Positions 1-64,000 of a stretch of DNA of 64,000 nucleotides are shown here, one piece after another. Numbering within the stretch: position 1 is the first letter of the stretch; the number at the start of each line of letters is the position of its first letter. Source of the stretch: Cyanophora paradoxa CCMP329 (lineage: Eukaryota > Plantae > Glaucophyta); NCBI GenBank assembly GCA_004431415.1, contig QPMI01000568.1, forward strand, positions 52,183-116,182. The letters are read 5' to 3'. The notes below the pieces were generated by a model, which was not told the origin of the DNA, made no database searches, and saw only the letters and a list, made by a program, of their open reading frames with translations. The position numbers were made by a program, and so were the translations under genes.

Positions 1-31
1 GGATCGCCTACAATACGAACCAAAGCTCGGA

Positions 32-2722
32 ATGAAAGGGGGACAGATTAAAACTCTAATATTCAAAGCGAGTGGAATATTCTTTTCCGTATTTAATCCC
101 TCCGTTTCTGATCACATGGTTCAGTGTGAGTTTGAGACTGAGGCTTACTACAAAAAGGTCCAATCTATTCGTCAAGAATTCAAGGAAGCCCTGATTAACA
201 CCGACACAATTTCACAGTACGAGGAGGGCTTCCGAACAGCCCTTATTAATTACAATCGCTCTGCTCTGAATGGCTATTTCATTAAGCCGAAGCCAGGAAC
301 TAAATACACTGCAGTGGATATGTGCAAATGCTACCCAGCTGTTATTAGCAAGATCGAGAAGCTTCCAGTATTCAATATTTTCGATGGCATCCGCCCCTAT
401 GATGGTCACCCAATTGAGGAGGATACCTTCTATGTGATTGATGTGCAGCAGTTCGATACTGGAACCTACATGCAAGGAGTGGATACATACGAAGAGGATA
501 TTGATGATGAGCCAGTTGGATACAAATCCCGCATCTGCGATCCAGGAATTCAGATCCTGCTCGATCGTTACAAGGCTGCATCATACTCGAACTTGATCAC
601 AGGGTACACTCTGAAACGTCACTGGGAGGACATCAAGGATCTCGTGACTATTACAGGCTACAACCGCCCATCATTTTTCGTAAGCAACCCCTCAAAAAGG
701 CTGATCCAGAAAATAATGTCAAGCGACCTGAATCCTCGCGAGAAAAAGGCTACTCTCGTAGAAGTGATTGGTCTGCTAGGAAAGCGACTCGATAAGCGAT
801 CCAAGACCAGGTTGTTCTGCAAAAAGTCCGAGGCTGATATCTATGCCCAGCAGGTGGGCGGAATGGTGGAAGTATTCACCTTTTGTGCGAAAACTGATAC
901 TCTGGTCAAGAACCTTTCGGATTTCGATGGCCACATCTATTATGTGAGAACTGATTCTCAAAAGGATCTCATTAACGGGTTCCTTCCGATCCAGTTCGCA
1001 ATGTACGATCGAGTTCGCAGCGAAATGTATGACAAGTACAAGGAACTCAAAAGCAAGGGTTACGAGGTCGTGGGAATCCACACTGATTGCCTGTATATCA
1101 AAGGAAGGTATAGCTCAAAGCCCTTTGATCGTAACTCATTTGCCAACATTGGTCGCTTCTCCTATATTCCGAACAAGAAGCCCCCAATGAACCCCATTCG
1201 CATTCGGACCCTCCCGAAGCCTATTAAAATTGAGGATCCCCTTTTGAATATCAATTCCTTCTGCCTTCGAAACGAATTTGATTCGGACGCTTATACCAAG
1301 GTTTACAATGAGTTCAATCATGTCAATACCCTTGGAATGCTTCCAGGAGCCGGAAAGTCGACCGGATTGATGGTCTACCTGCTAAAAAATGACATCAACG
1401 GACTCATAGTTTGCCCCTACAACAAACAAGCGGCCGAGTTCCGATGCTCTCTGAAAGAAATGGGCATCAGATTGGGGAAGCCCGAAGCTGCAAGCCGCAT
1501 TGAGGTGGCCACCCTGTACAGTGTTCTGGGTCTGCGAGTCTCAAATGAGCAAACCTGTGAAGAGGCCCTATCGGCTTCACAGGTCAATGAGTTTATGGAA
1601 GGCTTTTCCCATGTAGTATTCGATGAGGTCTATGCCTATAAAGTAAAGGACCTTGCAAAGATCAAAAAATTCATAAACAAGTATTCGGATAAGAAATTCT
1701 ACTGCAATGGAGACCCCCACCAAAACGCTCCCATAAATGATGCTCTTGCTGTGGCTGACCCCAAACAATATTACAGCGATGCTATCTCAAGCATCTTCCC
1801 CAACACACTGCAGCTGATGATCAACAAGAGGCATCGCAAGCCTGAGGATCGAGAGAAGCTGAAAGCAATCAAGGTCGATCTCTTTGAGAACGGACTTGCT
1901 CCTACAGAAATAGTAAATAAATACGGATTCAGAACTGCAACTGATCTAAACGAAATTCCTGATTCCTACAGGGCTGTATGCTATAGAAACGAGATGGCTT
2001 ACCTGTACAACCGAACCATGCATAAACGTATATACCCCGAAACCGAGGGGATCCTTGTGAACGGAATCAATTTTTTCAAAGGAATCGAAATCGTTTGTCG
2101 TGAATATATCTGTGTGACCCGAGGTAAAAAAGATGAGAAAGTAGCGGCTTTCACTAATTACAGTTATACCATAGTCGATATCAATCGGAACCAGGTCACT
2201 TTGGAGGATGTGTTTGATGGGACCCAGTTCTCTCTCCCCACTGCTCTGTTGGAAAAGTTCAACCTACCCTATGCTGGAACATGCCACAGTGTTCAAGGAC
2301 TCACCTACGATTCGGGCATTGTCGTCTGTGAGGCCTCGTTCTGCCATGTTACTCCTGAGTGGTTCTGGACTGCTCTGACTCGCAACCGAGATTTGAGCGA
2401 GATTCTCATTTATACCAAGCTCCACAAGTTCGAGGCTAAATCCGAGATCTTCGAGCATCTGAAGGCCAAGGTTCGGGCATACAAGTGCCAGGATCAGAAA
2501 GCGGGCCGAGATTATAACGATGATGATTATATTACACCCGAGTGGATCATTGAGCAGCTCAAGGAGCAGAAGCGAATCTGCTCTCTGTGTACCGAACCCC
2601 TTTCCCTCCAGGCAAAGGATCTAAGGTACAGGCTTACTGTCGATAGGATTAATAATAAAGAGGCTCACATCAAGTCGAACTGCAAGCTGGCTCATCAAGG
2701 ATGCAACAGCAGCAAAAAATAG
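32..2722 (+). CDS. pPolB palm domain fused to superfamily 1 helicase and C-terminal HNH-like Zn-finger nuclease (probably 5'-truncated by the window)
   Basis: PolB-like motifs A (AVDMCKCYP), B (KATLVEVIGLLGK) and C (GIHTDCL). SF1 motifs GMLPGAGKST, VFDEVY, GDPHQNAP, TCHSVQGLT, WTALTR. C-terminal CSLC...TVDRINNKEAHIKSNC...CN. Confidence 0.8.
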   Translation: MKGGQIKTLIFKASGIFFSVFNPSVSDHMVQCEFETEAYYKKVQSIRQEFKEALINTDTISQYEEGFRTALINYNRSALNGYFIKPKPGTKYTAVDMCKCYPAVISKIEKLPVFNIFDGIRPYDGHPIEEDTFYVIDVQQFDTGTYMQGVDTYEEDIDDEPVGYKSRICDPGIQILLDRYKAASYSNLITGYTLKRHWEDIKDLVTITGYNRPSFFVSNPSKRLIQKIMSSDLNPREKKATLVEVIGLLGKRLDKRSKTRLFCKKSEADIYAQQVGGMVEVFTFCAKTDTLVKNLSDFDGHIYYVRTDSQKDLINGFLPIQFAMYDRVRSEMYDKYKELKSKGYEVVGIHTDCLYIKGRYSSKPFDRNSFANIGRFSYIPNKKPPMNPIRIRTLPKPIKIEDPLLNINSFCLRNEFDSDAYTKVYNEFNHVNTLGMLPGAGKSTGLMVYLLKNDINGLIVCPYNKQAAEFRCSLKEMGIRLGKPEAASRIEVATLYSVLGLRVSNEQTCEEALSASQVNEFMEGFSHVVFDEVYAYKVKDLAKIKKFINKYSDKKFYCNGDPHQNAPINDALAVADPKQYYSDAISSIFPNTLQLMINKRHRKPEDREKLKAIKVDLFENGLAPTEIVNKYGFRTATDLNEIPDSYRAVCYRNEMAYLYNRTMHKRIYPETEGILVNGINFFKGIEIVCREYICVTRGKKDEKVAAFTNYSYTIVDINRNQVTLEDVFDGTQFSLPTALLEKFNLPYAGTCHSVQGLTYDSGIVVCEASFCHVTPEWFWTALTRNRDLSEILIYTKLHKFEAKSEIFEHLKAKVRAYKCQDQKAGRDYNDDDYITPEWIIEQLKEQKRICSLCTEPLSLQAKDLRYRLTVDRINNKEAHIKSNCKLAHQGCNSSKK

Positions 2723-2725
2723 AAT

Positions 2726-4108
2726 TTGTATAGTTATAGGATGGCATCGAAAATAGTGAGGCGAGGGGCTGGGGATGAGACCGAAACGACCCTGCTCCCC
2801 ATTCCGATCCCAGATACAGAGAGAGTAGAAGGCAGAATTAGTAAAAGAGAAGCAAAGGTAAATGTAGTAGGGGATGTCCCTTTTAAAACCGTGAGTCCGG
2901 CTTCGAATAAAATAGTTAGGCGAATGTACGATCCTAAAACAGGTTACAAGCATCCCCATACGATCTATCAGGAGCTGAAGAAAGAGGATCCGAGTGTTAC
3001 TTATAACGAGGTCAAAGAGGTGGCAGAAAAGCAAGAGTTTATGCAGATTAACAAGAAGCCACCCCCTGCATCGCAGTCCACATTCATTCCAATCACAGCT
3101 CCACCCTGGACCTACCAGGCCGATCTGATATTCTATTTATCTTACGGAAAGTACAATGCGGGGTACATTGCGGTACTCACTCTTATTGAGATCACGAGCA
3201 GGAGGGCTTACGCTAAGAAATTAAAGAATAAAGAGGGAGTCAGTGTTGCGACTGCATTTAGAGAGGTATTGGGTGAGCTTCCCGCTCCAATGAGGGTGTT
3301 AGAGACTGATTTGGGTTCCGAGTTTAAAGCGAAAGAGTTCCAGGCAGTGATCCAGGAGTTTGGAATCGAGCATAGGTTTAAACAGGCTGGGGATCACACG
3401 AGTTTAGGCATCATGAATCGATTCCATTTCACCCTCAAAACGATGATCAATAACTACTGCATCGCTTTCAACACAGTCAAGTTTATGGATAAGCTAGAGG
3501 ACTTTGTTCTGAATTATAATTCCAGTGTTAATAGGACTATAGGTATGCGACCAATAGATGTTAGGTTAGAGGATATGGCTCGCATTCGCAGTTTCATTTT
3601 ATCGAAAAAGAAAGCAATTGTTGATGATATCTTCGAGAAATTCAAGCCCGGCCTGTTCGTTCGAGTCTTGCTGCCTAGGTCTAAGTTTGACAAGGGGGCC
3701 ACTCAGAGATACAGTCGAGAGGTCTACAAGATTGCAGGAAGGGCCGGGAATGGAATCCAGGTCGTAGATGCCCAGGGTGTACCTTTGAATCGAATCTTCA
3801 AGCCTCATGAGCTGCAGATCATATCGGAAGTTGAAGCAATCGTTGAGCCTTCCGCAAGTACAGTGGATACAGTGAGGCAGGAGGCCGCAGCAATTAGACA
3901 GATCCACAGAGAGGGCATAGATCCGGCCGAATCAGTCCCAAAGGGCAGCTTGATCGAGGATAGGGTCCAGAGAACAAAGAGGGTTTCAAGGGAGCTAGCG
4001 AATCTAAGAGTAGCCGGAACCGAGAAATTAGCCGGTGGGGCAGAGGCTGTAGCATCCTATGATAAGGCTCCAGCTATAAGGGCTAGTACTAGGATCCGAA
4101 CCAGGTAA
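2726..4108 (+). CDS. Retroviral-type (rve) integrase; likely start at 2741
   Basis: YQADL (D), LETDLGSEF (D), GIMNRFHFTLK (third acidic residue replaced by N), YNSSVNRTIGMRP. Clearly homologous to the integrases of elements B and C. Confidence 0.88.
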   Translation: MYSYRMASKIVRRGAGDETETTLLPIPIPDTERVEGRISKREAKVNVVGDVPFKTVSPASNKIVRRMYDPKTGYKHPHTIYQELKKEDPSVTYNEVKEVAEKQEFMQINKKPPPASQSTFIPITAPPWTYQADLIFYLSYGKYNAGYIAVLTLIEITSRRAYAKKLKNKEGVSVATAFREVLGELPAPMRVLETDLGSEFKAKEFQAVIQEFGIEHRFKQAGDHTSLGIMNRFHFTLKTMINNYCIAFNTVKFMDKLEDFVLNYNSSVNRTIGMRPIDVRLEDMARIRSFILSKKKAIVDDIFEKFKPGLFVRVLLPRSKFDKGATQRYSREVYKIAGRAGNGIQVVDAQGVPLNRIFKPHELQIISEVEAIVEPSASTVDTVRQEAAAIRQIHREGIDPAESVPKGSLIEDRVQRTKRVSRELANLRVAGTEKLAGGAEAVASYDKAPAIRASTRIRTR

Positions 4109-4134
4109 AATTTTATATATTCGTATAGTAGGAA

Positions 4135-4218
4135 ATGGAGAAAATCTATATTGAGGTCCCTTTTGAACAAAAAGATGAAGCTAAAGCCCTTGGGGCTAAA
4201 TGGGATGGTATGTCTTGA
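4135..4218 (+). pseudogene. Truncated DUF5710-like ORF (27 aa)
   Basis: Manual translation MEKIYIEVPFEQKDEAKALGAKWDGMS*. This matches the DUF5710-type pattern (VPxxxKDEAKALGAxWD) but stops before the WY motif. Confidence 0.6.
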
Positions 4219-4409
4219 AACCTTCGAAAGATTACACCCGGTTGTATCGGTAAACACCTTATCGGTTATTGCTTTTATGCGCTCTTCTTCCGATAAATCT
4301 GGATTAACGTAAAATCCCAAATGATTCGCGAAATACTCTTTGGTAATCGCCATGGTTACAGTGTGTAAACTTCTAAAAAAGGGGCGTCATTTTTTACCCG
4401 CGTTACATT

Positions 4410-4871
4410 TTACAAATAATCAGGTCTTCTAAGTTCTTCTACCTCCATAAGTGAGAACATCTTAAAGATCTTACATATCTCACTTTCAGGATTATTAACA
4501 TACCATAAACGATACTGAGGATCGTATATGGCGCCTTGTTTTTTTATGTATTTACGTAATGATGCCTGGGTAAATATACGTTTTGCCTCAATCTCCGGAA
4601 GTCTTGCTTTAATATCGGCAACGAAATAACGGGGACAATACTTTATAAAATACTCTTGGTCGATTTTGACAGGATGTTTAACAGGAAATTGCTTTAAAAG
4701 TTCGTTTTTTTCGTTTTCGACATACCATAACTGTAAAGCGGTATCCCATTTAGCCCCATTGTTTTCGAGAAGATCTTTATGTAATTCTGGATTCTCAATA
4801 TCCAACATGAAAGCACCATAGTAATTCATCGGTTCTTTCGTGGTGTTGCCGTAGTATACGAATGGATCCAT
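4410..4871 (-). CDS. Protein with two DUF5710-like (GAxW/YD...WYV) repeats
   Basis: NNGAKWDTALQLWYV and KQGAIYDPQYRLWYV. Start placed at MDPF (4871), 35 nt downstream of an AAAAAATGAC motif. Confidence 0.65.
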   Translation of the reverse strand: MDPFVYYGNTTKEPMNYYGAFMLDIENPELHKDLLENNGAKWDTALQLWYVENEKNELLKQFPVKHPVKIDQEYFIKYCPRYFVADIKARLPEIEAKRIFTQASLRKYIKKQGAIYDPQYRLWYVNNPESEICKIFKMFSLMEVEELRRPDYL

Positions 4872-4934
4872 TTGTATTATATGTTTAACTTCTAAAAAAA
4901 AGATTGTCATTTTTTGTCCCGTTGAACATTTCAT

Positions 4935-5639
4935 TTAAATACCATGTTTTGAGAGAATACGGAATTTTGCACGATTGTAAAATTTCATTCTCTCTAACCA
5001 ATCATCAGACTCTGGATCAAATGTTTTAAGCCAATTTTCAAAGTCTCTTGGCGATGAATGATTTAAACAATCACATGTTTTAGCTGAGATAATGTTTACC
5101 TTCGCACATTTCTTATCACTACACATACAGTTACACATGTGAAATTCGGTCTCATTGTTTTCAATGCATTCCATCACATACTTAATCGTTCTTAAAGTGT
5201 GTGGATATTTCGGTTGTTCTCCGAGTTCTAATGGTTTCCGGTCTAATAAAGGAATGTAATTTAGAAGTTGTGGTTTAAAGTCTGTGATAAGATCGCATGC
5301 GTCTACACTTGAACATCCATTTACAGAAAACCAAATTTTGCATATAACCTTTTCCAATTTAGGCGTTTTAGAATTTCCATGTGATGCTTTCCAATTCACA
5401 TATGTGTAATCTTGCTTACAGATTGGGCAACTTATCCATGTTTTAGATAGACTCAGATTAAGTGCAAATAAATTATCCGACTCACAGAATGGTTTTCCTT
5501 TACACGCTGGAAAAACAGAGATTTGTTTAACACTTGCTTTATACCAATCATCGAAACACTTTTTACAGAAGTTATGACCGCATTCTAATTGAGTCATACG
5601 ATGACTTTTCATTTTATTAAAGCAAATAGGGCAATCCAT
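4935..5639 (-). CDS. RING-finger (C3HC4-type) protein, putative E3 ligase
   Basis: CPIC...CGHNFCKKC...CPIC. Confidence 0.75.
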   Translation of the reverse strand: MDCPICFNKMKSHRMTQLECGHNFCKKCFDDWYKASVKQISVFPACKGKPFCESDNLFALNLSLSKTWISCPICKQDYTYVNWKASHGNSKTPKLEKVICKIWFSVNGCSSVDACDLITDFKPQLLNYIPLLDRKPLELGEQPKYPHTLRTIKYVMECIENNETEFHMCNCMCSDKKCAKVNIISAKTCDCLNHSSPRDFENWLKTFDPESDDWLERMKFYNRAKFRILSKHGI

Positions 5640-5690
5640 CGTTACTATATTTGATTGTTAAATTCTTGTCATTTTTTACGATAGACATTC

Positions 5691-5841
5691 TACTGTATGA
5701 TTCTATTGTATCTCGTGGAAATAAAGGATTCCTTTGTTTTTCAACAATGGATACTGTTCGATATCCCCAAGGTAGATCTATCATTAAAAAAGGATATAGT
5801 ATATCCTTTTTTCCGTATAGATACAATAGAATCTTACAGTA
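5691..5841. repeat. Nested inverted repeats near the end of element A
   Basis: 23-bp arms at 5691-5713 and 5819-5841 (1 mismatch) enclose a perfect 13-bp-arm palindrome AAAAAAGGATATA-G-TATATCCTTTTTT at 5786-5812. Confidence 0.85.
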
Positions 5842-6448
5842 AAACCACAGGGAGGGGGTCATGGGTAAAGAGAGAAAATGTGATTTATCAATAAAGTCGA
5901 TAGATATATATGAGAGGCATAGGTAGGGGGTCATGGTTTTTTGGGGAAAGTGAGCAAATTACGATTCCTATCGGGCATTGGTAAGGAATCGATCGTAAAT
6001 TGCTTTGATTATCGATGAGGTCTATTAATGCGATGCGGGGTTTTAACTGTGAGGTTCACTACAAACCGACCGACGAGGCATTCGGAATCGCAAGAGAATA
6101 AATCGATACATGCAAATAAATAAGAAACGAAACTACACTATAGCTAGCCCCTTCAATGTCTGCGAGGGGACTGCCCACAATGGCAATTAAGAAAAGCTGT
6201 ACAAAGTTCAAGCTAACCTCAGGTCCATAAGCGCTGGCGGAGCCGGGCGCAATTCCGAACGCTGCAAATCAAAGCTGTACATGTATAACTACTTCTTACA
6301 ACACCAATTGCAACGGCCGCAAGTTGAGCGCGCGCGATCGGTATTGAAAGTAAAATGTGACATGCACCTTCCAAGCTGACAGTTTCAAGCTTCATCGCTA
6401 TCGATATTGATGCTCAAAGAAATTATACAATCCAGAGCCTGCAGCTGG

Positions 6449-9400
6449 TCACTGCACGCCGACGGAGGCGGCGGCCTTCTGGATGAGGAGGACGCGAATC
6501 GAGTCGACGGTCTCAATAATTTCCGAAGGAATCATCAGCAGCTGCGCGCACGCGAATTTCGGGCGTCAGCAGGGCCCCGCGCGCTCTAGATCTCTTCCTC
6601 GGGCTCGAACGGAAGCGCACGAGGAACATGGTGCGGCGCGCGTCGTCCTTGACGGACGTGATTGTCGTCCGGAACGCCAGGCTGCACGCGTACCAGGGGC
6701 GAAATCACTACAAGGGAAGCGAGCTGTGATTAAGGAAGATTAAGGAAGACGGACATGTACGCGGCGGCGACGACGCCGATGACGAGGCCCAGCATCGACT
6801 GCTGGATCCTCAGGTACTCCCCCAGCGTCTGCCGGGTGCGGCCCGTGTGAGCGCCGGCTGCAAGGCACGCTTCGAGGTGTGCTTCAAGGCACGCGCACCT
6901 GGTAGGCCTCCTTCTCGAGGAGGGAGTTGGCGGCCGCCAGCTGCGCCTCCAGCGTTGTTTCCGCGGCCGCGCGCAGCTCCTGCCGGCGCCGATGCGAGTC
7001 GAATCAGCGTCGCGTGTGATCGGAGCACGAGCACGCGCGCGGCCGTCGCAATCGAGTTAAAATTCGCAGCGCTCAACGCTTACGCACGTGGAAGTGCGGG
7101 TTGTCCGGTGTGAGAAGGTGGCGCGGGGACCGCATGACCATGAGCGCATTCTGTGCACGCAGTCGTGAGCTCGACCTCGCAATTATTTCGCATTTGCAAT
7201 ATTAATTGCTGCAGACATCTAGATGGATATGGCGCCTTGGGATGTGTTTTGAGCAGAGTACTAGTGCGGAGGGCGAGGTCGCGAGCGGATCTGGACCTCG
7301 ATGTAGTAGTTGAGGTAGCGGCTGAGGCCGTTGCCGTTCTTGACGGCCGAGCAGGCGACGCGGTCGTCCAGGCACGAGGTCCCGAAGAGGAGCGTGTCCA
7401 TCGCCCGCGTCCGCCCCGCGATCCCCGGCAGGCCCTCCGTCTTGTTCGCTGCCGCGACGCCCCGCGTCACCCGAAGCGTCCGAAGCTAACGCCATCGATG
7501 CATGCGCAATAGGCGCTCACAATGTTCGAGGGACCGGTGCGCCACTGCAAGTCGGTGAATGGCGCCTTCCAACGCGTTGCGGTCTTCGATGTAGTCCTTT
7601 TCTGCGACATCAACATTGTGATAAGCACCCGTGCACGCCAAATCAGCGCCTTCTCGACGAAAAAAAGCACGAGCCAGTTGCATGACCCGCGCCGAATGTG
7701 CCCGCTCGTCCGACCAAGAGCTCTTGAGCATAGTAGAAGACCTGATCGCAACCGCGACGGAACCCGTCATCATCGCAATCGACGCAGTCCAACTGCAAGC
7801 GTGCGGGTGCGATGCCTCGGGCTTCGCACCATGCGAGTGAGGCTCTTGCGCAGGCCGCCGTAGTTGCGCTCCGCCGTGAAGTACTCGCAGCTCTGGCTCG
7901 CCACGTACGCGTAAACGAACCTGACCGAGCGTTACGCGTGCGGTCAACGTCGTTGCTAGCGCTGTACACGCGTCGAAGAAAGCCGGAGACGCGGCTCACC
8001 AGACGAAGAAGACGAAGAAGAGGGCGAGGAAGGCGGCGACGTAGCGGATGGTGATGGCCGAGAAGCGCCTCTTCCCCTTCACGAAGATGCGGTGCAGCTT
8101 GCGCATCTGCACGGCGGCGACGTAAATAAGGGGCCACAAAAAGCAGATCAGATAAATAAGCGGCGACCTTGATGACCTCCTCGCGGGACTTGCCGGCCTC
8201 GGCGGCCCTCGCGAGCTCGGCCTCGAGGCGGGCGTCCTCGCCGGCGGCGGCGGCGGAGGCGGCGGCGCCCTTGGCGGCGAGCTTGCCCTTGCCGGCGCCG
8301 TGCTCGACGTTGAAGAGCGAGTCGTCGTCGTCGAACTCGTCATCCTCCTCGTCGTCCGTCATCGGGCCTGGGCGTGCGCGCGCGCGCGCGCGCGACCGTC
8401 AGAGTATGTCAGGCCGGACCTATCTGCATCCGAGGATGTGTTTGTGACGGCTAGCTATATAGAGCTTCGCCGCGCTGAACATGGATTCAAAAGAATAGTA
8501 GGGGGCGGACCTTTGCCGAAGCGCATGATTTTGTGCTGCGGCCACAGAAAGGCATGATGTCGACACAAGTTCAGAAGTGCGGCGAGTGAGTACAAAAGCC
8601 GCCGCACCAGCGTCTGCTTGGGGATATCGAAGAACAGGCGAAGCATGTCCTCCTTTTCCTTGTGCACTGCGCCCCGGCCCCGCGTTCATCAACACGAAGA
8701 CATCGACACGACACATCAATGTCCGACGTAAACACACCGGCATTGATAGTCGGCCTGCGCAGGATGCACAATTTCGCAAGCTTAAGCTTAAGTTTGCGGT
8801 AACAGTCGGTATCGATACGAATCAAGAAGAAGCCCACCTGAAGAAGAATATAGCCAGAACAAAGCATAAAATCGCGGCGGCGGCAAACATCGCGATAAGG
8901 AATGCTCTGAGAAAAAGATGATGATCATGATGTTAGTTGGCCCCCATCAACATGTACAGGCCTATAGCTATCGCTAGCTATAGGAGGATCGGAAATCAAA
9001 ATAGATCACCGGATGGCAGTGAAAGACTTGGAAGCTTGGTCGCTCTCTGCGTCCGCGTCCTGAACTAGAGCTTCGTAAATCTCGTCGACGTCCTTGGACC
9101 TGAACCAGATACGTATACGCCGGTCAGCCGATCGGACGGCCATAGAAGCGAGCGGCTGTCGGGCCGGGGAGCGGGGCGTCGTGACGGCGCACAGGACGAA
9201 GAAGTCGTCGTTGGTCTCGGGGTCGGGGAACTCCTCCCGGAAGGCCGCGGGGGAGGGCCAGTGGAGGATGCCACGCCCCGCGTCGATCGTCTCGAACACT
9301 GCGCTCACGGTCATGATCAGACGTCGACGCGAGTTCGATCTCGGAGGCGGCGCTCCGTCGACGTTCCGAAGTTCGGCAGGCAGCGGCACGCGCAGCGCGC

Positions 9401-9861
9401 ACCGGCGTCCCAGAGGGTGTGCTGGTTGGGGATGTGGACGGCGCTGTGGGCGGGCACCTTCTCCCGCTGCAGGCGGAACAGGGTGACCGGGCCCGACGAA
9501 CGCGCCTCTTGTAGCTGCAAGTGATTTGTCTGCGCAGGAGTGAGTTCAGCGATTGCTCAGCGACGAGCGCGCGGGACCGGCGCGGGGCCACCTCGAGAGT
9601 GTTGATGTACGAGACGAGGTTCTTGCGGGCGTGCGCCTCGAGGGTGCCGTCCGTGTCCCACTCGGGGAGCCCGGCGAGGGCGAACATGCGCCCGTACACG
9701 GCGAGCGAGACGGAGAGGAAGCGCCGCGAGCCCGAGAGGCCCACGCGCGACACCCCCGTCTGCAATCGCAACATGGTTAATTCCATGTGAAATCGAAAAC
9801 ATTGAACAAATCAAATAGATCAGTGACAGAGGCACACCTGATAGGCTAAGAGCAGATTGTC
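6449..9861 (-). CDS. 3' exons of a multi-exon host gene, TmcB/TmcC-like PAS-domain multi-pass membrane protein (exon structure approximate)
   Basis: GC-rich exons separated by short GT..AG introns. Pieces include DNLLLAYQ/TGVSRVGLSGSRRFLSVSLAVYGR, the TM segments FLIAMFAAAAILCFVLAIFFF and YVAAFLALFFVFFVW, KEKEDMLRLFFDIPKQ, an acidic linker, and a C-terminus ending ...SIRVLLIQKAAASVGVQ*. Confidence 0.6.
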
Positions 9862-9928
9862 CTGAAGGAACGCATTCAAATCATGATCATCAGTTTTGGT
9901 CGAGTTCGAGCACAATTCGGCTTTACAT

Positions 9929-9934
9929 GACATT
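9929..9934 (+). repeat. 6-bp target-site duplication GACATT (left copy; right copy 38685-38690)
   Basis: GACATT directly precedes ACACAT at 9935 and directly follows ATGTGT at 38684. Confidence 0.95.
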
Positions 9935-10041
9935 ACACATAAATAAAAACAAATTTTAATCCCTCGCTCTATCGCTCAATTCGCGCTTCGCGCTCATTTC
10001 GCTCTGTCGCTCAGGATTAAAATTTGTTTTTATTTATGTGT
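9935..10041. repeat. Terminal hairpin: perfect 28-bp arms around a 51-nt loop (mirror copy 38578-38684)
   Basis: ACACATAAATAAAAACAAATTTTAATCC (9935-9962) and its exact reverse complement (10014-10041). Confidence 0.95.
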
Positions 10042-10406
10042 AAATTAATCGAAAATATTTAAAAAATAAATCAAAAATTTTAATAAAATCAATTAAATTT
10101 AAATAAATTCGATTAAATTAATTGGTATAATATCAATTAAATTATGATTTTATAAAAATTATATAAATTTTTGATAAATTACGTATTTCTCGATTGATTT
10201 ATTGATATAAACGCGATTAATTTGTATTAAAATGAAAAATACGTATTTTTCGATTGATATAAACGCGATTAATATGTATTTTATGCAAATTCGATATAAT
10301 CTCGATTGAAGGAACATAAATTTATGATATAATCACGATTGATATAATCACGATTGAAGTAGTCCACCGCCCATTCTATCGGAAAACGCAAAAATTCACA
10401 CAGAGT

Positions 10407-10767
10407 TGCATTATGTCCAATTAAACAATCGATGAGATTGCGGCGTATTTTGTTGGATTAGATGGCTACTGCATTATGTCCAATTAAACAATCGATGAGA
10501 TATCGGTTGAAAATAATTCACTCGTTACTGCATTATGTCCAATTAAACAATCGTTGAGATTGCGGCGTATTTTGTTGGAAGGGATGGTTACTGCATTATG
10601 TCCAATTAAACAATCGATGAGATTGCGGTTCGATTTTTACTGTATCAAAAATGACCCCAGAGTTGCATTATGTCCAATTAAACAATCGATGAGATTGCGG
10701 TTCGATTTTTACTGTATCAAAAATGACCCCAGAGTTGCATTATGTCCAATTAAACAATCGATGAGAT
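10407..10767 (+). repeat. Six 32-bp direct repeats with 27-40-bp spacers in the TIR (mirror 37852-38212)
   Basis: TGCATTATGTCCAATTAAACAATCGATGAGAT at 10407, 10470, 10529 (1 mismatch), 10592, 10664 and 10736. Confidence 0.9.
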
Positions 10768-10840
10768 TGGATTCTGTTTTTTACTGTATCAAAATTGTGT
10801 TTCAAGTGTAACACGTCCAATTAATCAATCGATAATCAAT

Positions 10841-11121
10841 GTGTAACAGGTGAATCCCAACGTGTAACAGGTGAATCCCAAGGTGTAACGGATGAATCCC
10901 AAGGTGTAACGGGTGAATCCCAAGGTGTAACGGATGAATCCCAAGGTGTAACGGATGAATCCCAACGTGTAACAGTTGAATCCCAAGGTGTAACGGATGA
11001 ATCCCAACGTGTAACAGGTGAATCCCAAGGTGTAACGGGTGTAACAGGTAAATCCCAAAGTTTTGGGTTTTTGGCCTCCCTAGGAGCGAAGTTTGGGATT
11101 TACCTGTTACACCTGTTACAC
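10841..11121 (+). repeat. Nine 21-bp tandem repeats followed by an iteron palindrome (mirror 37498-37778)
   Basis: GTGTAAC(A/G)G(G/A/T)TGAATCCCAA(C/G) x9, then GTGTAACGGGTGTAACAGGTAAATCCCAAA...TTTGGGATTTACCTGTTACACCTGTTACAC. Confidence 0.9.
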
Positions 11122-11171
11122 ATGACGATATTCAATAATACATGTTATATTTCTTCAAAATCTCAGTGTGA

Positions 11172-11570
11172 TTAACTCGGAAATCGCGCTGCTATCTGCT
11201 TCTCCGCTTTCTCCAACCCTGAAAAGATCTCTGTTATTCTCTCATCTATCAATTTAGATATTACGGAGGTCTTACTTTGCGCTTCTGTTCCGCAAGTGAA
11301 TACATCAATCGCTAACATTCCTTGATCCGAATAACAATGAGCGGTTAAATGGCTCTCATCGAGAAGTAATACCATCGCAAAACCCGGTGGCGAAACACCA
11401 CCATCGAAAATCTCGCAATGCTTGTGAACAACTCGGATACCTTGTTCTTGAATAATAGATTGAAAAAATTGCATTAACCACTTCGTTGTGGTGTCTATGT
11501 TGTCCAATCCCACCATCAATGGATGATTGAACTTGTAATCTAACATAACATGGAAACCGCGATGATTCAT
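11172..11570 (-). CDS. speD: S-adenosylmethionine decarboxylase proenzyme, short prokaryotic (class 1B, SpeD/SpeH-like) pyruvoyl type
   Basis: GFHVMLD, F..G...PPGFAMVLLLDESHLTAHCY, AIDVFTCG. The E-S autocleavage site is intact; 132 aa. Confidence 0.85.
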   Translation of the reverse strand: MNHRGFHVMLDYKFNHPLMVGLDNIDTTTKWLMQFFQSIIQEQGIRVVHKHCEIFDGGVSPPGFAMVLLLDESHLTAHCYSDQGMLAIDVFTCGTEAQSKTSVISKLIDERITEIFSGLEKAEKQIAARFPS

Positions 11571-11610
11571 TTATGAATTATATAGAAAAATTAAAAACGA
11601 AATTGGTAGG

Positions 11611-11760
11611 ATGCGAACGATCTTAGCAAAAGTATTTCCGTTTGAGTTGGTCGATATCATAATGCTCCATTATCATAAGACGTGTCCGAATTGCTTCGAT
11701 ACTTGCATAATAACCAAAGGTAAATGCGGAAAGATGCTCATTTCTCTTTCGAAACTTTAA
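11611..11760 (+). CDS. Unannotated 49-aa micro-protein (F-box-like LPxELV motif plus CxxCxxxC)
   Basis: MRTILAKVFPFELVDIIMLHYHKTCPNCFDTCIITKGKCGKMLISLSKL*. Same length and conserved in element C (43963-44112) with many synonymous changes. Confidence 0.75.
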   Translation: MRTILAKVFPFELVDIIMLHYHKTCPNCFDTCIITKGKCGKMLISLSKL

Positions 11761-12032
11761 TCAAAATATAACATAATCGGCTTCTCTTCTATAACTATTC
11801 CCCATGTAGTCTTTTTTCTGTATGCATGTGATTGTTTCTTAGAACATTCCCTACATCCGGTTCTCCCTTTTACATGGTTAAATGGATACGTTTGTATGGT
11901 CTTGTTACATTGTAGACACTTTACGGCGACCTTCTCCATTGCCTTCTTATATACAGTTTCGCTATAATCGAATTTGTCCAATCCATGAACCATTATCGCA
12001 GATTCAATAAACTTTTTTGTTTTTTCATCCAT
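11757..12032 (-). CDS. Small zinc-ribbon protein (single FIxxAxxVHGxKFDYS-CxxC-H-CxxC module)
   Basis: Same module as the repeats in the 32201-33151 nuclease. Orthologue at 44109-44381. Confidence 0.75.
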   Translation of the reverse strand: MDEKTKKFIESAIMVHGLDKFDYSETVYKKAMEKVAVKCLQCNKTIQTYPFNHVKGRTGCRECSKKQSHAYRKKTTWGIVIEEKPIMLYFD

Positions 12033-12052
12033 TCCCTATATATACCTTAGAT

Positions 12053-12898
12053 TTATGGTTGTGGATCGCTACCGCCGACGGGATTGTATAGATTGGTATT
12101 TAGATATTGACCGAATCGGTTAGCTGTTGCGATTGCATCGTTTCTTTCGGCATACATAATAACTCTATAATTTCCAAGTTGTGTCGCTCTTATTATAAAT
12201 TGGTTATCTTGTGTATCTAAAAGAGGTATTGAGTGGAACGCCTGACCGAAATTATCTATGGGGATAATATGTATCGTTAGGCGCGGTCTTGCTCCGTCGG
12301 TTCTTCTACATAGTGCGTAAATGTCCTCTGGTATCGTGTCTCTATATCTATAATGATTTCCTAACGGTTCTAAAACATCGGCTACCGCTGTCTGTAAACT
12401 AATAACGATTGTATAAATCTTAATTAGGTAAGGTTCATTCATACCTGGGCAATACGTCCTAATACGTGTGTTTTCATCATCTGGGTTTGGTTGGTCATTT
12501 ACGATTAGAGGCGCTCCGATGATACCACCGACCCTTAGTCCGTCCCCAATATAAGCGCCACCCGATCTACATTTAATTGCTCCGTTTCTCGATTCATAAG
12601 CAAAGTTAGTAACCTTGTTATCATCATTATAACTATCGGGATCTCCATAAAAAGCGTTAAAGTTTGCATTTGTAACAAGGAGTTTCGTAGTTTTCACAAT
12701 TCCGTTATTTTTGTCACATCTTAACTCTTTGAGTCGCAATTTATGCGTATCACCAAAAGTATTAAGAGTAGGTGCAAGTTCGGTAGATTCGAGACCATCG
12801 ACATTATCGATAACGGCATGTTGTAATACGTGATTTGCTGGCGCGGCTAATGAAAGTTGCGCTGTTAAGATACGCTCAGGTGGAGCGGGTGCCGCCAT
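12053..12898 (-). CDS. Hypothetical virion/fibre-associated protein, paralogue 1 (shared N-terminal LRxKELRxDKxxGxVK domain)
   Basis: 281 aa. Paralogous N-terminus with 12918-13760 and 46560-47540. Orthologue at 44407-45237. Confidence 0.7.
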   Translation of the reverse strand: MAAPAPPERILTAQLSLAAPANHVLQHAVIDNVDGLESTELAPTLNTFGDTHKLRLKELRCDKNNGIVKTTKLLVTNANFNAFYGDPDSYNDDNKVTNFAYESRNGAIKCRSGGAYIGDGLRVGGIIGAPLIVNDQPNPDDENTRIRTYCPGMNEPYLIKIYTIVISLQTAVADVLEPLGNHYRYRDTIPEDIYALCRRTDGARPRLTIHIIPIDNFGQAFHSIPLLDTQDNQFIIRATQLGNYRVIMYAERNDAIATANRFGQYLNTNLYNPVGGSDPQP

Positions 12899-12917
12899 TT
12901 AATATATTAAAACATAA

Positions 12918-13760
12918 TTATGGTGTGGGATCACCTGGGAACGGATCATCGTAGAAGTTATTTAGGTTGTTATCGGGATTGAGACCACGTGTAGCCGCCA
13001 CAGCCGCTGGATCTGTTCGCATTCCGAAAATGAGAATATCATAACCTCCTACTTCTGTTGTCCAAACATTAAACGTAGCGGGGTTTTGATTATCAAACTC
13101 CACCCAACCTCTACCGCGTCCGATTCCCTGAACAAAGAAAGTATAAGCTGGACCGATAATACCATTTTGTGAACGACATATAGACTCAATAGATTTAGGA
13201 ATAGCAATATTTGGTAATAACCAATTTCCCAAAATTCCATCGGGTTGTGTTGCATTTACGTTATCTACCCCAACTCTGACCATTCCAAACACGTAAGGAT
13301 AATCTCCACACGGAGTATACATACGGATACGTTGCGGATTGTCCGCATGCTCAGGTAGAGTATCGGGAATATCGGTAACGGCAACGGAGGATGCAAGCAT
13401 ACCCGACACACGACAACCACCGCCAATAACAGCGCCTCCCGATCGGACAACAGCGGCGGCACGTTCTCCGTCAAAATCTAACGTTCTAATATCCACACCC
13501 CATGCGTCAGGTTGCCCGATTCCCGCGTTAAAATTCGCATTTGTTACAAGAAGTTGAGTCGTTTTAACCACTCCCGAATTCTTGTCGGCGCGTAGTTCTT
13601 TAACACGTATCATGCTGTTTTTATCAAATGCATTCGCGGAGTTAGCGCGTTCCGTCGATTCCACACCGCGAATTTCGTCGGCAACCTCGTGTTGTCGAAA
13701 GTGAACCGCGGGCGCACCCAATGCGTAAACTGGTAATTGGACTCGATTATATTCGCCCAT
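12918..13760 (-). CDS. Hypothetical virion/fibre-associated protein, paralogue 2
   Basis: 280 aa, IRVKELRADKNSGVVKTT. Orthologue at 45261-46115. Confidence 0.7.
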   Translation of the reverse strand: MGEYNRVQLPVYALGAPAVHFRQHEVADEIRGVESTERANSANAFDKNSMIRVKELRADKNSGVVKTTQLLVTNANFNAGIGQPDAWGVDIRTLDFDGERAAAVVRSGGAVIGGGCRVSGMLASSVAVTDIPDTLPEHADNPQRIRMYTPCGDYPYVFGMVRVGVDNVNATQPDGILGNWLLPNIAIPKSIESICRSQNGIIGPAYTFFVQGIGRGRGWVEFDNQNPATFNVWTTEVGGYDILIFGMRTDPAAVAATRGLNPDNNLNNFYDDPFPGDPTP

Positions 13761-13800
13761 TGCTTCTTTTACTAAGAAGGATAGAAAAATAAACGAATAT

Positions 13801-16800
13801 CTATGCTACCATCTTCCCTGTTGCTATATAAGTCATTTGATAGTGGAAAAGTCCAATGCTTTCATTGTATTCTCTATTTGCCGAAATTGTTGCATAAATA
13901 GTAAATGTTGTTGTTGTGGAACTTGTGACACCATATACCAATACATATGAACCACCATTATACCCATCTCTTAAATTGAGAACGACTGCTGGGGCTTCTG
14001 CAAACGCTTTTGGGAATGTGACAACTTGTGGAAATCCCCAATGACCCGGACCTGTGATTGTTAAAGATTTTGAAAAACTCCCTGTCTGTATATACTGGTC
14101 TTTATTGACCCGTTGTTCTGAGACAAGTTTCGCAATCTTACCATTGTCTTTTTCATCCATCGCATAGTATGCTCTTGCGTAAGCATTGCCACGACATAAT
14201 AGTGTTTTATCGTATATGTTCGCGGAATTGTGGAAGAACCACTGTTCGTAGAATAAAGGAGAGTCTGGTTGGTAAATTTGACCGGATCCCACATACATGG
14301 TATTATTTGCTGTGATCGTATTTGCTACAAATGGGTCTAAGGTTGGGAAATCTGTGATTTCCGATTTCGTGTGAGTATGGGCGAAATCTGTTATATTTGC
14401 CTTTGTGTGAGTATGTGCAAAATCGGTGATATCTGATTTAGTGTGAGAGTGAGGTCCGACAGTTGTGGAAGCTGTTGGTTTCCCGTAAATGTTATCCCAA
14501 TGCAAGAAGCCACTGTGTGATGATACAGCAGGATTTTTACTCCAACCAACAAGACCCACAAGGTAAATCCTTCCAATTCGCCCTTGAACACCAACTTTAC
14601 TCAGCCCTTCACAATTTACCCCGACATATTGCCTATACTCTACACTTGGGTCACTACCAGGAGAATAAGCATTTACTCTCGAAAGTGTATAAGAATTTGT
14701 TGATGGATAAACTCCCACAACATCAAAGTATCTACTATTGTATTGACACACATAGAAGATATAGCATGTCTTCATTCCCGCGGGGACAGTCCATAACATC
14801 TTGTAGCCACTACAATCTTCATCACCAGAAGCCCATGTGTTTGCTCCTGAGTAAGGAGATATGAATGTAAAAAATCTCCAATCACCTGTGCGGTCTGTGG
14901 AAATACCACTTGTAGCATCGAAATTTGTGGGTGCTGTATATGTTGGTTTATTAATTAAATCATCATAATTTCCGCTTGTCGCAACTGCTGCTAAGGTGGG
15001 TCTATCCGTAATATGGCTCCATAAATGTAGATGTGGTGAAGGTGTGAATGTTACAGGCTTATCTGTTATACTATTCCATGTGTGTGTGTGGTCAAAATCT
15101 GAAATCTCATCTTTTGTGTGAACGTGTGCAAAATCGGGTATCTCTAATCGGGAATGTGTGTGGGCAAAATCTGTTATTTGTGATTTTGTGTGAGTGTGTG
15201 TGGGTATCTCCAAATTGCTAAGTGTTAATCTGTCTTTGCCGATAATATTCAGAATTTCCCGAGTTAAGATTGGTTGAGTATTGGGGAATCCATACATTTG
15301 TTGGATGTAATACCTTACTTGTTGTTTTTCTGCTGTGGTTAATGCTCTGTTGAATACAATAATCTCAGCAATGCTTCCCGCAAATATTGTTCCAAATCCA
15401 AAATCGTTTATAGTGGAATCAGGTAAATAATTATTAATTCCTGTGAGAGTTCCCACATCGACACCATTTAGCCCCACTGTGTAGCTATCAGAAGTTATTG
15501 TTTGGTCTGAGTAATACCATTTATTTAGCAAAGAGGGAACTGTGACAGCAATTGGAGGTTGTGTTACACCATTTATAGCGAAAGTAGTTGTCCCTAATCT
15601 TGTTGAATTATTTGCTCCATAGTAGGCTAATCGCGTTGGTGATGTTGTTTTTAGCACACGCAAATGTGTATGAGAAGCACCTGTTTGTGTTAAATGATAT
15701 CTTCCAATATAGAAGAATGTCAAACCTTGTGACCAATCAATCGTTCTTGTCATCGTTGAGTTTGCTGAGTAGTTCCCTGAATCGCTTGTTAAAGTCATCT
15801 GATTATTTATAGCGATATTGGATGAGTAGTAGGGACTTCCTGTGGAACTGACAGTTATAGATGGAACGATTGAGGAGACCCTATTGTAAAGAATTGTTGA
15901 TGCTGCATTTTGACCATGAACCCCTGATGCTTTCCATGCAAAAATACAATTGGGAATATTAGAAGCTGGATCAAAATTGGAAGTGATTCGATAAAAATTT
16001 TCACTATAAGATTCTAAATAGCTTCCGGTTCCCATTTGAATTTTCCCTCCAACTGTTAGGTTGCTTGTCACAACCAAGTTGCTGGTGATGGTTCCACCTG
16101 TGAGAGGAAGATAATTAGATAATGCTACATTAAGTTCAGGTTCAGTCACATATACATCAAGTTCTGATTTTGTCACATAATCTTCAAGAACTGCTGCAAG
16201 TTCTGTATCGTCTACATAATTTTTGCTTTCAAGGTAATCATCTGTGACAACACCTGAAAGGGTCTCATTGTGTAAATTTTTTGCCGCCATTCTCTGATTG
16301 ACTTCTAAGGCGCCACCTGCTAATGTTTTGATCCACGCCATCTCACATTTCCCGAAATCATCTTTTGGTTGTCCCACAAGTGGTGCGTAATTGAATTTCG
16401 AGCGACTAAATATTATTTTCGGTCTTGATCCATCGGTTGCGCTTACATCTGTAACGTTTACTTGTAAGATGGCGTCTTTATCATCATAACTCACTGGATC
16501 TAATGGAAGTGGAGGTAAACCTGCTGTTAATGGGATATCTTCATTATAATAACTTGTCAAAAACAGACCTGGTTTAGTATCTATAACTCCCACCCCACCT
16601 GCTGAAACCATTTGAGATCTTGAAGGTTGTTTAATGTATAATTCGCCATCCATTGTGGTGCCTGCGTCTATTCCTTTTCGGTGCAAATAGTATTCACTTA
16701 ATTGTAATCTTTCAGGAATGGTGTCACTCTGATAGAAACTAACCCCATAAAATCCGTCACCATTTACTAAATCACCTGTTGATGCAAAACGTGGTTTTTC

Positions 16801-19800
16801 ATCTATTTCACTCCATGGGTGTTTGTGGTTAGAGTTTGTGATTTCGGAATAATCATGAGTGTGTGAATCTGGTGGAAAGGTTAACGGAGGATTTGTGATA
16901 TGCTCCCATAAATGAGTATGGGCGAAATCTGTGATCTGATCTTTGGTGTGAGTATGGGCAAAATCTGTGATCTGATCTTTGGTGTGAGTATGGGCAAAAT
17001 CTGTAATTTGATCTTTTGTGTGTGTGTGGGCGAAATCTGTGATCTGATCTTTGGTGTGAGTATGGGCGAAATCTGTGATCTGATCTTTGGTGTGAGTATG
17101 GGCAAAATCTGTGATCTGATCTTTGGTGTGAGTATGGGCAAAATCTGTAATTTGATCTTTTGTGTGTGTGTGGGCGAAATCTGTTATTTGATCTTTTGTG
17201 TGAGTATGGGCGAAATCTGTGATCTGATCTTTGGTGTGAGTATGGGCAAAATCTGTGATCTGATCTTTGGTGTGAGTATGGGCAAAATCTGTAATTTGAT
17301 CTTTTGTGTGTGTGTGGGCGAAATCTGTTATTTGATCTTTTGTGTGAGTATGGGCGAAATCTGTGATCTGATCTTTGGTGTGAGTATGGGCAAAATCTGT
17401 GATCTGATCTTTGGTGTGAGTATGGGCAAAATCTGTGATCTGATCTTTGGTGTGTGTGTGGTTTTGTATCCAACCTTGAACCACATTCGATGTTGGATGA
17501 TGAGGAAGATTAGCATTACTTGTTACAGTGAGATAATCGATCACTGTATCGGGTGATGTGATCTTTAAACCTCTGTAAATGGTCAGAGGTTGAGTATTGG
17601 GGAATCCATACATTTGTTGGATGTAATACCTTACTTGTTGTTTTTCTGCTGTGGTTAATGCTCTGTTGAATACAATAATCTCAGCAATGCTTCCCGCAAA
17701 TATTGTTCCAAATCCAAAATCGTTTATAGTGGAATCAGGTAAATAATTATTAATTCCTGTGAGAGTTCCCACATCGACACCATTTAGCCCCACTGTGTAG
17801 CTTGTAGAAGTTATTGTTTGGTCTGAGTAATACCATTTATTTACCAAAGAGGGAACTGTGACAGCAATTGGAGGTTGTGTTACACCATTTATAGCGAAAG
17901 TAGTTGTCCCTAATCTTGTTGAATTATTTGCTCCATAGTAGGCTAATCGCGTTGGTGATGTTGTTTTTAGCACACGCAAATGTGTATGAGAAGCACCTGT
18001 TTGTGTTAAATGATATCTTCCAATATAGAAGAATGTCAAACCTTGTGACCAATCAATCGTTCTTGTCATCGTTGAGTTTGCTGAGTAGTTCCCTGAATCG
18101 CTTGTTAAAGTCATCTGATTATTTATAGCAATATTGGATGAGTAGTAGGGACTTCCTGTGGAACTGACAGTTATAGATGGAACGATTGAGGAGACCCTAT
18201 TGTAAAGAATTGTTGATGCTGCATTTTGACCGTGAACCCCTGATGCCTTCCAAGCAAAAATACAATTGGGAATGTTAGAAGCGGGATCATTACTGGCTGT
18301 AATAGAATACCATTCTCTGTAAAGTTGGTTCATGGTATTAAAGTTGCCTGAGCCAATCGTTAGAATTCCATTCACTTTTAGGTTGCTGGTCTCTATGTTG
18401 CTACTGTAAATATTACTATTTACTGTAAGGTTTCCTGTGATTGTCCCACCAACAAGCGGGAGATATTTTGATAATTCCGCGGCAAGTTCAGGTTTTGTTA
18501 CATAATTTCCAAGCATCGCAAGAGTTACGAAATTAACGAGAATTACAGCCGTTAGGTAATCTTCCGTTACGATTCTTGAAATATCTTCATTGTGTATGTT
18601 TTTGGCGCTTGCTCTTTGATTGATTTCTAATAAACCTTCACCAACGCCACCGTTATATTTCGTTTTTATCCATGCTATCTCACATCTTTTGTAATCATCG
18701 CGATCTCCTATAAAAGTATTTGGTAAAAGACGCTGCCGACTAAATACTAATTTGGGTCTCGATTGGTCAAAGTCGCTAACATCTGTTACATTAATTTGTA
18801 TTGCTGCGTCTTTGTTATCGCAACTATTTGGATCTAATGGAAGTGACGGTAGCGGAGGTAATACATTTGTCATCTCGATATCCTCAGGATAGTAGCTTGT
18901 TAAATAAATTCCGGGTTTCGTCTCATACAAACCAAAATTACCACTAATTGGTAAAATGCCTTCTCTTCTGGGTGGTCTAATGTATAATTCAGCTTCCATT
19001 CCTGTGCCTGCTTCTATTCCCATGCGATTAAGGTAGTGGTCATTTAATTGTAATCTTTCTTCGATTTCTATGTTTCGGTAGAGACTTACGCCATGTTGAA
19101 AATCTGTTAATACATTTCCTGCGGATGCGAAAGTAGGTTGCTGGTCGATTTCGTCCCAATTATGCCTATGGTCTTCTGGCGGAAAGTCTGGTGGTATTCC
19201 ATCAATTTCGTCCCAATGGTGGCGATGCTCTGTCGGTGGAAATCTTTCCGGTTTGTTTAAAATGTCTTCCCATTCGTGATCGTGGGGATCTGGTGGGAAT
19301 GTTTCAGGTTTGTTAATAATATCCCTCCAATCTACTGTAAAATCGAAAAATCCCGGTTGTAATCCGTCTGGTAATAACTCTTCATCTGGTATATGTGGTT
19401 GTTCGTAATCTATGTTAGGTGGATTTAATCCATCTGGTAAAAGTTGTTCATCGAAAGGTTCGTAACGATCATATAACATATGGTTAGGATCAAATCCATC
19501 CGGCAATTCTTCCACGTCTTCACATTCTTTATGTTCGAGAGGGATTACATTAATATCTGGTGCTAAGAGTTCCTCAGCGGGCGGTTTGTAATCTTTAAAA
19601 ACTGGTTTATTATAAACTTTTTCCCAACTAACTAAATGTTGACCAAACGCAACCGTTTCATCAGCTGTGTATTCTCTTCCGGGTTGTTTTTTGGTGTAAG
19701 ATCTGGTGGATCCCATGGTAACGGAAATGGAACTGGAACAGGTCCGTAATGTTCAAATATTTCTCTTATCGTTTTCTCACTAACAAGTTTCTCGCCATTT

Positions 19801-20522
19801 GCATACACGTTGCTACCGTGAATATTTCGCCACTGTCGGGTTCTAATACCAAGATCTTTTGTGTTTGAAAACAAAGGTAGTAAATGTCGATCCATTTCGA
19901 CAAGATCGGGATGTAGATGAATCGCTACTGGTTGAGTGGGACTACTATTTATGGTTATTGATGGTTTTTTTTCATGAACGTCTTTCGGAGTAAAGAATCC
20001 AAAAGGTTCATTTTTCGCAAAATCATAAGTAATGTCTTTTGGGTATACATTATTTGTGATACATACTTGATTCGCATTAGGAAAACTACCTACTTGTAAG
20101 ATTTGTGATGACTCGACGATTGGTGTGCTACCTTCATTATAAATTCTTAGACCTGTATTCTGTTTACCTTTCTCATCTTGAACATTAAACACTAATCGCC
20201 CACTATCGAAACGCGTCGGAATATCGGGATGGGTTTTACTTGTTTTAAGTTTTCGTTGTCTTCTTGTTGCTTTAATTTCGGCAACTTCATTTTTTTTAAC
20301 ATTACCCAAACTGAAAGCAATGCTAACATCTTCTTTATCGGGATCCGTTTGATTCAGTGATAAAGCATGAATTCTGGAATGCGTCTTACTGGGTTTATCG
20401 GCGCTCTGATCGATAGAAGCCGATCCTTTGATGGTGATATTATCGAAATTCACATGTTTAGGGTTTGTTTTACCACCACTTCCTGATATTGTTTGTAAAT
20501 TTGCTGGATAATTGAAACTCAT
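13801..20522 (-). CDS. Giant fibre/receptor-binding protein (about 2,240 aa, split by one frameshift near 19690 into ORFs 19632-20522 and 13801-19716)
   Basis: Phage-tail-fibre-like motifs (HxH repeats, YLPLxGGTITG, VATSGNYDDL), two LamG/ConA-like domains (FAGSIAEIIVFNRALT), and a C-terminal H-type-lectin-like VTFPKAF..AP.V motif. The element C orthologue reads through this junction (PDLTPKKQPGREY). Confidence 0.8.
16921..17460 (-). repeat. 15 x 36-bp coding tandem repeat (HTHTKDQITDFA)
   Basis: Units start every 36 bp from 16921 to 17425. All variants are synonymous. Confidence 0.95.
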
Positions 20523-20571
20523 CCCTGGTTACTCTACATATAGAGATTTATTAAATTCCGATAAAGTAAAG

Positions 20572-22130
20572 ATGCCTCAGAAGATTGTTTTATCGTTGTC
20601 TGGTGGAGGTGCGCGTGGTATTATCATAACAAGGTTACTAACAGAAATTGAAAATAGAACTCGAAGACGTATAATAAATCTTGTCGATCTTGTAAGCGGA
20701 ACATCCACAGGTGGTATAATTGCGATTGGGTTAAATATCAGACATCCTGAGATGCCCAATGAACCAAAACTAACAGCTAACGATTTGCATAATATTTATC
20801 TTACACAGTTACCGTTAATTTTTGCGAATCCGCGAAATATCATTGAAAATGCCCTTTTCAATACAAAATACGATGCTACACCACTGGAAAGTGCGATTTA
20901 TTCAGTAACTGGTGAATCACTCATAAGAGATTCTCTAAAAGACATTGTGATTACATCTTTTGATACTCAATATATGAAACCAATATTTATAACAAACGAT
21001 AACAAATACAATTTTTTGCCGAATAAAATAGTAGCGCGTGCTACATCTGCTGCTCCAACATACTTTTCTCCTGTTAGCATTGTAGATTTCAATAATGGCG
21101 TAATTGCTTCTCTGATTGATGGCGCAATTTCAGGAAACAATAACCCAAGTGTATGCGGTTATAGTCATGCAAAAAAGATTTATAATGAAGATGACGAAAT
21201 TATAGTTATAAGTATATCTTGTGGTGAGGTTGATGCAAATTTAGAATCTGAATATTTCGGATATGCTTATGAGACTGTGAATAGCTGGGGTATTCTTTCA
21301 TGGATTGCTTCAACAGAAGGAAGCCCATTAATTAATATGCTAATGGCTGCAAGCGAACTATCCGCTCTTGATAAAATGGAAGAATTACTACCTCCAAATC
21401 TTGACCAAGGATATAATAGATATTTCCGTCTTTCTGTTCCGCTTCCAAATGATATAGTTCGATCACTTGATGATACATCTAAGATACCTGAAATGCTCGC
21501 ATTCACTGAAACGTATATTGCTGCAAATGACGCTATGATAAATAGACTCTGTGATTTACTTGTAACAAATTATGAGATTAATAACCCTGTCAGATCGTAT
21601 ATATCTTCCACTCTTAATAACATACCTCCCATTGACGCTAATTGGTATCTTCTGTCAGATAATGCGTTTTCTGCTTCGTCTGCGAAATTCGGAAAAGAGG
21701 CATTTAAAGCCCGCCCATCATTAACAGGATGGGAAGCGAACGCATCCGCCATAAACGGAGTATGGGAAACGCCAACTGAATATTTGCAAATTGCTTTTCC
21801 ATATACATATGAAATCGCTTCTATAATTGCTTATGGTTCAGGTATAACAACTGCGTTTATTAAAACTTTCAATGTTGCGACATCGCAAGATGGTTTAACA
21901 TGGTCCTTCATCAAATCTGATGGTGTAAATAGAATCTTTGTATGTGAAAATATAAATAATGCTAATAACTCTGGGATGTATCATATGCTACGGGTTTCCC
22001 GCTTATAATTAACGATGTATTTAATATACGTTATTCTTTGAGAATTCAATATATTCGTATTTATCCATTAGTATATATAAATGCTCCAACTATGAGAGTC
22101 GATGTGTCGGGTTCATTTATTAGAAATTAG
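20572..22130 (+). CDS. Patatin-like phospholipase with C-terminal F5/8 type C (discoidin) domain; frameshift near 21975
   Basis: GGGARG, GTSTG, SAAPTYF and DGA motifs; discoidin motifs (EYLQI, YIRIYP, MRVDV). The element C copy (50804-52345) is intact. Confidence 0.88.
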
Positions 22131-23425
22131 AGCTTTTCAGTTCCATTTATTGTAAGTTTTTTTAATTCTCTTGTTACTTTGTTTTTTTTCTTTAATCTTG
22201 CTTGTAAAAGCGGTTCTTCTGGGACATCATCCGCTTTTTCGATGCCTTCCTTACGAATCGCCGAATCAACCCGGGCTTCTTCTTTCGCTTGTTCAAGTGC
22301 ATCCACTGTGGGCGCTTCGTGATACTCAACACCTTTGATAGGTAACAGTTCGTGGAAAGCGAATCTCCCTTCGACCATTTCGCCATTTGGATTTCGCAAC
22401 CTGAACTTGAAACCCTCTCTCCCTTCGACAGTATAGACGATTCGCGACCAATTGACACCCTGTTTAGCGAATGGGTTCTTTTCTATTCTCACTCTCACAA
22501 ACATACCCTGTTTCACGCCATCTAAGTAAGCAATTGATTTCTTGAACCTCTCATCTTCTAAACCAATAATCTCTCTATAATGCTCTTCCGTTGTTTCTGC
22601 TGGTTTTCTCTTAGTTGCCGAGTGGATGGTATTGTTATAGTTATACTCTATGTCTCCCAATACATCGAAGAATCGCGCTGTGTTGTTTGCTATGCAATAG
22701 TTCGTGATCAATCGTTTGATCTGCTTGTTAAACGCTTCGATTCTACCTTGGCTTCGATGATCTGCGACATCGCTTATCTGATGGTCTATGAACTTCTTAG
22801 CAAGGTAATTCGTGAACATCGTATTTGTGAACTCGCTTCCGCTGTCACTCTGAATGCGAGCGATAGGTCGCGGAACTCTTCGTTGTAACTGCTCAAACGC
22901 CGCAAGCGCCGTAAGAGCGCTCTTATCTCTCATCGGAATGATGTAACCGGTGCGTAAAGTCGATTCCATCGCGGACATGAACGTATCGTAACCGTCGTTT
23001 TGGTTCTTGTATGCCGGGAAAAAGAGCAGATCGATTACGTAGGTATCGAGAGGTTGCCGAATCGGAATCATTGGGTCTCTCTTTCTTGAAAGGGTCGGTG
23101 CGTTTATCTGAACAACTTCCTGTTTATCATACCATTCTCTCATCTTCTTGTAGTCTTCCTCTGGTAGTTCCTTTCTCATTGCCCCGAAACCCTTGTAACC
23201 TGTGCGCGGATCGTAAAACTTCTTCGCGATCTTCGATTCTTTCGTTACAGTCTCAGTAGGCAATGCCTCCGGGATCAGTTCTTTAACCATCTCAGACTTC
23301 TTCAAGATTCGTGTGTTCTTCTCTTCGACCGGAATAGTGATCGGTAGCATGTTCCCTTGGTCTTCTTTCATGCTCTTCTTTACAATTTTAGGGACGGGTC
23401 GCAATCCTATCTGTGCTGAGGGCAT
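22127..23425 (-). CDS. Retroviral-type (rve) DDE integrase
   Basis: YVIDL, IQSDSGSEF, GRIEAFNKQIK, YNNTIHSATK. The 6-bp TSD fits this enzyme class. Confidence 0.92.
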   Translation of the reverse strand: MPSAQIGLRPVPKIVKKSMKEDQGNMLPITIPVEEKNTRILKKSEMVKELIPEALPTETVTKESKIAKKFYDPRTGYKGFGAMRKELPEEDYKKMREWYDKQEVVQINAPTLSRKRDPMIPIRQPLDTYVIDLLFFPAYKNQNDGYDTFMSAMESTLRTGYIIPMRDKSALTALAAFEQLQRRVPRPIARIQSDSGSEFTNTMFTNYLAKKFIDHQISDVADHRSQGRIEAFNKQIKRLITNYCIANNTARFFDVLGDIEYNYNNTIHSATKRKPAETTEEHYREIIGLEDERFKKSIAYLDGVKQGMFVRVRIEKNPFAKQGVNWSRIVYTVEGREGFKFRLRNPNGEMVEGRFAFHELLPIKGVEYHEAPTVDALEQAKEEARVDSAIRKEGIEKADDVPEEPLLQARLKKKNKVTRELKKLTINGTEKL

Positions 23426-23452
23426 CTTTACTTTATTTTCAATATATTAATA

Positions 23453-23614
23453 ATGGACGAGCCGGTTTGGACAGAACACCCAAAACCAAACTACTTTGCG
23501 ATCGATCCAAACGACCCCGGTTTAAGGTGCATATGGTTGCTGCATCTGATCCGTGGTTTACTGCTACTTGGAGATCGAAAAAATAAAAAGAGAAGTATTG
23601 AGCAAGTATATTAA
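23453..23614 (+). CDS. Unannotated 53-aa micro-protein between integrase and pPolB
   Basis: MDEPVWTEHPKPNYFAIDPNDPGLRCIWLLHLIRGLLLLGDRKNKKRSIEQVY*. Conserved with identical length at 54237-54398. Confidence 0.75.
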   Translation: MDEPVWTEHPKPNYFAIDPNDPGLRCIWLLHLIRGLLLLGDRKNKKRSIEQVY

Positions 23615-26600
23615 AGACCAAATGGAATGCTGTGAATGCCGTCGGCTGATATCTTCCGTTTGCTATCGAGTTGGTTTAGAGCGACCCTTCTGCTCTCCAA
23701 GTCATATAAGTTGTGGTCTTGCCTTCGCTTGTTTGTTACTGATACTGTTTTTATGATGCCTTCGAACAGACATCTCTTAAAATCATCAAAATGAACCTCT
23801 TTCGAGGAAGTCCCCGACATCTTTACTCTTTCGTTGGTCTCAGTTCTGAAAGCATAGAGTTTCGATCTCAGACCCACATACTCCATGATCTTTGCATTTG
23901 GGAACTCATTTTTATATTTACCTGGAACCATGCGGTTTTTGATACTCACGAGAGGATGGGATTTATCGTAATTGCTCCTATCGAGATACTCACCTATCTC
24001 TTTCATATCTTCGTTCAGATTATTGGTTTTCAGGAAAAGACAGAACGAATCGGTATCGTGGAACAGTAGTTTAGCTGTTTCCCACTTCCTCCTTACCACA
24101 TCGTAGAAGAACCGATAATTATGCAGCTTCGCGAAATCCAAAACGAAAGCGCCAATTGCTACGGGTTTATCTAAGTTAACATGCTTCGAATACATCTCAA
24201 AGGCAACTGCGTTTTCGTTTAATACATTGGTCGCCTTGATAAGCGGACTTGCTGCGTATTTCTTACAGAGTTTCTCACTGTTAGCGATCTTGACAGTTGA
24301 GCGACCCCTGCAAGATTCCAAACATTTACCGTAAATTGCATTGTTCATGAGTTTAAAGAAGTCGCTTTCGAAATGGTTAGTAGATTCATGCCTGAGAAGA
24401 GTATTCAGACCAATGTAAGACTTCATGAATGGGGAAGTAGCGAATGAGAGAACTTTATGTATCTTTTTTAGAACGACACCCTTTTCAATGATGTAATTAA
24501 GAAGAGGTCGAGCAATCACGTATTTATTCTTGGGCGTAAATGTCGCTGTAAGTTTGGGGTCTTTGCTGATCTTTTCGCCCGTCAGATCTAATAGTTTACG
24601 TTGATAATCACCAAGCATTTCAGCGGTAATCACTTCTTTATTCACAATCAGTGGAAATCGTAATGATCTTCAAAAGTTGTGGGGTATTCAAGATCTACTT
24701 CAATAAATGCGCTTCGTCCCTCTACCTCTTTAAGTGCCTCTGTGATGTCTTCCCATCGATAATCTCCGATTGGTAGTGGTTGACTGAGAGCATAACCATA
24801 AAGATTATTTGCATCCAACAGAACTATATGATCGTTGGGGTTCTCTACCTTTGCGTATCGTGTGGGCATGGTAGCAAATCCACCGCGAATGGCTCTCTCA
24901 ACAAATTCGTATTTCTCTACATCATCGATTAGTTCAATCTTAACTTTCGTATGTTTTAGCATAGCATCCCAAGAGAGACCCGGTGCGCTAACATAATGTG
25001 CGGGATCCAATCCGTATTGAGAAAACGCCAATTTGCGAAATGCTTCAAACTTTCTCATTAAATCGCCTACATCCACAGATTGGAAATCCATAAAATGGGA
25101 AGCATCTATGAACTTCCACATGCCCCATTGAAGCGATAGGTATTGATCGAAATTCTTGCTCAGAATCTCAACACGTAGTTTATCATCTTGTTGGGCAATT
25201 TTGCGGAATATTCCGTGTCCGCATTCATCCATGTGATCGACCACGATAGCTACTTTGGTTTGCTTTGAGATTCGCCGGTGGAGGTTACAGTTTCGGCATG
25301 CCTTTCCGATGAAATCGCCGGATTGGTGGCAATGATCGCGAACCGGGAAGTTTTCGTGGGTGAATCTCTGAGAGCAAATGTAACAGTGTTTTGTTACCTT
25401 GTATTCCGCCTTCTGATCGTCTGTGAGTGGATGCATCGGAATGTTTCTAAACAGCGTCTCAACGATTTCGGGTCTAATATCTTGTAGAGTAGCAAAGAGA
25501 GAACCAAGCGGATCGGCTCCCTCGAAATGGTATGCTCTCACTTCATCTCCCATTACCACTCTCAATGAAACCGCTTTGATCTCACGTTTACTCCTCTGAG
25601 CATCAATAGCGACCGAATGATCTTCGACTTTAACGTAACAGATCACAGGGAGCCACACAGTTTTACGCAAGTGTTGCAGACCGAATTCAATTACGCTTCC
25701 CGCTTTTGGGCATTTGCCTTTGCTCTCCCTCCAATCAATGCAGCGATTCGCTTCAACATGCATGTCTAATTTCTCCTGAGTTCTGAAACGCGACAAGCAG
25801 GTTTCACAGTAGTAAATGCGACCATCACATGCTTTATCAAACGTAGTTTTCAGAAGACGACTAAAAGACATGATAGTAATGTAGTGTCCCCGATCATCTT
25901 CGGTGTTTTCGATAAGTAAAAGATTAATCTTGGTCTTTCTTCTTGGGTTACTTGATTGATGGAGAGGATAGAAACACTCTTTGGCGTTATCGGCTCCGTA
26001 AATGTTAATAGAGAGTTCGGGGTTTAGTTCTTCGAAACGATCGATTACCTCAGCATCACATGCAACGGGAAACTGAATACCATCGAAATTGAGTTCATTT
26101 AACCAACGGCGGTATTGGCTTGGTTCGTTACTCTTGTGTTTGTTAATGTCCTTTCGATGCAGGTAAGCCAAAATCGCATACTTGAAGCAATCTTGACCGT
26201 CGATATTCTTAACGTTCACCGTTGCCTTCTTGGATGCAATCCATTCGGGAGTTGCGAAATAGCATCCTCCCACAGGTGCATAAGACATGATAATGCCTCT
26301 AAGTATTTCGATCTTCTCCAAACGGTAACTATCCACTTGCGTCATTTCCTCTTGCATTTTCTGTAACGCTTTGCGAACTTCTGTGTCTATGTTGCGGGAT
26401 CGGGTAATTACGAAATAATCGCTGTAAATGAATTTGGTGATATAGATGCGCGGATTACCTACTTTGGTGAACTTGCAAACGAAAGTCAGACGGACTTTAA
26501 CGGCTCTCAGTTGCTCTAAGCGGGTTCTAATGCGTTGCGGTAGACTTGGTGCGATTCTTTCGAGGAATTCGATAGCATCCACGACAACTTCATTTCGGGC

Positions 26601-26891
26601 GCGATAGGTCAACCACGAATACGCTTGATTCATCGCTTGTCCATCTTCGATATCCGGTTCAATTGCTCCTAATCTCTGTCCTTCACCCATAAATTCCTCC
26701 ATTCGTTGCATGCGATCGTAGAGGTCATTTGCAATCTCAGTGAGTTGACCTAATCGCGGTCGTCTATCTAAGATGGCGGCTTCTCTATCGTATTCCGCTT
26801 CGGTGATCTCACCTGTAACTAAGAGAGTTCCTAACAATCCAAGTATTTCATTTTTCTTTTCTTTGATCAGTCTGTTCGTTTGGCGGGGCAT
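23611..26891 (-). CDS. Protein-primed family B DNA polymerase (vOTU-like and endonuclease-VII-like domains; degenerate exonuclease); one frameshift near 24655
   Basis: NIDGQDCFKYA...GHYITI, VRDHCHQSG...CRNCN, YGLDPAHY.SAPGLSWDAMLK, IRGG, DANNLYG, KLMNNAIYGK, HDTDS, GLRSKLY. Confidence 0.92.
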
Positions 26892-26933
26892 CTTTGCTAT
26901 AAAGGAACATTTTTATTTTGGATTTTGAACGCA

Positions 26934-27092
26934 TTAAGTTCTAATGATTCTCACCGTTGTTTCCTTTGGAATATATATAGTAACATAGTTTCTCTTCCGC
27001 CTGTTATTGATACCACAATTATACTTTATGAACTTTGCAACCTCTTCCAAATCACCTTCCACAATTGATTGGTTCATTTTGACGTTATTCAT
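26934..27092 (-). CDS. Small hypothetical protein
   Basis: C-terminus VTIYIPKETTVRIIRT matches VNVYVPKGTNVRIIRT of the syntenic ORF 57728-57919. Upstream AAAAAATTGAC motif. Confidence 0.6.
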   Translation of the reverse strand: MNNVKMNQSIVEGDLEEVAKFIKYNCGINNRRKRNYVTIYIPKETTVRIIRT

Positions 27093-27151
27093 TTTCAACT
27101 GAGACACACGTTCAATTTTTAAATCACCAGTCAATTTTTTATTTTTTATTC

Positions 27152-27244
27152 GGTGTAACGGGTGTAACAGGTAAATCCCAAAGTTTTCGGATTTTCACCT
27201 CCCTAGGAGCAAACTTTGGGATTTACCTGTTACACCTGTTACAC
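27152..27244. promoter_or_regulatory. Internal copy of the TIR iteron palindrome; putative replication origin downstream of the helicase gene
   Basis: Near-identical to 11029-11121 and 37498-37590. Confidence 0.7.
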
Positions 27245-27311
27245 TTACTGTTTTCAGTAAGGTTATAAAAAAAGTATGAATTATCAGTAAGAATAGTATG
27301 TTTTGTTGTAA

Positions 27312-29649
27312 TTAGTTGGGAGCCTCTACGTCGTCGTCGTCGTCCTGAATCATAATCTTTTTTTTCAGTCCGAAGTAACCACGCTTCACCTGACCTCTTT
27401 CTCGAACAGTTTCAGACTTCACATTAAAGACTTCGCGGACTCGCTTTCCAATACTCGTGGCATCGGTTTTATCATCAACATAACGATAGCCAGCAATGAT
27501 AGATTCACTCGAAATGAAATCATTTCGGCTTCCGGTCTTCTCATAAGTGCTGCGGAGCCATTCCCCGATTTTATCGTTATCATTAAAGTATTCAAGTCCC
27601 TGATCGATGATAGACTGTGGCGGATTCATCAGCAGCTGTGCAAGATCCTGTTTCTTCCACATGTCCAAGAAGATCGACATTTGAGCCATCTTGTATTCGT
27701 CGTCATTCATGATGGACATAAGCGAAGTATCCGCTTTCTTCTCACCAGGTTGAGGGTTGGGCTTGAAGACACAAGAGAAACGATAGTAAGAGAGTCGCCG
27801 GTAAATCGCAGCATCGGGTTTACTCATCCCAGGTTCTCATTCGTCGATAAGAAGATTTGACCCATAGGAATGTAGGTAACAGGATCTTTGAACAGGGCGC
27901 GAACCTTCATCTCGTTACCACCTGTAATCTCTTTGATCTTGCTAATTTGAAGCTTGTCGCCATCTTCCGCTTCATTTGAAAAGATAATGCGACGACCCAG
28001 AATATCGGCAAGTTCAGGTGTAGCGTCTGATGCATTCTTTTTCGGTTTCGTCCAATATGACATATTGATTGTTCCGAAATACTGTCCGAATGTTTGCTTG
28101 ACCATCTCCTGAACGAGAGATTTACCATTGGCTCCAATTCCAGTCCAGAAATTGAACTTTTGAATATCTGTGCGACCACTCAGAGAGAAAGCGATCGAAC
28201 CCATCACGAAATTGCGCTCAATTTCCTCTTCGATGATGTCAGAGTAGATGGAAAGGATCTTGGCGACTTTCACAGAATCCACCTCGGGGCAATAATCATA
28301 ACCAACAGTCTTACTGATCATGTCTTCTGGGAGTCCCCTTCGGAAAGTCATAGAATTCAGATCAAACACGCCATTTGTGAATCCAATCACATTGGTAACA
28401 GTATCAAGTCTCTCGAAGAATGTCTTATCGTTCATCAGAACTGTGAGATCAGACAGAAGAGAAGTTCGGTAATTAGTCTGTTTGAGTTTCTTTGCGATAC
28501 CAAGAAGAACCTGTGATCTCTCCTCCAAAGACGCACGATTCTCTTCATCACGAAGCGCTCTCTGAGCGAATTGCACAGCACGTTGAAGATAAGCCGGGCA
28601 AACCCTGCAACTCAAACACAGATAGATTCGTTTCCCGGTCTCATCCATCTCCCAGATTCCGTAAGCCTCGTTGAACTTGAACCACGTCTTGTTTGAATAC
28701 TTGTAGCTGTCTCGCAGAACAAGAAAAGCAACCTGGGCAACATCATAATGTCCGCCATCAGATCCAATCGACCGATCAATTAGCTTTTCAATCTGAACAT
28801 CGGTATCAGCTTGAACGCGAACCGTCATAACTCGCTTCTTGCAATTGGTGCTATAACTCGAAACAATATACTTGTCTTTCTCGTTCCTTGAAGTATATAC
28901 CAATTGTTGGAGTCATGGCTTCCCTTGCAGCAGGGACAAATCAGACCTTTGTTCTCAGCAGTGAAACTGTAACCCTTCTCGGTCTCATTAATGATTGTGG
29001 GTAAGATGAAACCAAATTCTTCAAGTTTCCGGAGAATGTGTTTCTGCAAATCCTCTTCAATGCTCCTATCAATAGAAGAGTGTCCGCCTTTCGGAAAAAG
29101 GTAGTTGTCAATCATCCACTTTTGGAGTTCAGCACTCGGTTCGATCAACTCACAGCCTTCCGCCCATGGTTCTCTGATCCAAGTTTTACCGGGGCTTGGG
29201 GAAACGTTGATCAACCCAGCAGTTCCAGTGGACGCAATTGTCTTACAGTCGATCTTAGGATAACCTTTGAAAGCACCCGCTTTATCCCAGATCTTCACAG
29301 CATCGAAGTCAGAAGGACGAGAGAAGTAAACATGATATCCTTTTTTGGTTTTAGCAAGAGGATTGACACCACCGAAATCATCGGGGAATTGCTCCTCGAA
29401 TTTGGTGAAATCCTCCTCTTGGTCGAAGTCGATAACCACGATATTGCGAGCGAGAATGCCCCAAGCAACATACTTACCGGATTTCAGGGCTTCATCGAAT
29501 TTATCCCAAGTCCACGATCCGTCTTTATGGGCGAAAAGGGGTTTTTTGGTATCGGGATCAACGGGTATTACGATATTCTCAGACAGGACATCGTCTTCAC
29601 GAAGCCAATCAACAAGGCGTTTCAGGGATTTCTTGGCGGCAGCGTTCAT
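27312..29649 (-). CDS. Bifunctional primase-polymerase (PrimPol) fused to D5-like SF3 helicase with C-terminal winged helix; two frameshifts (near 28890 and 27830)
   Basis: WGILARNIVVIDFD...KTKKGYHVYF; CPCC...H; IGFTNGVFDL; WTGIGANGKS; FSNEAE; IKEITGG; C-terminal RGYFGLK. Confidence 0.88.
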
Positions 29650-29855
29650 TTCGATAATCGGGGGTGTCTTATCTATGATGGAGAAAAGAGTTTCTCCGGA
29701 TTCCTGTCATTTTTTGGCGGCTAACCTTTAAGTGGTTGATATCTCTTCAATTACCAAAAACGGCAATCGGGAGATGGTTACGGATCTATCGAAGCATATC
29801 GATAGACCGCTCGAAAAATGAGTAATTGGGTTCAGCGGTCAAATGGGGATTTCCC

Positions 29856-30092
29856 TTAATACTTTCGTGGACGTCCCCGCGACTTGTTTTCAATTCCCTC
29901 CCGCTCCTTACGACGATAATATGAAGCGAGCGATTGCGCCTTCTTATACTCCCGATAAACCGGGTCTTCGTTGTAGAGCGTTCGCTTCCTGAGAGCATCT
30001 CTCATCTTGTAATTGGCGCGGGTCTCCTCTTCTTCTTCGCCGAATTCGATAACACTAATCATGTCTTCGGTTATATGAATTACAGTCGCCAT
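29856..30092 (-). CDS. Small basic protein with C-terminal AT-hook (RGRPRK)
   Basis: Ends SRGRPRKY. Syntenic ORF 60825-61052 ends VGRPRKY. Start placed at MATV (30092). Confidence 0.65.
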   Translation of the reverse strand: MATVIHITEDMISVIEFGEEEEETRANYKMRDALRKRTLYNEDPVYREYKKAQSLASYYRRKEREGIENKSRGRPRKY

Positions 30093-30300
30093 GTTCCCTT
30101 TTATATATAGTTGAGAAAATCTTTTACCACTCTGTATTATGCCTGATGTCTTTAAGTATTTTATGGTGTCATTTTTTGATGACCAAAGCCAGTTGGTGTC
30201 TACGTTCCTCAATTGCAGATTTAACAGCGTAAATCTTTCGTTTCGATAGTATGATGGAGTAGATCTCTTCGTGTGACATTTGATACTTTTACCGGATATT

Positions 30301-30567
30301 TTAATTTCCGTAATGGTCAAATGCCCGTCTTCGTAAGTCATCGCTATTATCTACTGAAAAACGGTGACCCGGTTCCGGTGTAGTCGATCGAGAGTGATTC
30401 CCAGCGGATCCGGAAGCATTTGATCCCCTTCGAGATCGTCTACCTTCTGTTTCATTATCTTCGTTGTCTGAGAAACCAACTTCTACCGTTGTATCACAGC
30501 ACCCACTGTGACAATTGCTTACCACATGGATATTAAACATCTCTATGATCTTTTGCAAGAATTCCAT
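30301..30567 (-). CDS. Small hypothetical protein (SNCHSGCC motif)
   Basis: N-terminus MEFLQKIIEMFNIHVVSNCHSGCCDT conserved in 61254-61487. Confidence 0.65.
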   Translation of the reverse strand: MEFLQKIIEMFNIHVVSNCHSGCCDTTVEVGFSDNEDNETEGRRSRRGSNASGSAGNHSRSTTPEPGHRFSVDNSDDLRRRAFDHYGN

Positions 30568-30590
30568 GTCTCTATAAAGAAATACATATT

Positions 30591-31322
30591 TTATAGCCAA
30601 ACTCTTCGCTTGTATGCTGTTGGAGCTACACCTTTCTCAACTTCCGCTTTCGTAGCACCAGGTTCAACAGTTCCCTTTTGGGTCTTTGTCTTCAACTCAT
30701 CAACCGCTTGTTCGTCAATTTGAGTCTCCTTCTTACCAATGAATTGTTTATCGGGAACACCAGTAATTCCCATTCGGAATACTTCTTTGCGCAGCATTTC
30801 CTTGATTTTCGATCGCTCCTTCTTCTCAGTTACATACTGTTCAAGAGCGCTTGATTTCGCTTCCAGATCCTTTAATTTAGCGGTCATCTCATCCCATTGC
30901 GCTTTCGGGATCCGGTGGATGTTTTGAGTTGGCGCAACCTTGTAAGTTACTTCACCAGCCATCGATTGAATTACCTTGTCGGATTCTTTTGAAACACCTT
31001 CACCTTTGCGAGCGAGTGAAAGATCTTGCAGACCCAGTCCGCGATCATCGGCAGCACCGATAATTCGACGCGCACCTTCACCGACCGCCTTCATCTTCGA
31101 GACTTCCGGTGAAATGTTCAGTTGCTCACTTTGGGAGGTCTGCGGCGCTTTATCACCGGGCGCTTCTTCATACGCCGCATTTAAGGGGTCTTCTTCCTGT
31201 TGCGATGGTTTCACTTCGCTCATTCCGTTGAATTTCATCGGTGTAGTGTTGAGAGATCCATTACTTTCACCGCCGGAATATGACATAGCACCAGCGGGAA
31301 CACCTCTACGTTTCGGCGGCAT
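30591..31322 (-). CDS. Hypothetical coiled-coil protein (possible core protein)
   Basis: 243 aa; conserved, with frameshifts, at 61515-62238. Confidence 0.65.
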   Translation of the reverse strand: MPPKRRGVPAGAMSYSGGESNGSLNTTPMKFNGMSEVKPSQQEEDPLNAAYEEAPGDKAPQTSQSEQLNISPEVSKMKAVGEGARRIIGAADDRGLGLQDLSLARKGEGVSKESDKVIQSMAGEVTYKVAPTQNIHRIPKAQWDEMTAKLKDLEAKSSALEQYVTEKKERSKIKEMLRKEVFRMGITGVPDKQFIGKKETQIDEQAVDELKTKTQKGTVEPGATKAEVEKGVAPTAYKRRVWL

Positions 31323-31350
31323 TGTATATTTATAACATACAGAGATAATT

Positions 31351-32133
31351 TTACAATCCCCTCTTATATCGCATCAACTTATTCGTGTGAACAGCGCTTT
31401 TAATCTCTTTCGGCGCTTCCTCCTTCTCAGGCGGTTTTAATTCATCTTCTTTCTTTTTTGGTTTGCGATGGAACCGAGGAAACTTAAAGTCTTTAACGAG
31501 TTCCGCTTTATCAACATAGTATTCCACCGAATAATTCGCAGAACTCCAAATGAGAAACTGATAGGAGTGAACGTATTCCTCAAACATCTTATAGAAAGCG
31601 TCTTTATCCCGCATGATATTGTATTCTTCTTCAATGGCTTCCAGTTCTTTGCGATTGGCGGCACTTAGGAACATTGCATAATCTGAATTGACGCGAATGG
31701 TTGAAGAAACCTTACGCAGTTTCTGAGTTATGCAGAAAATTGTAATCGCCGAGTGGCGGCCGCGCGAATACAGAGATCCAATAATTTTATCACGGGTAAG
31801 GTCTACAATCTCATTGTCTATAAGATCATCGAGAACAACACATAATTGATTAACGGGTTCTCCTTTCTCAATTTTCTCTTGTCTTTCATCGAGAAGTTTA
31901 GCGATGTAAGGCGCATCCCATTTACCGAGCTGTAATGTTGCGACATCATCCCAAAAATGATTGAATGATGTCCCACTTATAACAAGAACAACATCTAACT
32001 TTTTCGCATCGTGAAGTTGTTTTAGCCAATACTTCACCGCTTCTGACTTGCCCGTCGCGCTTTTTCCGATTGCTAATACGCGAAAAGGGGGTTTAATCAT
32101 CTCAGCAGCATTAAATTCGGGAACGTCAGACAT
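31351..32133 (-). CDS. A32-like genome packaging ATPase
   Basis: Walker A GKSATGKS, Walker B VVLDD, RGRH and ITQ motifs. Start placed at MSDV, by comparison with element C. Confidence 0.92.
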   Translation of the reverse strand: MSDVPEFNAAEMIKPPFRVLAIGKSATGKSEAVKYWLKQLHDAKKLDVVLVISGTSFNHFWDDVATLQLGKWDAPYIAKLLDERQEKIEKGEPVNQLCVVLDDLIDNEIVDLTRDKIIGSLYSRGRHSAITIFCITQKLRKVSSTIRVNSDYAMFLSAANRKELEAIEEEYNIMRDKDAFYKMFEEYVHSYQFLIWSSANYSVEYYVDKAELVKDFKFPRFHRKPKKKEDELKPPEKEEAPKEIKSAVHTNKLMRYKRGL

Positions 32134-32200
32134 GGCGTAGTAGATTCTTCTTAATAAAGATAGATAAAAATAACGAAATCTTACTGATAATGGTTTAGAG

Positions 32201-33151
32201 TTAGAGAGAGATAAGGAATTGCTTAATGCACCGCTCAATATCGGTTTCTGTGTATGGGACTCTTAGAAGTTTGATGTTGTTGGCTTCACAATAGCGAGTT
32301 TTGATTTGGTCACGAATTTTAAGTTGCTCAAATGCTTCTTCTCCACCAAACACGTCAACAGGGCGAAAATGTTGCTGTCCGTCATATTCGATTGCAATTT
32401 TAAGCGCAGGTATATAGAAATCAAACGGGAGAGCCTTTGTTTTGCGGCAATCTTCGAATGTATACTGTCGCTTATAGTCAAATCCGATTTCATCCAACAC
32501 CTTTTCAATCGCGAGTTCACCTTTTGAGTTCTTGCAGCGGGGGCAACCTGTTTTTGAAAGGTGATTGCCCGGCGTTTGATCAAATTCCTGAAAGCATTTC
32601 AGACAGATTATGGTTACCTTTGTCTTTTTGTTGACATACTTCACTTTTGAATAATCGTAGCGGTCACCATGCAGTTCTTTGGCTTTTTCGATGAAAACTT
32701 CGGTGTTATCACGGCGGTGGTGTCCATTCTGATTAAGAAAGCAGGTTTTACAACCTTGTCCCCTCAAATGTGCATAACCTGCCTGTTCAAAAGTTTTGTT
32801 ACAAGTGTTGCACTTAATCGTAATTTTGGTTCTTGCATTGACATAATTAACGTGGGAATAATCATAGTTATTTCCGTGTATCTCTTTGGCTTGCTCTATG
32901 AAAAGATCTTGTGGTTTCTTTCGCTCATCATGCAGTTTCTTGTTTCTACAAGAAGGACAACCACCGTTATTTACTCTTTTAGCCATGCAAAGATGACTTC
33001 CAGCGTTTGTATCGAAATATTCATTACATGTCTTACAGAAAAGCGTTATTTTTGCATTATAAGATGTATAAAGCGCTCTATCGTATCCAAACTTATCACC
33101 ATGGGCGGTTCGGCTCTTGTCAATGAACTGTTCAATAGTAAGGGGTTTCAT
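32201..33151 (-). CDS. Zinc-ribbon-repeat protein with C-terminal Vsr/DUF559-like PD-(D/E)xK endonuclease (giant-virus-type homing-like nuclease)
   Basis: Three FIxKAxxxHGxxYDYS-CxxC-H-CxxC repeats, then SKGE...LPFDFY...IEYDGQQH...D..K..YC. Confidence 0.85.
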   Translation of the reverse strand: MKPLTIEQFIDKSRTAHGDKFGYDRALYTSYNAKITLFCKTCNEYFDTNAGSHLCMAKRVNNGGCPSCRNKKLHDERKKPQDLFIEQAKEIHGNNYDYSHVNYVNARTKITIKCNTCNKTFEQAGYAHLRGQGCKTCFLNQNGHHRRDNTEVFIEKAKELHGDRYDYSKVKYVNKKTKVTIICLKCFQEFDQTPGNHLSKTGCPRCKNSKGELAIEKVLDEIGFDYKRQYTFEDCRKTKALPFDFYIPALKIAIEYDGQQHFRPVDVFGGEEAFEQLKIRDQIKTRYCEANNIKLLRVPYTETDIERCIKQFLISL

Positions 33152-33249
33152 TGTTATTTAACAGTATACACCTTCTCTTTAAGTAGAAATCGATGATTAA
33201 AAAGGAATCATTTTTTGCAGATTTACGTAATAAAAACATACTTTTATGA

Positions 33250-34650
33250 TCATAGATTGATTCGCCTGACGCCATCGCGGTCAATTATGAGGAACGAATG
33301 CATGAGAGCGCGAACGTTAACAGTAATTGTGCGATCAGCAGGAAGATATAGAGTGAGGAATGATGAAGACGAGTTCGTAAGGTCAACATATCCAGATTGG
33401 GCAATGTTGCGAATCGCCTTCTCACCATCAACACAGAATGGGAATCCAGTAAGGACGTAACGGTTTGCTTCCTTGTCCATATTCGAGCATTTGAAGGCAT
33501 CGGCGATGAGTTCCGCACCTTTGAGTAGCGGGATCGGCTCCGTCGAATAAAGACGCTGTCCGTTGATCTCACAAGTCATCGTGATATCCTTCGCATTCGC
33601 AAGCGTTTTAAGGACGCTGTGAGAACCATTCGAGGTATCGACACCATCAGCATCACGAACAGAGACAAGAAGAGCATAAACCAGACCAGAGATTTGGCTA
33701 AGATTGATTCGGTTGGGTTGAGTGTTACCTTTCGCAGCAACACCAATAGCATCGACGAAACCGATATCGAGAGCAGGAATAGCCATCCCCGTGGTCTTAA
33801 CCTTCTCAATAACAGTTGCAAACAGTTCATCTGAAACGTTGATAGCATGCATGTAGAGACGAGGAGACTTAATGGAGATGTAATGGGTCATTGGTGGAAC
33901 AGTTCCAGCAACTTCGAACCCAGTAATACCGCCAGTGGTGATGTTTTGACCAACATTAGCAAGTGTAACGCTCGTAGCATTTCCAAGTCCATCATCTGAT
34001 GATTTATCCGCAGCAGTGGATCCAACAACCGGAAGAGAGCGACCACCATAAGAAGTTTCAAGGTAACCCTTGTTAGTTTCCTTAAACCACACAGTGATAA
34101 CGGCTTCGCCCGAGAGAGCGCCAAGTGGTAGGTAGTGGTTCAACCACGGCACCGGGATTTCAACAAAGAAAGCACCACCTTTACGGTTGGTTCCGTGAGC
34201 GGGAATACCATGAAGCATTCCCATTGAACGCTTCTTTTTCGCCAGTTGATCCTCGCTGTAATAAACCAGTGGGAAAATCGCAAGAAAATCGCTTGGGACG
34301 TGGTAGGTGTAAGAACCATACGAGAATTCAAGACGCTCTACAAGCGCACCAACGGGACGGGTGTAACCATTTCGCACAAGGTCGTCATCACCAGTAAAAG
34401 CGGTTAGTTCGGGAAGATCAAAAGCGAGTTCGATTTTACCAACAAAGTTGTAGCGGGGAAGTTTGAAAGAAACGCGTTGACCAACGTTGTTGTCATAGGT
34501 TGTCGAGGGACTAACGGTTACCAGAACGGGTTTCGTCTTCGATTCGAGACCAAGCATAAGCGAGTTATCGAGGAAGAACGCTTTGGCTTCCTCGGGCGTT
34601 GTTAGCGCCTCTTTCAGAGAAAGACGTTGAAGGGTCGAGGTAACATCCAT
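33250..34650 (-). CDS. Major capsid protein (double jelly-roll, NCLDV-like N-terminal motifs)
   Basis: 466 aa, beta-rich, next to the ATPase and minor capsid genes. GQRVSFKLPR...IELAFDLPEL...GALVERLEFSYG...VEIPVPW...LPLGAL pattern. Confidence 0.8.
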   Translation of the reverse strand: MDVTSTLQRLSLKEALTTPEEAKAFFLDNSLMLGLESKTKPVLVTVSPSTTYDNNVGQRVSFKLPRYNFVGKIELAFDLPELTAFTGDDDLVRNGYTRPVGALVERLEFSYGSYTYHVPSDFLAIFPLVYYSEDQLAKKKRSMGMLHGIPAHGTNRKGGAFFVEIPVPWLNHYLPLGALSGEAVITVWFKETNKGYLETSYGGRSLPVVGSTAADKSSDDGLGNATSVTLANVGQNITTGGITGFEVAGTVPPMTHYISIKSPRLYMHAINVSDELFATVIEKVKTTGMAIPALDIGFVDAIGVAAKGNTQPNRINLSQISGLVYALLVSVRDADGVDTSNGSHSVLKTLANAKDITMTCEINGQRLYSTEPIPLLKGAELIADAFKCSNMDKEANRYVLTGFPFCVDGEKAIRNIAQSGYVDLTNSSSSFLTLYLPADRTITVNVRALMHSFLIIDRDGVRRINL

Positions 34651-34704
34651 TCTGTTTTGCTTTTACTATACAAAAATATAAAAATTCTGTGAATGATCCT
34701 TAAT

Positions 34705-35709
34705 TTACGCGAATCCCGCAATATTTGGATAGAAGGGGTGGGTCTCTCTCATTCTCATTTTGAAATACTCATAAATTGGATCACCGGCGGGTTCATCACC
34801 ATAACGGATTTCGAATGTCAGATGCACAGGTTGACCTTCGAAATCAATTAATTCATTTTGAGCATTCACTACATCTACCGAGAGTTGTGATAGTGACATC
34901 TTCTTATTATAGTATTTATACAGCGGATTTGCTTCCGTCGAATTGTAAACAACGTGTTCCGCAAAGTCTTTATCTTGAACCGTGAGTTTATGGAAGTATC
35001 CAGTAAGGAGACCATCGGCACATTGGACGAGGTCACCCAGTTCTTTTACTCTCACAAAAAAGACGTTATCTTTGCAGGTTTCAGTGGGGAATGTTGAGAT
35101 AATACCGTTTACATTTGCACCTGTAAAAACGGAGCTTGTATCTGTTCCATAGGTCTGTGATTTAATAAACTTGTTTCCCCAGCGTCCAGCATCCAAACCC
35201 AAGATTCGAGCATGTCGTAGCGCTTTTTCGATTGCGGAAACAGAAGGATCTTTTGCATATGAGAAGCAAATATAGAACTCCATAGGAGCATAAAAGATTA
35301 CTTTTTTTTGGGTTACATCCCAACCACAGCGAATTGCAGAAGGAGGCGAGAGATTCTCAAAACGGTTATTGATTCGGGCAACGAGTTGCTGATGAGTATT
35401 GATTGGGGTTTTTAGACCTGCACCAGGTCTAATAGAACGCCAACTATCATATAGAATCTCAGGAGCATTTGCACCGGTGGATGTGGACTTTTGGCTGAAA
35501 TTGATAATAAAGGCATCCTCTATTGTTGCATCCCCAGGTTCTGTTTCACCACTAATGAGCGGGATGGAGTTATAGAATTCAGCGGAGACAAGGCGAACCG
35601 CTCTTACATTCTCATACGTCTTTGGGAGATCCGCAACAAACCGAGATGTTGGAGCATCCAGATTAGGTAGCGTTTTGAAGGAAGACACTTCAACGTATTC
35701 CACAGGCAT
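34705..35709 (-). CDS. Minor capsid protein (penton) 1
   Basis: LPKTYENVRAVRLVSAEFYNS and C-terminal LSQLSVDVVN...LIDFEG..VHLTFEI. Confidence 0.8.
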   Translation of the reverse strand: MPVEYVEVSSFKTLPNLDAPTSRFVADLPKTYENVRAVRLVSAEFYNSIPLISGETEPGDATIEDAFIINFSQKSTSTGANAPEILYDSWRSIRPGAGLKTPINTHQQLVARINNRFENLSPPSAIRCGWDVTQKKVIFYAPMEFYICFSYAKDPSVSAIEKALRHARILGLDAGRWGNKFIKSQTYGTDTSSVFTGANVNGIISTFPTETCKDNVFFVRVKELGDLVQCADGLLTGYFHKLTVQDKDFAEHVVYNSTEANPLYKYYNKKMSLSQLSVDVVNAQNELIDFEGQPVHLTFEIRYGDEPAGDPIYEYFKMRMRETHPFYPNIAGFA

Positions 35710-35737
35710 CTTCTTTTATCTATAACCATATAATAAA

Positions 35738-36640
35738 ATGATTCGGCTTGTCAATGTCGATAGTAGAGATCGATTAGATGGACAAAACGAAAACGCTTAC
35801 AAGGTCTCACTTACCACACCAATAACCAGACCGCGACAGTGTCGTATCTTGTATGCAGAGATTCCCAACAGCATTTATAATTCGATTCGAACCGATTATA
35901 TTATGATTCGTTATAACATTGGTGGTTTCATCCTTAACCAGCAAGTATTTCCGTTACCGAGTGGTTATATCAACCAAGGACACTTTGGAGTTACTCAACC
36001 ATATAATTACGGTTTAAACTACGAAGTTCTTGAAAATACATTCTTTAAGATATACTACAACCCGACAACATACAAGTTAGAATTTTATAGCAGCGTTCCA
36101 TTTGAAATAGCAGCGTCAAACAATAGAATCGCCAAACTACTTGGTCTGAGTTCTGCATTATTGGTAAGCCAGCAACATAATTTAGAAGATAACAGGTCTG
36201 TATTTGCTCCTGAGAATTACTTATCCTATGCAGGAAGACCAATAACACCTGATCACCCACAATGGGGAATAACGTTTGATGGTGCAGATCCGGTGCCGTT
36301 GCAACATAAAGCAACAAGTCCAAAGATGGCGGATATGAACGCTGAGCAATACTTGTATATGCATATCAAAGAACTCTCTTCTTTTGCATCGAACCACAAT
36401 ATAGTCCCGAAATCGCAACCGCAGAATCAAGGCGCGATCTTGCGATTACAATTGAGTCAGGACATCGGGAAGTATGTTTACCATAGCGGAGAGCATGGTG
36501 AATACATAAAAATAACAGACAAAAACCTTGTTATTCGTGAATTAACAGTTGAATTTCGTGATTATTTTGGTGATCTTGTAGATATGAATGGTATCGATAA
36601 TTCGTTTCAGTTGGAGTTTGTAGCTATTGGATACGATTAA
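35738..36640 (+). CDS. Minor capsid protein (penton) 2
   Basis: VNVDSRDR...ILYAEIPNS and C-terminal IRELTVEFRDYFGDLVDMNGIDNSFQLEF. Confidence 0.82.
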   Translation: MIRLVNVDSRDRLDGQNENAYKVSLTTPITRPRQCRILYAEIPNSIYNSIRTDYIMIRYNIGGFILNQQVFPLPSGYINQGHFGVTQPYNYGLNYEVLENTFFKIYYNPTTYKLEFYSSVPFEIAASNNRIAKLLGLSSALLVSQQHNLEDNRSVFAPENYLSYAGRPITPDHPQWGITFDGADPVPLQHKATSPKMADMNAEQYLYMHIKELSSFASNHNIVPKSQPQNQGAILRLQLSQDIGKYVYHSGEHGEYIKITDKNLVIRELTVEFRDYFGDLVDMNGIDNSFQLEFVAIGYD

Positions 36641-37241
36641 CTATTGGGATATATGGTTTGAAGATATCAGCGACAACACCATTCTGATCCTCTGTATACC
36701 ATCTGTTGTTTTCGCGAACCCAACGAGCGCCATTTTGTTTAAGGTATTTACGTAGAGTCGCTCGGTTCACAATCTTCCATCCATGCTCTTCAAACTTAGC
36801 ATGATAAGCACGAAGATCTCTTGGAATGTGGAAATAGTAACGTTCACGATGTTCTTCTTGTCCATAGCATATCCCAATTGCATTAATTACGTCATCGTGA
36901 GTCTTTGTAGTGTTGAAAAGAAGATCATGAAAATTAACAACAACGATGAAATCAAGTTCAGCATTACGCACTTCATTAAGATGGCTAAACTTACCATGAT
37001 CATTATAATTCACATGATTATAGAAGAACCGATCATCGCGAGTTCTCGCACAAATCCGATCCGAATTTCTCCGAAAATAACCAAAACAAACCATTTGATC
37101 CATTCCAGGATAAGAGTATGTTCCAATCTTTCGATGCAAAACCTCAATAGTTTCAGCAAGATCAAGAATATCCTTCACACCAAATCGCATTTCAGCAATC
37201 GGAACCGAGAAGATCGGCTCACCTTCGAAGAGATACGCCAT
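36624..37241 (-). CDS. Hypothetical protein with C-terminal DUF5710-like motif
   Basis: ATLRKYLKQNGARWVRENNRWY, similar to ASLRKYIKKQGAIYDPQYRLWY in element A. Confidence 0.65.
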   Translation of the reverse strand: MAYLFEGEPIFSVPIAEMRFGVKDILDLAETIEVLHRKIGTYSYPGMDQMVCFGYFRRNSDRICARTRDDRFFYNHVNYNDHGKFSHLNEVRNAELDFIVVVNFHDLLFNTTKTHDDVINAIGICYGQEEHRERYYFHIPRDLRAYHAKFEEHGWKIVNRATLRKYLKQNGARWVRENNRWYTEDQNGVVADIFKPYIPIVNRIQ

Positions 37242-37340
37242 GACACTGTATTACGTCTGAGAAAATCTTTTACCCGTTTTACTCTATACTATCGCTTCTT
37301 CCTTAAATCATTTTGGGTTGCCCACGAGCATCATTTTTTG

Positions 37341-38684
37341 AAAGTAAGACCTCCGTAATATCTAAATTGATAGATGAGAGAATAACAGAGATCTTTTCAG
37401 GGTTGGAGAAAGCGGAGAAGCAGATAGCAGCGCGATTTCCGAGTTAATCACACTGAGATTTTGAAGAAATATAACATGTATTATTGAATATCGTCATGTG
37501 TAACAGGTGTAACAGGTAAATCCCAAACTTCGCTCCTAGGGAGGCCAAAAACCCAAAACTTTGGGATTTACCTGTTACACCCGTTACACCTTGGGATTCA
37601 CCTGTTACACGTTGGGATTCATCCGTTACACCTTGGGATTCAACTGTTACACGTTGGGATTCATCCGTTACACCTTGGGATTCACCCGTTACACCTTGGG
37701 ATTCATCCGTTACACCTTGGGATTCACCCGTTACACCTTGGGATTCACCTGTTACACGTTGGGATTCACCTGTTACACATTGATTATCGATTGATTAATT
37801 GGACGTGTTACACTTGAAACACAATTTTGATACAGTAAAAAACAGAATCCAATCTCATCGATTGTTTAATTGGACATAATGCAACTCTGGGGTCATTTTT
37901 GATACAGTAAAAATCGAACCGCAATCTCATCGATTGTTTAATTGGACATAATGCAACTCTGGGGTCATTTTTGATACAGTAAAAATCGAACCGCAATCTC
38001 ATCGATTGTTTAATTGGACATAATGCAGTAACCATCCCTTCCAACAAAATACGCCGCAATCTCAACGATTGTTTAATTGGACATAATGCAGTAACGAGTG
38101 AATTATTTTCAACCGATATCTCATCGATTGTTTAATTGGACATAATGCAGTAGCCATCTAATCCAACAAAATACGCCGCAATCTCATCGATTGTTTAATT
38201 GGACATAATGCAACTCTGTGTGAATTTTTGCGTTTTCCGATAGAATGGGCGGTGGACTACTTCAATCGTGATTATATCAATCGTGATTATATCATAAATT
38301 TATGTTCCTTCAATCGAGATTATATCGAATTTGCATAAAATACATATTAATCGCGTTTATATCAATCGAAAAATACGTATTTTTCATTTTAATACAAATT
38401 AATCGCGTTTATATCAATAAATCAATCGAGAAATACGTAATTTATCAAAAATTTATATAATTTTTATAAAATCATAATTTAATTGATATTATACCAATTA
38501 ATTTAATCGAATTTATTTAAATTTAATTGATTTTATTAAAATTTTTGATTTATTTTTTAAATATTTTCGATTAATTTACACATAAATAAAAACAAATTTT
38601 AATCCTGAGCGACAGAGCGAAATGAGCGCGAAGCGCGAATTGAGCGATAGAGCGAGGGATTAAAATTTGTTTTTATTTATGTGT
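37341..38684 (-). repeat. Right TIR of element B (1,344 bp), including the last 35 codons of the SAM decarboxylase gene
   Basis: Reverse complement of 9935-11278. Confidence 0.95.
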
Positions 38685-38705
38685 GACATTGAAAGCTCAG
38701 CGCAC

Positions 38706-41700
38706 CATGGCGATGTAGCACGCGATGGCCTGTGTGCGGACGCGAAGGTTAGGCCTCAAGTCTTTGAATTCCAGCTGCAGCTAATTCAATGATTATTATT
38801 GTGAAAGATGCTCACCATCGCGACGAGGATGATCACAACCGCGCGAATCGTGAGCTGCATCCTGCACGATCGATGTCACGATCACGATCGCGCGTACGAC
38901 CCCGGCAAACATGCGGCACGATCCACGTGCATGCAGCTGAAGCTCCCGCGCATGTTTCATCGCACCTCTTGATGGAGGCGTTCTCGCCGGCGTGCGCGGC
39001 GATGCGGCGCTTGAGGCGGGCGAGCTTGCGGGCCCACTTGGCGCTCTTGCCGACGGCGTCCGAGCCGGCCACCGAGGTCTTGCGGCGTGATTGCGGGCCG
39101 GCCTCGTCGCCATCGTCGTTGTCGCGCTTGTCAGAGGCGGCGTCAGACCCGGGGGCAGTGCGGTGCGTCAGCCCGAAGACCTTCTCCTGCGGACGCCCGT
39201 CCATCTGTACGCTCCGCTTCCGGCTGTTGCTGGCCAGCGACCCGCTCGACGTGATCTTTGCCGCGTTCGCAGCCGCCGGCTGCGGTTGGGCCGGCGCCGG
39301 TTTTGACAGAGAGCGGAGGTCTGGACCCGCCTCCTCGCGATCGGCGACGCCGCTCGTCACCGGTACCCCGTTGGCGCTGCCGGCAAGCCACTGAGCGCTC
39401 TTGGAGATGGAACCGTTCCGCCCGAGTCTCAATTGATGATGATACGCCTGGCCGAGAACAATGAGAACTGATATCGAAACAACAGCACACGCATGAAGCG
39501 CTTCAAGGCTCACAGGCTCGAGCGCCTTTTGCGGAGCGACGGCGCCGGCGTCGCCGCGGGGCGCGCCCTGCATGACCTTGACGGTGACGCGGTACGCCTT
39601 GGGGGCCGCCTCCGACTCCGCGGCCTCCGCGGCCGGCCGCGACGTCTCCGAGCAGGCGACGAGGGCGACGACCTCCTCGCCCGCCTGCGCGGAGCGCGTC
39701 TGGAAACGCGGTCGCTCATCACAGCTTTCTTCTCGCGGTCGCACCTGGTTCTTGACGGTGAGCGACTGGCTGTGCCCGAGGAGCGCCTCGAGCGAGAAGG
39801 ACGGGATGAAGTCCCGGATCGGCATGCCCCGCAGCTTCTCGGGCTGCAGCCCGAACACCGCCGAGATCTGCTCCGGAGAGAGGTCGGACCGGAGGAGAGG
39901 TGGGGACCGGAGCAGTTAGCGTTACAGAATTTGCGCTCGCCTGCCAGTCGGCATCGACGACGTCGAGGTCCTTGTCGATGACGACCGACGCTTCGATCAT
40001 CTGTTGCCGTGGACGTCGACGTCACATCGCAAGCTCGAGCTCGAGCGGGTATGTGTACGGCAGAACAAACGAAGATTCGTAGCTCGAGCTCACCTTGATG
40101 CTGCCGCGCCCTCCAGAGGAGCGCTGGTGGTTGATGGCGCTGTAGGTTGCAGCGGCGTCAAAAGCAGTGCCGTTGTCGATTGAGGCCCGAGGCTGGTCGA
40201 TGCCTCCGATACCGCCGAGCCCGTGCCCGCCCCGCTGCCACGCCGCGATGCGGTCTTGCGCCTCGTTTGTGCTCGAGCGCCGCGGCTGCGGCTGCGGCTG
40301 CGGCTGCGGCGCTGGAGCTGGCGCCAGCGCCGGCGCAGCAGCAGCCGGAAGCTCTTGCTCGAGCTCCGGGTCGCTGTTTTCGTCTGCATGGCGGGCGCAG
40401 AAATCAGATCTGAAATGATTAGAGATTCCAAATGAAGTGGGCTTAATCCAGGCGGACCGGTACCGTCGACGTGACGCGTGGCGGGGGCGGTGAAAGAGCC
40501 GCCGAACTTGATCTGGCGATCGGAGCCGCCCTCTTAGAGCGAGCGACCAGAGTCTGAAACTTTGAAAGAAACGTGACGCACCCCCTTTGCAGAATTGTTC
40601 CCGGTCGTGCCCGGGGAGGGTCCGAAGCTGATCAGCTTGACGCTCGCGCTCTTGAACACGTTCGAAGTCGGCGCTGCTGCTGGCGCTGCTTCGATTTCGA
40701 GCATATGCATGCGTTCAGATATCGATCGATCGGAGAGAAGACGCAACTAAAACGGACGCACCGGCATTCAGGGCTGGCGGCGGTGGCTGCGGCTGGACGG
40801 GCGCGCCGCGGCTCATAAAGTTGCCGAAGCTCGCGATGCCGTTGGAAGCGGATTGCTCCGTGGCAAGGACCGAGCGGCCGTCGTCAGCGCCGACGTCCTC
40901 GCGGCCGCCGTCGTCGGAGAGGTCCTCCTGCGAGTCGACATCAAATTGGCGTGGGCAGAAAGCTTAAGGGACATTGCATCGAATATCAAAGCGCACGTCG
41001 AGCTTGAAGCGCGCGCCCTTCTGCTGAGCCGCCGCCGTCTCCTCGTACTCGTCTGCGCGTCATCGCGATCGGCCATCGGATTGGTCGACATCCGCCCGGG
41101 AAAACTTCGACTCGATTTCCGATCGCACGCACCGGCGGCGTCGTAGAGGTCCTGGGCGGCCTCGTTGTCGCGCAGCACCTCCTCGTGGAACTTGCCTGCG
41201 GAAGCCGAAGTGAATTACGTTTAATTTGTAAATGGGCCGAAGCTGGATGCTGAGGAAGCGGCGTCGGCGAGAGGCCGTTGGGAGCGCACCGTAGGATCGG
41301 AGGATGCGGGGGTTGTTCGGGTGCTGCGCGAGGAGCGACTTGTAGTGCTCCTGCGCCCGCGTCTCGTTGCTGCAATTGCAAGCGACGTCGACACGCGTCA
41401 GAGGCGCATGCGCAGGTGGTGGCGGCGGCTATAGCGACTGCAACGAGAATGGCCGGGGCCTCGCGCGGCGCACTAATCGATGGCGGCGACGGCCGACTCG
41501 AGTTTCGTGAGCGTCACGTCCTCCGACAGCAGCAGGCTCCAGAACCTGCGCGATCGAGCAATCAGCCGGCGCAGATGACGCCGTAGTGGATAAATATTTG
41601 TGCCCTCGCGGCTGCTCACTTGCGGAACGCGCGGACGGCGCCCTTGTGGAACCGCTTGGCGCCGACGATGTTCTTCTGGAACTCCAGGTGCGTGATGAGG

Positions 41701-42015
41701 GCCCTGCAGACGGATCAGCAAGACGGCGCGACGTGCACGTGGACTGCGATCGACAGCTGAAGCGCACTCGCTCAGATCGCCGCCGCTGTGTTTCGAGACA
41801 CTGCTCGCTATCGTGTTCATCGACTGAGTCTCCTGCAACCGATCCTGCTCCGCGCGGAAGATCCTGAAGTGCATGTCCTGCAGAGGCATCGATCATCAAA
41901 CATTGCTCCGGGTCCGGCCGGGCAATCTGCGGGTCCCGCGCCCGCGCACCAAGAAGGGCTCGAACTTGAGGGCCTCGGTGAAGAGGCGGTTGCCGGCCTG
42001 CTTGTTCTCGCTGTG
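38706..42015 (-). CDS. Upstream exons of the same host TmcB/TmcC-like PAS-domain gene (exon structure approximate)
   Basis: Helical TPR-like part (RLFTEALKFEPFL/DMHFRIF, FWSLLLSEDVTLTKLESAVAAID, LRDNEAAQDLYDAA), PAS-like part (IEASVVIDKDLDVV...N...FGLQPEKLRGMPIRDFIP), then ARLKRRI...ENASIKR and TM VVIILVAM/AIACYIAM. Short GTGCGC..CAG introns. Confidence 0.62.
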
Positions 42016-42110
42016 ACACATATTGAAAAACGAATTTAAATCCCTCGTTCATCTCGATCGCTTCGCGATCTCGATTCACTCTGGATTTAAATTCGTTTTT
42101 CAATATGTGT
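42016..42110. repeat. Terminal hairpin of element C: perfect 28-bp arms, 39-nt loop
   Basis: ACACATATTGAAAAACGAATTTAAATCC (42016-42043) and its exact reverse complement (42083-42110). Confidence 0.95.
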
Positions 42111-42442
42111 TAATTTAATACTAAAATACATATTTATCGATTAATTTCTTTAACTTTTTATGCAAACTTTGTATAAATTAATGCAAACTTCGTATTAAAA
42201 ATGATAAACGCGTTTAATTTAATGCATATTCACGATTGATTCAATCGATATTATATCGATAAATTATGTTCTTTGTCGATTACATATATAACTTCGATTG
42301 ATTAACATTAAACTACTTAAAGAACGATATAATCGCGATTAATTCGCATAAATTCGCATAAATTCGCATAAACTCGATATATCTCATCGGTATTGAAGTA
42401 GACCACCGCCCATTTTGTATCGGAAAACGCAAAAACTGTCAC

Positions 42443-42912
42443 AGAGTTGCATTATGTCCAATTAAACAATCGATGGAATTGCGGATTTACATTTTTGCAC
42501 CGAAAGAGTGTCACAGAGTTGCATTATGTCCAATTAAACAATCGATCAGATTGCGGGATTTTCTATTGGAATATATCGGAACTGCATCACGTCCAATTAA
42601 ACAATCGATTATATTGCATATGTTCTATAAAACAGAATAATTGAGATCAAGTGTGACAGGTAGTATTCAAATGATATTCAGTAAGAGATAGTTTTGTTTT
42701 TGAGAAAGTCAGTAAGAGGGGTGGAATGTCTGTGACGCCTGTGACGGCTGTGACGCCTGTGACGGCTGTGACGCCTGTTTTCAGAAGTCTGTCATTTTTG
42801 AAAATTTTAAAAAGTTTGAAAGTAGGTGTCACAGGCGTCACAGGCGTCACACTCAATTAACTTAGGTGTCACAGAGTTGCATGGTCTCCAATTGATCAAT
42901 CGATTAGATTGC
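42443..42912 (+). repeat. Copies of the conserved TGCATTATGTCCAATTAAACAATCGAT repeat in the element C terminal region
   Basis: Copies at 42448 and 42520; variants at 42583 and 42878. Confidence 0.85.
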
Positions 42913-43460
42913 AGATGTTCTATAAAACAGAATAAATGAAATCAAGTGTGACAGATAGTATTCAAATGATATTCAGTAAGATATATTTCTGTTTTTGAGA
43001 AGAGTAGTAAGGGGGGCAGAATGTCTGTGACGCCTGTGACGGCTGTGACGCCTGTTTTCAGAAGTCTGTCATTTTTGAAAATTTTAAAAAGTTTGAAAGT
43101 AGGCGTCACAGGCGTCACAGGCGTCACACTCAATTAATTTAGGTGTCACAGCGAAATTGCAGACCATTTCCAGTAAGACAACTTCGCATTTTCGAGAAGG
43201 TGGATTAATGGATAGTGTTTTGTAGGTGTCAGAGGTGTCACAAGACGGATTTCAGTAAGACAAGAATATATTTTTGAATATCCCAGTAAGAGAGATAGAT
43301 TCCATTTTTAATTGGGTGTGACGCCTGTGACGGCTGTGACGGCTGTTTTCAGAAGTCTGTCATTTTTGAAAATTTTAGAAAGTTTGAAAGTAGGCGTCAC
43401 AGGCGTCACAGGCGTCACAGTCAATTAAAGAGGCGTCACAGTCAATTAAATAGGTGTCAC
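42731..43460. repeat. Three iteron palindromes: (TGTGACGCC)n, AT-rich core, (GGCGTCACA)n
   Basis: About 42731-42860, 43026-43137 and 43309-43428. Confidence 0.9.
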
Positions 43461-43520
43461 ACCCGATTATCTGACCATTTTCAGTAAGACCATCTGAAAT
43501 TCTGAATTTCTCAGTGTCAA

Positions 43521-43922
43521 CTAACTCGGAAATCGCAATACTCTATGTTTCTCCGATTTCTCCAACCCTGAAAACACACCTGTTATTCTCTCATCTATCT
43601 CATGAGATACTCTCGTGGTTTTTCTCTCTGCTTCTAATCCACAACTGAATATATCAATCGCCAACATTCCTTCATTTGAGTAACAATGAGCAGTGCAATG
43701 GCTCTCATCCAGCAGAAGAACCATTGCAAAACCAGGGGGAGAAATACCACCATCGAAAATCTCGCAATGCTTGTGAACTACTCGAATACCTTGCTCTTGA
43801 ATAATAGTTTGTAAGAACTGCATTAACCACCTGGTTGTTGTCTCCAAGTCCTCCATTCCTACTGCTAATTGGGTTCTGAATTTGTAATCCAGCATCACAT
43901 GGAAGCCTCGATGAGTATTCAT
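43521..43922 (-). CDS. speD: S-adenosylmethionine decarboxylase proenzyme (element C)
   Basis: PPGFAMVLLLDESHCTAHCY...AIDIFSCG; orthologue of 11172-11570. Confidence 0.85.
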   Translation of the reverse strand: MNTHRGFHVMLDYKFRTQLAVGMEDLETTTRWLMQFLQTIIQEQGIRVVHKHCEIFDGGISPPGFAMVLLLDESHCTAHCYSNEGMLAIDIFSCGLEAERKTTRVSHEIDERITGVFSGLEKSEKHRVLRFPS

Positions 43923-43962
43923 TTATGAATAATTTAGAAAAATTAAAAACGCGATTGGTAGA

Positions 43963-44112
43963 ATGCGAACCATCTTAGCAAGAGTGCTACCATATGAGTT
44001 GGTGGATATCATTCTGCTGCACTACCACAAGACCTGTCCAAACTGTTTTGATACCTGCATAATCACCAGGGGAAAATGGGGAAAGATTCTCATTTCTCTC
44101 TCAAAGATCTAA
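43963..44112 (+). CDS. 49-aa micro-protein (F-box-like motif plus CxxC)
   Basis: MRTILARVLPYELVDIILLHYHKTCPNCFDTCIITRGKWGKILISLSKI*. Confidence 0.75.
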   Translation: MRTILARVLPYELVDIILLHYHKTCPNCFDTCIITRGKWGKILISLSKI

Positions 44113-44381
44113 TCGAAATATAATACTACTGGTTTATCATCTATCACAATTCCTGATGTAGTCTTTTTTCTATATGCATGAGAGGATTTCTTGTTGCACT
44201 CTCTGCATCCACTTCCCCTTACATGATTAAATGGGTAGGTTTGCAGGATCTTGTTGCATTTAAGGCATCTAACAGAGACCTTCTCTTGTGCTTTCTTATA
44301 GACTGTCTCACTATAATCGAATTTAGCATCACCATGAACCATCATTGCAGATTCTATGAATTTCTTTGTTTTATCATCCAT
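44109..44381 (-). CDS. Small zinc-ribbon protein
   Basis: Orthologue of 11757-12032. Confidence 0.75.
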   Translation of the reverse strand: MDDKTKKFIESAMMVHGDAKFDYSETVYKKAQEKVSVRCLKCNKILQTYPFNHVRGSGCRECNKKSSHAYRKKTTSGIVIDDKPVVLYFD

Positions 44382-44406
44382 CCCTCTCTATATATACCTG
44401 AGATTT

Positions 44407-45237
44407 CTATGGAGCAGTATCCTGCCCGAAAATGGGGAAGTATCGATTTGTGCCGTAATACTCTGCATATGTATTCTGTCTTGCAATAGCATCGGTTCTC
44501 TCAGCATAGAGAATGCATTTGTAGATACCAAATCTGGTGGCTCTCACCAAGAACTGGTAATCTTCAAGACCGAAATTCACACCATGATAAGCGATTCCGA
44601 AATTGTCATATGGGGTGATCACAACTGCAATATTTGGGGTTCCACCCTCTACTTGACAGACAGCATAAACATCTGGTGGGATATCGACAACCACCTTGTA
44701 GTGGTCACCAATCTCAACAAGAGAATCAACTACTGATGTCTGCTCATTCACAACAATTGGGAAGATCTTGATAATATATGGTGCATTCATACTGGGGACA
44801 TAGGTGCGAATTCTGGTGTTGGGATCAATGGGGTTGGGTTGATCATTTACGAAAAGAGGCGCACCCACAGCTCCACCAACCCGAAGACCATCACCAATAT
44901 ATGCTCCCCCCGTTTTGCAGTTAATAGCTCCCGACCGAGATTCAAAAGAATAAGTAGAAAGAGGATCACCATAACTGTCTGGGTCTCCATAATGTGCAGA
45001 AAAGTTTGCATTGGTGACAAGGAGTTTCGTTGTCTTAACTATACCATTATTTTTATCACACCTGAGTTCCTGCAATCTCAGTTTGTGGGTGGAACCAAAG
45101 GTATTCATTGTAGGTTGGACTTCTGTTGATTGGAGACCTTCCACATCATCAAAGGTAGCATGCTGCAAAACGTGATTTGCAGGTGCTGCTAATGATAGTT
45201 GGGGTGTAATAATTCGCTCTATTGGAATTTCAGCCAT
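44407..45237 (-). CDS. Hypothetical virion-associated protein, paralogue 1
   Basis: Orthologue of 12053-12898; conserved N-half, diverged C-half. Confidence 0.7.
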   Translation of the reverse strand: MAEIPIERIITPQLSLAAPANHVLQHATFDDVEGLQSTEVQPTMNTFGSTHKLRLQELRCDKNNGIVKTTKLLVTNANFSAHYGDPDSYGDPLSTYSFESRSGAINCKTGGAYIGDGLRVGGAVGAPLFVNDQPNPIDPNTRIRTYVPSMNAPYIIKIFPIVVNEQTSVVDSLVEIGDHYKVVVDIPPDVYAVCQVEGGTPNIAVVITPYDNFGIAYHGVNFGLEDYQFLVRATRFGIYKCILYAERTDAIARQNTYAEYYGTNRYFPIFGQDTAP

Positions 45238-45260
45238 TTTACATTTAAGTAATATATAAT

Positions 45261-46115
45261 TTAAGGTGTTGGATCGTCAATAACATCTGGCTCCTGGTAA
45301 AATCCGGTTGTAAAGATATCAGCAATATTCACACCACGAAGTGCCGAAACAGCTGCTATATCTGTTCTCAGTCCCATAATCATAGTATTGTAAACTCCTA
45401 CCTCAGTGACAAACAGATCATAGGTAAATGTCAAATTGTTATATACACAATATCCCCGACCGAAATGATTTGATGCTTGAACAAAGAATAGGTAATTGTG
45501 ACCTGGTTGATTGTTGTTTGCTCTGCACATCGAAAGCATTGCTGTGGGAAGAGGAATATTCCTTCTCACACGATCAGTTCCTGTAATGGAAACCAACTCT
45601 GAATTTTCAAGAGAGACAGATGATGCAACATAGAAGTGAAGAAAAGGTTGCTGTGCAACAGGTGTATAGAACCGAATTCGTTGTGGATTTTCAACATTTT
45701 GTTCAAGGGAATCCGGGACATCATTGTATGCAATCGAAGAAGAGAGTTGACCGGACACACGACATCCACCACCAATAAAAGCTCCACCTGATCTCACAGT
45801 AACAGCAGCAGAATTCTTGTCGAAATCGAGGGCTTTCAGATCAACACTGTAAGCATCAGGGCCTCCATTTATTGGCTGGAAGAAATTTGCATTGCTTACG
45901 AGTAGTCGAGTGGTTTTAACTACACCCGAATTCTTATCGGCTCGGAGTTCTTTTACTCGAATCATTGAGTTTTTGTCAAAAGAGTTACCATTCGAATTAG
46001 GTCGTTCAGTGGATTCCAGACCGCGAACCTCATCATTGACTTCGTGTTGGCGAAAATGATTTGCAGGGGATCCCAGGGAATAGATAGGTAGCTGAACCCG
46101 ATTATATTCACCCAT
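45261..46115 (-). CDS. Hypothetical virion-associated protein, paralogue 2
   Basis: Orthologue of 12918-13760. Confidence 0.7.
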   Translation of the reverse strand: MGEYNRVQLPIYSLGSPANHFRQHEVNDEVRGLESTERPNSNGNSFDKNSMIRVKELRADKNSGVVKTTRLLVSNANFFQPINGGPDAYSVDLKALDFDKNSAAVTVRSGGAFIGGGCRVSGQLSSSIAYNDVPDSLEQNVENPQRIRFYTPVAQQPFLHFYVASSVSLENSELVSITGTDRVRRNIPLPTAMLSMCRANNNQPGHNYLFFVQASNHFGRGYCVYNNLTFTYDLFVTEVGVYNTMIMGLRTDIAAVSALRGVNIADIFTTGFYQEPDVIDDPTP

Positions 46116-46269
46116 TGCTTCTTTTACTAAGAAGGAAAGAAAAATAAACGACTTTCAAGAAGGACATGCAAGATACATGCCTTTCTTATGCATGATCTAT
46201 GAAAAATAACAATAAACCCAGTCGTCAGACAAGCTGCCTTGGCTGCGCCTCTCTCATTCTTCGAATTCT

Positions 46270-46533
46270 TTACATAGGAGCGCTCACAGGAATTTCGCTT
46301 GCCTTTCGAACAGTCCCCCTTGCAAACGCTTGCTCTACAATCGCTTCCTTTGTGAGTGGAATCGGAATTCCAGCGGCAATACACGATTTAACTTCTTTGT
46401 CCACAATCTCATCAATCGCAATTCTCGCCCGATTATGAGCCGCATTATCGATCCAATCCTGAACAGAGTAGGCACAGTATTCCATTCCCAGCTTTTCAGT
46501 CTCAGTTAAAACGATTTGATAGTTGTGCGACAT
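46270..46533 (-). CDS. Small hypothetical protein, element C-specific (resembles small phage tail-region proteins)
   Basis: 87 aa, VQDWIDNAAHNRARIAIDEIV; preceded by an AGTAAAAG leader like the neighbouring genes. Confidence 0.6.
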   Translation of the reverse strand: MSHNYQIVLTETEKLGMEYCAYSVQDWIDNAAHNRARIAIDEIVDKEVKSCIAAGIPIPLTKEAIVEQAFARGTVRKASEIPVSAPM

Positions 46534-46559
46534 TCTTTTACTTACAAGAAAGAAAATTT

Positions 46560-47540
46560 TTAAGCCAACGCTGTTATGAGGTATCCTTTCATTTGCATAC
46601 TTGTTCCTAAATAGCCCCCGTTACTGTTAGCAAGTCTTCTGAAATCAACAAAATCAGTTGTAGAGTTAAGCTGAAGAATAAATAATCCAGTCAAATAGGC
46701 TTTTTCGTTTGCAACAGTTCTTTCATAGTTTACATAGTATCCAGTGGTTGATTTGTTCACATCATTTACATGTAGCGAAATAGCTGTTTGTCCAGTTCCT
46801 GTATCATTTGTATGTGCTGACCACGAAAATACATATATCCCTTTAACAGGAGCAGTAAACCGCCCTGTGGTGGCACTAAAACAATTTCCTTGATTTAGTT
46901 CAACAACGAGACTATCTCCATTATTTGTTGAAATAATTCCAGTTCTTGTAATGTAGGCAGCTGTCGAATCTCTCACACAAAATGCAGCAAAGTTTGATGG
47001 ATATAAGTATCCTGTATTTATTGAAAGTCCGGTGTCTTTCACAGTAGCAATAGTAGCTCCATTTCGTTTAATCAACACATCAGACGCAGCCCCACTATCA
47101 ATAGTGGTCGTTTTAACTGTCCCAAAAGATCCAGCGGTAAGGGATCCAATTGTCGCACTTGTTGCTGTAATTGCTCCATTCACACTCAGTCCAGTCCCAA
47201 TCCATGCCCCGCCACTGTAAACTTGAAAAGCCGCCGAATTCCTATCAGCCGGATTAAAAGCCGTTTTGGAATCCTGTTGACCTTCATATAGATTTTCTTT
47301 GGTGACCAGCCCCGAAGAGATTGCGGGTCGATTAGATACGATCATTTGAGTAGCTTTAACGAGTCCATCAATCTTGTCGGCTCTGAGTTCTTTGACTCTG
47401 AGTATGCTTTGTTCATTAAAAGAATCGGTTTTGGCTGTTTCAGTTGAAGGGTGGCTTGGAGATAAATCATAAACAGTGTGTTGGACATTGTGGACAGCAC
47501 TTGCACTCAAAGAAAACACAGGCGTGAATACAGTTGTCAT
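46560..47540 (-). CDS. C1q-like domain protein with the shared N-terminal anchor domain, element C-specific
   Basis: ILRVKELRADKIDGLVK N-terminus; C-terminal NQGNCFSATTGRFTAPVKGIYVFSW C1q signature. Confidence 0.75.
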   Translation of the reverse strand: MTTVFTPVFSLSASAVHNVQHTVYDLSPSHPSTETAKTDSFNEQSILRVKELRADKIDGLVKATQMIVSNRPAISSGLVTKENLYEGQQDSKTAFNPADRNSAAFQVYSGGAWIGTGLSVNGAITATSATIGSLTAGSFGTVKTTTIDSGAASDVLIKRNGATIATVKDTGLSINTGYLYPSNFAAFCVRDSTAAYITRTGIISTNNGDSLVVELNQGNCFSATTGRFTAPVKGIYVFSWSAHTNDTGTGQTAISLHVNDVNKSTTGYYVNYERTVANEKAYLTGLFILQLNSTTDFVDFRRLANSNGGYLGTSMQMKGYLITALA

Positions 47541-47560
47541 CTTTAAATTGCTCTTTATAA

Positions 47561-50500
47561 TTACGTGAGAATATTATTGTTTTGGAGAGGTCCGACAGCA
47601 ATCCAATGGAGTTTAAGGGTTCTTTCGTTTTGAGGCACATTCGTATAATTGATCGCCGAATAACAAGTAAATATAGCAATCCAAGTGAATTTATTTTTGA
47701 ACCCAATGCGATTCCCGAACTGATATTCAGCAGAGAGATATATGCTATTGGTGAAATCGACACTCGTTAAAATAATACTGTTTTCGAGAGTAGCATTAAC
47801 TATTGGATCACTATAATATGGGGTAGAAAACGTAACGGTTCCTGATGCTGTAAACACTTGCCCTACTGTATAAACTTGATTAGGTATAACTACATCCGCT
47901 GTCCCCTGTTGCACATATGCATTTGCATTTACATAACTACCGAAATTCGTGAGCAACTCGATGCTGTGATTGTGAGTAGGTGGCGAAGTAGGTGTGTTAA
48001 TTAAATCGTCATAGTTCCCGCTTGTAGCCACAGCATGCAAGTTTGGTGTATTAACGAGATCATTATAGTTTCCACTTGTAGCCACAGCATGCAAGGTCGG
48101 TGCAGTAGGGGTGTTAGTTAAATCATTGTAGTCACCACTTGTAGCCACAGCATGCAAATTCGGTTTAGTAAATAGTCTATCCCATGTCCCATTGAAAGGG
48201 AGTGTAGATTCTGATATAATTACACTTTGATCAATCCAACGAGGTATATAAGTGGTGAAATCGGGAATTCTTGATAAATCATAGTAATCACCTGTGAATG
48301 CTACACTACTCCAAGTTGGCTTCTCCGTAATATCAGTCCATTTACCACTAAATCCTGCCGGGACATCTGTGAGTTCTTTGTAGCTCACCTTTTGCTTTGG
48401 TATGGAGAGTTCAATGGGCGAAAATGCACCTGAAAGGTAATTCTCAGAAGAGAAATACATGAGATTATGGCTGTTTGGGAACACATCCACAAGATTAAAG
48501 GTGAAATTCGTTGGTAATTCGACTCTACTAATTGGAGTGTTTGCATCTAATATATATTCAGCACCTGGGTGAACAACAGGAAATGTCTGAGCATTTGGAG
48601 TATCAACAAGGAAATTCGGAGCATGAACATCACCTGTGACAGTTCCACCAGTGAGAGGAAGGTAAGCACCCTCCACAGCAATTCCTGCGATGATTGTTGC
48701 TCCATTGTCTCTCAGATAATCCTCTGTTACCACTCTTGATATGGTCTCATTGTGAATATTCTTTGCTGCTGCCCTCTGATTAATTTCTAAAACTCCCTCA
48801 CCAACTCCACCATTATAATTCGTTTTAATCCATGCAACCTCGCATTGTTTATAGTCATCTCGGTTCCCCAAAAGTGCATCTGGTAACAATCTCTCTCTGC
48901 TGAATATTAATTTCGGTCTTGATGAATCTAAATCACTCACATCAGAAACATTAATTTGGATTGCAGCGTTTTTATCATCATAGTTTGCTGGATCAGAAGG
49001 TAAAGATATTAAACCTCCTGTCATTGGGATGTCATCTGCATAGTAGCTGGTAAGATAGATACCTGGTTTGGTGTCTTTAATTTCAATACCACCACCAAGT
49101 CCCAATATTCCATTTCTTGTAGGGGGTCTAATGTATAATTCGCCTTCCATTGTGGTGCCTGCATCTATTCCCTTTCGATTCACATAGTAATCATTTAATT
49201 GTAATCTTGCTGGTGTGTCTATATTTTGATAGAGACTCACACCATTGTTAATATCTCCTAATAATACATTACCTGCTGATGCGAATTTTGGTTGTTCATC
49301 TATTTCGCTCCATTTATGTCTGTGATCTTCTGGTGGGAACTCTTCTGGTTTTCCATCAATATCACCCCAATCATGCCTGTGATCCTCTGGTGGGAATTTC
49401 TCTGGTTTACCTAATATCTCATCCCAGTCATGGTTGTGATCCTCTGGTGGAAATCTTGCTGGTTTGTTATTGATCTGCTCCCAATCTGGGAAGAACTCCC
49501 AAATCTCTGGGCGAAATCCATCTGGTAATAATTCTTCATGGGGTTCATATGGTTGCTCATAATCAACAACTGGTGGTTCGAGACCATCTGCTAAATATTC
49601 CTCATGGGGTTCATAATTCTGCTCATATTCATACTCTTGTGGATCTAAACCATCTGGTAAATACTCTTCCTCATTGGGATCATATTGATCATATTCATAC
49701 TCTTGTGGGTCGAAACCATCAGGTAGGTATTCCTCCTCATCTGGAACGAATTGGTATTCGTCAAGCTCCAAAATATCAATTTCAGGAGGTAAATATTGCT
49801 CATCAATTTGCTTTCTTGGTTCAATTATCGGTTTATTTCGAACCTGCTCCCAACTCACAATGTGTTGACCAAAAGGAACTGTCTCATCTGCTGTGTATTC
49901 TCTTCCTGGTTGCTTTTTGGGTGTTAAATCTGGTGGATCCCATGGTAGTGGGAAGGGAACTGGGACAGGTCCATAATACTCAAAGATCTCTCTTATGGTC
50001 TTCTCACTTACAAGTTTCTCTCCATTTGCATAGACATTGCTTCCATGGATATTTCGCCATTGTCTGGTTCTAATACCAAGATCTTTGGTGTTTGTCACCA
50101 AAGGTAAAAGGTGCCTATCCATTTCGACAAGGTCTGGGTGTAAATGAACTGTTACTGGTTGAGTGGGGCTACTGTTGACAGTGATAGACGCCTTATTCTT
50201 TGCTGTATCACCAGGTAGTTGGAAACCGAATTGCGCATTAGAAGCCGAATTCGCCACAATATCTCGTGGATAAACATTGTTAGTGAACTCGATTTTGTTG
50301 GTTTCTCCATGGGGGCTATCTGTAATATTTCGGGAATTTGTGCAATTGCATTTGATCCTTCATTATAGATTCTCAAACCACTCTGATGCCCACCCTTCTC
50401 ATTTTGAACATTGAATATTAACCTACCACTATCGAATCGAGTTGGAATATCTGGATGGGTTCCACTGGTTTTCAGTTTTCTTGGTCTGCTCCTGGTTGCT

Positions 50501-50754
50501 TTAATCTGGGCTACTTGATTCGATTTCACATTCCCCATGCTGAAAGCAACACTCACATCCTCCTTTTCGGGATCCATTTCGTTTATTGAAAGTGCATGCT
50601 CTCTTGGGTGAGTCTTTGAGGGTTCATCTGCACTGTGATCAATTGAGATTGACCCTCTGGCTGTCAAGTTATCGAAATTCACATGTTTGTTATCTGCCTT
50701 CCCTCTTCCTGATGAGGGAATGGTTTGAAGGTTTGCTGGGTAATTGAAACTCAT
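47561..50754 (-). CDS. Fibre protein of element C (about 1,060 aa, frameshifted near 50255-50310)
   Basis: Orthologue of the element B fibre N-half. EEYLPDG repeats, FPPEDHxHxW repeats and HAVATSGxYxDL x3; different C-terminal tip. Confidence 0.78.
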
Positions 50755-50803
50755 CCCTGTTTACTCTACTTATAGAGATTTATTAAATTTGAGTTAAGTA
50801 AAG

Positions 50804-52345
50804 ATGCCCCTGAAAATTTGCCTCAGTCTCTCAGGTGGGGGAGCTCGTGGTATAATTATTACGAGATTGCTTAAAGAAATCGAAACTCGAACAGGAAAAA
50901 GAGTAATTGACCTTGTTGACCTGGTGAGTGGAACATCCACTGGTGGGATAATTGCGATTGGTCTCAATGTGAAAAATCCCGAATTTCCAAACGAACCTAA
51001 ACTCACTGCAACCGATTTGCATTCCACTTATCTCAATCAACTCCCCTTAATCTTTGCAAATCCCAGAAATATTATTGATAATGCACTTTTCAACACCAAG
51101 TATGATGTGACCCCATTGGAGACAGCCATTCTCACTGTTACTGGTGAGTCTCTCATTCAAGACTCTCTCAAAGATGTAGTGATCACAAGTTTTGACACTG
51201 TGAGTATGAAGCCCATTTTTATCACCAATGATAACTCCTACAAATCCATCCCCAGCAAGATTGCTGCAAGATCCACCTCTGCTGCTCCAACATATTTCTC
51301 ACCTGTGAACTATGATGGGATGTCTCTAATTGATGGTGCAATCTCAGGTAACAACAATCCCAGTGTCTGTGGTTACAGTCATGCTAAGAAGATCTATGAT
51401 GATGATGATGATATTATAGTGATAAGTATATCCTGTGGTGAAGTCAATGAAACAGATGCTCCAAATGTGGGTTACTCTTATGAAGATGTGAACAGCTGGG
51501 GCATCCTCTCTTGGATTGCTTCGACCTCTGGAAGTCCATTAATCAATATGTTGATGGCTGCAAGTGAACTCTCTGCTCTGGAAAAGATGCAAGAGTTTCT
51601 CCCATACAATGATGATCAAGGATATGCAAGATATTATAGACTCTCTGTTCCACTTCCAAAGACCATAGTAAACTCTTTGGATGATACCTCTAAGATCCCA
51701 GATATGATAGATGCAACCGAAATATATATAGCAGCAAACACTGTGATGATTGATAGACTCTGTGATTTACTGGTTGCAAATTACGAAATCAAGAACCCTG
51801 CAAGGTTCTATATATCATCCACTCTGAATAACATACCTCCCATTGATGCTAACTGGTATCTTCTATCAGATGGTGCATTCACTGCTTCATCATCAAAAAT
51901 TGGAAGGGAGGCATTTAAAGCAAGACCTTCCTTGACAGGTTGGGAAGCAAATGCATCTGCTCCTGATGGGATATGGAGTGTTCCCACTGAGTATCTCCAA
52001 GTAACCTTCCCATACATATTTGAGGTTGCATCTATAATTGCATATGGTTCTGGTGTAACAAACGCTTTTATTAAGACCTTCAATGTTGCAACATCACAAG
52101 ATGGTGTTTCCTGGTCATTTATCAAGTATGAAGGTGTCAACAGAGTGTTTATGTGTGAAACTATTAATAATGCCCACAACAGTGGTGATGTCTCATACAG
52201 TTCTGGGTATCCCACCTCTATTAGAGACGTTTTCTATATTGGCTACCCTCTGAGGACAAGGTATATTCGAATTTATCCACTTGTATACATCAACACCCCA
52301 ACTATGAGAGTGGATGTCACAGGTGCATTTATTCGAAGTGTATAA
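50804..52345 (+). CDS. Patatin-like phospholipase with F5/8 type C domain (intact)
   Basis: GGGARG, GTSTG, DGA; discoidin C-terminus. Confidence 0.9.
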   Translation: MPLKICLSLSGGGARGIIITRLLKEIETRTGKRVIDLVDLVSGTSTGGIIAIGLNVKNPEFPNEPKLTATDLHSTYLNQLPLIFANPRNIIDNALFNTKYDVTPLETAILTVTGESLIQDSLKDVVITSFDTVSMKPIFITNDNSYKSIPSKIAARSTSAAPTYFSPVNYDGMSLIDGAISGNNNPSVCGYSHAKKIYDDDDDIIVISISCGEVNETDAPNVGYSYEDVNSWGILSWIASTSGSPLINMLMAASELSALEKMQEFLPYNDDQGYARYYRLSVPLPKTIVNSLDDTSKIPDMIDATEIYIAANTVMIDRLCDLLVANYEIKNPARFYISSTLNNIPPIDANWYLLSDGAFTASSSKIGREAFKARPSLTGWEANASAPDGIWSVPTEYLQVTFPYIFEVASIIAYGSGVTNAFIKTFNVATSQDGVSWSFIKYEGVNRVFMCETINNAHNSGDVSYSSGYPTSIRDVFYIGYPLRTRYIRIYPLVYINTPTMRVDVTGAFIRSV

Positions 52346-52566
52346 TATTTCAGAAGTCCTGATGTATGATACAGTGGCTTCTGTATCTTCGCCCACATTA
52401 TGGCGATTTTTACAGTAGCTACTGTATTTTATTACCAGGTGCTCCATTTTTAAATCTGAAAACAGATTCGGAATCGCCACGATAGCGCCAATCAGGATTC
52501 GTCGTGATCGGGCACTTACAAAATAAAAAATTGACAAGGAGTTTCTGGATTCTCCCAACTTCTGCT

Positions 52567-52809
52567 ATGGATCCCATCTACCAAGACCCTGCTATCATCC
52601 ATGCTGCCCAGTCAGACTGGATCCATGATTTCAAGACTGCTTTCTATTACAATTTCTTCATGTCACAGCCAGAGCATGTGAGACTGTTCTTTGTTTATAA
52701 TTACCAACTGGTCTCAAACCTTGAAACTTTCTTCTTGGAAATTATTGAAAAAGATAGACAAATGAGGAAAATTCGCCAGAGGTCTAAGAGATTCCGAAAG
52801 CGTTGTTAA
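52567..52809 (+). CDS. Small hypothetical protein, element C-specific
   Basis: 80-aa ORF from MDPIY, 32 nt downstream of AAAAAATTGAC. Confidence 0.5.
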   Translation: MDPIYQDPAIIHAAQSDWIHDFKTAFYYNFFMSQPEHVRLFFVYNYQLVSNLETFFLEIIEKDRQMRKIRQRSKRFRKRC

Positions 52810-52810
52810 T

Positions 52811-54211
52811 CTATTTCCTCTGCCCTCTTCGTAGATTGAATCGAGTTTGGGGTGCAGTATATGTTTCTTTGGTGGTTGAAAAGTCATTATACCACCTCTG
52901 ACTGTTGACTTCTGATAATTTCTGGGTTCCTGCTATGGTCAACTTCTTTAATTCTTTCTCTACTCTACCCTTCTTTTGTGCTCTTGCTTCTGTGAGGGGT
53001 TCTTTTGGTATTTCACTTGCTTTTTCTATGCCCTCCTTTCTGATTGCTGAATCAACCCTGGCTTCCTCCTTTGCCTGTTCAAGAGCATCCACTGTGGGAG
53101 TTTCATGATACTCAACACCTTTAATGGGCAGGAGTTCATGAAAAGCGAATCTACCATCAACTATCTCACCACTGGGACTTCTGATTCTGAACTTGAAGCC
53201 CTCTCTGCCCTCCACACTATAAACAATTCGAGACCAATTAACCCCTTGCTTTGCAAATGGATTCTTTTCAACTTTCACTCTCACAAACATTCCAGGTTTC
53301 AGGGCATCAAGATAATCAATCGATTTCTTGAATCTCTGATCCTCCATATTCACTATCTCTTTGTAGTGGGCTTCTGTGGTCTCTGCTGGTTTTCTCTTGG
53401 TTGCAGAGTGAATGGTATTATTATAATTATACTCAATATCACCCAACACATCAAAAAATCGTGCAGTATTATTTGCAATGCAGTAGTTTGTGATCAATCT
53501 CTTGATCTGTCTGTTAAAGGCTTCAATTCGACCTTGGGTTCTGTGATCTGCAACATCACTTAGTTGATGCTCAATGAATTTTGTTCCCAAATAATCTGTG
53601 AACAACACATTGGTAAATTCGCTTCCACTGTCACTCTGAATGCGAACAATTGGTCTGGGGACTCTCTGTTCAAGTTGCTTGAATGCTGCAAGTGTAGTAA
53701 GAGCACTCTTGTCTCTCATTGGAATTATGAACCCTGTTCTCAGGGTTGACTCCATTGCACTCATAAATGTATCATAACCATCATTCTGCTTTTTGTATGC
53801 AGGAAAGAAGAGCAGATCAATCACATAGGTATCAAGGGGTTGCCTTATTGGAATCATGGGATCTCTCTTTCGAGATAGGGTGGGTGCATTAATTTGGACA
53901 ACCTCCTGTTTATCATACCATTCTCTCATCTTCTTGTAGTTCTCTTCTGGTAGTTCCTGTCTCATTGCTGTGAATCCCTTGTAGCCTGTCCTGGGATCAT
54001 AGAACTTCTTAGCAATCTTCGACTCTTTTGGTGCTGTCTCAGCTGGGAGGGTCTCTGGGATTAATTGCTTGACCATCTCTGATCTTTTCAATATTCGACT
54101 GCTTTTCTCTTCCACTGGAACTGTGATAGGTAGGATATTCCCTCGATCTTCAATTGCCTCTTTTCTTACAATTCTGGGTGGTTGTCTCAATCCTATTTGT
54201 GTAGAAGGCAT
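52811..54211 (-). CDS. rve DDE integrase (element C)
   Basis: YVIDL, IQSDSGSEF, GRIEAFNRQIK. Confidence 0.92.
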   Translation of the reverse strand: MPSTQIGLRQPPRIVRKEAIEDRGNILPITVPVEEKSSRILKRSEMVKQLIPETLPAETAPKESKIAKKFYDPRTGYKGFTAMRQELPEENYKKMREWYDKQEVVQINAPTLSRKRDPMIPIRQPLDTYVIDLLFFPAYKKQNDGYDTFMSAMESTLRTGFIIPMRDKSALTTLAAFKQLEQRVPRPIVRIQSDSGSEFTNVLFTDYLGTKFIEHQLSDVADHRTQGRIEAFNRQIKRLITNYCIANNTARFFDVLGDIEYNYNNTIHSATKRKPAETTEAHYKEIVNMEDQRFKKSIDYLDALKPGMFVRVKVEKNPFAKQGVNWSRIVYSVEGREGFKFRIRSPSGEIVDGRFAFHELLPIKGVEYHETPTVDALEQAKEEARVDSAIRKEGIEKASEIPKEPLTEARAQKKGRVEKELKKLTIAGTQKLSEVNSQRWYNDFSTTKETYTAPQTRFNLRRGQRK

Positions 54212-54236
54212 CTTTACCTTATCTCTCATATAATAA

Positions 54237-54398
54237 ATGCAAGAGTCTGTGTGGAAGGAGAACACAATTCCAAACTACTTTGCAATTGAGCCCAATGATC
54301 CAGGATTAAGATGTATATGGCTGCTGCATTTAATTCGCGGTTTATTACTTCTTGGAGAGCGAAACCAAAGAAAAAGAAAGATTGATGAAGTAGATTAG
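54237..54398 (+). CDS. 53-aa micro-protein
   Basis: MQESVWKENTIPNYFAIEPNDPGLRCIWLLHLIRGLLLLGERNQRKRKIDEVD*. Confidence 0.75.
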   Translation: MQESVWKENTIPNYFAIEPNDPGLRCIWLLHLIRGLLLLGERNQRKRKIDEVD

Positions 54399-57300
54399 AG
54401 CCCAAATGGAATGCTGTGAATTCCATCGTCTAATATCTTCCTTTTGCTATCGAGTTGGTTTAGAGCCACCCTTCTGCTCTCCAAATCATATAGGTTGTGG
54501 TCTTGCCTTCGCTTGTTTACTACTGCTACTGTTTTGGTGATGCCTTCAAACAGGCATCTCTTGAAATCATCAAAGTGAACCTCTTTGGAGGAAGTCCCAG
54601 ACATCTTTATTTTATCAAAGGTCTCAGTTCTGAAAGCATAGAGTTTCGATCTCAGACCTACATACTCCACAATCTTTGCATTTGGAAACTCGTTTTTATA
54701 TTTACCTGGAATCAAACGATTGCTCCTATCAAAGAGAGGGTGGGTGGGATCATAATTACTGCAATCCAGGTGTCCAGCAATTCGCTTCATCTCATTATTT
54801 AGATCATTGGTATGCAGCAGGAGACAGAAAGAATCTGTATCATGGAATAGTAGCTCTGCTGTTTCCCAAGTTCTCCTCACCACATCATAAAAGAACCTGC
54901 TATTGTGGAGTTTCGCGAAATCCAGCACAAAAGCACCAATTGCAACAGGTTTATCTAAGTGAACATGCTTGGAATACATCTCAAAGGCAACAGCATTTTC
55001 GTTTAATACATTGGTTGCCTTGATGAGTGGACTTGCAGCATATTTCTTGCAAAGTTTCTCACTGTTTGCAATCTTTACCACAGAGCGACCCCTGCATGAT
55101 TCGAGGCATTTACCATAGATTGCATTGTTCATTAATTTAAAGAAGTCACTCTCGAATCTGGACATAGATTGGCGCCTCAGTTTCGTATTTAGATCAATAT
55201 AACTCTTCATGAATGCAGAGGTTGCAAATGAGAGAACCCTGTGAACCTTCGTGATTATAATACCTTTGCTCACAAGATAGATCAAGAGAGGTTGGGAAAT
55301 CACATAGTTATTTTTGGGTGAGAATGTTGCAGTGAGTTTGGGGTCTTTGCTTATCTTCTCACCTGTGATATCCAGTAACTTTCTTTGATACCCACCCAGC
55401 ATTTCGGTGGTGACATGCTCTTTATTAACTACAAGTGGAAAATCGTAATGATCTGTGAGAGTTTGTGGGTATTCCAGGTCAACTTCAATAAAGGCACTTC
55501 GTCCTTGGGTCTCTTTAAGTGCCTCTGAGACATCTTCCCATCGAAAATCTCCAATGGGCAGTTCTTGACTGAGAGCAAAACCATACAGATTATTTGCATC
55601 CAAGAGAACTATATGGTCATCTGGGTTTTCCACCTTTGCATATCGAGTAGGCATTGTAGCAAACCCACCTCGAATTGCTCTCTCAATGAATTCGTATTGC
55701 CCTACATCACTGATCTGCTCGATCTTTGCTCTGGTATAAATGAGCATTGCATCCAGGATAATCCAGGAGCCGAACATAGTGGGCAGGATCCAATCCATAT
55801 TGGGAAAACGCCAATTCTCGGAAAGTCTGGAATTTACTCATAAGATCACCAGAATCCACTGCCTGGAAGTCCATGAAGTGCGAAGCATCTATGAATTTCC
55901 ACATGCCCCATTGCAGGGAGAGGTATTGATCGAAATTCTTGCTCAGGATCTCAACACGAAGTTTATCATCTTGCTGTGCAATTTTGCGGAATATTTCGTG
56001 TCCACATTCATCCATGTGATCCACCACAATTGCTACTTTCGTTTGCTTTGAGATTCTCCTGTGGAGGTTGCAGTTTCGGCATGCTTTTCCAATAAAAGCT
56101 CCTGATTGATGACAATGGTCTCTTACTGGGAAATTCTCATGGGTAAATCGTTCAGCACAGATATAACAGTGTTTAGTGATCTTGTATTGTGCTTTCTGCT
56201 CTTCTGTGAGTGGGTGCATTGGAATATTGGTGAATAGAGTGCGGATTACTTGGGGTCTGATCTCTGTGAGAGTGGTAAACAGAGCACCAAGTGGATCTGA
56301 TCCCTCGAAATAATGAGAGATCACCTCATCCCCCATCACAACTGTTAAAGAAACCGATTTGACCGCTCTTTTACTGCGGTTCTCATCAATTGGAACCGAG
56401 TGACTATCCATTTTACATAGCAGATAGTGGAAGCCACACAGTTTTGCGAAGGTGTTGAAGCCCAAATGCAATGTGACTTCCAGATTTCGGGCATTTACCT
56501 TTGCTCTCCCTCCAATCAATGCAGCGATTGGCTTCTAAGTGAATGTCCAGCTTCTCCTGAGTTCTGAAACGAGACAGGCAGGTCTCACAATAATAAATGC
56601 GACCATCATGGGCTTTATCAAAGGTGGTTTTCAGGAGTCGACTCAGAGACATAATGGTGATATAATGTCCTCTATCATCCTCTTCGTTTTCGATTAATAA
56701 AAGGTTAATCTTGGTCTTTCTCCTCGGGTTGCTGGATTGATGGAGAGGATAGAAACACTGTGCTTGATTATCTGCACCATAAATGTTGATACTCAGTTCA
56801 GGGTTCTGCTCCTCAAATCGATCAATGATTTCTGCATCACAGGCAACTGGAAACTGGATGCCTTCGAAATTGAGTTCGTTTAACCATCTTCTATACTGGC
56901 TGGGTTCATTGCTCTTGTGTTTATTGATGTCCTTTCGGTGCAGGTAAGCCAAGATTGCATACTTGAAGCAGTCTTGACCATCAATATTCTTGACATTCAC
57001 AGTTGCTCTCTTTAATCCAATCCACTCAGGTGTTGAGAAGAAGCAACCACCCACAGGAGCATAAGACATTATAACCACTCTCAGCATCTCGATGCGATCC
57101 AGTCTGTAACTGTCCACCTGCATCATCTGTTCCTGCATTGCTTGAAGTGCATTTCGCAGTTCAACATCAATATTTCGAGATCTTGTGATGACAAAGTAAT
57201 CACTATAAATGAACTTGGTGATCCACACCCTTGGATCACTCACTTTGGTGAACTTACAAATGAAGGTCAACCGAGTCTTAATTGCTCTCAGGTCTTGGAG

Positions 57301-57671
57301 TTTCTGTCTGAGTCTCTGAGGTAGAGTGGGTGCAATTCTCTCCAAGAATTCAATCCCATCTTGGATAACCTCCCCTCTTGCTCGATAGGTTAACCAAGAG
57401 TATGCTTTGTTCATTGCTTCCCCATCTTCAATCTCGGGTTCAATTGTTCCAACCTTAAACCTTCATCCCTGAATTCCTCCATCTTCTCAAAACGATCATA
57501 GAGGCGATTAGTAATTTCTGTGAGTTGAGATAATCTTGGTCTCCTATCCAGGATTGCTGCCTGGCGATCATATTCGAATTCTGTAATATCACCAGTAACT
57601 AAAAGGGTTCCTAAAAGACCGAGTATTTCGTTTTTCTTTTCTTTGATGATTCTATTTGATTGGCGGGGCAT
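54395..57671 (-). CDS. pPolB of element C (several frameshifts)
   Basis: Four ORF pieces collinear with the element B polymerase. Confidence 0.9.
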
Positions 57672-57727
57672 CTTTTACTTTAAGGGAACATATTATTTTT
57701 GGGCGTTTTAAACGCATTTCGCATTTT

Positions 57728-57919
57728 TCAGGTTCTGATAATTCGCACATTCGTGCCTTTGGGGACATATACATTCACTGTGTCGAGTCTGCTTGCATAA
57801 ACACGCTTCTTTTGATAGGTTCTACCATAACCTGCTCTGATCTTTGCAATATAATCCGCCACCTCTGCAATATCATTCTTTTCGACAAGCTGCTGCCGAA
57901 TTTCATCAAAATAATCCAT
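57728..57919 (-). CDS. Small hypothetical protein
   Basis: Syntenic with and C-terminally similar to 26934-27092. Confidence 0.6.
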   Translation of the reverse strand: MDYFDEIRQQLVEKNDIAEVADYIAKIRAGYGRTYQKKRVYASRLDTVNVYVPKGTNVRIIRT

Positions 57920-58062
57920 TTTCTGTCTTAGTCAAGTGAAATACGCAACGATCCCTTAAATCGCCAGTCAATTTTTGTCACAACACAACGATTTTCGATA
58001 CGTTTTTATATTGTCCGATTAAGAATCGAAACAGTCATCGACCCACAGGGGGGAGTCTGTGG

Positions 58063-58183
58063 TTAATTGGGTGTGACGCCTGTGACGCCTGTGACACCTG
58101 TTTTCAGAGGTTTGTAGATTTTTGAAATTTTAAAAAGTTTGAAAATAGGCGTCACAGGCGTCACAGGCGTCACACTCAATTAA
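58063..58183. promoter_or_regulatory. Internal iteron palindrome of element C; putative origin
   Basis: (TGTGACGCC)x3-like arm, AT-rich core, (GGCGTCACA)x3; same position as 27152-27244 in element B. Confidence 0.7.
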
Positions 58184-58272
58184 AAAGGTGTCACAGCTGT
58201 CACACAAACCATTTACAGTAAGGTTTTTAAAAATAAGAAATTCAATCAGTATTAGAATCGATTCTGTTTTGT

Positions 58273-60630
58273 TTACTCATCCCCACCTTCAACATCACTG
58301 TCATCCACCAACTTGCGACTATGCTTCTTTTTGATCCCAAAGTAGCCACGAGCAAGAACACCATTGACTCGCTTTCTCTCAGCCTTCACATTAAAGACTT
58401 CGCGAAGTCTCTTCAAGATAGTGCATTCTGTGATTTTCTCATCAGATTTGCCCATGTGATCCATCTTAAAGTGACTGATAATGGACTCACTTGTGGCGAA
58501 ATCCCCTTGACTCTTGGTGAGTTCATAACTCTCACGAATCCATTCTCCAATCTTGTCATTCTCATTGAAATATTCAACACCTTGATCAACAATGGACTGG
58601 GGTGGTTTGGTGACGAATTCATTGAGAGAATGGGTTCTCCACATTTCCAGGAGAATGGACATATGCGCCATTTTATAATCGTCATCATTCTTCATTAGGC
58701 GCATGAGAGTGGTGTCTGCTTTCTTCTCACCAGGCTGAGGATCGACCTTGAAGACATTTTCGAATCGGTAGTAGATAATTCGCCTTTGAATTGCTGCATC
58801 TGGTTTACTGATTCCCAAGTTGTCATTTGTGGACAAGAACAACTGGAACATGGGAATGAATGTAACAAGATCTTTGAAAAGAGCTCGAACCTTCATCTCA
58901 TTCCCACCAGTAACCTGTTTGATTTTGTTCAGTTGAAGCATATCACCATCTTCTGCTTCATTACTGAAAACAATTCGTTTACCAAGAATGCAAGCGAGTT
59001 CTGGGGAAGCCTCTGACGAACTCTTCTTGGGTTTAGTCCAATATGTCATGTCCAGTGACCCATAATACTCACCAAATGTGTCTTTCACCAACTCTTGGAG
59101 CAGTGATTTCCCATTTGCTCCAATTCCAGTCCAGCAAGTGTATCTCTGATTTTCTGTCAAACCACTCAGGGCATAGGCGATTAATCCCAGCATGAATTCG
59201 CGGTCTGTATCCGATTCAATAATATCTGCATAGATGGATTTAATCTTTGCAACCTTCTCTTGGTCAATTTCTGTGGTGTAATCGTAGCCAACAGTCTTAC
59301 TCACCATATCATCTGGGAGTCCCTGTCGAAAAGTCATGGAGTTCAGGTCAAACACACCATTTGTAAATCCAATGATGTTGGGAACAGTATCAAGTCTCTC
59401 GAAAAAGGTCTTGTCACTGAACAGAACTGAAAGATCAGACATAAGTGCAGTTCTGTATGTAGTCTGTTTGAGGCTCTTAGCAATTCCCAGCAGAATCTTT
59501 GACCTTTCCTCCAAGGAATTGCGGTTCTCTTCATCACGAAGTGCTCTCTGTGCGAGTTGAACAGAACGTTGAAGATAAACTGGACAGACCTTGCAGCTCA
59601 ACAGAGAAAGATTCGCTTCCCAGTTTCATCCATCTCCCAAATCCCACATACATCATTGAACTTGAACCAGGTCTTGTTGGAATACTTGTATTTGTCTTGC
59701 AGAACAAGATAGGCAACCTGTGCAACATCATAATGGGCACCATCAGATCCAGCAGACCGATCAATCAGATTTTCGATCTTCACATCTGTCTCTTCCTTCA
59801 CACGAACTGTGATGCTTCGCTTTTTGCAGTTTGCACTGTAACTCGAAACAATATATTTGTCCTTCTCCTTCCCTTGAACAATATACCAATTGTTCGAGTC
59901 ATGGCTTCCCTTGCAGCAGGGACAGATCAGACCTTTGTTCTCAGCAGTGAAATTGTATCCCATCTTGGTCTCATTGATGATTGTGGGCAAGATGAAACCG
60001 AATTCTTCAGTTTAGAAAGAATATGTTTCTGCAAATTCTCCTCAGCGCACCTCTCAAAATAAGAATGTGCACCTTTGGGGAATTCGTAGTTGTCAACAAT
60101 CCACTTTTGCAACTCAGCAGTAGTTCATTTAACTCACACTCAGATGCCCATGGCTCTCTGATCCATGTTTTGTTGGGACTTGGACAAACATTAATTACCC
60201 AGCAGTCCCAGTGGATGCAATCGTTTTGCAGTCGATCTTGGGGTTTCCTTTGAATGCACCTGCTTTATCCAGATCTTAATGGTGTCGAATTCAGCAGGTC
60301 GAGCGAAATAAGCATGATATCCTTTTTGGTTTTAGCAAGTGGATTAACACCACCGAAATCATCAGGGAATTGCTCCTCGAATTTGGCGAAATCCTCCTCT
60401 TGGTCGAAGTCAATAACCATGATATTACGAGCAAGAATGCCCCAAGCAGTATATTTACCGGATTTCAGGGCTTCATCGAATTTATCCCAAGTCCAGGATC
60501 CGTCTTTATGAGCGAAAAGCGGTCTCTTGGTATCAGGATCAACAGGAATTACGAGATTCTCAGACAGGACATCGTCTTCACGAAGCCAGTCAACAAGGCG
60601 TTTCAGGGATTTCTTGGCGGCAGCGTTCAT
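58273..60630 (-). CDS. PrimPol-D5 SF3 helicase of element C (frameshifted)
   Basis: WGILARNIMVIDFD, WTGIGANGKS, FSNEAE, RGYFGIK. Confidence 0.88.
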
Positions 60631-60824
60631 TTCGAAAATCGGGGGCTTCTTACACTTAATGGAGAAATTAATTTCTCCGGATCCTTGTCATTTTTTGGCG
60701 GCTAACCTTTAAATACCTTTGGGTTTTCCGATTGGCGCTCGATACATGGTAATGATCCATCGAAAAGTCGATTGATCATGGTAACAAAAAGGATTCAGCG
60801 GATATCTGGGACTTTGGGGGCGGT

Positions 60825-61052
60825 TCAGTATTTTCTGGGACGACCAACTGGGCGTTTTACTGGATTATTGGGATCCATCTCAGCAGCTTTCCTGCGATAA
60901 TATCGTTCCAGTGCCTTTTTACGATATAATTTACGAAATTCCTCATCTTGATAACGTTTCTGGAAATACAAGCGGTCATACAACCTTTTCCTCTCATTGG
61001 GATCCATTTCGCTCATTGCAAGTTCGAATTCGACCACAGATTCAGTTTCCAT
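60825..61052 (-). CDS. Small AT-hook protein
   Basis: Ends KRPVGRPRKY. Confidence 0.65.
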   Translation of the reverse strand: METESVVEFELAMSEMDPNERKRLYDRLYFQKRYQDEEFRKLYRKKALERYYRRKAAEMDPNNPVKRPVGRPRKY

Positions 61053-61253
61053 TTGATATGTTCCTTATATTTGGACGAGAAAATAATTTGTCCGGGTTCA
61101 CCAATCAAACACACCTTACCCTTAAATCCCTTGTCATTTTTTGCAGATCGAGACCAGTTCCTGTCTACGCTTTTTTATTGCGTCTTCTGTTGCATATTCA
61201 GCGGATTTCCTTTCAAGGATAGCATAGATCTCAGAGAGACTGAGCATTCGATA

Positions 61254-61487
61254 TTAATTACCGAGATTTAATTTCGGATCTGTGAAAGATACAGACCTTC
61301 GCCTCACTGTCTCTGTTTTAATATGCTCTTCGAAATCCACCGAGTCTGTGGATAATCTCCTTCCACCAGATCCATGGCTTTCAGTGTCTGAGAACTCGAT
61401 TTCGACTTTGGTGTCACAGCAACCACTGTGACAATTGCTCACAATGTGGAGATTAAACATCTCAATGATTTTGCGCAGAAAATCCAT
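61254..61487 (-). CDS. Small hypothetical protein (SNCHSGCC)
   Basis: Orthologue of 30301-30567. Confidence 0.65.
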   Translation of the reverse strand: MDFLRKIIEMFNLHIVSNCHSGCCDTKVEIEFSDTESHGSGGRRLSTDSVDFEEHIKTETVRRRSVSFTDPKLNLGN

Positions 61488-61514
61488 GATGCTTTCTCTT
61501 TTAATGCGAGATAA

Positions 61515-62238
61515 TTAAAGCCAAACTCGTCGTTTATATACTGTTGGTGCAACACCTTTGTCCACCTCTGCCTTGGTAGCACCAGGTTCAATGGTGCCCT
61601 TTTGGGTTTTGGTCTTCATCTCATCAACTGCCTGCTCATCGATTTGAGTTTCTTTCTTACCAATGAACTGCTTATCTGGGAGACCAGTAATTCCCATTCT
61701 ATAACCTCCTTTCGCAGCATCTCCTTTAATTTCGCTCTCTCTTTCTTCTCAGAGACATACTGTTCAAGTGCACTCGATTTCGCTTCCAGATCTTTTAGTT
61801 TCGCAGTCATTTCGTCCCATTGGGCTTTGGAATTCGGTGAATATTCTGTGTAGGTGCGACCTTGTAGGTGACCTCACCAGCCATGGATTGAATTACCTTG
61901 TCTGATTCCTTGGAGACACCTTCACCTTTGCGAGCAAGTGAGAGATCTTGCAGACCCAGTCCTTATCATCAGCAGCACCAATAATTCGACGAGCACTTCA
62001 CCAACTGCTTTCATCTTGTGGCTTCGGGTGAAATATTCAATTGATCACTGGTGGATGTTTGAGGCGCTTTATCATCGGGAGATTCTTCGTAGCAGCATTG
62101 AGGGGATCTTCCTGTTGCTGTGATGCTCACTTCATTGACACCATTGAATTTCATGGATCTGTGTTAATAGAACCGGTTCCAGAGGATGCAGAATATGACA
62201 TAGCACCGCAGGAACACCAACTTTGCGTTTGGAAGCAT
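61515..62238 (-). CDS. Hypothetical coiled-coil protein (frameshifted)
   Basis: Fragments match 30591-31322 (MTAKLKDLEAKSSALEQY, YKRRVWL). Confidence 0.6.
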
Positions 62239-62262
62239 TGTATTTATTAGAACAGAGATTAT

Positions 62263-63010
62263 TTTACAACCTCTCTTATATCGCATCAGTTTATTCGAAT
62301 GAACACCACTCTTGACCTCTTTGGTGCTTCCTCTTTCTGTGGAGATGGTAGTTCATCTTCTTTCTTTTTGGCTCCTGTGGAACCGAGGAATGGGAAATCT
62401 TTGACCAGATCCGCTTTATCAACATAATAGTTCACCGAATAATTTGCAGAAGACCACACAAATATTGGTAAGAGTGCACATACTCTCAAACATCTTATAG
62501 AAATCGTCCTTGTTTCGCATGATATTATATTCCTCTTCAATGGCTCGAGTTCTTTGCGATTTGCAGCACTCAGGAACACAGCATAATCCGAATTTACTCG
62601 ATGTTGAAGAAACCTTCCTCAGCTTCTGTGTGATGCAGATAATCGAGATTTTCGAATGGCGACTCTGAATAAAGAGATCCACGATTTTGTCTCGGGTCAA
62701 ATCAATGATTTCGTTGTCTATTAGATCATCTAAGACCACACACAGGTGATGACAGGTTCCCCTTTTTCGATTTTCTCCTGCTTTCATCCAGTAATTGGAA
62801 ATGTAAGCAGCATCCCATTTCCCGAGTTGCAATGTTGCACTGCTCCAGAAATGATTGAAGGACTCCACTACAACAAAACATCATTTTCGCTATGCAGCTT
62901 GTTCAACCATATTTCACACATTCTGACTGCCTTTGCAGACTTCCTATGAAAAGAGCACGAAATGGTGGGGTTATCATCTCAGATGCAACAAATTCTTCTA
63001 AATCGTTCAT
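62263..63010 (-). CDS. A32-like packaging ATPase (heavily frameshifted)
   Basis: LCVVLDDLIDNEI and ICITQKLRKVSS fragments. Confidence 0.75.
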
Positions 63011-63077
63011 GGCTTTGTAGATCTTTCTTATTAAAGATAGATAAAAATAACGAACTGTTACTGATAATGGTTTTACA

Positions 63078-64000
63078 GATTAGAGAGATAAGAGGAATTG
63101 TTTAATGCACCGCTCAATATCAGTTTCTGTGTATGGATCGCAAGAGTTGGATATTGTTGGCTTCACAATAGCGGGTTTTAATCTGATCACGAATTTGCAG
63201 TTGCTCAATGCTTTTTTCTCCACCAAAAACCTCTACTGGTTCGAAGTGTTGGCGACCATCATACTCAATTGCGATTTTCAGAGCGGGAATATAGAAATCG
63301 AAGGGAAGTGCTTTTGTTTTACGACAGTCTTCAAAGGTAAATTGTCTGTTGTAATCAAGCCCAATTTCTTCCAAGACTGCTTCATTGCAAGTTCACCTTT
63401 GAGTTCTTGCAACGAGGGCAACCTCTATTCATCAGATGATTACAAGGAAGCTGATCGAAATTCATTTGAGCATTTCATACAACTGATGATATTTTTGTTT
63501 TCTTGTTGACATACTTGACCTTGGAATAGTCATAGCGATCTCCATGGACTTCTTTCGCTTTCTCAATAAATAATTCTGTATTATTTCGCCTGTGATGACC
63601 ATTTTGTTGGAGAAAAACATGCTTTGCACCCTTGCTTTCTCAAATGTGCATATGGTGCCTGCTCAAGAGGTCGATTTACACCATTACACCTTGATCAGAA
63701 CTTTGCTTCTTGCATTCATATATCAACGGCAGAATAATCATATCTGTCACCATGACTTTCTTTGCCTCTTCAACAAAGGTGCTTTGTGGCTTCTTGCGAT
63801 CATCATGAAGTTGTTTATCTCGCAAGAAGGACATCCACCATTATTAAACTCTTTAGCCATGCAATATGATTTCCAGCAATTGTCTCAAAGTATTCCCTGC
63901 AAGTTTTTGCAAAACAGAGTAACCTTTGCATGGTATGACTTGTAAACAACCCGATCATATCCAAATTTATCTCCATGGGCTGCTTTGCTCTTCTCAATAA
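63078..64000 (-). CDS. Zn-ribbon/Vsr-like endonuclease (frameshifted, start beyond window)
   Basis: LPFDFYIPALKIAIEYDGRQHF. Confidence 0.75.

What the first reader, a model, noticed from the sequence alone, without database searches (positions are those of the whole stretch)
11172..11570. Bacterial-type SAM decarboxylase as the first gene of an integrating eukaryotic virus, with no spermidine synthase partner
Seen: an intact short pyruvoyl-type AdoMetDC (DESH cleavage motif, DVFTCG) is conserved in B and C next to the left TIR. The complete element B has no recognisable aminopropyltransferase. Known: AdoMetDC consumes SAM to make decarboxylated SAM, which is the aminopropyl donor for polyamines and an inhibitor of methyltransferases. 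Some homologues are instead arginine or ornithine decarboxylases. Phage T3 destroys SAM as an anti-defence strategy. Inference: either a polyamine boost for DNA packaging, or a SAM sink that weakens host methylation silencing or the capping and methylation of a co-infecting giant virus. I do not know this gene as a typical Polinton/PLV component.
Basis: partly seen in the sequence, partly recalled or inferred. Interest (0 to 1): 0.8.

Follow-up and report, generated by a model that had tools for sequence, protein, structure and literature searches.

The report
Arginine decarboxylase in algal polinton-like virus
A virus-like element integrated in what is likely an alga's genome carries an intact small enzyme gene that looks like a SAM decarboxylase but groups with relatives that decarboxylate arginine, so it likely makes agmatine, a polyamine precursor, rather than draining SAM; the domain was already tabulated in such viruses, but without this reading.

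Summary
The gene is real. 11172-11570(-) encodes an intact 132-aa pyruvoyl SpeD-fold protein at the left end of a 28.75-kb element with 1344-nt TIRs and a 6-bp target duplication. A 74%-identical copy lies in element C (dN/dS 0.24).

It is probably not a SAM decarboxylase. Trees place it (100/100) with Marine Group II archaeal homologues, apart from validated or speE-linked AdoMetDCs. Members of that archaeal group were shown to decarboxylate arginine and not to complement speD (SpeDA; PMC10407285). In that archaeal order, 98 of 101 genomes carry the family and 0 of 101 carry spermidine synthase; 80 of 80 loci sit beside DHS/SpeY, an agmatine user. The missing synthase is therefore expected, and the SAM-sink idea loses its basis.

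The presence of the domain in PLVs is already recorded: PMC12220804 Table S6 lists PF02675 in 138 of 5817 PLVs, 42% of glaucophyte ones, with no comment in the text. New here are the arginine reading and at least two separate acquisitions by small viruses, each near giant-virus-type homologues. Activity, expression and purpose are untested.

The parts
11172..11570 (-). SpeD-fold pyruvoyl decarboxylase gene, 132 aa; likely arginine decarboxylase (SpeDA). Ser73 at 11352-11354, His78 at 11337-11339, Cys93 at 11292-11294
43521..43922 (-). Second intact copy, 133 aa, in related element C; 74% aa identity, dN/dS 0.24
9935..11278 (.). Left TIR of element B; its inner 107 nt are the gene's last ~35 codons and stop
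37341..38684 (.). Right TIR of element B; 37341-37447(+) is a headless copy of the gene's 3' end, without the catalytic residues
9929..9934 (+). 6-bp target site duplication GACATT (left copy)
38685..38690 (+). 6-bp target site duplication GACATT (right copy)
22127..23425 (-). rve-type integrase (weak Pfam match, E 2.7e-4)
23611..26891 (-). Family B DNA polymerase in two ORFs (24648-26891, 23611-24618)
   Evidence: PF03175 E 2.8e-4; weak PHROG polymerase match
27312..29649 (-). Primase and D5-type helicase in split ORFs
31351..32133 (-). A32-type packaging ATPase
   Evidence: PF04665 E 4.3e-9
33250..34650 (-). Candidate major capsid protein, 466 aa (not proven); only homologue found is a Cyanophora paradoxa protein, 57% identical
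   Evidence: model poor (101), weak top hit to an adintovirus capsid (108)
20572..22008 (+). Patatin-F5/8 fusion, a gene type reported for glaucophyte and rhizarian PLVs

Best explanation
An integrated Polinton-like element carries an intact SpeD-fold gene whose product likely self-cleaves at Ser73 and likely decarboxylates L-arginine to agmatine (a SpeDA enzyme), which would feed the host's polyamine pool during virus replication. Shown: ORF, fold, catalytic triad, clade, purifying selection, and the lack of a synthase on the element. Inferred from relatives: self-cleavage and arginine as substrate (about 0.75). Inferred by analogy only: host enzymes would turn agmatine into putrescine, spermidine or homospermidine for translation and DNA packaging. 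A 130-aa enzyme that makes its own cofactor is the cheapest way for a 29-kb genome to push that first step. The gene was likely picked up from giant viruses or protists of the same habitat.
For: Trees: both copies fall in one clade with Marine Group II (MGII) homologues, apart from validated phage AdoMetDCs and speE-linked genes (SH-aLRT 99 in the quick tree of 102 rows; 100/100 with a stem of about 1.2 changes per site in the careful tree of 68 rows). PMC10407285 (parts 1-4 of 7 and the supplement read): Poseidoniales and MGII/III homologues, clustered with speB and speY, did not restore spermidine in E. coli speD and were active on arginine only. Gimesia, Solirubrobacter, Nannochloropsis and Tribonema proteins share that clade. 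Context here: DHS/SpeY-like gene in 80 of 80 GTDB loci, agmatinase-like in 21 of 80, speE in 0 of 80; 76, 18 and 0 of 80 metagenome loci. PF02675 in 98 of 101 and PF01564 in 0 of 101 genomes of that order. SpeY uses agmatine (PMC13625781, abstract and passages). Among 150 representatives, 6 match DHS, 1 matches agmatinase and 0 match speE. The H-x-W-P of most true AdoMetDCs is H-C-Y-S here, and none of 119 scored close homologues has the Pro. Selection: dN/dS 0.24; 15 of 25 listed contig variants synonymous, 19 of 25 at third positions, no indels listed.
Against: No assay was run. I could not fetch any biochemically tested SpeDA sequence, so the link to arginine runs through taxon and gene order, not through a tested tip in my tree. 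Identity to MGII proteins is only about 40-46% over the full length, and this family has changed substrate several times. The window's sub-branch holds only untested, mostly unnamed proteins, and branching inside the clade is poorly resolved. The Pro marker is not absolute: validated phiYS40 AdoMetDC lacks H-x-W-P, and I could not see the paper's Figure 8 to confirm which Pro is meant. Some clade members are fused to SAM-using NNMT (4) or SET (2) domains among 20 long proteins scanned. The element has no agmatinase, and the host's agmatine pathway could not be checked (no genome held). The GTDB patterns came from an MGII-rich alignment, and only the best 80 of 314 loci were kept.
Confidence: 0.7

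Rival explanations
1. It is a true AdoMetDC that supplies dcSAM to a host spermidine synthase, or acts as a SAM sink against host methylation silencing or a giant virus's methylation.
For: PF02675 and AdoMetDC fold. Algal giant viruses do encode working class 1b AdoMetDCs (PMC9992855). A eukaryotic host normally has spermidine synthase, so a partner on the element is not needed (established knowledge). NNMT and SET fusions occur in the clade.
Against: Outside the AdoMetDC clade. Below the TIGR03330 cut-off. Its archaeal relatives live in genomes without detected speE and failed speD complementation. Element C keeps the gene yet shows CpG decay (CpG 295 against 741 in aligned B; CG to TG/CA 295 against 61; GpC 564 against 626), which is not what a methylation shield predicts, although this is indirect.
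Confidence: 0.1
2. The viral branch has shifted again, to ornithine, lysine or mixed substrate use, giving putrescine directly without an agmatinase.
For: Phage homologues include ornithine and dual arginine/ornithine enzymes. The element has no agmatinase, and an ODC needs none.
Against: All known SpeDC ornithine enzymes form one separate clade with Gln/Thr/Phe/Tyr marks. By my mapping from Fig. S5 text this protein lacks them (L-L-D-E-S, H-C-Y).
Confidence: 0.08
3. It is a passenger held at the TIR edge, with little benefit to the virus, or kept for the host's benefit in silent copies.
For: Part of the gene is built into the TIR. Core replication ORFs of B and C are split. dN/dS 0.24 is weaker than patatin's 0.07. 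Only 4 of 19 host groups' PLVs have it.
Against: Frame and catalytic residues are kept across 26% amino-acid divergence and in the listed variants of many copies. The same clade recurs in unrelated small viruses.
Confidence: 0.12

Closest known systems
SpeDA pyruvoyl arginine decarboxylases of the Poseidoniales / Gimesia / Solirubrobacter / Nannochloropsis / Tribonema clade (Li et al. 2023, PMC10407285)
   Same: Fold, Ser-His-Cys triad, size, DESH..HCY signature shared with Poseidoniales homologues, no speE partner.
   Different: Lies on an integrating small DNA virus-like element, alone, without speY or speB; about 45% identity; untested.
Virus-encoded polyamine enzymes (PMC9992855): pelagiphage HTVC201P SpeD-derived arginine decarboxylase; chlorovirus PBCV-1 PLP arginine decarboxylase; class 1b AdoMetDCs of Heterosigma akashiwo virus and Yellowstone Lake phycodnavirus 2
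   Same: A virus carries the first step of polyamine synthesis; the pelagiphage also carries a lone SpeD-derived arginine decarboxylase.
   Different: That paper does not mention polintons (0 occurrences). The pelagiphage enzyme is described as a separate emergence; the eukaryotic-virus SpeDs tested there were true AdoMetDCs.
PF02675-bearing PLVs of glaucophytes and cryptophytes (PMC12220804, Table S6)
   Same: Domain in PLVs; the glaucophyte group also shows rve, A32, primase/D5, lipase, patatin-F5/8 fusions and capsids missed by HMMs. The element is probably of that set.
   Different: Only counted as AdoMet_dc in a supplement; no mention in the main text, no phylogeny and no substrate call. 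I could not check whether those 138 genes are of this clade.
Class 1b AdoMetDC (T. maritima SpeD, TIGR03330)
   Same: Fold (Foldseek E 2.8e-8, TM 0.64) and processing residues.
   Different: About 23% identity, below the equivalog cut-off, separate clade, H-C-Y-S-D/N in place of H-T-W-P-E.

Membership tests
Class 1b SpeD-fold pyruvoyl decarboxylases | PF02675 above cut-off and AdoMetDC fold | tested here: met
   48.4 and 43.1 bits against 25; pLDDT 93.5, top hits 1vr7, 2iii, 1tlu
Class 1b SpeD-fold pyruvoyl decarboxylases | Ser, His and Cys equivalent to T. maritima S63, H68, C83 | tested here: met
   S73, H78, C93
Class 1b SpeD-fold pyruvoyl decarboxylases | Actual self-cleavage to a pyruvoyl enzyme | not testable with these tools
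   needs expression
Bona fide AdoMetDC | TIGR03330 equivalog cut-off | tested here: not met
   51.1 and 42.1 bits against 75.65
Bona fide AdoMetDC | Groups with validated or speE-linked enzymes | tested here: not met
   separated by a 100/100 branch; SH-aLRT 99
Bona fide AdoMetDC | Conserved Pro 'gamma' of PMC10407285 | tested here: inconclusive
   H-x-W-P Pro absent here, but Figure 8 not visible and validated phiYS40 also lacks it
Bona fide AdoMetDC | SAM decarboxylation or speD complementation | not testable with these tools
   needs assay
SpeDA arginine decarboxylase (Poseidoniales clade) | Clade membership with Poseidoniales SpeD homologues | tested here: met
   the tested accessions themselves were not available, so orthologues of the same taxon and gene order stood in
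SpeDA arginine decarboxylase (Poseidoniales clade) | Relatives lack speE and sit with speY/speB | tested here: met
   80 of 80 DHS-like, 21 of 80 agmatinase-like, 0 of 80 speE; 0 of 101 genomes with PF01564
SpeDA arginine decarboxylase (Poseidoniales clade) | Arginine to agmatine activity | not testable with these tools
   needs assay
SpeDC ornithine decarboxylase | Diagnostic Gln, Thr, Phe, Tyr | tested here: not met
   absent by my mapping from Fig. S5 text; the mapping is inferred
Polinton / Polinton-like virus | Long TIRs, 6-bp target duplication, rve integrase | tested here: met
Polinton / Polinton-like virus | A32 ATPase, family B polymerase, primase-helicase | tested here: met
   polymerase and integrase matches are weak, and polymerase and helicase ORFs are split
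Polinton / Polinton-like virus | Double jelly-roll major capsid protein | tested here: inconclusive
   no Pfam or PHROG match; model pLDDT 36.5; top viral hit an adintovirus capsid at E 1.2e-3; no match to capsid candidates of L206-L215
Polinton / Polinton-like virus | Virion production or reactivation | not testable with these tools
   needs culture work

The most novel reading that the evidence does not exclude
Polinton-like viruses have repeatedly taken an arginine decarboxylase from the giant viruses they share cells with and use it as a metabolic lever in that conflict: draining arginine or raising agmatine to tilt polyamine supply towards the small virus and away from the giant virus. 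This would be a small-molecule route for PLV interference.
Probability: 0.12. Interest if true: 0.75.

Novelty: new member of a known kind. Interest (0 to 1): 0.42.

Why it matters
Small integrating DNA viruses are usually seen as stripped-down genomes without metabolic genes. A polyamine-pathway enzyme kept under selection, acquired at least twice and present in up to 42% of one host group's PLVs would extend virus-encoded polyamine metabolism to this class. It also suggests that many 'SAM decarboxylase' labels on PLVs and giant viruses are wrong about the substrate. It is cheap to test. It is not a new enzyme type, and the domain's presence in PLVs is already on record.

Tried and rejected
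No whole genome is held, so the host's agmatine pathway and the copy number were not tested. No RNA holder was listed. Four guessed-RNA runs laid nothing on the gene; this is no evidence on expression. Summed contig depth over the gene is far above the flank, but it is not a copy number and was not used as one. The first metagenome scan with the two window copies found 0 relatives among 103 pattern matches. The first viral scan gave 2 distant phage loci. The phage collection gave 76 weak, partial matches. The capsid candidate was not settled. The T. maritima substrate-complex paper was not available, so I make no claim about SAM-contact residues. A search for Cyanophora with putrescine and arginine decarboxylase found 0 papers. 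Earlier findings: none returned. A single origin for the small-virus copies was rejected (AU p 2e-7; the group was put together after seeing the tree). The careful tree of 102 rows did not finish, so the quick tree is quoted. For the second tree I dropped class 1a, the longest branches (including phiYS40 and P2559S) and near-duplicates (68 rows).

Full report
OBSERVATION. The ORF 11172-11570(-) encodes 132 aa and matches PF02675 at E 1.3e-12. An AlphaFold model (pLDDT 93.5) finds T. maritima and Aquifex class 1b AdoMetDC as top folds (E 2.8e-8 and 4e-8). The residues needed for self-cleavage in T. maritima (S63, H68, C83; PMC10407285) align with S73, H78 and C93. A second copy at 43521-43922(-) is 74% identical and has DESH but DIFSCG. 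Nei-Gojobori dN/dS between the copies is 0.24. In one DNA run of the same organism, 50 contigs of varied identity lie on the gene with no indel listed. Of 25 listed variants inside the ORF, 15 are synonymous when taken singly and 19 are at third positions (that table showed the best 40 of 63 rows).

THE ELEMENT. B spans 9935-38684. It has 1344-nt TIRs with 3 mismatches, a GACATT duplication on both sides, and about 40% GC in a host of about 60% GC. It encodes an rve integrase, a family B polymerase, a primase and D5 helicase, an A32 ATPase and a patatin-F5/8 fusion (integrase and polymerase matches are weak). The last 107 nt of the gene lie inside the left TIR, so the right TIR holds a headless copy. 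The 466-aa capsid candidate could not be proven. Its only homologue is a Cyanophora paradoxa protein, so the host is likely this glaucophyte or a relative; this is an inference. Profiles built here from spermidine synthases, DHS and agmatinases found nothing in the window's six frames.

WHICH ENZYME. The protein scores below the AdoMetDC equivalog cut-off. The first homologue search gave 141 hits; those with a taxon name are Marine Group II-type archaea. Of the best 80 of 314 GTDB loci, 79 carry archaeal titles; the patterns were biased towards this group. All 80 have a DHS/SpeY-like gene nearby, 21 an arginase/agmatinase-like gene and none speE. In 101 genomes of that order, 98 have PF02675 (96 with one match) and none has PF01564, while the control rang in 10 of 14 named genomes. 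This is the speB-speDA-speY layout for which Li et al. showed arginine-only activity and no speD complementation in Poseidoniales and MGII/III proteins; two stramenopile algae belong to the same clade (PMC10407285; parts 1-4 of 7 and the supplement read, figures not seen). SpeY takes agmatine as substrate (PMC13625781; abstract and passages). In both trees the window proteins join the archaeal homologues and not the validated phage AdoMetDCs or speE-linked genes. Among 150 representatives, 6 match DHS, 1 agmatinase and none spermidine synthase. Of 20 long ones scanned, 3 carry PQ-loop, 4 NNMT and 2 SET domains; the methyltransferase fusions are the main loose end. The H-x-W-P motif of most AdoMetDCs is H-C-Y-S here, but validated phiYS40 lacks it too, so I give it little weight. 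No tested SpeDA sequence was in my trees.

HOW IT LIKELY WORKS. Shown: gene, fold, triad, clade and selection. Inferred: the proenzyme cleaves at Ser73 and decarboxylates arginine to agmatine without needing PLP. Inferred by analogy with pelagiphage and chlorovirus enzymes (PMC9992855; parts 1-3 of 7 and passages): host enzymes carry agmatine on to polyamines that serve translation and DNA packaging. The host route is untested. The SAM-sink idea rested on the missing synthase, which is normal for this clade. Element C also shows CpG decay while keeping the gene, a weak point against a methylation shield.

DISTRIBUTION. Of 11 IMG/VR loci from the second alignment scan, 5 (L206, L207, L210, L212, L215) are on 4-20 kb contigs with the gene upstream of an A32 ATPase and a 410-460 aa capsid-sized ORF, three of them with a primase or helicase. 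I read these as free PLV- or virophage-type genomes; their capsids were not confirmed. Giant-virus-type contigs carry it too (L084, L085, L208, L209). L126, with D5 helicase, RNase III and GH46, lies in the window's sister branch (93/87). The free small-virus copies sit among giant-virus copies elsewhere in the clade, and a joint origin with the window copies is rejected (AU p 2e-7). So at least two acquisitions are likely; the direction of transfer is not shown.

PRIOR ART. Searches for polinton with adenosylmethionine decarboxylase gave 0 papers. PLV with decarboxylase gave 7 papers, 5 listed, of which I checked one and it was irrelevant. Virophage with polyamine gave 15, seen as listings. 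None of the 15 listed held 'polinton'. The main texts of three PLV surveys have no occurrence of 'decarbox', 'adenosylmethionine', 'AdoMet' or 'polyamine' (passage searches). However, Table S6 of PMC12220804 counts PF02675 in Glaucocystophyceae 66 of 156, Cryptomonas pyrenoidifera 17 of 57, C. borealis 10 of 177 and Rhodomonas lacustris 45 of 706, and in none of the other 15 groups (138 of 5817, my sum), 0 of 17 reference PLVs and 0 of 40 virophages. I did not search the supplement of PMC10120064, and that of the bioRxiv preprint is closed; either may also list the domain.

VERDICT. The gene is real and selected, probably an arginine decarboxylase, and a new member of a known enzyme kind in a virus class where the domain was counted but not interpreted. 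Interest 0.42.

Noticed in passing
window 42000-64000 against 9935-38684: Element C is CpG-depleted (o/e 0.58) while its relative B is not (1.12); aligned CpG 295 against 741, with GpC similar. Suggests different methylation histories for two related lineages in one host.
   Followed up: partly
window 23611-29649 and 54395-60700: Polymerase and primase-helicase ORFs are split in both B and C, at different places; assembly error or decay was not resolved.
   Followed up: partly
window 33250-34650: Capsid-sized ORF with a single homologue in 5.8 billion proteins; Table S6 likewise finds an MCP in only 2 of 156 glaucophyte PLVs, so this may be an unrecognised capsid group.
   Followed up: partly
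window 11172-11570 against 43521-43922: Synonymous divergence of this gene between B and C (pS 0.44) is much lower than that of four other shared genes (0.72-0.79), hinting at more recent exchange of the terminal region.
   Followed up: no
P0215, P0249, P0273; P0221, P0259, P0278, P0282; P0208, P0232: Clade members fused to PQ-loop transporter repeats, to NNMT-type methyltransferase (two also with DHS), or to SET domains; possibly routes to methylated polyamines.
   Followed up: no
L084, L085, L208, L209: Giant-virus-type contigs carry this SpeDA-like clade; PMC9992855 reported only true AdoMetDCs from eukaryotic viruses in the parts read.
   Followed up: partly
window 10400-11050 and 37570-38230: The TIRs hold 63-72 nt and 21 nt tandem repeat arrays, partly shared with element C.
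   Followed up: no
window 1-5900: Part of a third, different element with a helicase-like ORF, rve integrase and RING protein; three elements within 64 kb.
   Followed up: no
window 13801-19716: 1971-aa fibre-like protein with 12-aa HTHTK repeats and a near-exact internal duplication.
   Followed up: no

Follow-up and report, generated by a model that had tools for sequence, protein, structure and literature searches.

The pPolB genes of two colinear elements, B and C, in a 64,000-nt window of the Cyanophora paradoxa CCMP329 genome (contig QPMI01000568.1, positions 52,183 to 116,182; coordinates below refer to this window) encode a polymerase whose exonuclease domain has lost catalytic residues and a block of about 94 amino acids, and they adjoin a primase-SF3 helicase gene. 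We consider it fairly probable that this pPolB is a non-proofreading, helicase-assisted replicative enzyme in which the exonuclease remnant persists as a folded scaffold, and that the SF3 helicase opens the duplex and thus permitted the erosion. The preliminary description of this DNA had recognized the loss of the proofreading site, which proved to be lineage-wide, and had overlooked the adjacent primase-SF3 helicase gene, the conservation of the remnant and the precedent of mavirus.

Polintons/Mavericks are characterized by long terminal inverted repeats (TIRs), a 6-bp target-site duplication, an RVE integrase and a packaging ATPase. All these hallmarks are present in element B (28.75 kb, 9935-38684), with 1344-nt TIRs that are 100% identical, the duplication GACATT in its flanks and genes for an RVE integrase, an A32 ATPase, pPolB and a Prim-Pol/D5-SF3 helicase. 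Element C, extending from about 42300 past the window end, is colinear with B at 69-79% DNA identity. The pPolB gene of B (23611-26891, minus strand) encodes in order a TP, a vOTU, a Zn finger, an exonuclease remnant with an HNH insert, and palm, TPR1, fingers, TPR2 and thumb; it is split over two ORFs (24648-26912 and 23611-24669; Pfam DNA_pol_B_2, E 2.8e-4) and is colinear with the unbroken protein P0001 at about 46-48% identity. Directly upstream on the same strand lies the Prim-Pol (AEP)-D5/SF3 helicase gene (27312-29706), which occupies three frames in the window and matches Pfam Prim-Pol (E 1.4e-4), D5_N (E 5.7e-9) and DUF5906 (E 2.3e-8); PHROG 1156 matches both of its pieces, and its Walker A motif reads GIGANGKS. 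The RVE integrase is encoded at 22127-23425 (minus strand; Pfam rve, E 2.8e-4). The pPolB gene of C (54395-57718, minus strand) has the same exonuclease remnant, lies in three frames and shares 77% DNA identity with B over 4.8 kb, with a primase-SF3 helicase gene (58273-60712, minus strand) again upstream.

Several other features of the elements were observed. Between the helicase and pPolB genes of B, positions 27150-27245 hold an internal copy (93 nt, 94%) of the subterminal sequence with 21-bp repeats from the B TIR, possibly a promoter or an origin. Both elements carry a fusion of patatin-like phospholipase and F5/8 type C domains (20512-22008 and 50798-52345) and long fibre-like ORFs (13801-19752 in B, 1983 aa with 36-bp repeats; 46560-50359 in C, with a C1q domain). 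The stretch 33250-36640 contains a 470-aa candidate double jelly-roll capsid gene (33250-34662), which had no match in Pfam or PHROG or by BLAST to one stored capsid, and two convergent ORFs, also without Pfam or PHROG matches, which from their motifs we take to be penton-like. A PDB sequence search with the B polymerase returned a single irrelevant match, and a scan of a viral contig collection found no relative.

In the alignment, the Asp residues of ExoI and ExoII are absent from both B and C. ExoI of B reads CYVKVE, and in its YVKVE core (25623-25637, minus strand) a Lys (codon at 25629-25631) replaces the first catalytic Asp, the Glu being retained; VDHMDECG (25218-25241, minus strand) stands in place of ExoII, and from FxDS through FExFR only KFIDASHFMDFQSVDVGDLMRKFEAFR is left (25035-25115). 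At this deletion junction (25035-25112, minus strand) about 94-95 aa are gone, including KGxYPY (Kx2h) and the ExoIII Tyr. In C, ExoI is read directly as LCKMDSH in ORF 55707-56534, ExoII is VDHMDECG as in B, and the junction is KFIDASHFMDFQAVDSGDLMSKFQTFR. The ExoI readings first given for B and C (CYVKVE and CYVKMD) and the replacement of ExoII are present in the sequence. The four catalytic carboxylate columns of B hold Lys, Glu, no acid and Asp; as an Asp is retained at the ExoIII column, which with the ExoI Glu makes two of four acids, ExoIII is truncated and not wholly absent. The preliminary description, which had the block with KGxYPY and ExoIII reduced to a few residues, is borne out for KGxYPY and the span (19 residues vs. 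a median of 113) and refined for ExoIII. The ExoIII Tyr and Kx2h Lys, corresponding to phi29 Tyr165 and Lys143, lie within or border the deleted block. P0001 has none of the four acids left.

The other segments of the B domain are close to the medians of relatives (n=247): 98 vs. 111 residues from ExoI to HNH, 33 vs. 32 from HNH to ExoII and 44 vs. 45 from ExoII to FxD. Because the N-terminal two-thirds are of near-normal length, the domain was trimmed at one place and not lost, and about 195 aa remain from ExoI to FExF, HNH included. The HNH/endonuclease VII-like insert (25269-25445, minus strand) retains Asp-His...Asn and its Cys pairs (Pfam Endonuclease_7, E 9e-4 in C and 0.012 in B). Conserved ExoI-III motifs, by which a Polinton-type pPolB is recognized, are lacking in B, so its pPolB is a derived variant and not a typical member of this type.

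The polymerase genes of both elements are interrupted in the window, the reading frame shifting in B at about 24652, between motifs A and B, and in C at several points, as expected if the copies were artefacts or decaying pseudogenes, a reading to which we attach virtually no credence. In contigs from four public runs (representing no more than four studies, possibly including the source of the window, and with rare variants dropped, so that an intact allele is conceivable), single-letter indels relative to the window occur at the three breaks of B, one in the polymerase and two in the helicase; the contigs also differ around the polymerase breaks of C, one of these differences being seen in a single run. 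Given this disagreement, the breaks probably arose in assembly or are peculiar to these copies. The junction, on the other hand, is in-frame and identical in B, C and the unbroken P0001; run contigs cross it, one of them spanning the C junction gap-free, and the run-contig matches listed include neither a longer allele nor an insertion or joint at this point. Decay is further opposed by the perfect TIRs with their target-site duplication and by purifying selection on the B/C polymerase, and since ten unbroken metagenome proteins have the same kind of short block, neither assembly error nor decay accounts for it. As a cause of the deletion itself, artefact or decay is refuted by the junction, selection and run-contig evidence; the original claim that the loss is no assembly error or recent decay is borne out by the identical in-frame junction, the ten proteins and the purifying selection.

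Among 119 relatives from the first protein search, the ExoI Glu and ExoIII Asp are invariant (119/119 each), the ExoI Asp and ExoII Asp occur in 118/119 each and the KGxYPY Lys in 117; the span from FxD to F(EN) is 19 residues in B and P0001 compared with a median of 113, the lowest value among the relatives, 61, belonging to a partial record. P0001 (1083 aa, unbroken) alone among the 120 matches has the deletion. Relatives pooled from four protein searches make up 378 rows, 372 of which span the exonuclease region: in 345, DEDD is accompanied by a span of at least 80, and 11 combine a short span (17-47) with a broken tetrad, namely B and ten unbroken metagenome proteins (P0001, P0130, P0359, P0164 and P0361-P0366). 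One insect gene model, P0316, is short (span 45) with DEDD kept and was excluded from the short-span group; the remaining 15 are truncated records or show single changes. Because short-span proteins had been used as seeds for the searches, the proportion of 11 in 372 does not reflect a frequency in nature. The erosion is graded, with 47, 44, 37, 34, 31, 19 and 17 residues left of about 113.

The predicted model of the B remnant (268 aa, pLDDT 94.5) matches best the phi29 exonuclease region 5-215 (Z 10.4, rmsd 3.0, 156 aligned), and the full-length model of P0001 (pLDDT 88.2, pTM 0.84) matches best phi29 polymerase (Foldseek E 1e-16; Z 18.5, rmsd 3.2, 473 aligned); intact relatives make up most of the alignments behind both, a possible source of bias in the models. 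The B remnant is predicted to keep the five-stranded exonuclease-type (RNase H-like) sheet, with the ExoIII-column Asp219 immediately preceding a modelled helix at 220-238. The phi29 exonuclease site requires Asp12, Glu14, Asp66, Asp169, Tyr165 and Lys143, as described in the available text of PMC4974454. With model residue 26 at phi29 residue 5, the Lys of B would fall at Asp12, and with residue 420 of P0001 at residue 5, its Gln427 and Lys429 would fall at Asp12 and Glu14, in each case if the strand is ungapped. The HNH insert (model residues 95-153) matches Hpy99I (Z 6.3).

Editing might instead proceed by another route, through a metal site rebuilt from the leftover acids of B (Glu35, Asp164, Asp167, Glu168 and Asp219 in P0360 numbering) or through mismatch or branch cutting by HNH. 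Several acids do lie near ExoII in B and C, no other segments of the polymerase are as conserved as the remnant and HNH, and HNH Asp-His...Asn is kept in 11/11 short-span proteins. HNH is equally kept in the exonuclease-intact relatives (His 118/119, Asn 117/119), so its retention is not special; the position of the first metal ligand is occupied by Lys; and P0001, P0164 and the group of L008, a metagenome locus described below, are without those acids, which makes such a route highly improbable. The alternative DEDD site that the preliminary description had named as a refuting observation appears, judged by alignment, to be absent: no catalytic-column acid is common to all short-span proteins, P0366 retaining an ExoII-like Asp. 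With the Tyr, the Lys and two of the carboxylates gone, editing should be abolished in B and C, and a folded, non-editing remnant remains our preferred reading.

Selection was estimated between B and C piecewise by the Nei-Gojobori method, with dS saturated in 5/11 segments. The ExoII-ExoIII remnant has dN 0.037 (95% 0.006-0.077) and dS 1.10 over 70 codons, the polymerase core dN 0.118 (0.088-0.153) and dS 1.13 over 344 codons; dN is 0.056 in HNH, 0.071 in vOTU (91% identical), 0.229 from ExoI to HNH and 0.165 in a helicase piece. Within the polymerase, the remnant and the HNH insert are thus the most conserved segments, and constraint is weakest in the ExoI segment. The equal dS of remnant and core argues against recent gene conversion, and the place of the remnant among the most conserved parts makes it a likely scaffold.

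Polymerase motifs A, B and C and the TPR1/TPR2 spacing are maintained, motif C having both Asp (DTDS), and the intervals in C are 154 residues between motifs A and B, 99 between B and C and 63 from C to KxY (canonical medians 160, 101 and 63, n=207). At the N-terminus, residues ~90-216 of the P0001 model resemble the little-finger/PAD domain of the Y family (Z 9.8, rmsd 2.5, 105 aligned), a similarity also reported for Polinton TP domains in the accessible part of PMC11161782; from this model, 46% identical to B, we predict the terminal-protein region of B at 26271-26891 (minus strand). The vOTU-like protease domain follows (25860-26270, minus strand), with Cys (QDCFKY) and His (GHYITI) in aligned columns. 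Alignment, spacing and Pfam all agree with the earlier statement that the polymerase motifs, the vOTU Cys/His and the endonuclease VII-like insert are kept.

It has been suggested that the enzyme might be reduced to terminal priming, which could mean that the AEP-SF3 primase-helicase is the main replicase and pPolB attaches just the initial nucleotides to the terminal protein. The primase part of B has DxD, His and Asp motifs, presumably the primase motifs, and the motif C-KxY segment is shortened to 46-47 residues (vs. 63) in P0001 and P0164. In other Polinton-like viruses, AEP-S3H substitutes for pPolB, according to the available parts of PMC11161782 and PMC12220804. Against this, palm, TPR2 and thumb are of normal length in C and in 5/7 other proteins measured, and dN/dS of the palm-TPR2-thumb region, ~0.10, shows it evolving no faster than the helicase (0.13). 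Conservation of TPR2 and thumb makes priming only less likely, and the retained motifs, TPR1/TPR2 spacing, TP and vOTU argue in the same direction. We therefore disfavour the suggestion and regard the replicase role of AEP-SF3 as improbable.

The helicase gene adjoins the short-span pPolB in all three cases with context (B, C and L008), which belong to two lineages, gene context being available for 1/10 short-span proteins other than B. L008 encodes a 900-aa D5_N protein adjoining pPolB, Sputnik-type major and minor capsid proteins and an RVE integrase, and its helicase is 28-31% identical to those of B and C. Such a gene lies upstream in 0/6 DEDD loci having at least 3 kb of upstream sequence (L007, L019, L024, L048, L051 and L068), these controls being partial and L048, L051 and L068 close kin. 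Among the best 80 of 125 metagenome loci, most of them short and the contig of P0164 not included, L008 is the only one with a short-span polymerase and the sole tblastn match of the B/C helicase (E 3e-24). An ORF scan, covering 104/120 non-polymerase ORFs of at least 200 aa in 19 loci of at least 7.5 kb and omitting frames that overlap the polymerase gene, found D5_N in L008 only and weak DUF5906 in L003 only. The link between exonuclease erosion and a primase-SF3 helicase is suggestive, given the small numbers.

Two side observations concern these loci. The virophage-type locus L008 (175-12311), with its HNH-bearing short-span pPolB, has the D5/SF3 helicase transcribed divergently, the N-terminus of which appears primase-like by eye without a Pfam match; at least 7 protein clusters are related to L008. 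In L003 (408-4192), the pPolB has an intact exonuclease and lacks the HNH insert.

If exonuclease loss were tolerated on its own, owing to a small genome or host repair, the helicase would be an unrelated passenger and pPolB would displace strands itself. The polymerase retains TPR2, its main wedge in strand displacement, so that a helicase is possibly unneeded for displacement, and SF3 helicases occur in some Polintons (available text of PMC3671162). Contexts are few, and L003, where an ORF of 244 aa next to a DEDD-intact polymerase matches the SF3 family weakly (E 3.6e-5) and Walker A was not found in it, is a possible counter-example. That the gene lies immediately upstream of pPolB in both of the short-span lineages for which context exists, and in 0/6 controls, nevertheless speaks against a passenger, as do the different sources of the helicases in the two lineages (28-31% identity) and the statement in the same part of PMC3671162 that pPolB with a primase-helicase is uncommon. 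On balance a passenger is unlikely, and we retain the reading of a helicase-assisted enzyme.

B and C nest within exonuclease-intact relatives. In a first tree (55 rows), a single origin of the short span was recovered in 26% of the bootstrap replicates (AU p 0.37), which left the question undecided. The second tree, based on the polymerase part only, comprised 54 rows from ~280 usable, P0362 (without the anchor motif), P0359 (a duplicate) and eight near-duplicates being removed. There, C and P0001 form a clade (100/100) grouped with four ExoII-intact relatives (95/87), and the L008 group, P0366 and P0164 form a separate one (96/96); this topology requires two losses, its starred branches force two origins, and a single origin occurred in 0% of bootstrap trees, the AU test not rejecting one clade (p 0.29). 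Two origins are favoured. Root-to-tip paths of short-span proteins are 1.30-1.86 (median 1.05), which fits low fidelity and is not counted as evidence. The loss is also independent of the palm-helicase fusion of element A, as the preliminary description had supposed, since A has no profile similarity to the pPolB family of B and C (hhalign probability 2.5) and these nest among intact relatives. The element A gene itself (2-2722) is a 5'-open ORF with palm-like motifs recognized by eye (AVDMCKCYP, IHTDCLY), an SF1 helicase and a C-terminal endonuclease VII/HNH, followed by an RVE integrase, and looks like a Tlr1-type pPolB-S1H.

We propose that the terminal protein primes synthesis at the element ends and is released by vOTU, and that pPolB would then elongate whole strands. 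The loss of two carboxylates, Tyr, Lys and ~94 aa would leave no 3'-5' exonuclease activity, which would lower fidelity, so that an error-prone pPolB is a reasonable inference from the motifs. The retained sheet may carry the HNH insert and pack on the polymerase. In phi29, the tunnel that strips the downstream duplex is built from the exonuclease domain, TPR2, palm and fingers (available text of PMC4974454), and the missing part would weaken both editing and a tunnel of this type. The SF3 helicase could take over duplex opening, and its presence may have allowed the exonuclease to erode, following the proposal in PMC11161782. More tentatively, the system could be a hybrid replisome midway to the replacement of pPolB by a primase-helicase, in which a TP-primed, non-proofreading pPolB copies the leading strand behind SF3 and AEP primes the displaced strand; a single Polinton polymerase family might have followed this route on two or more occasions, in integrated elements and in a virophage lineage, leaving the graded exonuclease erosion.

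To our knowledge, proofreading is present in nearly all family B replicases. The B/C lineage marks off the part of an exonuclease domain that is required structurally from the part that serves editing only, and intact close relatives, unbroken natural proteins and graded deletions make the trade-off testable comparatively and in vitro.

Exonuclease motifs are conserved in every taxon group, by taxon-level logos of 20,702 pPolB1 and 1,331 pPolB2 homologues in the accessible part of 10.1101/2023.08.22.554363. The offset of exonuclease loss by helicase gain was proposed from mavirus, whose pPolB has an exonuclease remnant only and which encodes S3H, and from Tlr1 with fused S1H, the two losses being independent (available text of PMC11161782). 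The exonuclease status of Polintons with S3H is unstated in the part of PMC3671162 at hand, and the available portions of PMC13215967, PMC12721341, PMC12220804 and PMC4889955 give background consistent with our findings. In the literature searched, with most subscription papers outside reach, we met no account of HNH-bearing Polinton pPolBs whose exonuclease is partly deleted. The principle is already described, and the B/C instance and the graded series appear undescribed in that literature; what is new is that exonuclease loss with a helicase recurs, perhaps twice, inside an otherwise exonuclease-intact Polinton family.

Like the HNH-bearing pPolBs of Polintons and adintoviruses, known from ants, molluscs, spiders, corals and the Drosophila-associated adintovirus 3 PolB, the B/C enzymes have the same domain order, HNH between ExoI and ExoII and the polymerase motifs, at ~30-35% identity; unlike B and C, those proteins have DEDD and the 113-aa block. 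With the Tlr1-like pPolB-S1H of Polinton-like viruses and transpovirons (available text of PMC11161782), B and C share exonuclease loss and helicase gain, and differ in that the loss is partial, the helicase is SF3 and not SF1, and no fusion exists: the thumb is the last domain in the polymerases of B, C and P0001, with no SF1 helicase fused to the palm. Mavirus-like virophages have a pPolB that is similar in its retained TP and vOTU, degraded exonuclease, separate SF3 helicase gene and RVE integrase, and lower fidelity is predicted there as well (accessible parts of PMC11161782 and PMC13215967). Unlike mavirus, in which most of the domain is lost (TP-vOTU-PALM), B and C keep two-thirds of it with the HNH insert, have both Asp in motif C, carry an AEP primase domain on the helicase and are nearest to exonuclease-intact Polinton pPolBs. 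They are probably an independent repeat of the trade-off of the mavirus and Tlr1 type.

Follow-up and report, generated by a model that had tools for sequence, protein, structure and literature searches.

Introduction

How do Polinton-like viruses (PLVs) and virophages start DNA replication? The question is largely open, and one published abstract calls most PLV replication strategies unknown. The locus described here offers a defined site of 93 bp, a domain of 75 residues and, within one genome, a natural pair of elements in which one base and one residue are swapped. It lies in a 64 kb stretch of Cyanophora paradoxa CCMP329 DNA (QPMI01000568.1:52183-116182), analysed as a whole and called the window below; positions are counted from the window start. 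The site is a palindrome of short tandem repeats (iterons) that a first-pass annotation had proposed as a replication origin loaded by the element's own helicase.

Related repeats have been touched upon in three sources that were available in part. Inverted repeats of PLVs were proposed as an origin for the primase-helicase ('end module') with no site named (PMC11296320), terminal palindromes beside target-site duplications (TSDs) were described in Halocafeteria virophages and one PLV subtype (bioRxiv 10.64898/2026.07.28.741278), and repeats bracketing replicase modules were noted (bioRxiv 10.64898/2026.10.13.758929). The available portions of these three sources name no iteron, period, position behind the helicase or recognition residue, and those of PMC12220804, PMC10301787 and PMC4722103 (Dishui Lake virophage) contain nothing on such sites. 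We found no description of iterons in PLVs or virophages in the open-access papers searched.

Two related elements in a GC-rich host

The host is GC-rich and the integrated elements are AT-richer, visible as a GC drop along the window. Element B is a complete PLV with a 6-bp TSD (9929-9934 and 38685-38690) and TIRs of 1344 nt that are 100% complementary. Element C, the right end of which lies beyond the window, is 68-79% identical to B over aligned blocks.

9935-38684, no strand: element B, complete PLV, 28,750 bp (TIRs, flanks, GC drop)
9935-11278, plus strand: left TIR of B (TIR comparison)
37341-38684, minus strand: right TIR of B (TIR comparison)
9935-10041, no strand: left terminal hairpin of B, 28-bp stem; mirror copy at 38578-38684
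22127-23425, minus strand: rve integrase of B (Pfam E=2.7e-4, below cut-off)
23611-26891, minus strand: Polinton-type family B DNA polymerase (polB) of B, in two frames in this copy (Pfam DNA_pol_B_2 E=2.8e-4, below cut-off)
31351-32133, minus strand: A32-type packaging ATPase of B (Pfam E=4.3e-9)
33250-34650, minus strand: probable major capsid protein of B, 466 aa (size, position, one 57% homologue)
42016-64000, no strand: element C, running past the window edge; terminal hairpin 42016-42110

By Pfam, the gene set of B comprises an rve integrase, a Polinton-type polB, a Prim-Pol/D5_N/SF3 protein and an A32 ATPase; the A32 match is above the cut-off, and those to rve and DNA_pol_B_2 are below it. 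The 466-aa ORF at 33250-34650 had no match in Pfam or PHROG. Among 7992 scored candidates its sole homologue, with 57% identity, comes from EukProt and is labelled as Cyanophora paradoxa, which suggests a glaucophyte host; size, position and this homologue make the ORF probably the major capsid protein. With TIRs, a TSD, rve integrase, polB, A32 ATPase and a capsid-like protein whose homologue occurs only in a eukaryote protein set, B is not a bacterial phage satellite. The viral and metagenome contigs searched yielded no close relatives, whether by the capsid-like ORF or by the helicase alone.

B and C each terminate in a perfect hairpin, a 28-bp stem with structured loops, adjoining the TSD. 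Such ends could self-prime or reflect covalently closed termini, despite the Polinton-type polB. They resemble the terminal palindromes described, in the available text, for Halocafeteria virophages and one PLV subtype (bioRxiv 10.64898/2026.07.28.741278), so the protein priming taken for granted by the first-pass annotation should not be assumed.

Short-read contigs of one organism, drawn from many studies, contain the stretch. Their summed depth (X1 and X2) was ~630-740 over the B helicase and ~1865-2150 over the C helicase, compared with ~55-100 on seemingly single-copy parts, where depth does not equal copy number. B and C both look like multi-copy subfamilies. The origin had been called private to each element; judging from these short-read contigs, it would rather be shared by a multi-copy subfamily.

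Several other features were recorded. Element A (1-5950) is of another kind, with an SF1 helicase-like ORF, an rve integrase and a RING finger. A small S-adenosylmethionine decarboxylase-like gene occurs at 11172-11570 and 43521-43922 (Pfam E=1e-12 and 6e-11), that of B having its 3' end inside the TIR. Both elements carry a patatin-like phospholipase fused with an F5/8 type C (discoidin) domain (20572-22008 and 50804-52345, Pfam) and long fibre-like ORFs (13801-19716 in B, 46560-50122 in C). The B fibre-like ORF has 1971 aa, 36-bp repeats and a weak match to a phage tail repeat; those of C are shorter and accompanied by a C1q domain ORF. A zinc-finger/endonuclease-like ORF (32201-33151) is absent from most other copies: contigs skip 32200-33292, depth there drops to about single-copy level, and the ORF is likely a mobile insertion.

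Element-specific palindromes at a conserved position

Seven iteron palindromes lie in the two elements, together with neighbouring repeats, motifs and small ORFs:

10841-11038, plus strand: array of ten GTGTAAC units at 21-bp spacing, left TIR of B; mirror array 37581-37778
11029-11121, no strand: iteron palindrome, left TIR of B, 2+2 TGTAAC units, 9-bp period
27152-27244, no strand: internal iteron palindrome of B; predicted origin or accessory helicase-binding site
37498-37590, no strand: iteron palindrome, right TIR of B
42730-42874, no strand: iteron palindrome C1, TGTGAC units
43025-43151, no strand: iteron palindrome C2
43316-43462, no strand: iteron palindrome C3, with extra units
58063-58205, no strand: internal iteron palindrome of C (58063-58183) and an extra tandem pair (58188-58205)
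26934-27093, minus strand: small ORF of ~53 aa ahead of polB, B, without family match; alternative candidate binder
27112-27138, minus strand: two AAAATTGA motifs between palindrome and small ORF, B
29856-30341, minus strand: basic 161-aa ORF upstream of PrimPol-D5, B; alternative candidate binder
57728-57919, minus strand: small ORF of 63 aa ahead of polB, C; AAAATTGA motif at 57968-57975

Each palindrome consists of two oppositely pointed arms of tandem 9-bp units, with the core TGTAAC in B and TGTGAC in C; the units number 2+2 in B and 3+3 (+2) in C. As first described, the B palindrome occurs in both TIRs and once behind PrimPol-D5, the internal copy being 87/93 identical to either TIR copy and the two TIR copies identical to each other. 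The internal copy of C gave 107, 108 and 111 identities in 122 columns with its three terminal copies. Between the elements, only 51-58 identities in 121-126 columns were counted, near background.

The placement of the internal copy is conserved, 68 bp from the PrimPol-D5 stop in B and 90 bp in C, and the early reading that internal and terminal copies changed together was borne out: TIR and intergenic DNA holds 32 TGTAAC and no TGTGAC hexamers in B, and none and 38 in C. The three terminal copies and one internal copy reported for C were recovered, but its palindrome is not the different one it had been taken for. The iterons of B and C share TGT-R-AC and the 9-bp tandem period and form one family with a single core base switched. 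Besides the palindromes, C carries extra single units, and each B TIR carries ten units at a 21-bp period. The central AT fraction is 0.73-0.76 in C and 0.55-0.59 in B, against an element mean of 0.60; the flanks of the B palindrome reach 0.75-0.78.

We also applied a sequence-blind detector, which looks for a hexamer occurring twice at a period of 8-11 bp and the same in reverse 35-140 bp away. It returned exactly seven sites in the 64 kb window, all of them the B and C palindromes already known, and found none in the portion of element A present in the window (1-5950). In 1.30 Mb of other viral DNA it gave two matches away from D5 stops.

The AAAATTGA motif, which we take to resemble a giant-virus early promoter, stands between the palindrome and the small ORF-polB unit in both elements, 14 bp from the internal palindrome in B and ~90 bp in C, and a similar motif precedes the helicase gene. 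The motif AAAAA(T/A)TGA(C/T) is found before replication-type genes of A, B and C (upstream of 27093, 29649, 33151, 57919, 60630, 5639 and 4873); it too resembles giant-virus early promoters, and it suggests dependence on a helper giant virus.

Further observations concern the surrounding DNA. A CAGTAAG motif flanks the internal palindrome of B and the terminal and internal ones of C (27255, 27285, 42679-43482, 58216). A second TIR repeat family, with a TCCAATT...ATCGAT unit and a 63-72 bp period, lies at 10407-10807, 37822-38229 and 42448-42617; unlike the iterons it is common to B and C, and is a candidate site for a conserved factor. One low-depth contig, seen in three runs, joins 26932 and 27251, the small ORF and palindrome being skipped or replaced by unrelated sequence. 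Contigs hinting at a third subfamily at 58189-58413 have a C-like helicase end (26/224 differences), sequence before 58189 that resembles the B spacer, and an adjoining G-type (TGTGAC) arm.

The helicase ends in a predicted winged helix

27312-29649, minus strand: PrimPol-D5 of B, with Prim-Pol, D5_N, SF3 ATPase and C-terminal domain (Pfam, PHROG); three frames in this copy (28825-29649, 27824-28912, 27312-27836)
27357-27575, minus strand: predicted winged-helix domain of B (alignment to C and others); wing Thr codon 27408-27410
58273-60630, minus strand: PrimPol-D5 of C, several frames in this copy; the single open frame 58273-59625 (minus strand) holds the ATPase and C-terminal domain
58327-58557, minus strand: predicted winged-helix domain of C, model residues 357-433; wing Arg417 codon 58375-58377

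The frame breaks of PrimPol-D5 fall at different places in B and C. Short-read contigs from the same organism have one extra base at each of the two B helicase breaks and at the polB break; related copies therefore appear to keep continuous frames.

The 450-aa open frame of C was modelled from a 96-row alignment with a pLDDT of 93.9, and residues 358-433 of the model run helix, strand, strand, helix, helix, strand, strand. The whole model superimposed best on ASFV C962R and poxvirus D5/E5 (Z 26-29), and on SaPI5 PriRep5 (7OM0) with a Z of 25.5 (rmsd 3.9, 349 aligned). Residues 357-436 alone matched the RFX5 winged helix (Z 10.6, rmsd 2.1, 76 aligned), and a profile of 27 C-terminal domains matched RFX1 (1DP7) at E=1.1e-5. 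The C-terminus is thus predicted to be an RFX-type winged helix, folded for C and assigned to B by alignment to C, in agreement with the fold first supposed. The C-terminus of P4 alpha matched the C-terminal profile weakly (E=0.03). Among the structural matches listed for the C model, which are taken up by matches to the ATPase, there is no isolated P4 domain.

The C-termini had also been noted as more diverged than the rest of the helicase, and they are. Over C residues 361-446, B and C agree at 14/30, 14/30 and 14/26 positions, so that the winged-helix domain is ~50% identical, compared with 53-87% (16-26/30) for the other 30-residue blocks. The first wing strand reads E-T-V-R in B and E-R-K-R in C. 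By the profile match, the variable Thr/Arg column aligns with RFX1 R58, which the available text of PMC12311785 places among the residues hydrogen-bonding DNA.

As to the top structural matches, the portions available liken the winged helix of the ASFV C962R tail to those of P4-OBD and RFX1 and call direct DNA binding by this tail unclear (PMC10516667), and the mpox E5 winged helix had no detected role in origin binding (PMC12137749); neither ASFV C962R nor poxvirus D5/E5 comes with a shown origin role for the winged helix in these texts.

Likeness to satellite origins

One of the closest known arrangements is that of SaPI5. According to the available text of a cryo-EM study of PriRep5 on its origin (bioRxiv 10.64898/2026.10.17.759575), the origin lies behind rep, successive TGCAACC iterons, two bases apart, are bound by neighbouring C-terminal domains within a hexamer, and recognition in the major groove is through the wing (Q748, R749, R750; K777-K780). 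Defined SaPI origins have at least two iterons per side in opposite directions and an AT-rich centre, and iterons are discriminated well by PriRep5 and poorly in vitro by SaPI Rep1, as given in the part of PMC9371898 at hand. Like PriRep5, the B and C proteins join primase, SF3 helicase and predicted winged helix in one chain, with the site directly behind the gene. As in the SaPI5 origin, at least two oppositely pointing iterons stand on each side with a 9-bp tandem period, and the SaPI5 iteron TGCAAC(C) is one base from the B core TGTAAC. The B and C sites are smaller, ~93-120 bp with 2-3 units a side versus ~300 bp and 6-12 in SaPI. Unlike SaPI, B lacks an AT-rich centre and several copies occur per genome, TIRs included; B and C are moreover eukaryotic capsid-encoding elements with polB, rve integrase and hairpin ends.

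Phage P4, to which the palindrome had first been likened, shares a D5-type primase-helicase (alpha) and a second repeat block elsewhere in the genome. In the P4 record, crr lies 46 bp behind the alpha stop, the type 1 repeats have a 9-bp period and inverted partners, and ori lies elsewhere; crr is annotated as a cis-required region apart from ori. Block layout and position are shared with crr. The iteron is only loosely similar: the type 1 repeat TGTTCACC is out of register with TGTAAC/TGTGAC, and the crr arms are oriented the other way round. An iteron block next to the rep gene, the layout invoked from phage satellites, is shared with both SaPI origins and P4 crr. In SCCmec, the C-terminal domain of the Cch2 helicase binds direct repeats behind its own gene; it differs in its iteron (AAGTG), its separate PolA-type primase and its inverted repeats, which are dispensable for binding (available text of PMC7581432).

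Iteron palindromes trail primase-helicase genes in phages

Viral contigs were scanned with exact patterns for A-type (TGTAAC) and G-type (TGTGAC) palindromes, with a permuted hexamer as control. At least 120 A-type and 78 G-type stretches were found, and none with the permuted control. They made 177 distinct viral sites, 144 with flanks, 33 short A-type loci being left out; the A-type viral scan and a G-type metagenome scan each gave at least 120 matches and 80 loci with flanks. D5, VapE, DUF927, DUF3987, DnaG, AAA_25 and a PHROG primase-like family were counted as primase/helicase. Neighbours were assigned by similarity to Pfam/PHROG-annotated neighbours, and the reference families are thus drawn only from genes seen beside sites.

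A primase/helicase gene lay within 300 bp of 75 of the 144 flanked viral sites, and 70 of these sites were at its 3' end, that is, in 70 of the 90 loci holding such a gene, where 3.5 are expected by chance. The 75 adjacent genes form 30 clusters at 60% identity. In 15 further cases the gene was far away, and in 54/144 none was detected in the fetched DNA. With prokaryotic genomes and a TGCAAC scan added, 95/231 flanked sites were at the gene 3' end (47 clusters). In metagenome contigs the count was 28/80 flanked G-type sites among the matches listed; tblastn of seven window proteins against these loci gave no match, which marks them as prokaryotic-type. An inverted tandem repeat is likewise present at the D5 stop of phage T25, which was selected on protein similarity alone. 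The core AT fraction was below 0.6 in 28/47 prokaryotic sites, and a non-AT-rich core, as in B, may be normal for the class.

Two groups stood out among the loci. Behind phrog_21086 (similar to a DNA primase family) an iteron palindrome follows the gene in L049, L075, L153 and L182, and on this ground the family is probably an initiator helicase. In a phage cluster with 18 A-type sites (L005-L078), the palindrome adjoins a terminase small subunit-like gene and no primase-helicase was detected nearby.

The same layout in virophages and PLV-like loci

Two scans with helicase alignments (78 and 80 loci) covered 122 distinct D5 3' ends, ten of them classed as virophage- or PLV-like by capsid or penton-like genes. 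Five of the ten (L410, L535, L546, L555 and L544) have an inverted tandem structure at the D5 stop, that of L544 (two copies) being found by a relaxed search only; in the other five it was not found. None of the remaining 112 loci, mostly giant-virus contigs, had a six-base match near the stop. L410, the best match to C, encodes AEP-D5, GIY-YIG and A32, and its unit GGGCCGTCA lies 18 bp past the stop. L535 and L546 share the unit GGTAAGATA, in three and five copies respectively in the fetched DNA. In L535, L544 and L546, virophage contigs with several copies, the dispersed copies bear the same iteron as the one at their own D5 stop; neither this nor the predicted fold speaks against the first-pass annotation, and the comparison of internal with terminal copies covered B and C. 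From these comparisons, layout and position are kept as the iteron sequence changes by lineage, which extends to other viruses what the first-pass annotation had claimed for B and C. The related virophages L525, L536 and L538 have only a short G-rich direct repeat behind the D5 stop, without an inverted arm.

A repeat that spread by recombination between TIR and interior and has no function would account for the homogenised copies within each element. It would not account for a position conserved between B and C despite the changed sequence, for the same position in distant viruses or for the permuted control of 0, and we regard this explanation as extremely improbable.

The dispersed palindromes of L546 (166-17170) and L535 (1827-13387), three to five copies all at gene 3' ends, are reminiscent of baculovirus homologous regions.

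Position behind genes raises another reading, in which the palindrome is a terminator or a transcript 3'-end hairpin copied by gene conversion. Under the hairpin rule of giant-virus polyadenylation most gene 3' ends bear a hairpin, of unrelated sequences. As RNA the palindrome folds strongly (-50 to -72 kcal/mol), in each of B and C it follows a stop at the internal site as well as in the left TIR, and the five copies of L546 all stand at the 3' end of a gene or close to it, four in contact with the stop or within 3 bp of it. Yet a stem of at least 12 bp occurs at only 2/18 gene ends in B and 2/11 in C, all of one family; the unit also forms direct arrays without a partner; arm mismatches lie outside the hexamer and are uncompensated; and bacterial phages have the same layout. 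As the main function this is very improbable. A second role at transcript ends is possible, given that all five L546 copies are at gene 3' ends.

A wing residue that may track the iteron base

The idea of a wing column that is basic with G-type and non-basic with A-type iterons came from the first phage set, and sets fetched later were held out. In the joint alignment the residue was basic in 3/22 A-type and 6/9 G-type sequences (p=0.007, the best of 135 columns, uncorrected). The D5-only alignment gave 3/14 versus 4/8 (p=0.34) and the VapE-only alignment 0/8 versus 2/2 (p=0.02). In the held-out sets, with four gaps set aside, it was basic in 3/16 A-type (genomes) and 15/21 G-type (metagenomes) sequences (Fisher p=0.0025), and three of the six non-basic G-type residues were His.

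The A/G state changes at least eight times on a tree of 36 D5 rows of at least 400 aa. After tree correction the link was not significant: six independent pairs, too few for the test, gave a median p of 0.375, on average 3.3 in the same direction, 0.4 opposite and 2.3 tied. The covariation between iteron and helicase C-terminus that had been anticipated is thus present in the held-out sets and falls short once the tree is taken into account. L245, L247 and L264, A-type with Arg or Lys, are counter-examples. Eukaryotic cases read by eye pair Arg with G in C and in L546/L544, Lys with G in L410, Thr with T in L555 and Thr with A in B, the register of the virophage units being our own reading. 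Together, the alignments are suggestive that the wing residue tracks the A/G base of the iteron, and do not establish it.

Another protein of the element, encoded either by the small ORF of 53-63 aa or by the basic one of 161 aa, could instead bind the repeats as a regulator or terminal-repeat binder, the divergence of the helicase being incidental. Both ORFs flank the module and have diverged between B and C like the winged helix (23/58 identical for the small ORF, 26/72 for the basic one), and in the TIR array the B unit stretches to 21 bp, more than one wing would read. Against this, the site accompanies primase-helicase genes in phages, in virophages and in elements of archaea and bacteria, the base change tracks the wing residue in the held-out sets, and Pfam and PHROG give no family for either ORF. 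We consider binding by such a protein clearly improbable.

A candidate origin loaded by the element's own helicase

With a probability of roughly 70%, we propose from sequence comparison that the palindrome is where the element's own primase-helicase binds and is loaded, which would make it a replication origin of the SaPI/P4 type. By analogy with SaPI5 PriRep5, adjacent wings of one hexamer would read adjacent repeats in the major groove, one hexamer per side. Once the hexamers had opened the duplex, priming would fall to the N-terminal Prim-Pol domain, and primer extension to polB of the element or to a polymerase from a helper. From the comparisons above, the wing residue may read the fourth base, Arg or Lys with G and a small or hydrophobic residue with A, and each subfamily would thereby favour its own sites. 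Exclusivity between co-resident elements, as the first-pass annotation supposed, would then depend on a one-base difference, and SaPI Rep1 discriminated poorly in vitro. Copies in the terminal repeats would serve as additional origins or as accessory sites, like P4 ori plus crr.

Several points weigh against a helicase-loaded origin. The B core is not AT-rich, whereas SaPI origins have an AT-rich centre. The Polinton-type polB and the terminal hairpins could each start replication without the palindrome. No primase/helicase was detected at 54/144 viral sites, and 5/10 virophage/PLV-like loci lack the structure. Of the top structural matches, the mpox E5 winged helix had no detected role in origin binding, and direct DNA binding by the ASFV C962R tail is called unclear.

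Some of these points also favour a related possibility, that the wing does recognise the repeats while the internal copy serves as a crr-like operator or accessory site, through which PrimPol-D5 represses or couples the small ORF-polB unit, with replication starting at the terminal hairpins or arrays. The AAAATTGA motif lies 14 bp (B) and ~90 bp (C) from the internal copy, ahead of the small ORF and polB; the P4 site behind alpha is crr, not ori; and B combines a core that is not AT-rich with perfect terminal hairpins. In phages and virophages, though, the site trails the helicase gene regardless of the next gene, and the SaPI origin is itself the site that follows rep. An operator or accessory role in place of an origin is therefore unlikely.

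Implications for Polinton-like viruses and virophages

The mechanism of a helicase-loaded iteron origin is known from phage satellites; its occurrence in eukaryotic PLVs and virophages, in multiple copies including the TIRs and with a candidate one-residue code, appears to be novel. A wider generalisation is tentative, and we hold it as possible rather than probable. PLVs and virophages with PrimPol/AEP-D5 would replicate from a phage-satellite-type iteron origin inherited with the gene, one wing residue setting which base is recognised (Arg/Lys for G, Thr or similar for A/T). Subfamilies sharing a host genome would evade one another's helicase through a joint one-residue/one-base change and then spread the new site to the terminal repeats. 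A single code would extend from phage D5/VapE to eukaryotic satellites, and giant viruses would have lost it.

If true, self-loading iteron origins extend from phage satellites to eukaryotic satellites. There would be a reason for the joint turnover of replicase modules and terminal repeats, an explanation of how several subfamilies coexist in one host, and a simple sequence signature would be at hand for finding origins in PLV and virophage genomes.

What the first reader, a model, noticed from the sequence alone, without database searches (positions are those of the whole stretch)
53461..53760. Sister elements with near-identical proteins but about 9-fold different CpG content
Seen: a manual count in orthologous integrase segments gave 27 CpG in 22681-22980 (B) against 3 in 53461-53760 (C), although the peptides are highly similar. 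The same contrast is visible by eye in the polymerase, patatin and ATPase genes. The CpGs left in C are mostly in TCG/CGA contexts. Inference: lineage C was synonymously purged of CpG while staying under purifying selection. Causes could be repeated cycles of host 5mC deamination or selection to evade methylation silencing, whereas B is a newer arrival or is otherwise protected. The middle of the B fibre gene (about 14.3-18.4 kb) also looks CpG-poor, suggesting import from a C-like lineage.
Basis: partly seen in the sequence, partly recalled or inferred. Interest (0 to 1): 0.75.

Follow-up and report, generated by a model that had tools for sequence, protein, structure and literature searches.

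The report
Sister viruses purged different DNA words
Two related viruses inserted side by side in a likely algal genome both lack the same short DNA words of the kind that DNA-cutting enzymes recognise, and one has also shed most of its CG pairs except next to T/A, likely through selection against sites its host methylates, so their sequences would record which defences each lineage has faced.

Summary
The count is right (27 vs 3 CpG) but extreme: across aligned elements the ratio is 2.5-fold (785 vs 309) at equal GC3. The ~9-fold figure holds for one context class, [ACG]CG[CGT] ('VCGB'); TCGA is nearly spared. B is near neutral; C is the deviant. The purge extends to arginine codons, where deamination cannot remove CG silently, and a motif-selection model beats transition-only deamination by 41 log-likelihood units. 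Unrelated element A shows a related CG-context avoidance. Unexpectedly, B and C share near-total absence of GTAC, CTNNAG, CTAG, TGCCA, GGCC and GGNCC (10 and 11 sites vs ~297 and ~264 expected), termini included; A and host DNA do not. That is a restriction-type imprint, likely from a giant helper virus. C's termini keep VCGB, so the CG purge is a second, graded regime, most likely driven by host CpG methylation (likely Cyanophora paradoxa) with a flanking preference. A helper-virus enzyme is the main rival. B's fibre middle is CpG-poor but not C-like. The scan noted restriction-site avoidance before in other virophage-like genomes (unchecked notes).

The parts
1..6050 (.). Element A, an unrelated virus-like element (helicase-containing replication protein, rve integrase, RING protein); right end approximate. 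Avoids ACGC, GCGC, ACGT, ACGG but not CCGG, TCGA or the B/C restriction-type sites
   Evidence: no blastn match to B or C; integrase 32% to B by tblastx; contexts
6100..9930 (.). Host DNA, GC 60%, CpG o/e 1.31, single-copy reference for contig depth
9929..9934 (+). 6-bp target-site duplication of B, left copy
9935..38684 (.). Element B, complete Polinton-like provirus, CpG near neutral (internal o/e 1.09), restriction-type sites nearly absent
9935..11278 (.). B left terminal inverted repeat, 1344 nt, 100% identical to the right one
   Evidence: I1
11172..11570 (-). B S-adenosylmethionine decarboxylase-like gene (ESH motif present)
14300..18400 (-). Middle of B fibre gene: about half the CpG density of B's core, flat across contexts, shares the B/C site avoidance
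20572..22008 (+). B patatin / F5-8 type C gene
22127..23425 (-).
23611..26891 (-). B protein-primed family B DNA polymerase (one frame break in the window's copy)
27312..29649 (-). B primase / D5-like helicase (in three frames in the window's copy)
31351..32133 (-). B A32-like packaging ATPase
33250..34650 (-). B likely double-jelly-roll major capsid protein
   Evidence: low-confidence model; best match PBCV-1 capsid, E 9e-4
37341..38684 (.). B right terminal inverted repeat
38685..38690 (+). Target-site duplication of B, right copy
38690..42010 (.). Host DNA, GC 64%, CpG o/e 1.30
42016..64000 (.). Element C, sister of B, cut by the window end; VCGB-purged (internal CpG o/e 0.54), restriction-type sites nearly absent
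42016..43630 (.). C left terminus: 28 VCGB kept in 42016-43520 (most in short tandem motifs) but 0 of the shared restriction-type sites (13 expected)
43521..43922 (-). C S-adenosylmethionine decarboxylase-like gene, 74% identical to B's
46200..47600 (-). C-specific segment with high VCGB density (12.8 per kb), likely a later import
47600..57650 (.). Most purged core of C (2.0 VCGB per kb vs 20.3 in B's core): fibre, patatin, integrase, polymerase
50804..52345 (+). C patatin / F5-8 type C gene
52811..54229 (-).
54395..57671 (-). C protein-primed polymerase (frame breaks in the window's copy are contradicted by contigs)
60280..61250 (-). CpG-rich mosaic segment of C (18.5 VCGB per kb); 60285-60712 is 87-95% identical to B 29303-29731 in 100-column windows, against ~77% elsewhere; likely recombination
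   Evidence: (D8)

Best explanation
B and C are sister, likely multicopy Polinton-like proviruses that both lack one set of restriction-type words, likely under pressure from a giant helper virus's nucleases, while C alone has also lost CG pairs in [ACG]CG[CGT] contexts, likely through selection against the sites that the host's CpG methyltransferases mark best. Steps. (1) Shown: two distinct sequence regimes, one near-absolute and genome-wide (GTAC, CTNNAG, CTAG, TGCCA, GGCC, GGNCC; partly AGCT), shared by B and C; one graded (VCGB >> TCGB/VCGA > TCGA), in C's genes. (2) Shown by model fit: the graded loss is not transition-only deamination; C escapes VCGB by any synonymous route, including changing only a flank. 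(3) Inferred: while integrated, the provirus is CpG-methylated; copies with fewer well-methylated CGs are reactivated or expressed more often, so the lineage drifts to CG contexts the host enzyme marks poorly; a roughly two-fold deamination term adds to it. (4) Inferred: B's lineage has spent less time under this filter; recombination still passes CpG-rich segments into C. (5) Inferred: the absolute regime acts during free replication beside a giant virus that carries restriction endonucleases.
For: Context gradient at synonymous sites in C vs B: VCGB 12/510 vs 153/701 and 14/333 vs 172/493; TCGA 11/61 vs 24/75 and 32/113 vs 68/158. Arg codons in VCGB context: 11 of 174 vs 86 of 235 (p=7e-14) with Arg content unchanged (263 vs 257). 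Of 57 B VCGB-Arg codons, C has 21 as AGR, 25 with CG kept but a flank changed, 6 kept, 5 non-Arg. Model fit in C: selection 4149.0 vs transition-only deamination 4189.9 (-lnL, same parameter number); both 4139.7 with a x2.2 term; in A 1803.2 vs 1826.0. No excess of deamination-type amino-acid changes (22 of 863 CpG positions vs 110 of 3032 others). For a host agent: unrelated A shares CG-context avoidance (rank correlation of 10 contexts with C 0.65, p=0.04) but not the restriction-type set; C's termini keep 28 VCGB but none of the restriction-type sites, so VCGB is a graded cost, not a lethal cut; the likely host has 32% CpG methylation, DNMT1+DNMT3, methylated repeats and viral genes (PMC12344493); mammalian DNMT3 prefers RCGY over YCGR (PMC4810514, passage citing its ref. 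29), close to A's pattern. For nucleases: 10 vs 297 and 11 vs 264 sites; CTNNAG and CTAG are methylated motifs of an algal giant virus (PMC12700378); chloroviruses package restriction enzymes with 2-4-bp sites (PMC7019647).
Against: No methylation data were available, so the host's flanking preference is untested. B sits in the same genome at similar apparent abundance yet shows no purge, and 'less time under the filter' is an assumption without an outgroup (no DNA relatives found). A model with CpG transitions and transversions both raised ~17-fold fits almost as well as selection (4151.2 vs 4149.0). A and C differ at CCGG (-0.04±0.41 vs 2.95±0.54), which one enzyme acting for different times does not simply give; C's strong CCGG avoidance departs from the RCGY rule. 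PMC12344493 reports that most repeats in C. paradoxa are methylated whatever their age, and in Amoebidium silenced elements are methylated regardless of CG context (PMC11244446), which would blunt a context filter. The host identity rests on a protein label and unchecked notes. No helper virus is known for these elements.
Confidence: 0.45

Rival explanations
1. The CG purge in C comes from the same class of agent as the shared site loss: a helper or rival giant virus with a very frequent CG-centred endonuclease or nickase (opposed nicks at VCGB, single nicks at half-sites). B and C would then be sisters that specialised on different giant viruses.
For: Site-specific elimination is already shown for this family. 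Chloroviruses encode 2-4-bp cutters and nickases such as CviJI, Nt.CviPII and Nt.CviQXI (PMC7019647). Costs are super-additive: TCGA 0.6, half-sites 1.2-1.4, VCGB 2.5-4.0. A and C differ at CCGG, as different enzymes would give. It explains why B, in the same nucleus, is untouched.
Against: C still holds over 120 VCGB sites, 28 in one terminus, and tolerates VCGB-rich imports, whereas the restriction-type sites are absent from the termini too; a current cutter would give no benefit to such partial loss. No enzyme with VCGB specificity appeared in what I read. It survives only as a past pressure or a weak nickase.
Confidence: 0.28
2. Context-dependent hypermutation without selection on the motif: methylated VCGB sites mutate fast by transitions and transversions, or deamination during latency kills copies with VCGB in constrained codons (mutational load), which mimics motif selection.
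For: A model with CpG transitions and transversions both raised fits nearly as well as selection (4151.2 vs 4149.0; A 1806.3 vs 1803.2). A small deamination term improves the fit. In the recently exchanged block 6 of 54 B CpG bases differ by transition against 1 of 46 in the reverse direction (not significant).
Against: It needs ~11-17-fold higher transversion at CpG, far above what I recall for 5mC. No excess of deamination-type replacements. CpG retention in C does not depend on amino-acid conservation (VCGB 18/633 vs 4/165; low power), which the load version predicts.
Confidence: 0.15
3. Classical 5mC deamination (CG to TG/CA) over repeated rounds of integration, with purifying selection on proteins only.
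For: B CG aligns to C CA/TG 311 times against 63 in reverse; TpG o/e 1.28 vs 1.08; B copies vary at CpG (7 of the 12 C>T/G>A rows among the 40 shown of ~950).
Against: Transversions are as asymmetric as transitions (103 vs 17 and 68 vs 12 against 254 vs 49). Arg VCGB is purged about as deeply as synonymous sites; in simulation deamination gives this only if Arg is so weakly constrained that its share falls to 25-50%, while 217 of 257 B Arg are Arg in C. 41 log-likelihood units worse than selection (7 without Arg).
Confidence: 0.07
4. Composition, codon usage or assembly artefact.
Against: GC3 equal; deficit survives codon shuffles that keep codon usage (VCGB 47 vs 180 expected, z -13.9); contigs of four public runs match long stretches of C with few differences.
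Confidence: 0.02

Closest known systems
Restriction-site avoidance in prokaryotic viruses (Rusinov et al. 2018, PMC6286503; passages read)
   Same: Near-elimination (observed/expected <0.1) of specific short, mostly palindromic sites while neighbouring words are normal.
   Different: Here in endogenous viruses of a eukaryote; that paper used eukaryotic viruses as the negative control, excepting some green-algal viruses. The nuclease would belong to a third party (a giant virus), and none was identified.
Giant-virus restriction-modification systems (chloroviruses PMC7019647; AaV methylome PMC12700378; Jeudy et al. 2020 PMC7253447; passages read)
   Same: CTNNAG and CTAG are methylated motifs of AaV; CviJI cuts RGCY, which holds GGCC and AGCT; R-M was proposed as an anti-virophage agent and PLV methyltransferases as protection (PMC12220804, 10.64898/2026.06.19.733378).
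   Different: Jeudy et al. found no support in amoebal systems; AaV's methylases have no identified endonucleases; AaV's GTNNAC and TGNNCA are not avoided here. B carries no detected methyltransferase and appears to rely on site loss instead.
Host 5mC silencing of viral insertions in protists (Amoebidium PMC11244446; C. paradoxa and Acanthamoeba PMC12344493; punuivirus 10.64898/2026.10.09.758095)
   Same: CpG methylation of repeats and viral genes, silencing, context-dependent methylation levels (CGC/GCG in Amoebidium), viral counter-measures.
   Different: Those works describe methylation and TET-like counter-enzymes; the passages read do not describe sequence-level purge of methylatable contexts in Polinton-like viruses. 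The context here (VCGB, TCGA spared) is not Amoebidium's.
CpG depletion of vertebrate genomes and viruses by 5mC deamination or CpG-directed selection (recalled; general statement in PMC12695648)
   Same: CpG deficit with TpG/CpA excess and lower TpA.
   Different: Host genes here are CpG-rich (o/e 1.3); the deficit is confined to some viral lineages, strongly flank-dependent and not explained by transitions alone.
Polinton-like viruses / Polintoviricetes with pPolB, rve integrase and patatin (PMC12220804, passages)
   Same: pPolB, rve integrase, A32 ATPase, fibre, patatin fused to F5/8 C (reported for glaucophyte PLVs), TIRs, 6-bp TSD.
   Different: No cysteine protease detected; capsid has only two relatives in the databases searched; carries an AdoMet decarboxylase-like gene.

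Membership tests
Polinton-like virus (broad sense) | Double-jelly-roll major capsid protein | tested here: inconclusive
   No Pfam or PDB sequence match; model pLDDT 38, but all listed Foldseek matches are double-jelly-roll capsids, best E 9e-4
Polinton-like virus (broad sense) | A32-like packaging ATPase | tested here: met
   PF04665 E 4e-9, above cutoff
Polinton-like virus (broad sense) | Own replicase and integrase | tested here: met
   pPolB 33-38% to Maverick/adintovirus-type polymerases, E to 2e-89; rve hits E 3e-4 and 2e-3, below Pfam cutoff; D5 primase-helicase
Polinton-like virus (broad sense) | Terminal inverted repeats and target-site duplication | tested here: met
   B: 1344-nt TIRs, 6-bp TSD; C's right end is outside the window
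Polinton-like virus (broad sense) | Virion formation, dependence on a giant virus | not testable with these tools
   No helper known; inferred only from the site imprint
Canonical Maverick/Polinton | Adenovirus-type cysteine protease | tested here: not met
   No such Pfam or NCBIfam hit among B's ORFs scanned; several ORFs remain unassigned
CpG decay by 5mC deamination | CpG deficit at equal GC3 | tested here: met
CpG decay by 5mC deamination | Loss mainly by transitions, with product excess at fourfold sites | tested here: inconclusive
   Transversions equally asymmetric; only a x2.2 term supported, none without Arg codons
CpG decay by 5mC deamination | CpG kept where deamination would change a conserved residue (Arg CGN) | tested here: not met
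   VCGB Arg 9 of 143 vs 52 of 151 in conserved Arg pairs; simulation
CpG decay by 5mC deamination | The DNA is methylated at these CpGs | not testable with these tools
   Only contigs were available
Restriction-site avoidance (shared B/C set) | Near-elimination of specific sites (obs/exp <0.1) | tested here: met
   GTAC 0/69.5 and 0/35.4; CTNNAG 0/69.5 and 6/77.7; CTAG 1/33.5 and 0/22.0; TGCCA 3/33.6 and 1/42.5; GGCC 1/20.3 and 1/14.4; weaker GGNCC 5/32.6 and 3/28.7, AGCT 25/71.6 and 30/63.9 (3104 patterns scanned)
Restriction-site avoidance (shared B/C set) | Specificity: similar words and other DNA unaffected | tested here: met
   GATC, CATG, TGCA, TCGA normal; GTNNAC, TGNNCA, CTNAG plentiful; A 66 vs 85, host 89 vs 67 and 81 vs 55
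Restriction-site avoidance (shared B/C set) | A cognate endonuclease in the host or co-infecting virus | not testable with these tools
   No genome held; no helper identified
Restriction-site avoidance (VCGB in C) | Genome-wide elimination, termini included | tested here: not met
   28 VCGB in the left terminus, over 120 in all

The most novel reading that the evidence does not exclude
Endogenous Polinton-like viruses carry a readable record of their enemies: the words missing from B and C are the target list of a giant helper virus's restriction arsenal (direct sequence evidence that restriction-modification acts against virophage-like parasites), and the graded VCGB purge in C and A is evolved evasion of a CG-directed defence, so sister lineages can be sorted by helper virus and by time under host silencing, and the enzymes' specificities predicted, from sequence alone.
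Probability: 0.4. Interest if true: 0.82.

Novelty: new variant of a known kind. Interest (0 to 1): 0.64.

Why it matters
Whether giant-virus restriction-modification systems act against virophages and PLVs is stated as proposed but unsupported (PMC7253447). Here a PLV family with no detected methyltransferase has erased a defined site list, which names the specificities to look for in its unknown helper. The second regime gives a quantitative prediction (methylation rank VCGB > TCGB/VCGA > TCGA) for a glaucophyte methylome of the kind already generated in PMC12344493, and would show endogenous viruses adapting their codons to host silencing. Both are testable now with existing data types. If the CG signal proved to be plain hypermutation it would be a modest observation, but the site elimination would stand.

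Tried and rejected
No whole genome is held, so other copies, host transposons and endogenous giant viruses could not be examined. No DNA outgroup: capsid and integrase found nothing in viral contigs, and the integrase alignment nothing in metagenome contigs; polarity rests on B fitting a neutral codon expectation. No RNA holder listed; this is no evidence on expression. The Atlas held neither capsid sequence. GC3 and codon usage rejected. Transition-only deamination rejected as sole cause. A one-strand rule could not be read from raw alignments because codon position confounds it; both flanks matter. Amoebidium-type CGC/GCG context rejected: ACGT and ACGG are the most depleted and GCGA among the least. 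A B-specific protective gene: none found; B's 161-aa ORF has a diverged, broken counterpart region in C and no family hit; C's right end is unseen. AdoMet decarboxylase as the cause of the difference rejected: both elements carry it intact. 'C is a decayed old copy' rejected: frame breaks occur in both and contigs contradict several. Load-mediated selection: no dependence on constraint found, low power. The script stopped at a division by zero after printing the motif tables; the missing part on B variants was run. Literature: 'polinton' + 'CpG depletion' 0 papers; 'polinton-like' + 'S-adenosylmethionine decarboxylase' 0; 'restriction site avoidance' 0 occurrences in the 25 of 166 papers listed; one search listed 4 papers, none on site avoidance in PLVs by title or abstract start. 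The library lacks most subscription journals.
Full report
Setting. The window is a nest of virus-like elements (GC 41-42%) in GC-rich host DNA (60-64%, CpG o/e 1.3). B (9935-38684) is complete, with 1344-nt identical terminal inverted repeats and a 6-bp target-site duplication. C starts at 42016 and is cut by the window end; it is collinear with B at 69-79% nucleotide identity and 68-88% amino-acid identity. A (1 to ~6050) has no nucleotide match to either. B encodes a protein-primed polymerase, rve integrase, primase-helicase, A32 ATPase, patatin, fibre, an AdoMet decarboxylase-like protein and a likely double-jelly-roll capsid (the capsid model is low-confidence). The only close capsid relative is labelled eukprot:tig00020904_g15213.t1; that this label style belongs to Cyanophora paradoxa is recalled, and earlier unchecked notes on this genome name the same species. 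In four public runs, host-flank contigs have depth 33-115 while listed B and C contigs mostly run several- to thirty-fold higher. Contig depth is not copy number, but both families look multicopy. Several frame breaks in both elements are contradicted by those contigs, so neither looks like a decayed relic.

The observation. The counts are exact: 27 and 3. Aligned totals are 785 vs 309. GC3 is 0.393 vs 0.385. So the contrast is real, element-wide and about 2.5-fold.

The context rule. In C the six CG 4-mers with no T 5' on either strand (VCGB) have o/e 0.08-0.43, the three half-sites 0.66-0.89, and TCGA 1.45, the same as in B. At synonymous sites VCGB use is 12/510 vs 153/701 (codon positions 2-3) and 14/333 vs 172/493 (positions 3-1), eight- to nine-fold lower; TCGA is 1.5-1.8-fold lower. 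With each element given its own codon preferences, avoidance scores in C are 2.5-4.0 for VCGB, 1.2-1.4 for half-sites and 0.6 for TCGA; in B all are 0.05 or below. B is therefore the near-neutral one. A avoids ACGC, GCGC, ACGT and ACGG but not CCGG, CCGA or TCGA; its ranking correlates with C's (rho 0.65, p=0.04), but the two differ at CCGG.

Mutation or selection. CG in an Arg codon cannot be removed silently by deamination. Yet conserved Arg pairs go CGN to AGR 51 times against 11, and VCGB Arg codons are 9 of 143 in C vs 52 of 151 in B. Of 57 B VCGB-Arg codons, 25 keep the CG in C and differ only in a flank, 21 are AGR, 6 are kept and 5 are other residues. An equilibrium simulation gives such loss under deamination only when Arg is so weakly constrained that it would fill 25-50% of its sites; 217 of 257 are conserved. 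In a pseudo-likelihood fit using B's codon preferences as baseline, motif selection beats transition-only deamination by 41 units in C (7 without Arg) and 23 in A; adding a uniform x2.2 deamination gains 9 more in C, and nothing without Arg. Deamination-type amino-acid changes are not in excess (22 of 863 vs 110 of 3032). Against this reading: a model raising transitions and transversions at CpG together (~17-fold in VCGB) fits within 2 units of selection, the fit ignores the effect of a CG on the previous codon's third base, and synonymous sites are near saturation (30-74% different per gene), so B's state is not the ancestor. Some C ORFs right of 60 kb were left out because of frame breaks.

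A second, unreported signal. B and C both lack GTAC (0 vs 69.5 and 0 vs 35.4 expected), CTNNAG (0 vs 69.5; 6 vs 77.7), CTAG, TGCCA, GGCC and GGNCC, and are low in AGCT (3104 patterns scanned, top probabilities 1e-30). The result holds under codon shuffles that keep codon usage. Summed over this set, which was chosen after the scan, B has 10 sites vs 297 expected, C 11 vs 264, C's terminus 0 vs 13; A has 66 vs 85 and host DNA more than expected. Host CpG methylation cannot explain these words; in C. paradoxa non-CpG methylation is near background (PMC12344493, parts 2-3 of 10 read). This meets the elimination criterion used for phages (PMC6286503, passages). CTNNAG and CTAG are methylated motifs of the algal giant virus AaV (PMC12700378, passages); chloroviruses package restriction enzymes with 2-4-bp sites (PMC7019647, passages); a haptophyte giant virus with PLVs encodes at least 8 predicted systems (PMC6459981, passages). 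The helper inference is indirect: no such virus was found here.

Which agent purged CG in C. The two regimes differ. The restriction-type sites are gone everywhere; VCGB survives in C's terminus (28 sites) and in three segments at 13-20 per kb against 2-3.6 in the purged parts. One of them is 87-95% identical to B, likely a recent exchange, and keeps its VCGB. A graded cost shared with an unrelated element in the same nucleus points to the host. C. paradoxa has 32% CpG methylation, DNMT1 and DNMT3, and methylated repeats and viral genes. Mammalian DNMT3 prefers RCGY to YCGR (PMC4810514, passage), and flank-dependent levels exist in Amoebidium (PMC11244446, passages). Against: that paper also says silenced elements are methylated regardless of context; B is unpurged in the same genome; A and C differ at CCGG. 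I put host-methylation-driven selection at 0.45 and a helper-virus CG enzyme at 0.28.

B's status and the fibre. No methyltransferase or demethylase was detected in B. Among the 40 best-supported variant rows of ~950, 7 of the 12 C>T/G>A rows are at CpG where about a fifth of C/G bases are in CpG (hand estimate); this is a weak hint that B copies are methylated too. The fibre middle has about half B's CpG density, but its context mix matches B (p=0.79) and not C (p=4e-7), and it shares the restriction-site loss (1 site in 4.1 kb). It likely comes from within the family pool, not from a C-like purged lineage.

Novelty. Site avoidance, CpG suppression and 5mC silencing of viral insertions are each known. 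Their joint imprint in endogenous PLVs did not turn up in the searches made, which cover open-licence papers only. Recent PLV papers propose methyltransferases and TET-like enzymes as counter-measures (PMC12220804 and 10.64898/2026.06.19.733378, passages; 10.64898/2026.10.09.758095, passages); Jeudy et al. note the anti-virophage idea as unsupported (PMC7253447, passages). Halocafeteria PLVs showed no 5mC (10.64898/2026.07.28.741278, passages). This scan had noted restriction-site avoidance in two other small-virus genomes (unchecked), seen after I had found it here. Verdict: real feature, overstated in size, mechanism shifted from deamination to motif-level selection, with an added nuclease-type imprint; new variant of a known kind, interest 0.64.

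Noticed in passing
window 11279-37340 and 42016-64000: Near-total absence of GTAC, CTNNAG, CTAG, TGCCA, GGCC, GGNCC and reduced AGCT in both B and C, not in A or host DNA; restriction-type imprint.
   Followed up: yes
window 11172-11570 and 43521-43922 (-): Both elements carry an intact-looking AdoMet decarboxylase-like gene at the terminus (in B it overlaps the TIR). It could lower SAM or make an inhibitor of methyltransferases, or serve polyamine synthesis; untested. Named relatives are labelled as marine archaeal MAG proteins (41-55% identity). No paper paired it with PLVs.
   Followed up: partly
window 1-6050: Element A avoids RCGY-type sites (11 vs 37 expected), GCAC (8 vs 24) and CGWCG, with no general CpG loss and TpG o/e 1.01.
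   Followed up: partly
window 60285-60712 vs 29303-29731: Block of 87-95% identity at the primase start, next to a diverged region: likely recent exchange between B-like and C-like copies. The start of C's fibre gene is also 93% identical in protein to B.
   Followed up: partly
window 42735-43440 and 58076-58175: Short tandem motifs in inverted arrangement occur in C's terminus and again internally near 58.1 kb; B has its own 21-nt array (10795-11083) with an internal echo near 27152-27244. Possible origin or promoter elements.
   Followed up: no
   Followed up: no
window 10400-10830 and 42440-42620: A conserved repeated motif containing ATCGAT in both termini; TCGA is the most enriched CG 4-mer in B's terminus (o/e 3.3) and in host DNA (2.6-3.5).
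   Followed up: partly
window 13801-19716 (-): 1971-aa fibre with about 16 copies of a 12-aa repeat and an internal 99% duplication (15272-15571 / 17588-17887); contigs show many alternative joints here, suggesting copy-to-copy variation.
   Followed up: no
window 43631-64000: C also has lower TpA than B (o/e 0.61 vs 0.74) and more C at third positions outside CG contexts, so GC3 stays equal.
   Followed up: partly
window 41060-42000 (-): C appears inserted next to or within an intron-bearing host gene with repeat-like exons; not identified.
   Followed up: no
window 52062 and 56363: Two of C's few VCGB sites are minority alleles against the contigs, as expected if new VCGB sites arise in single copies and are not spread; two cases only.
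   Followed up: partly
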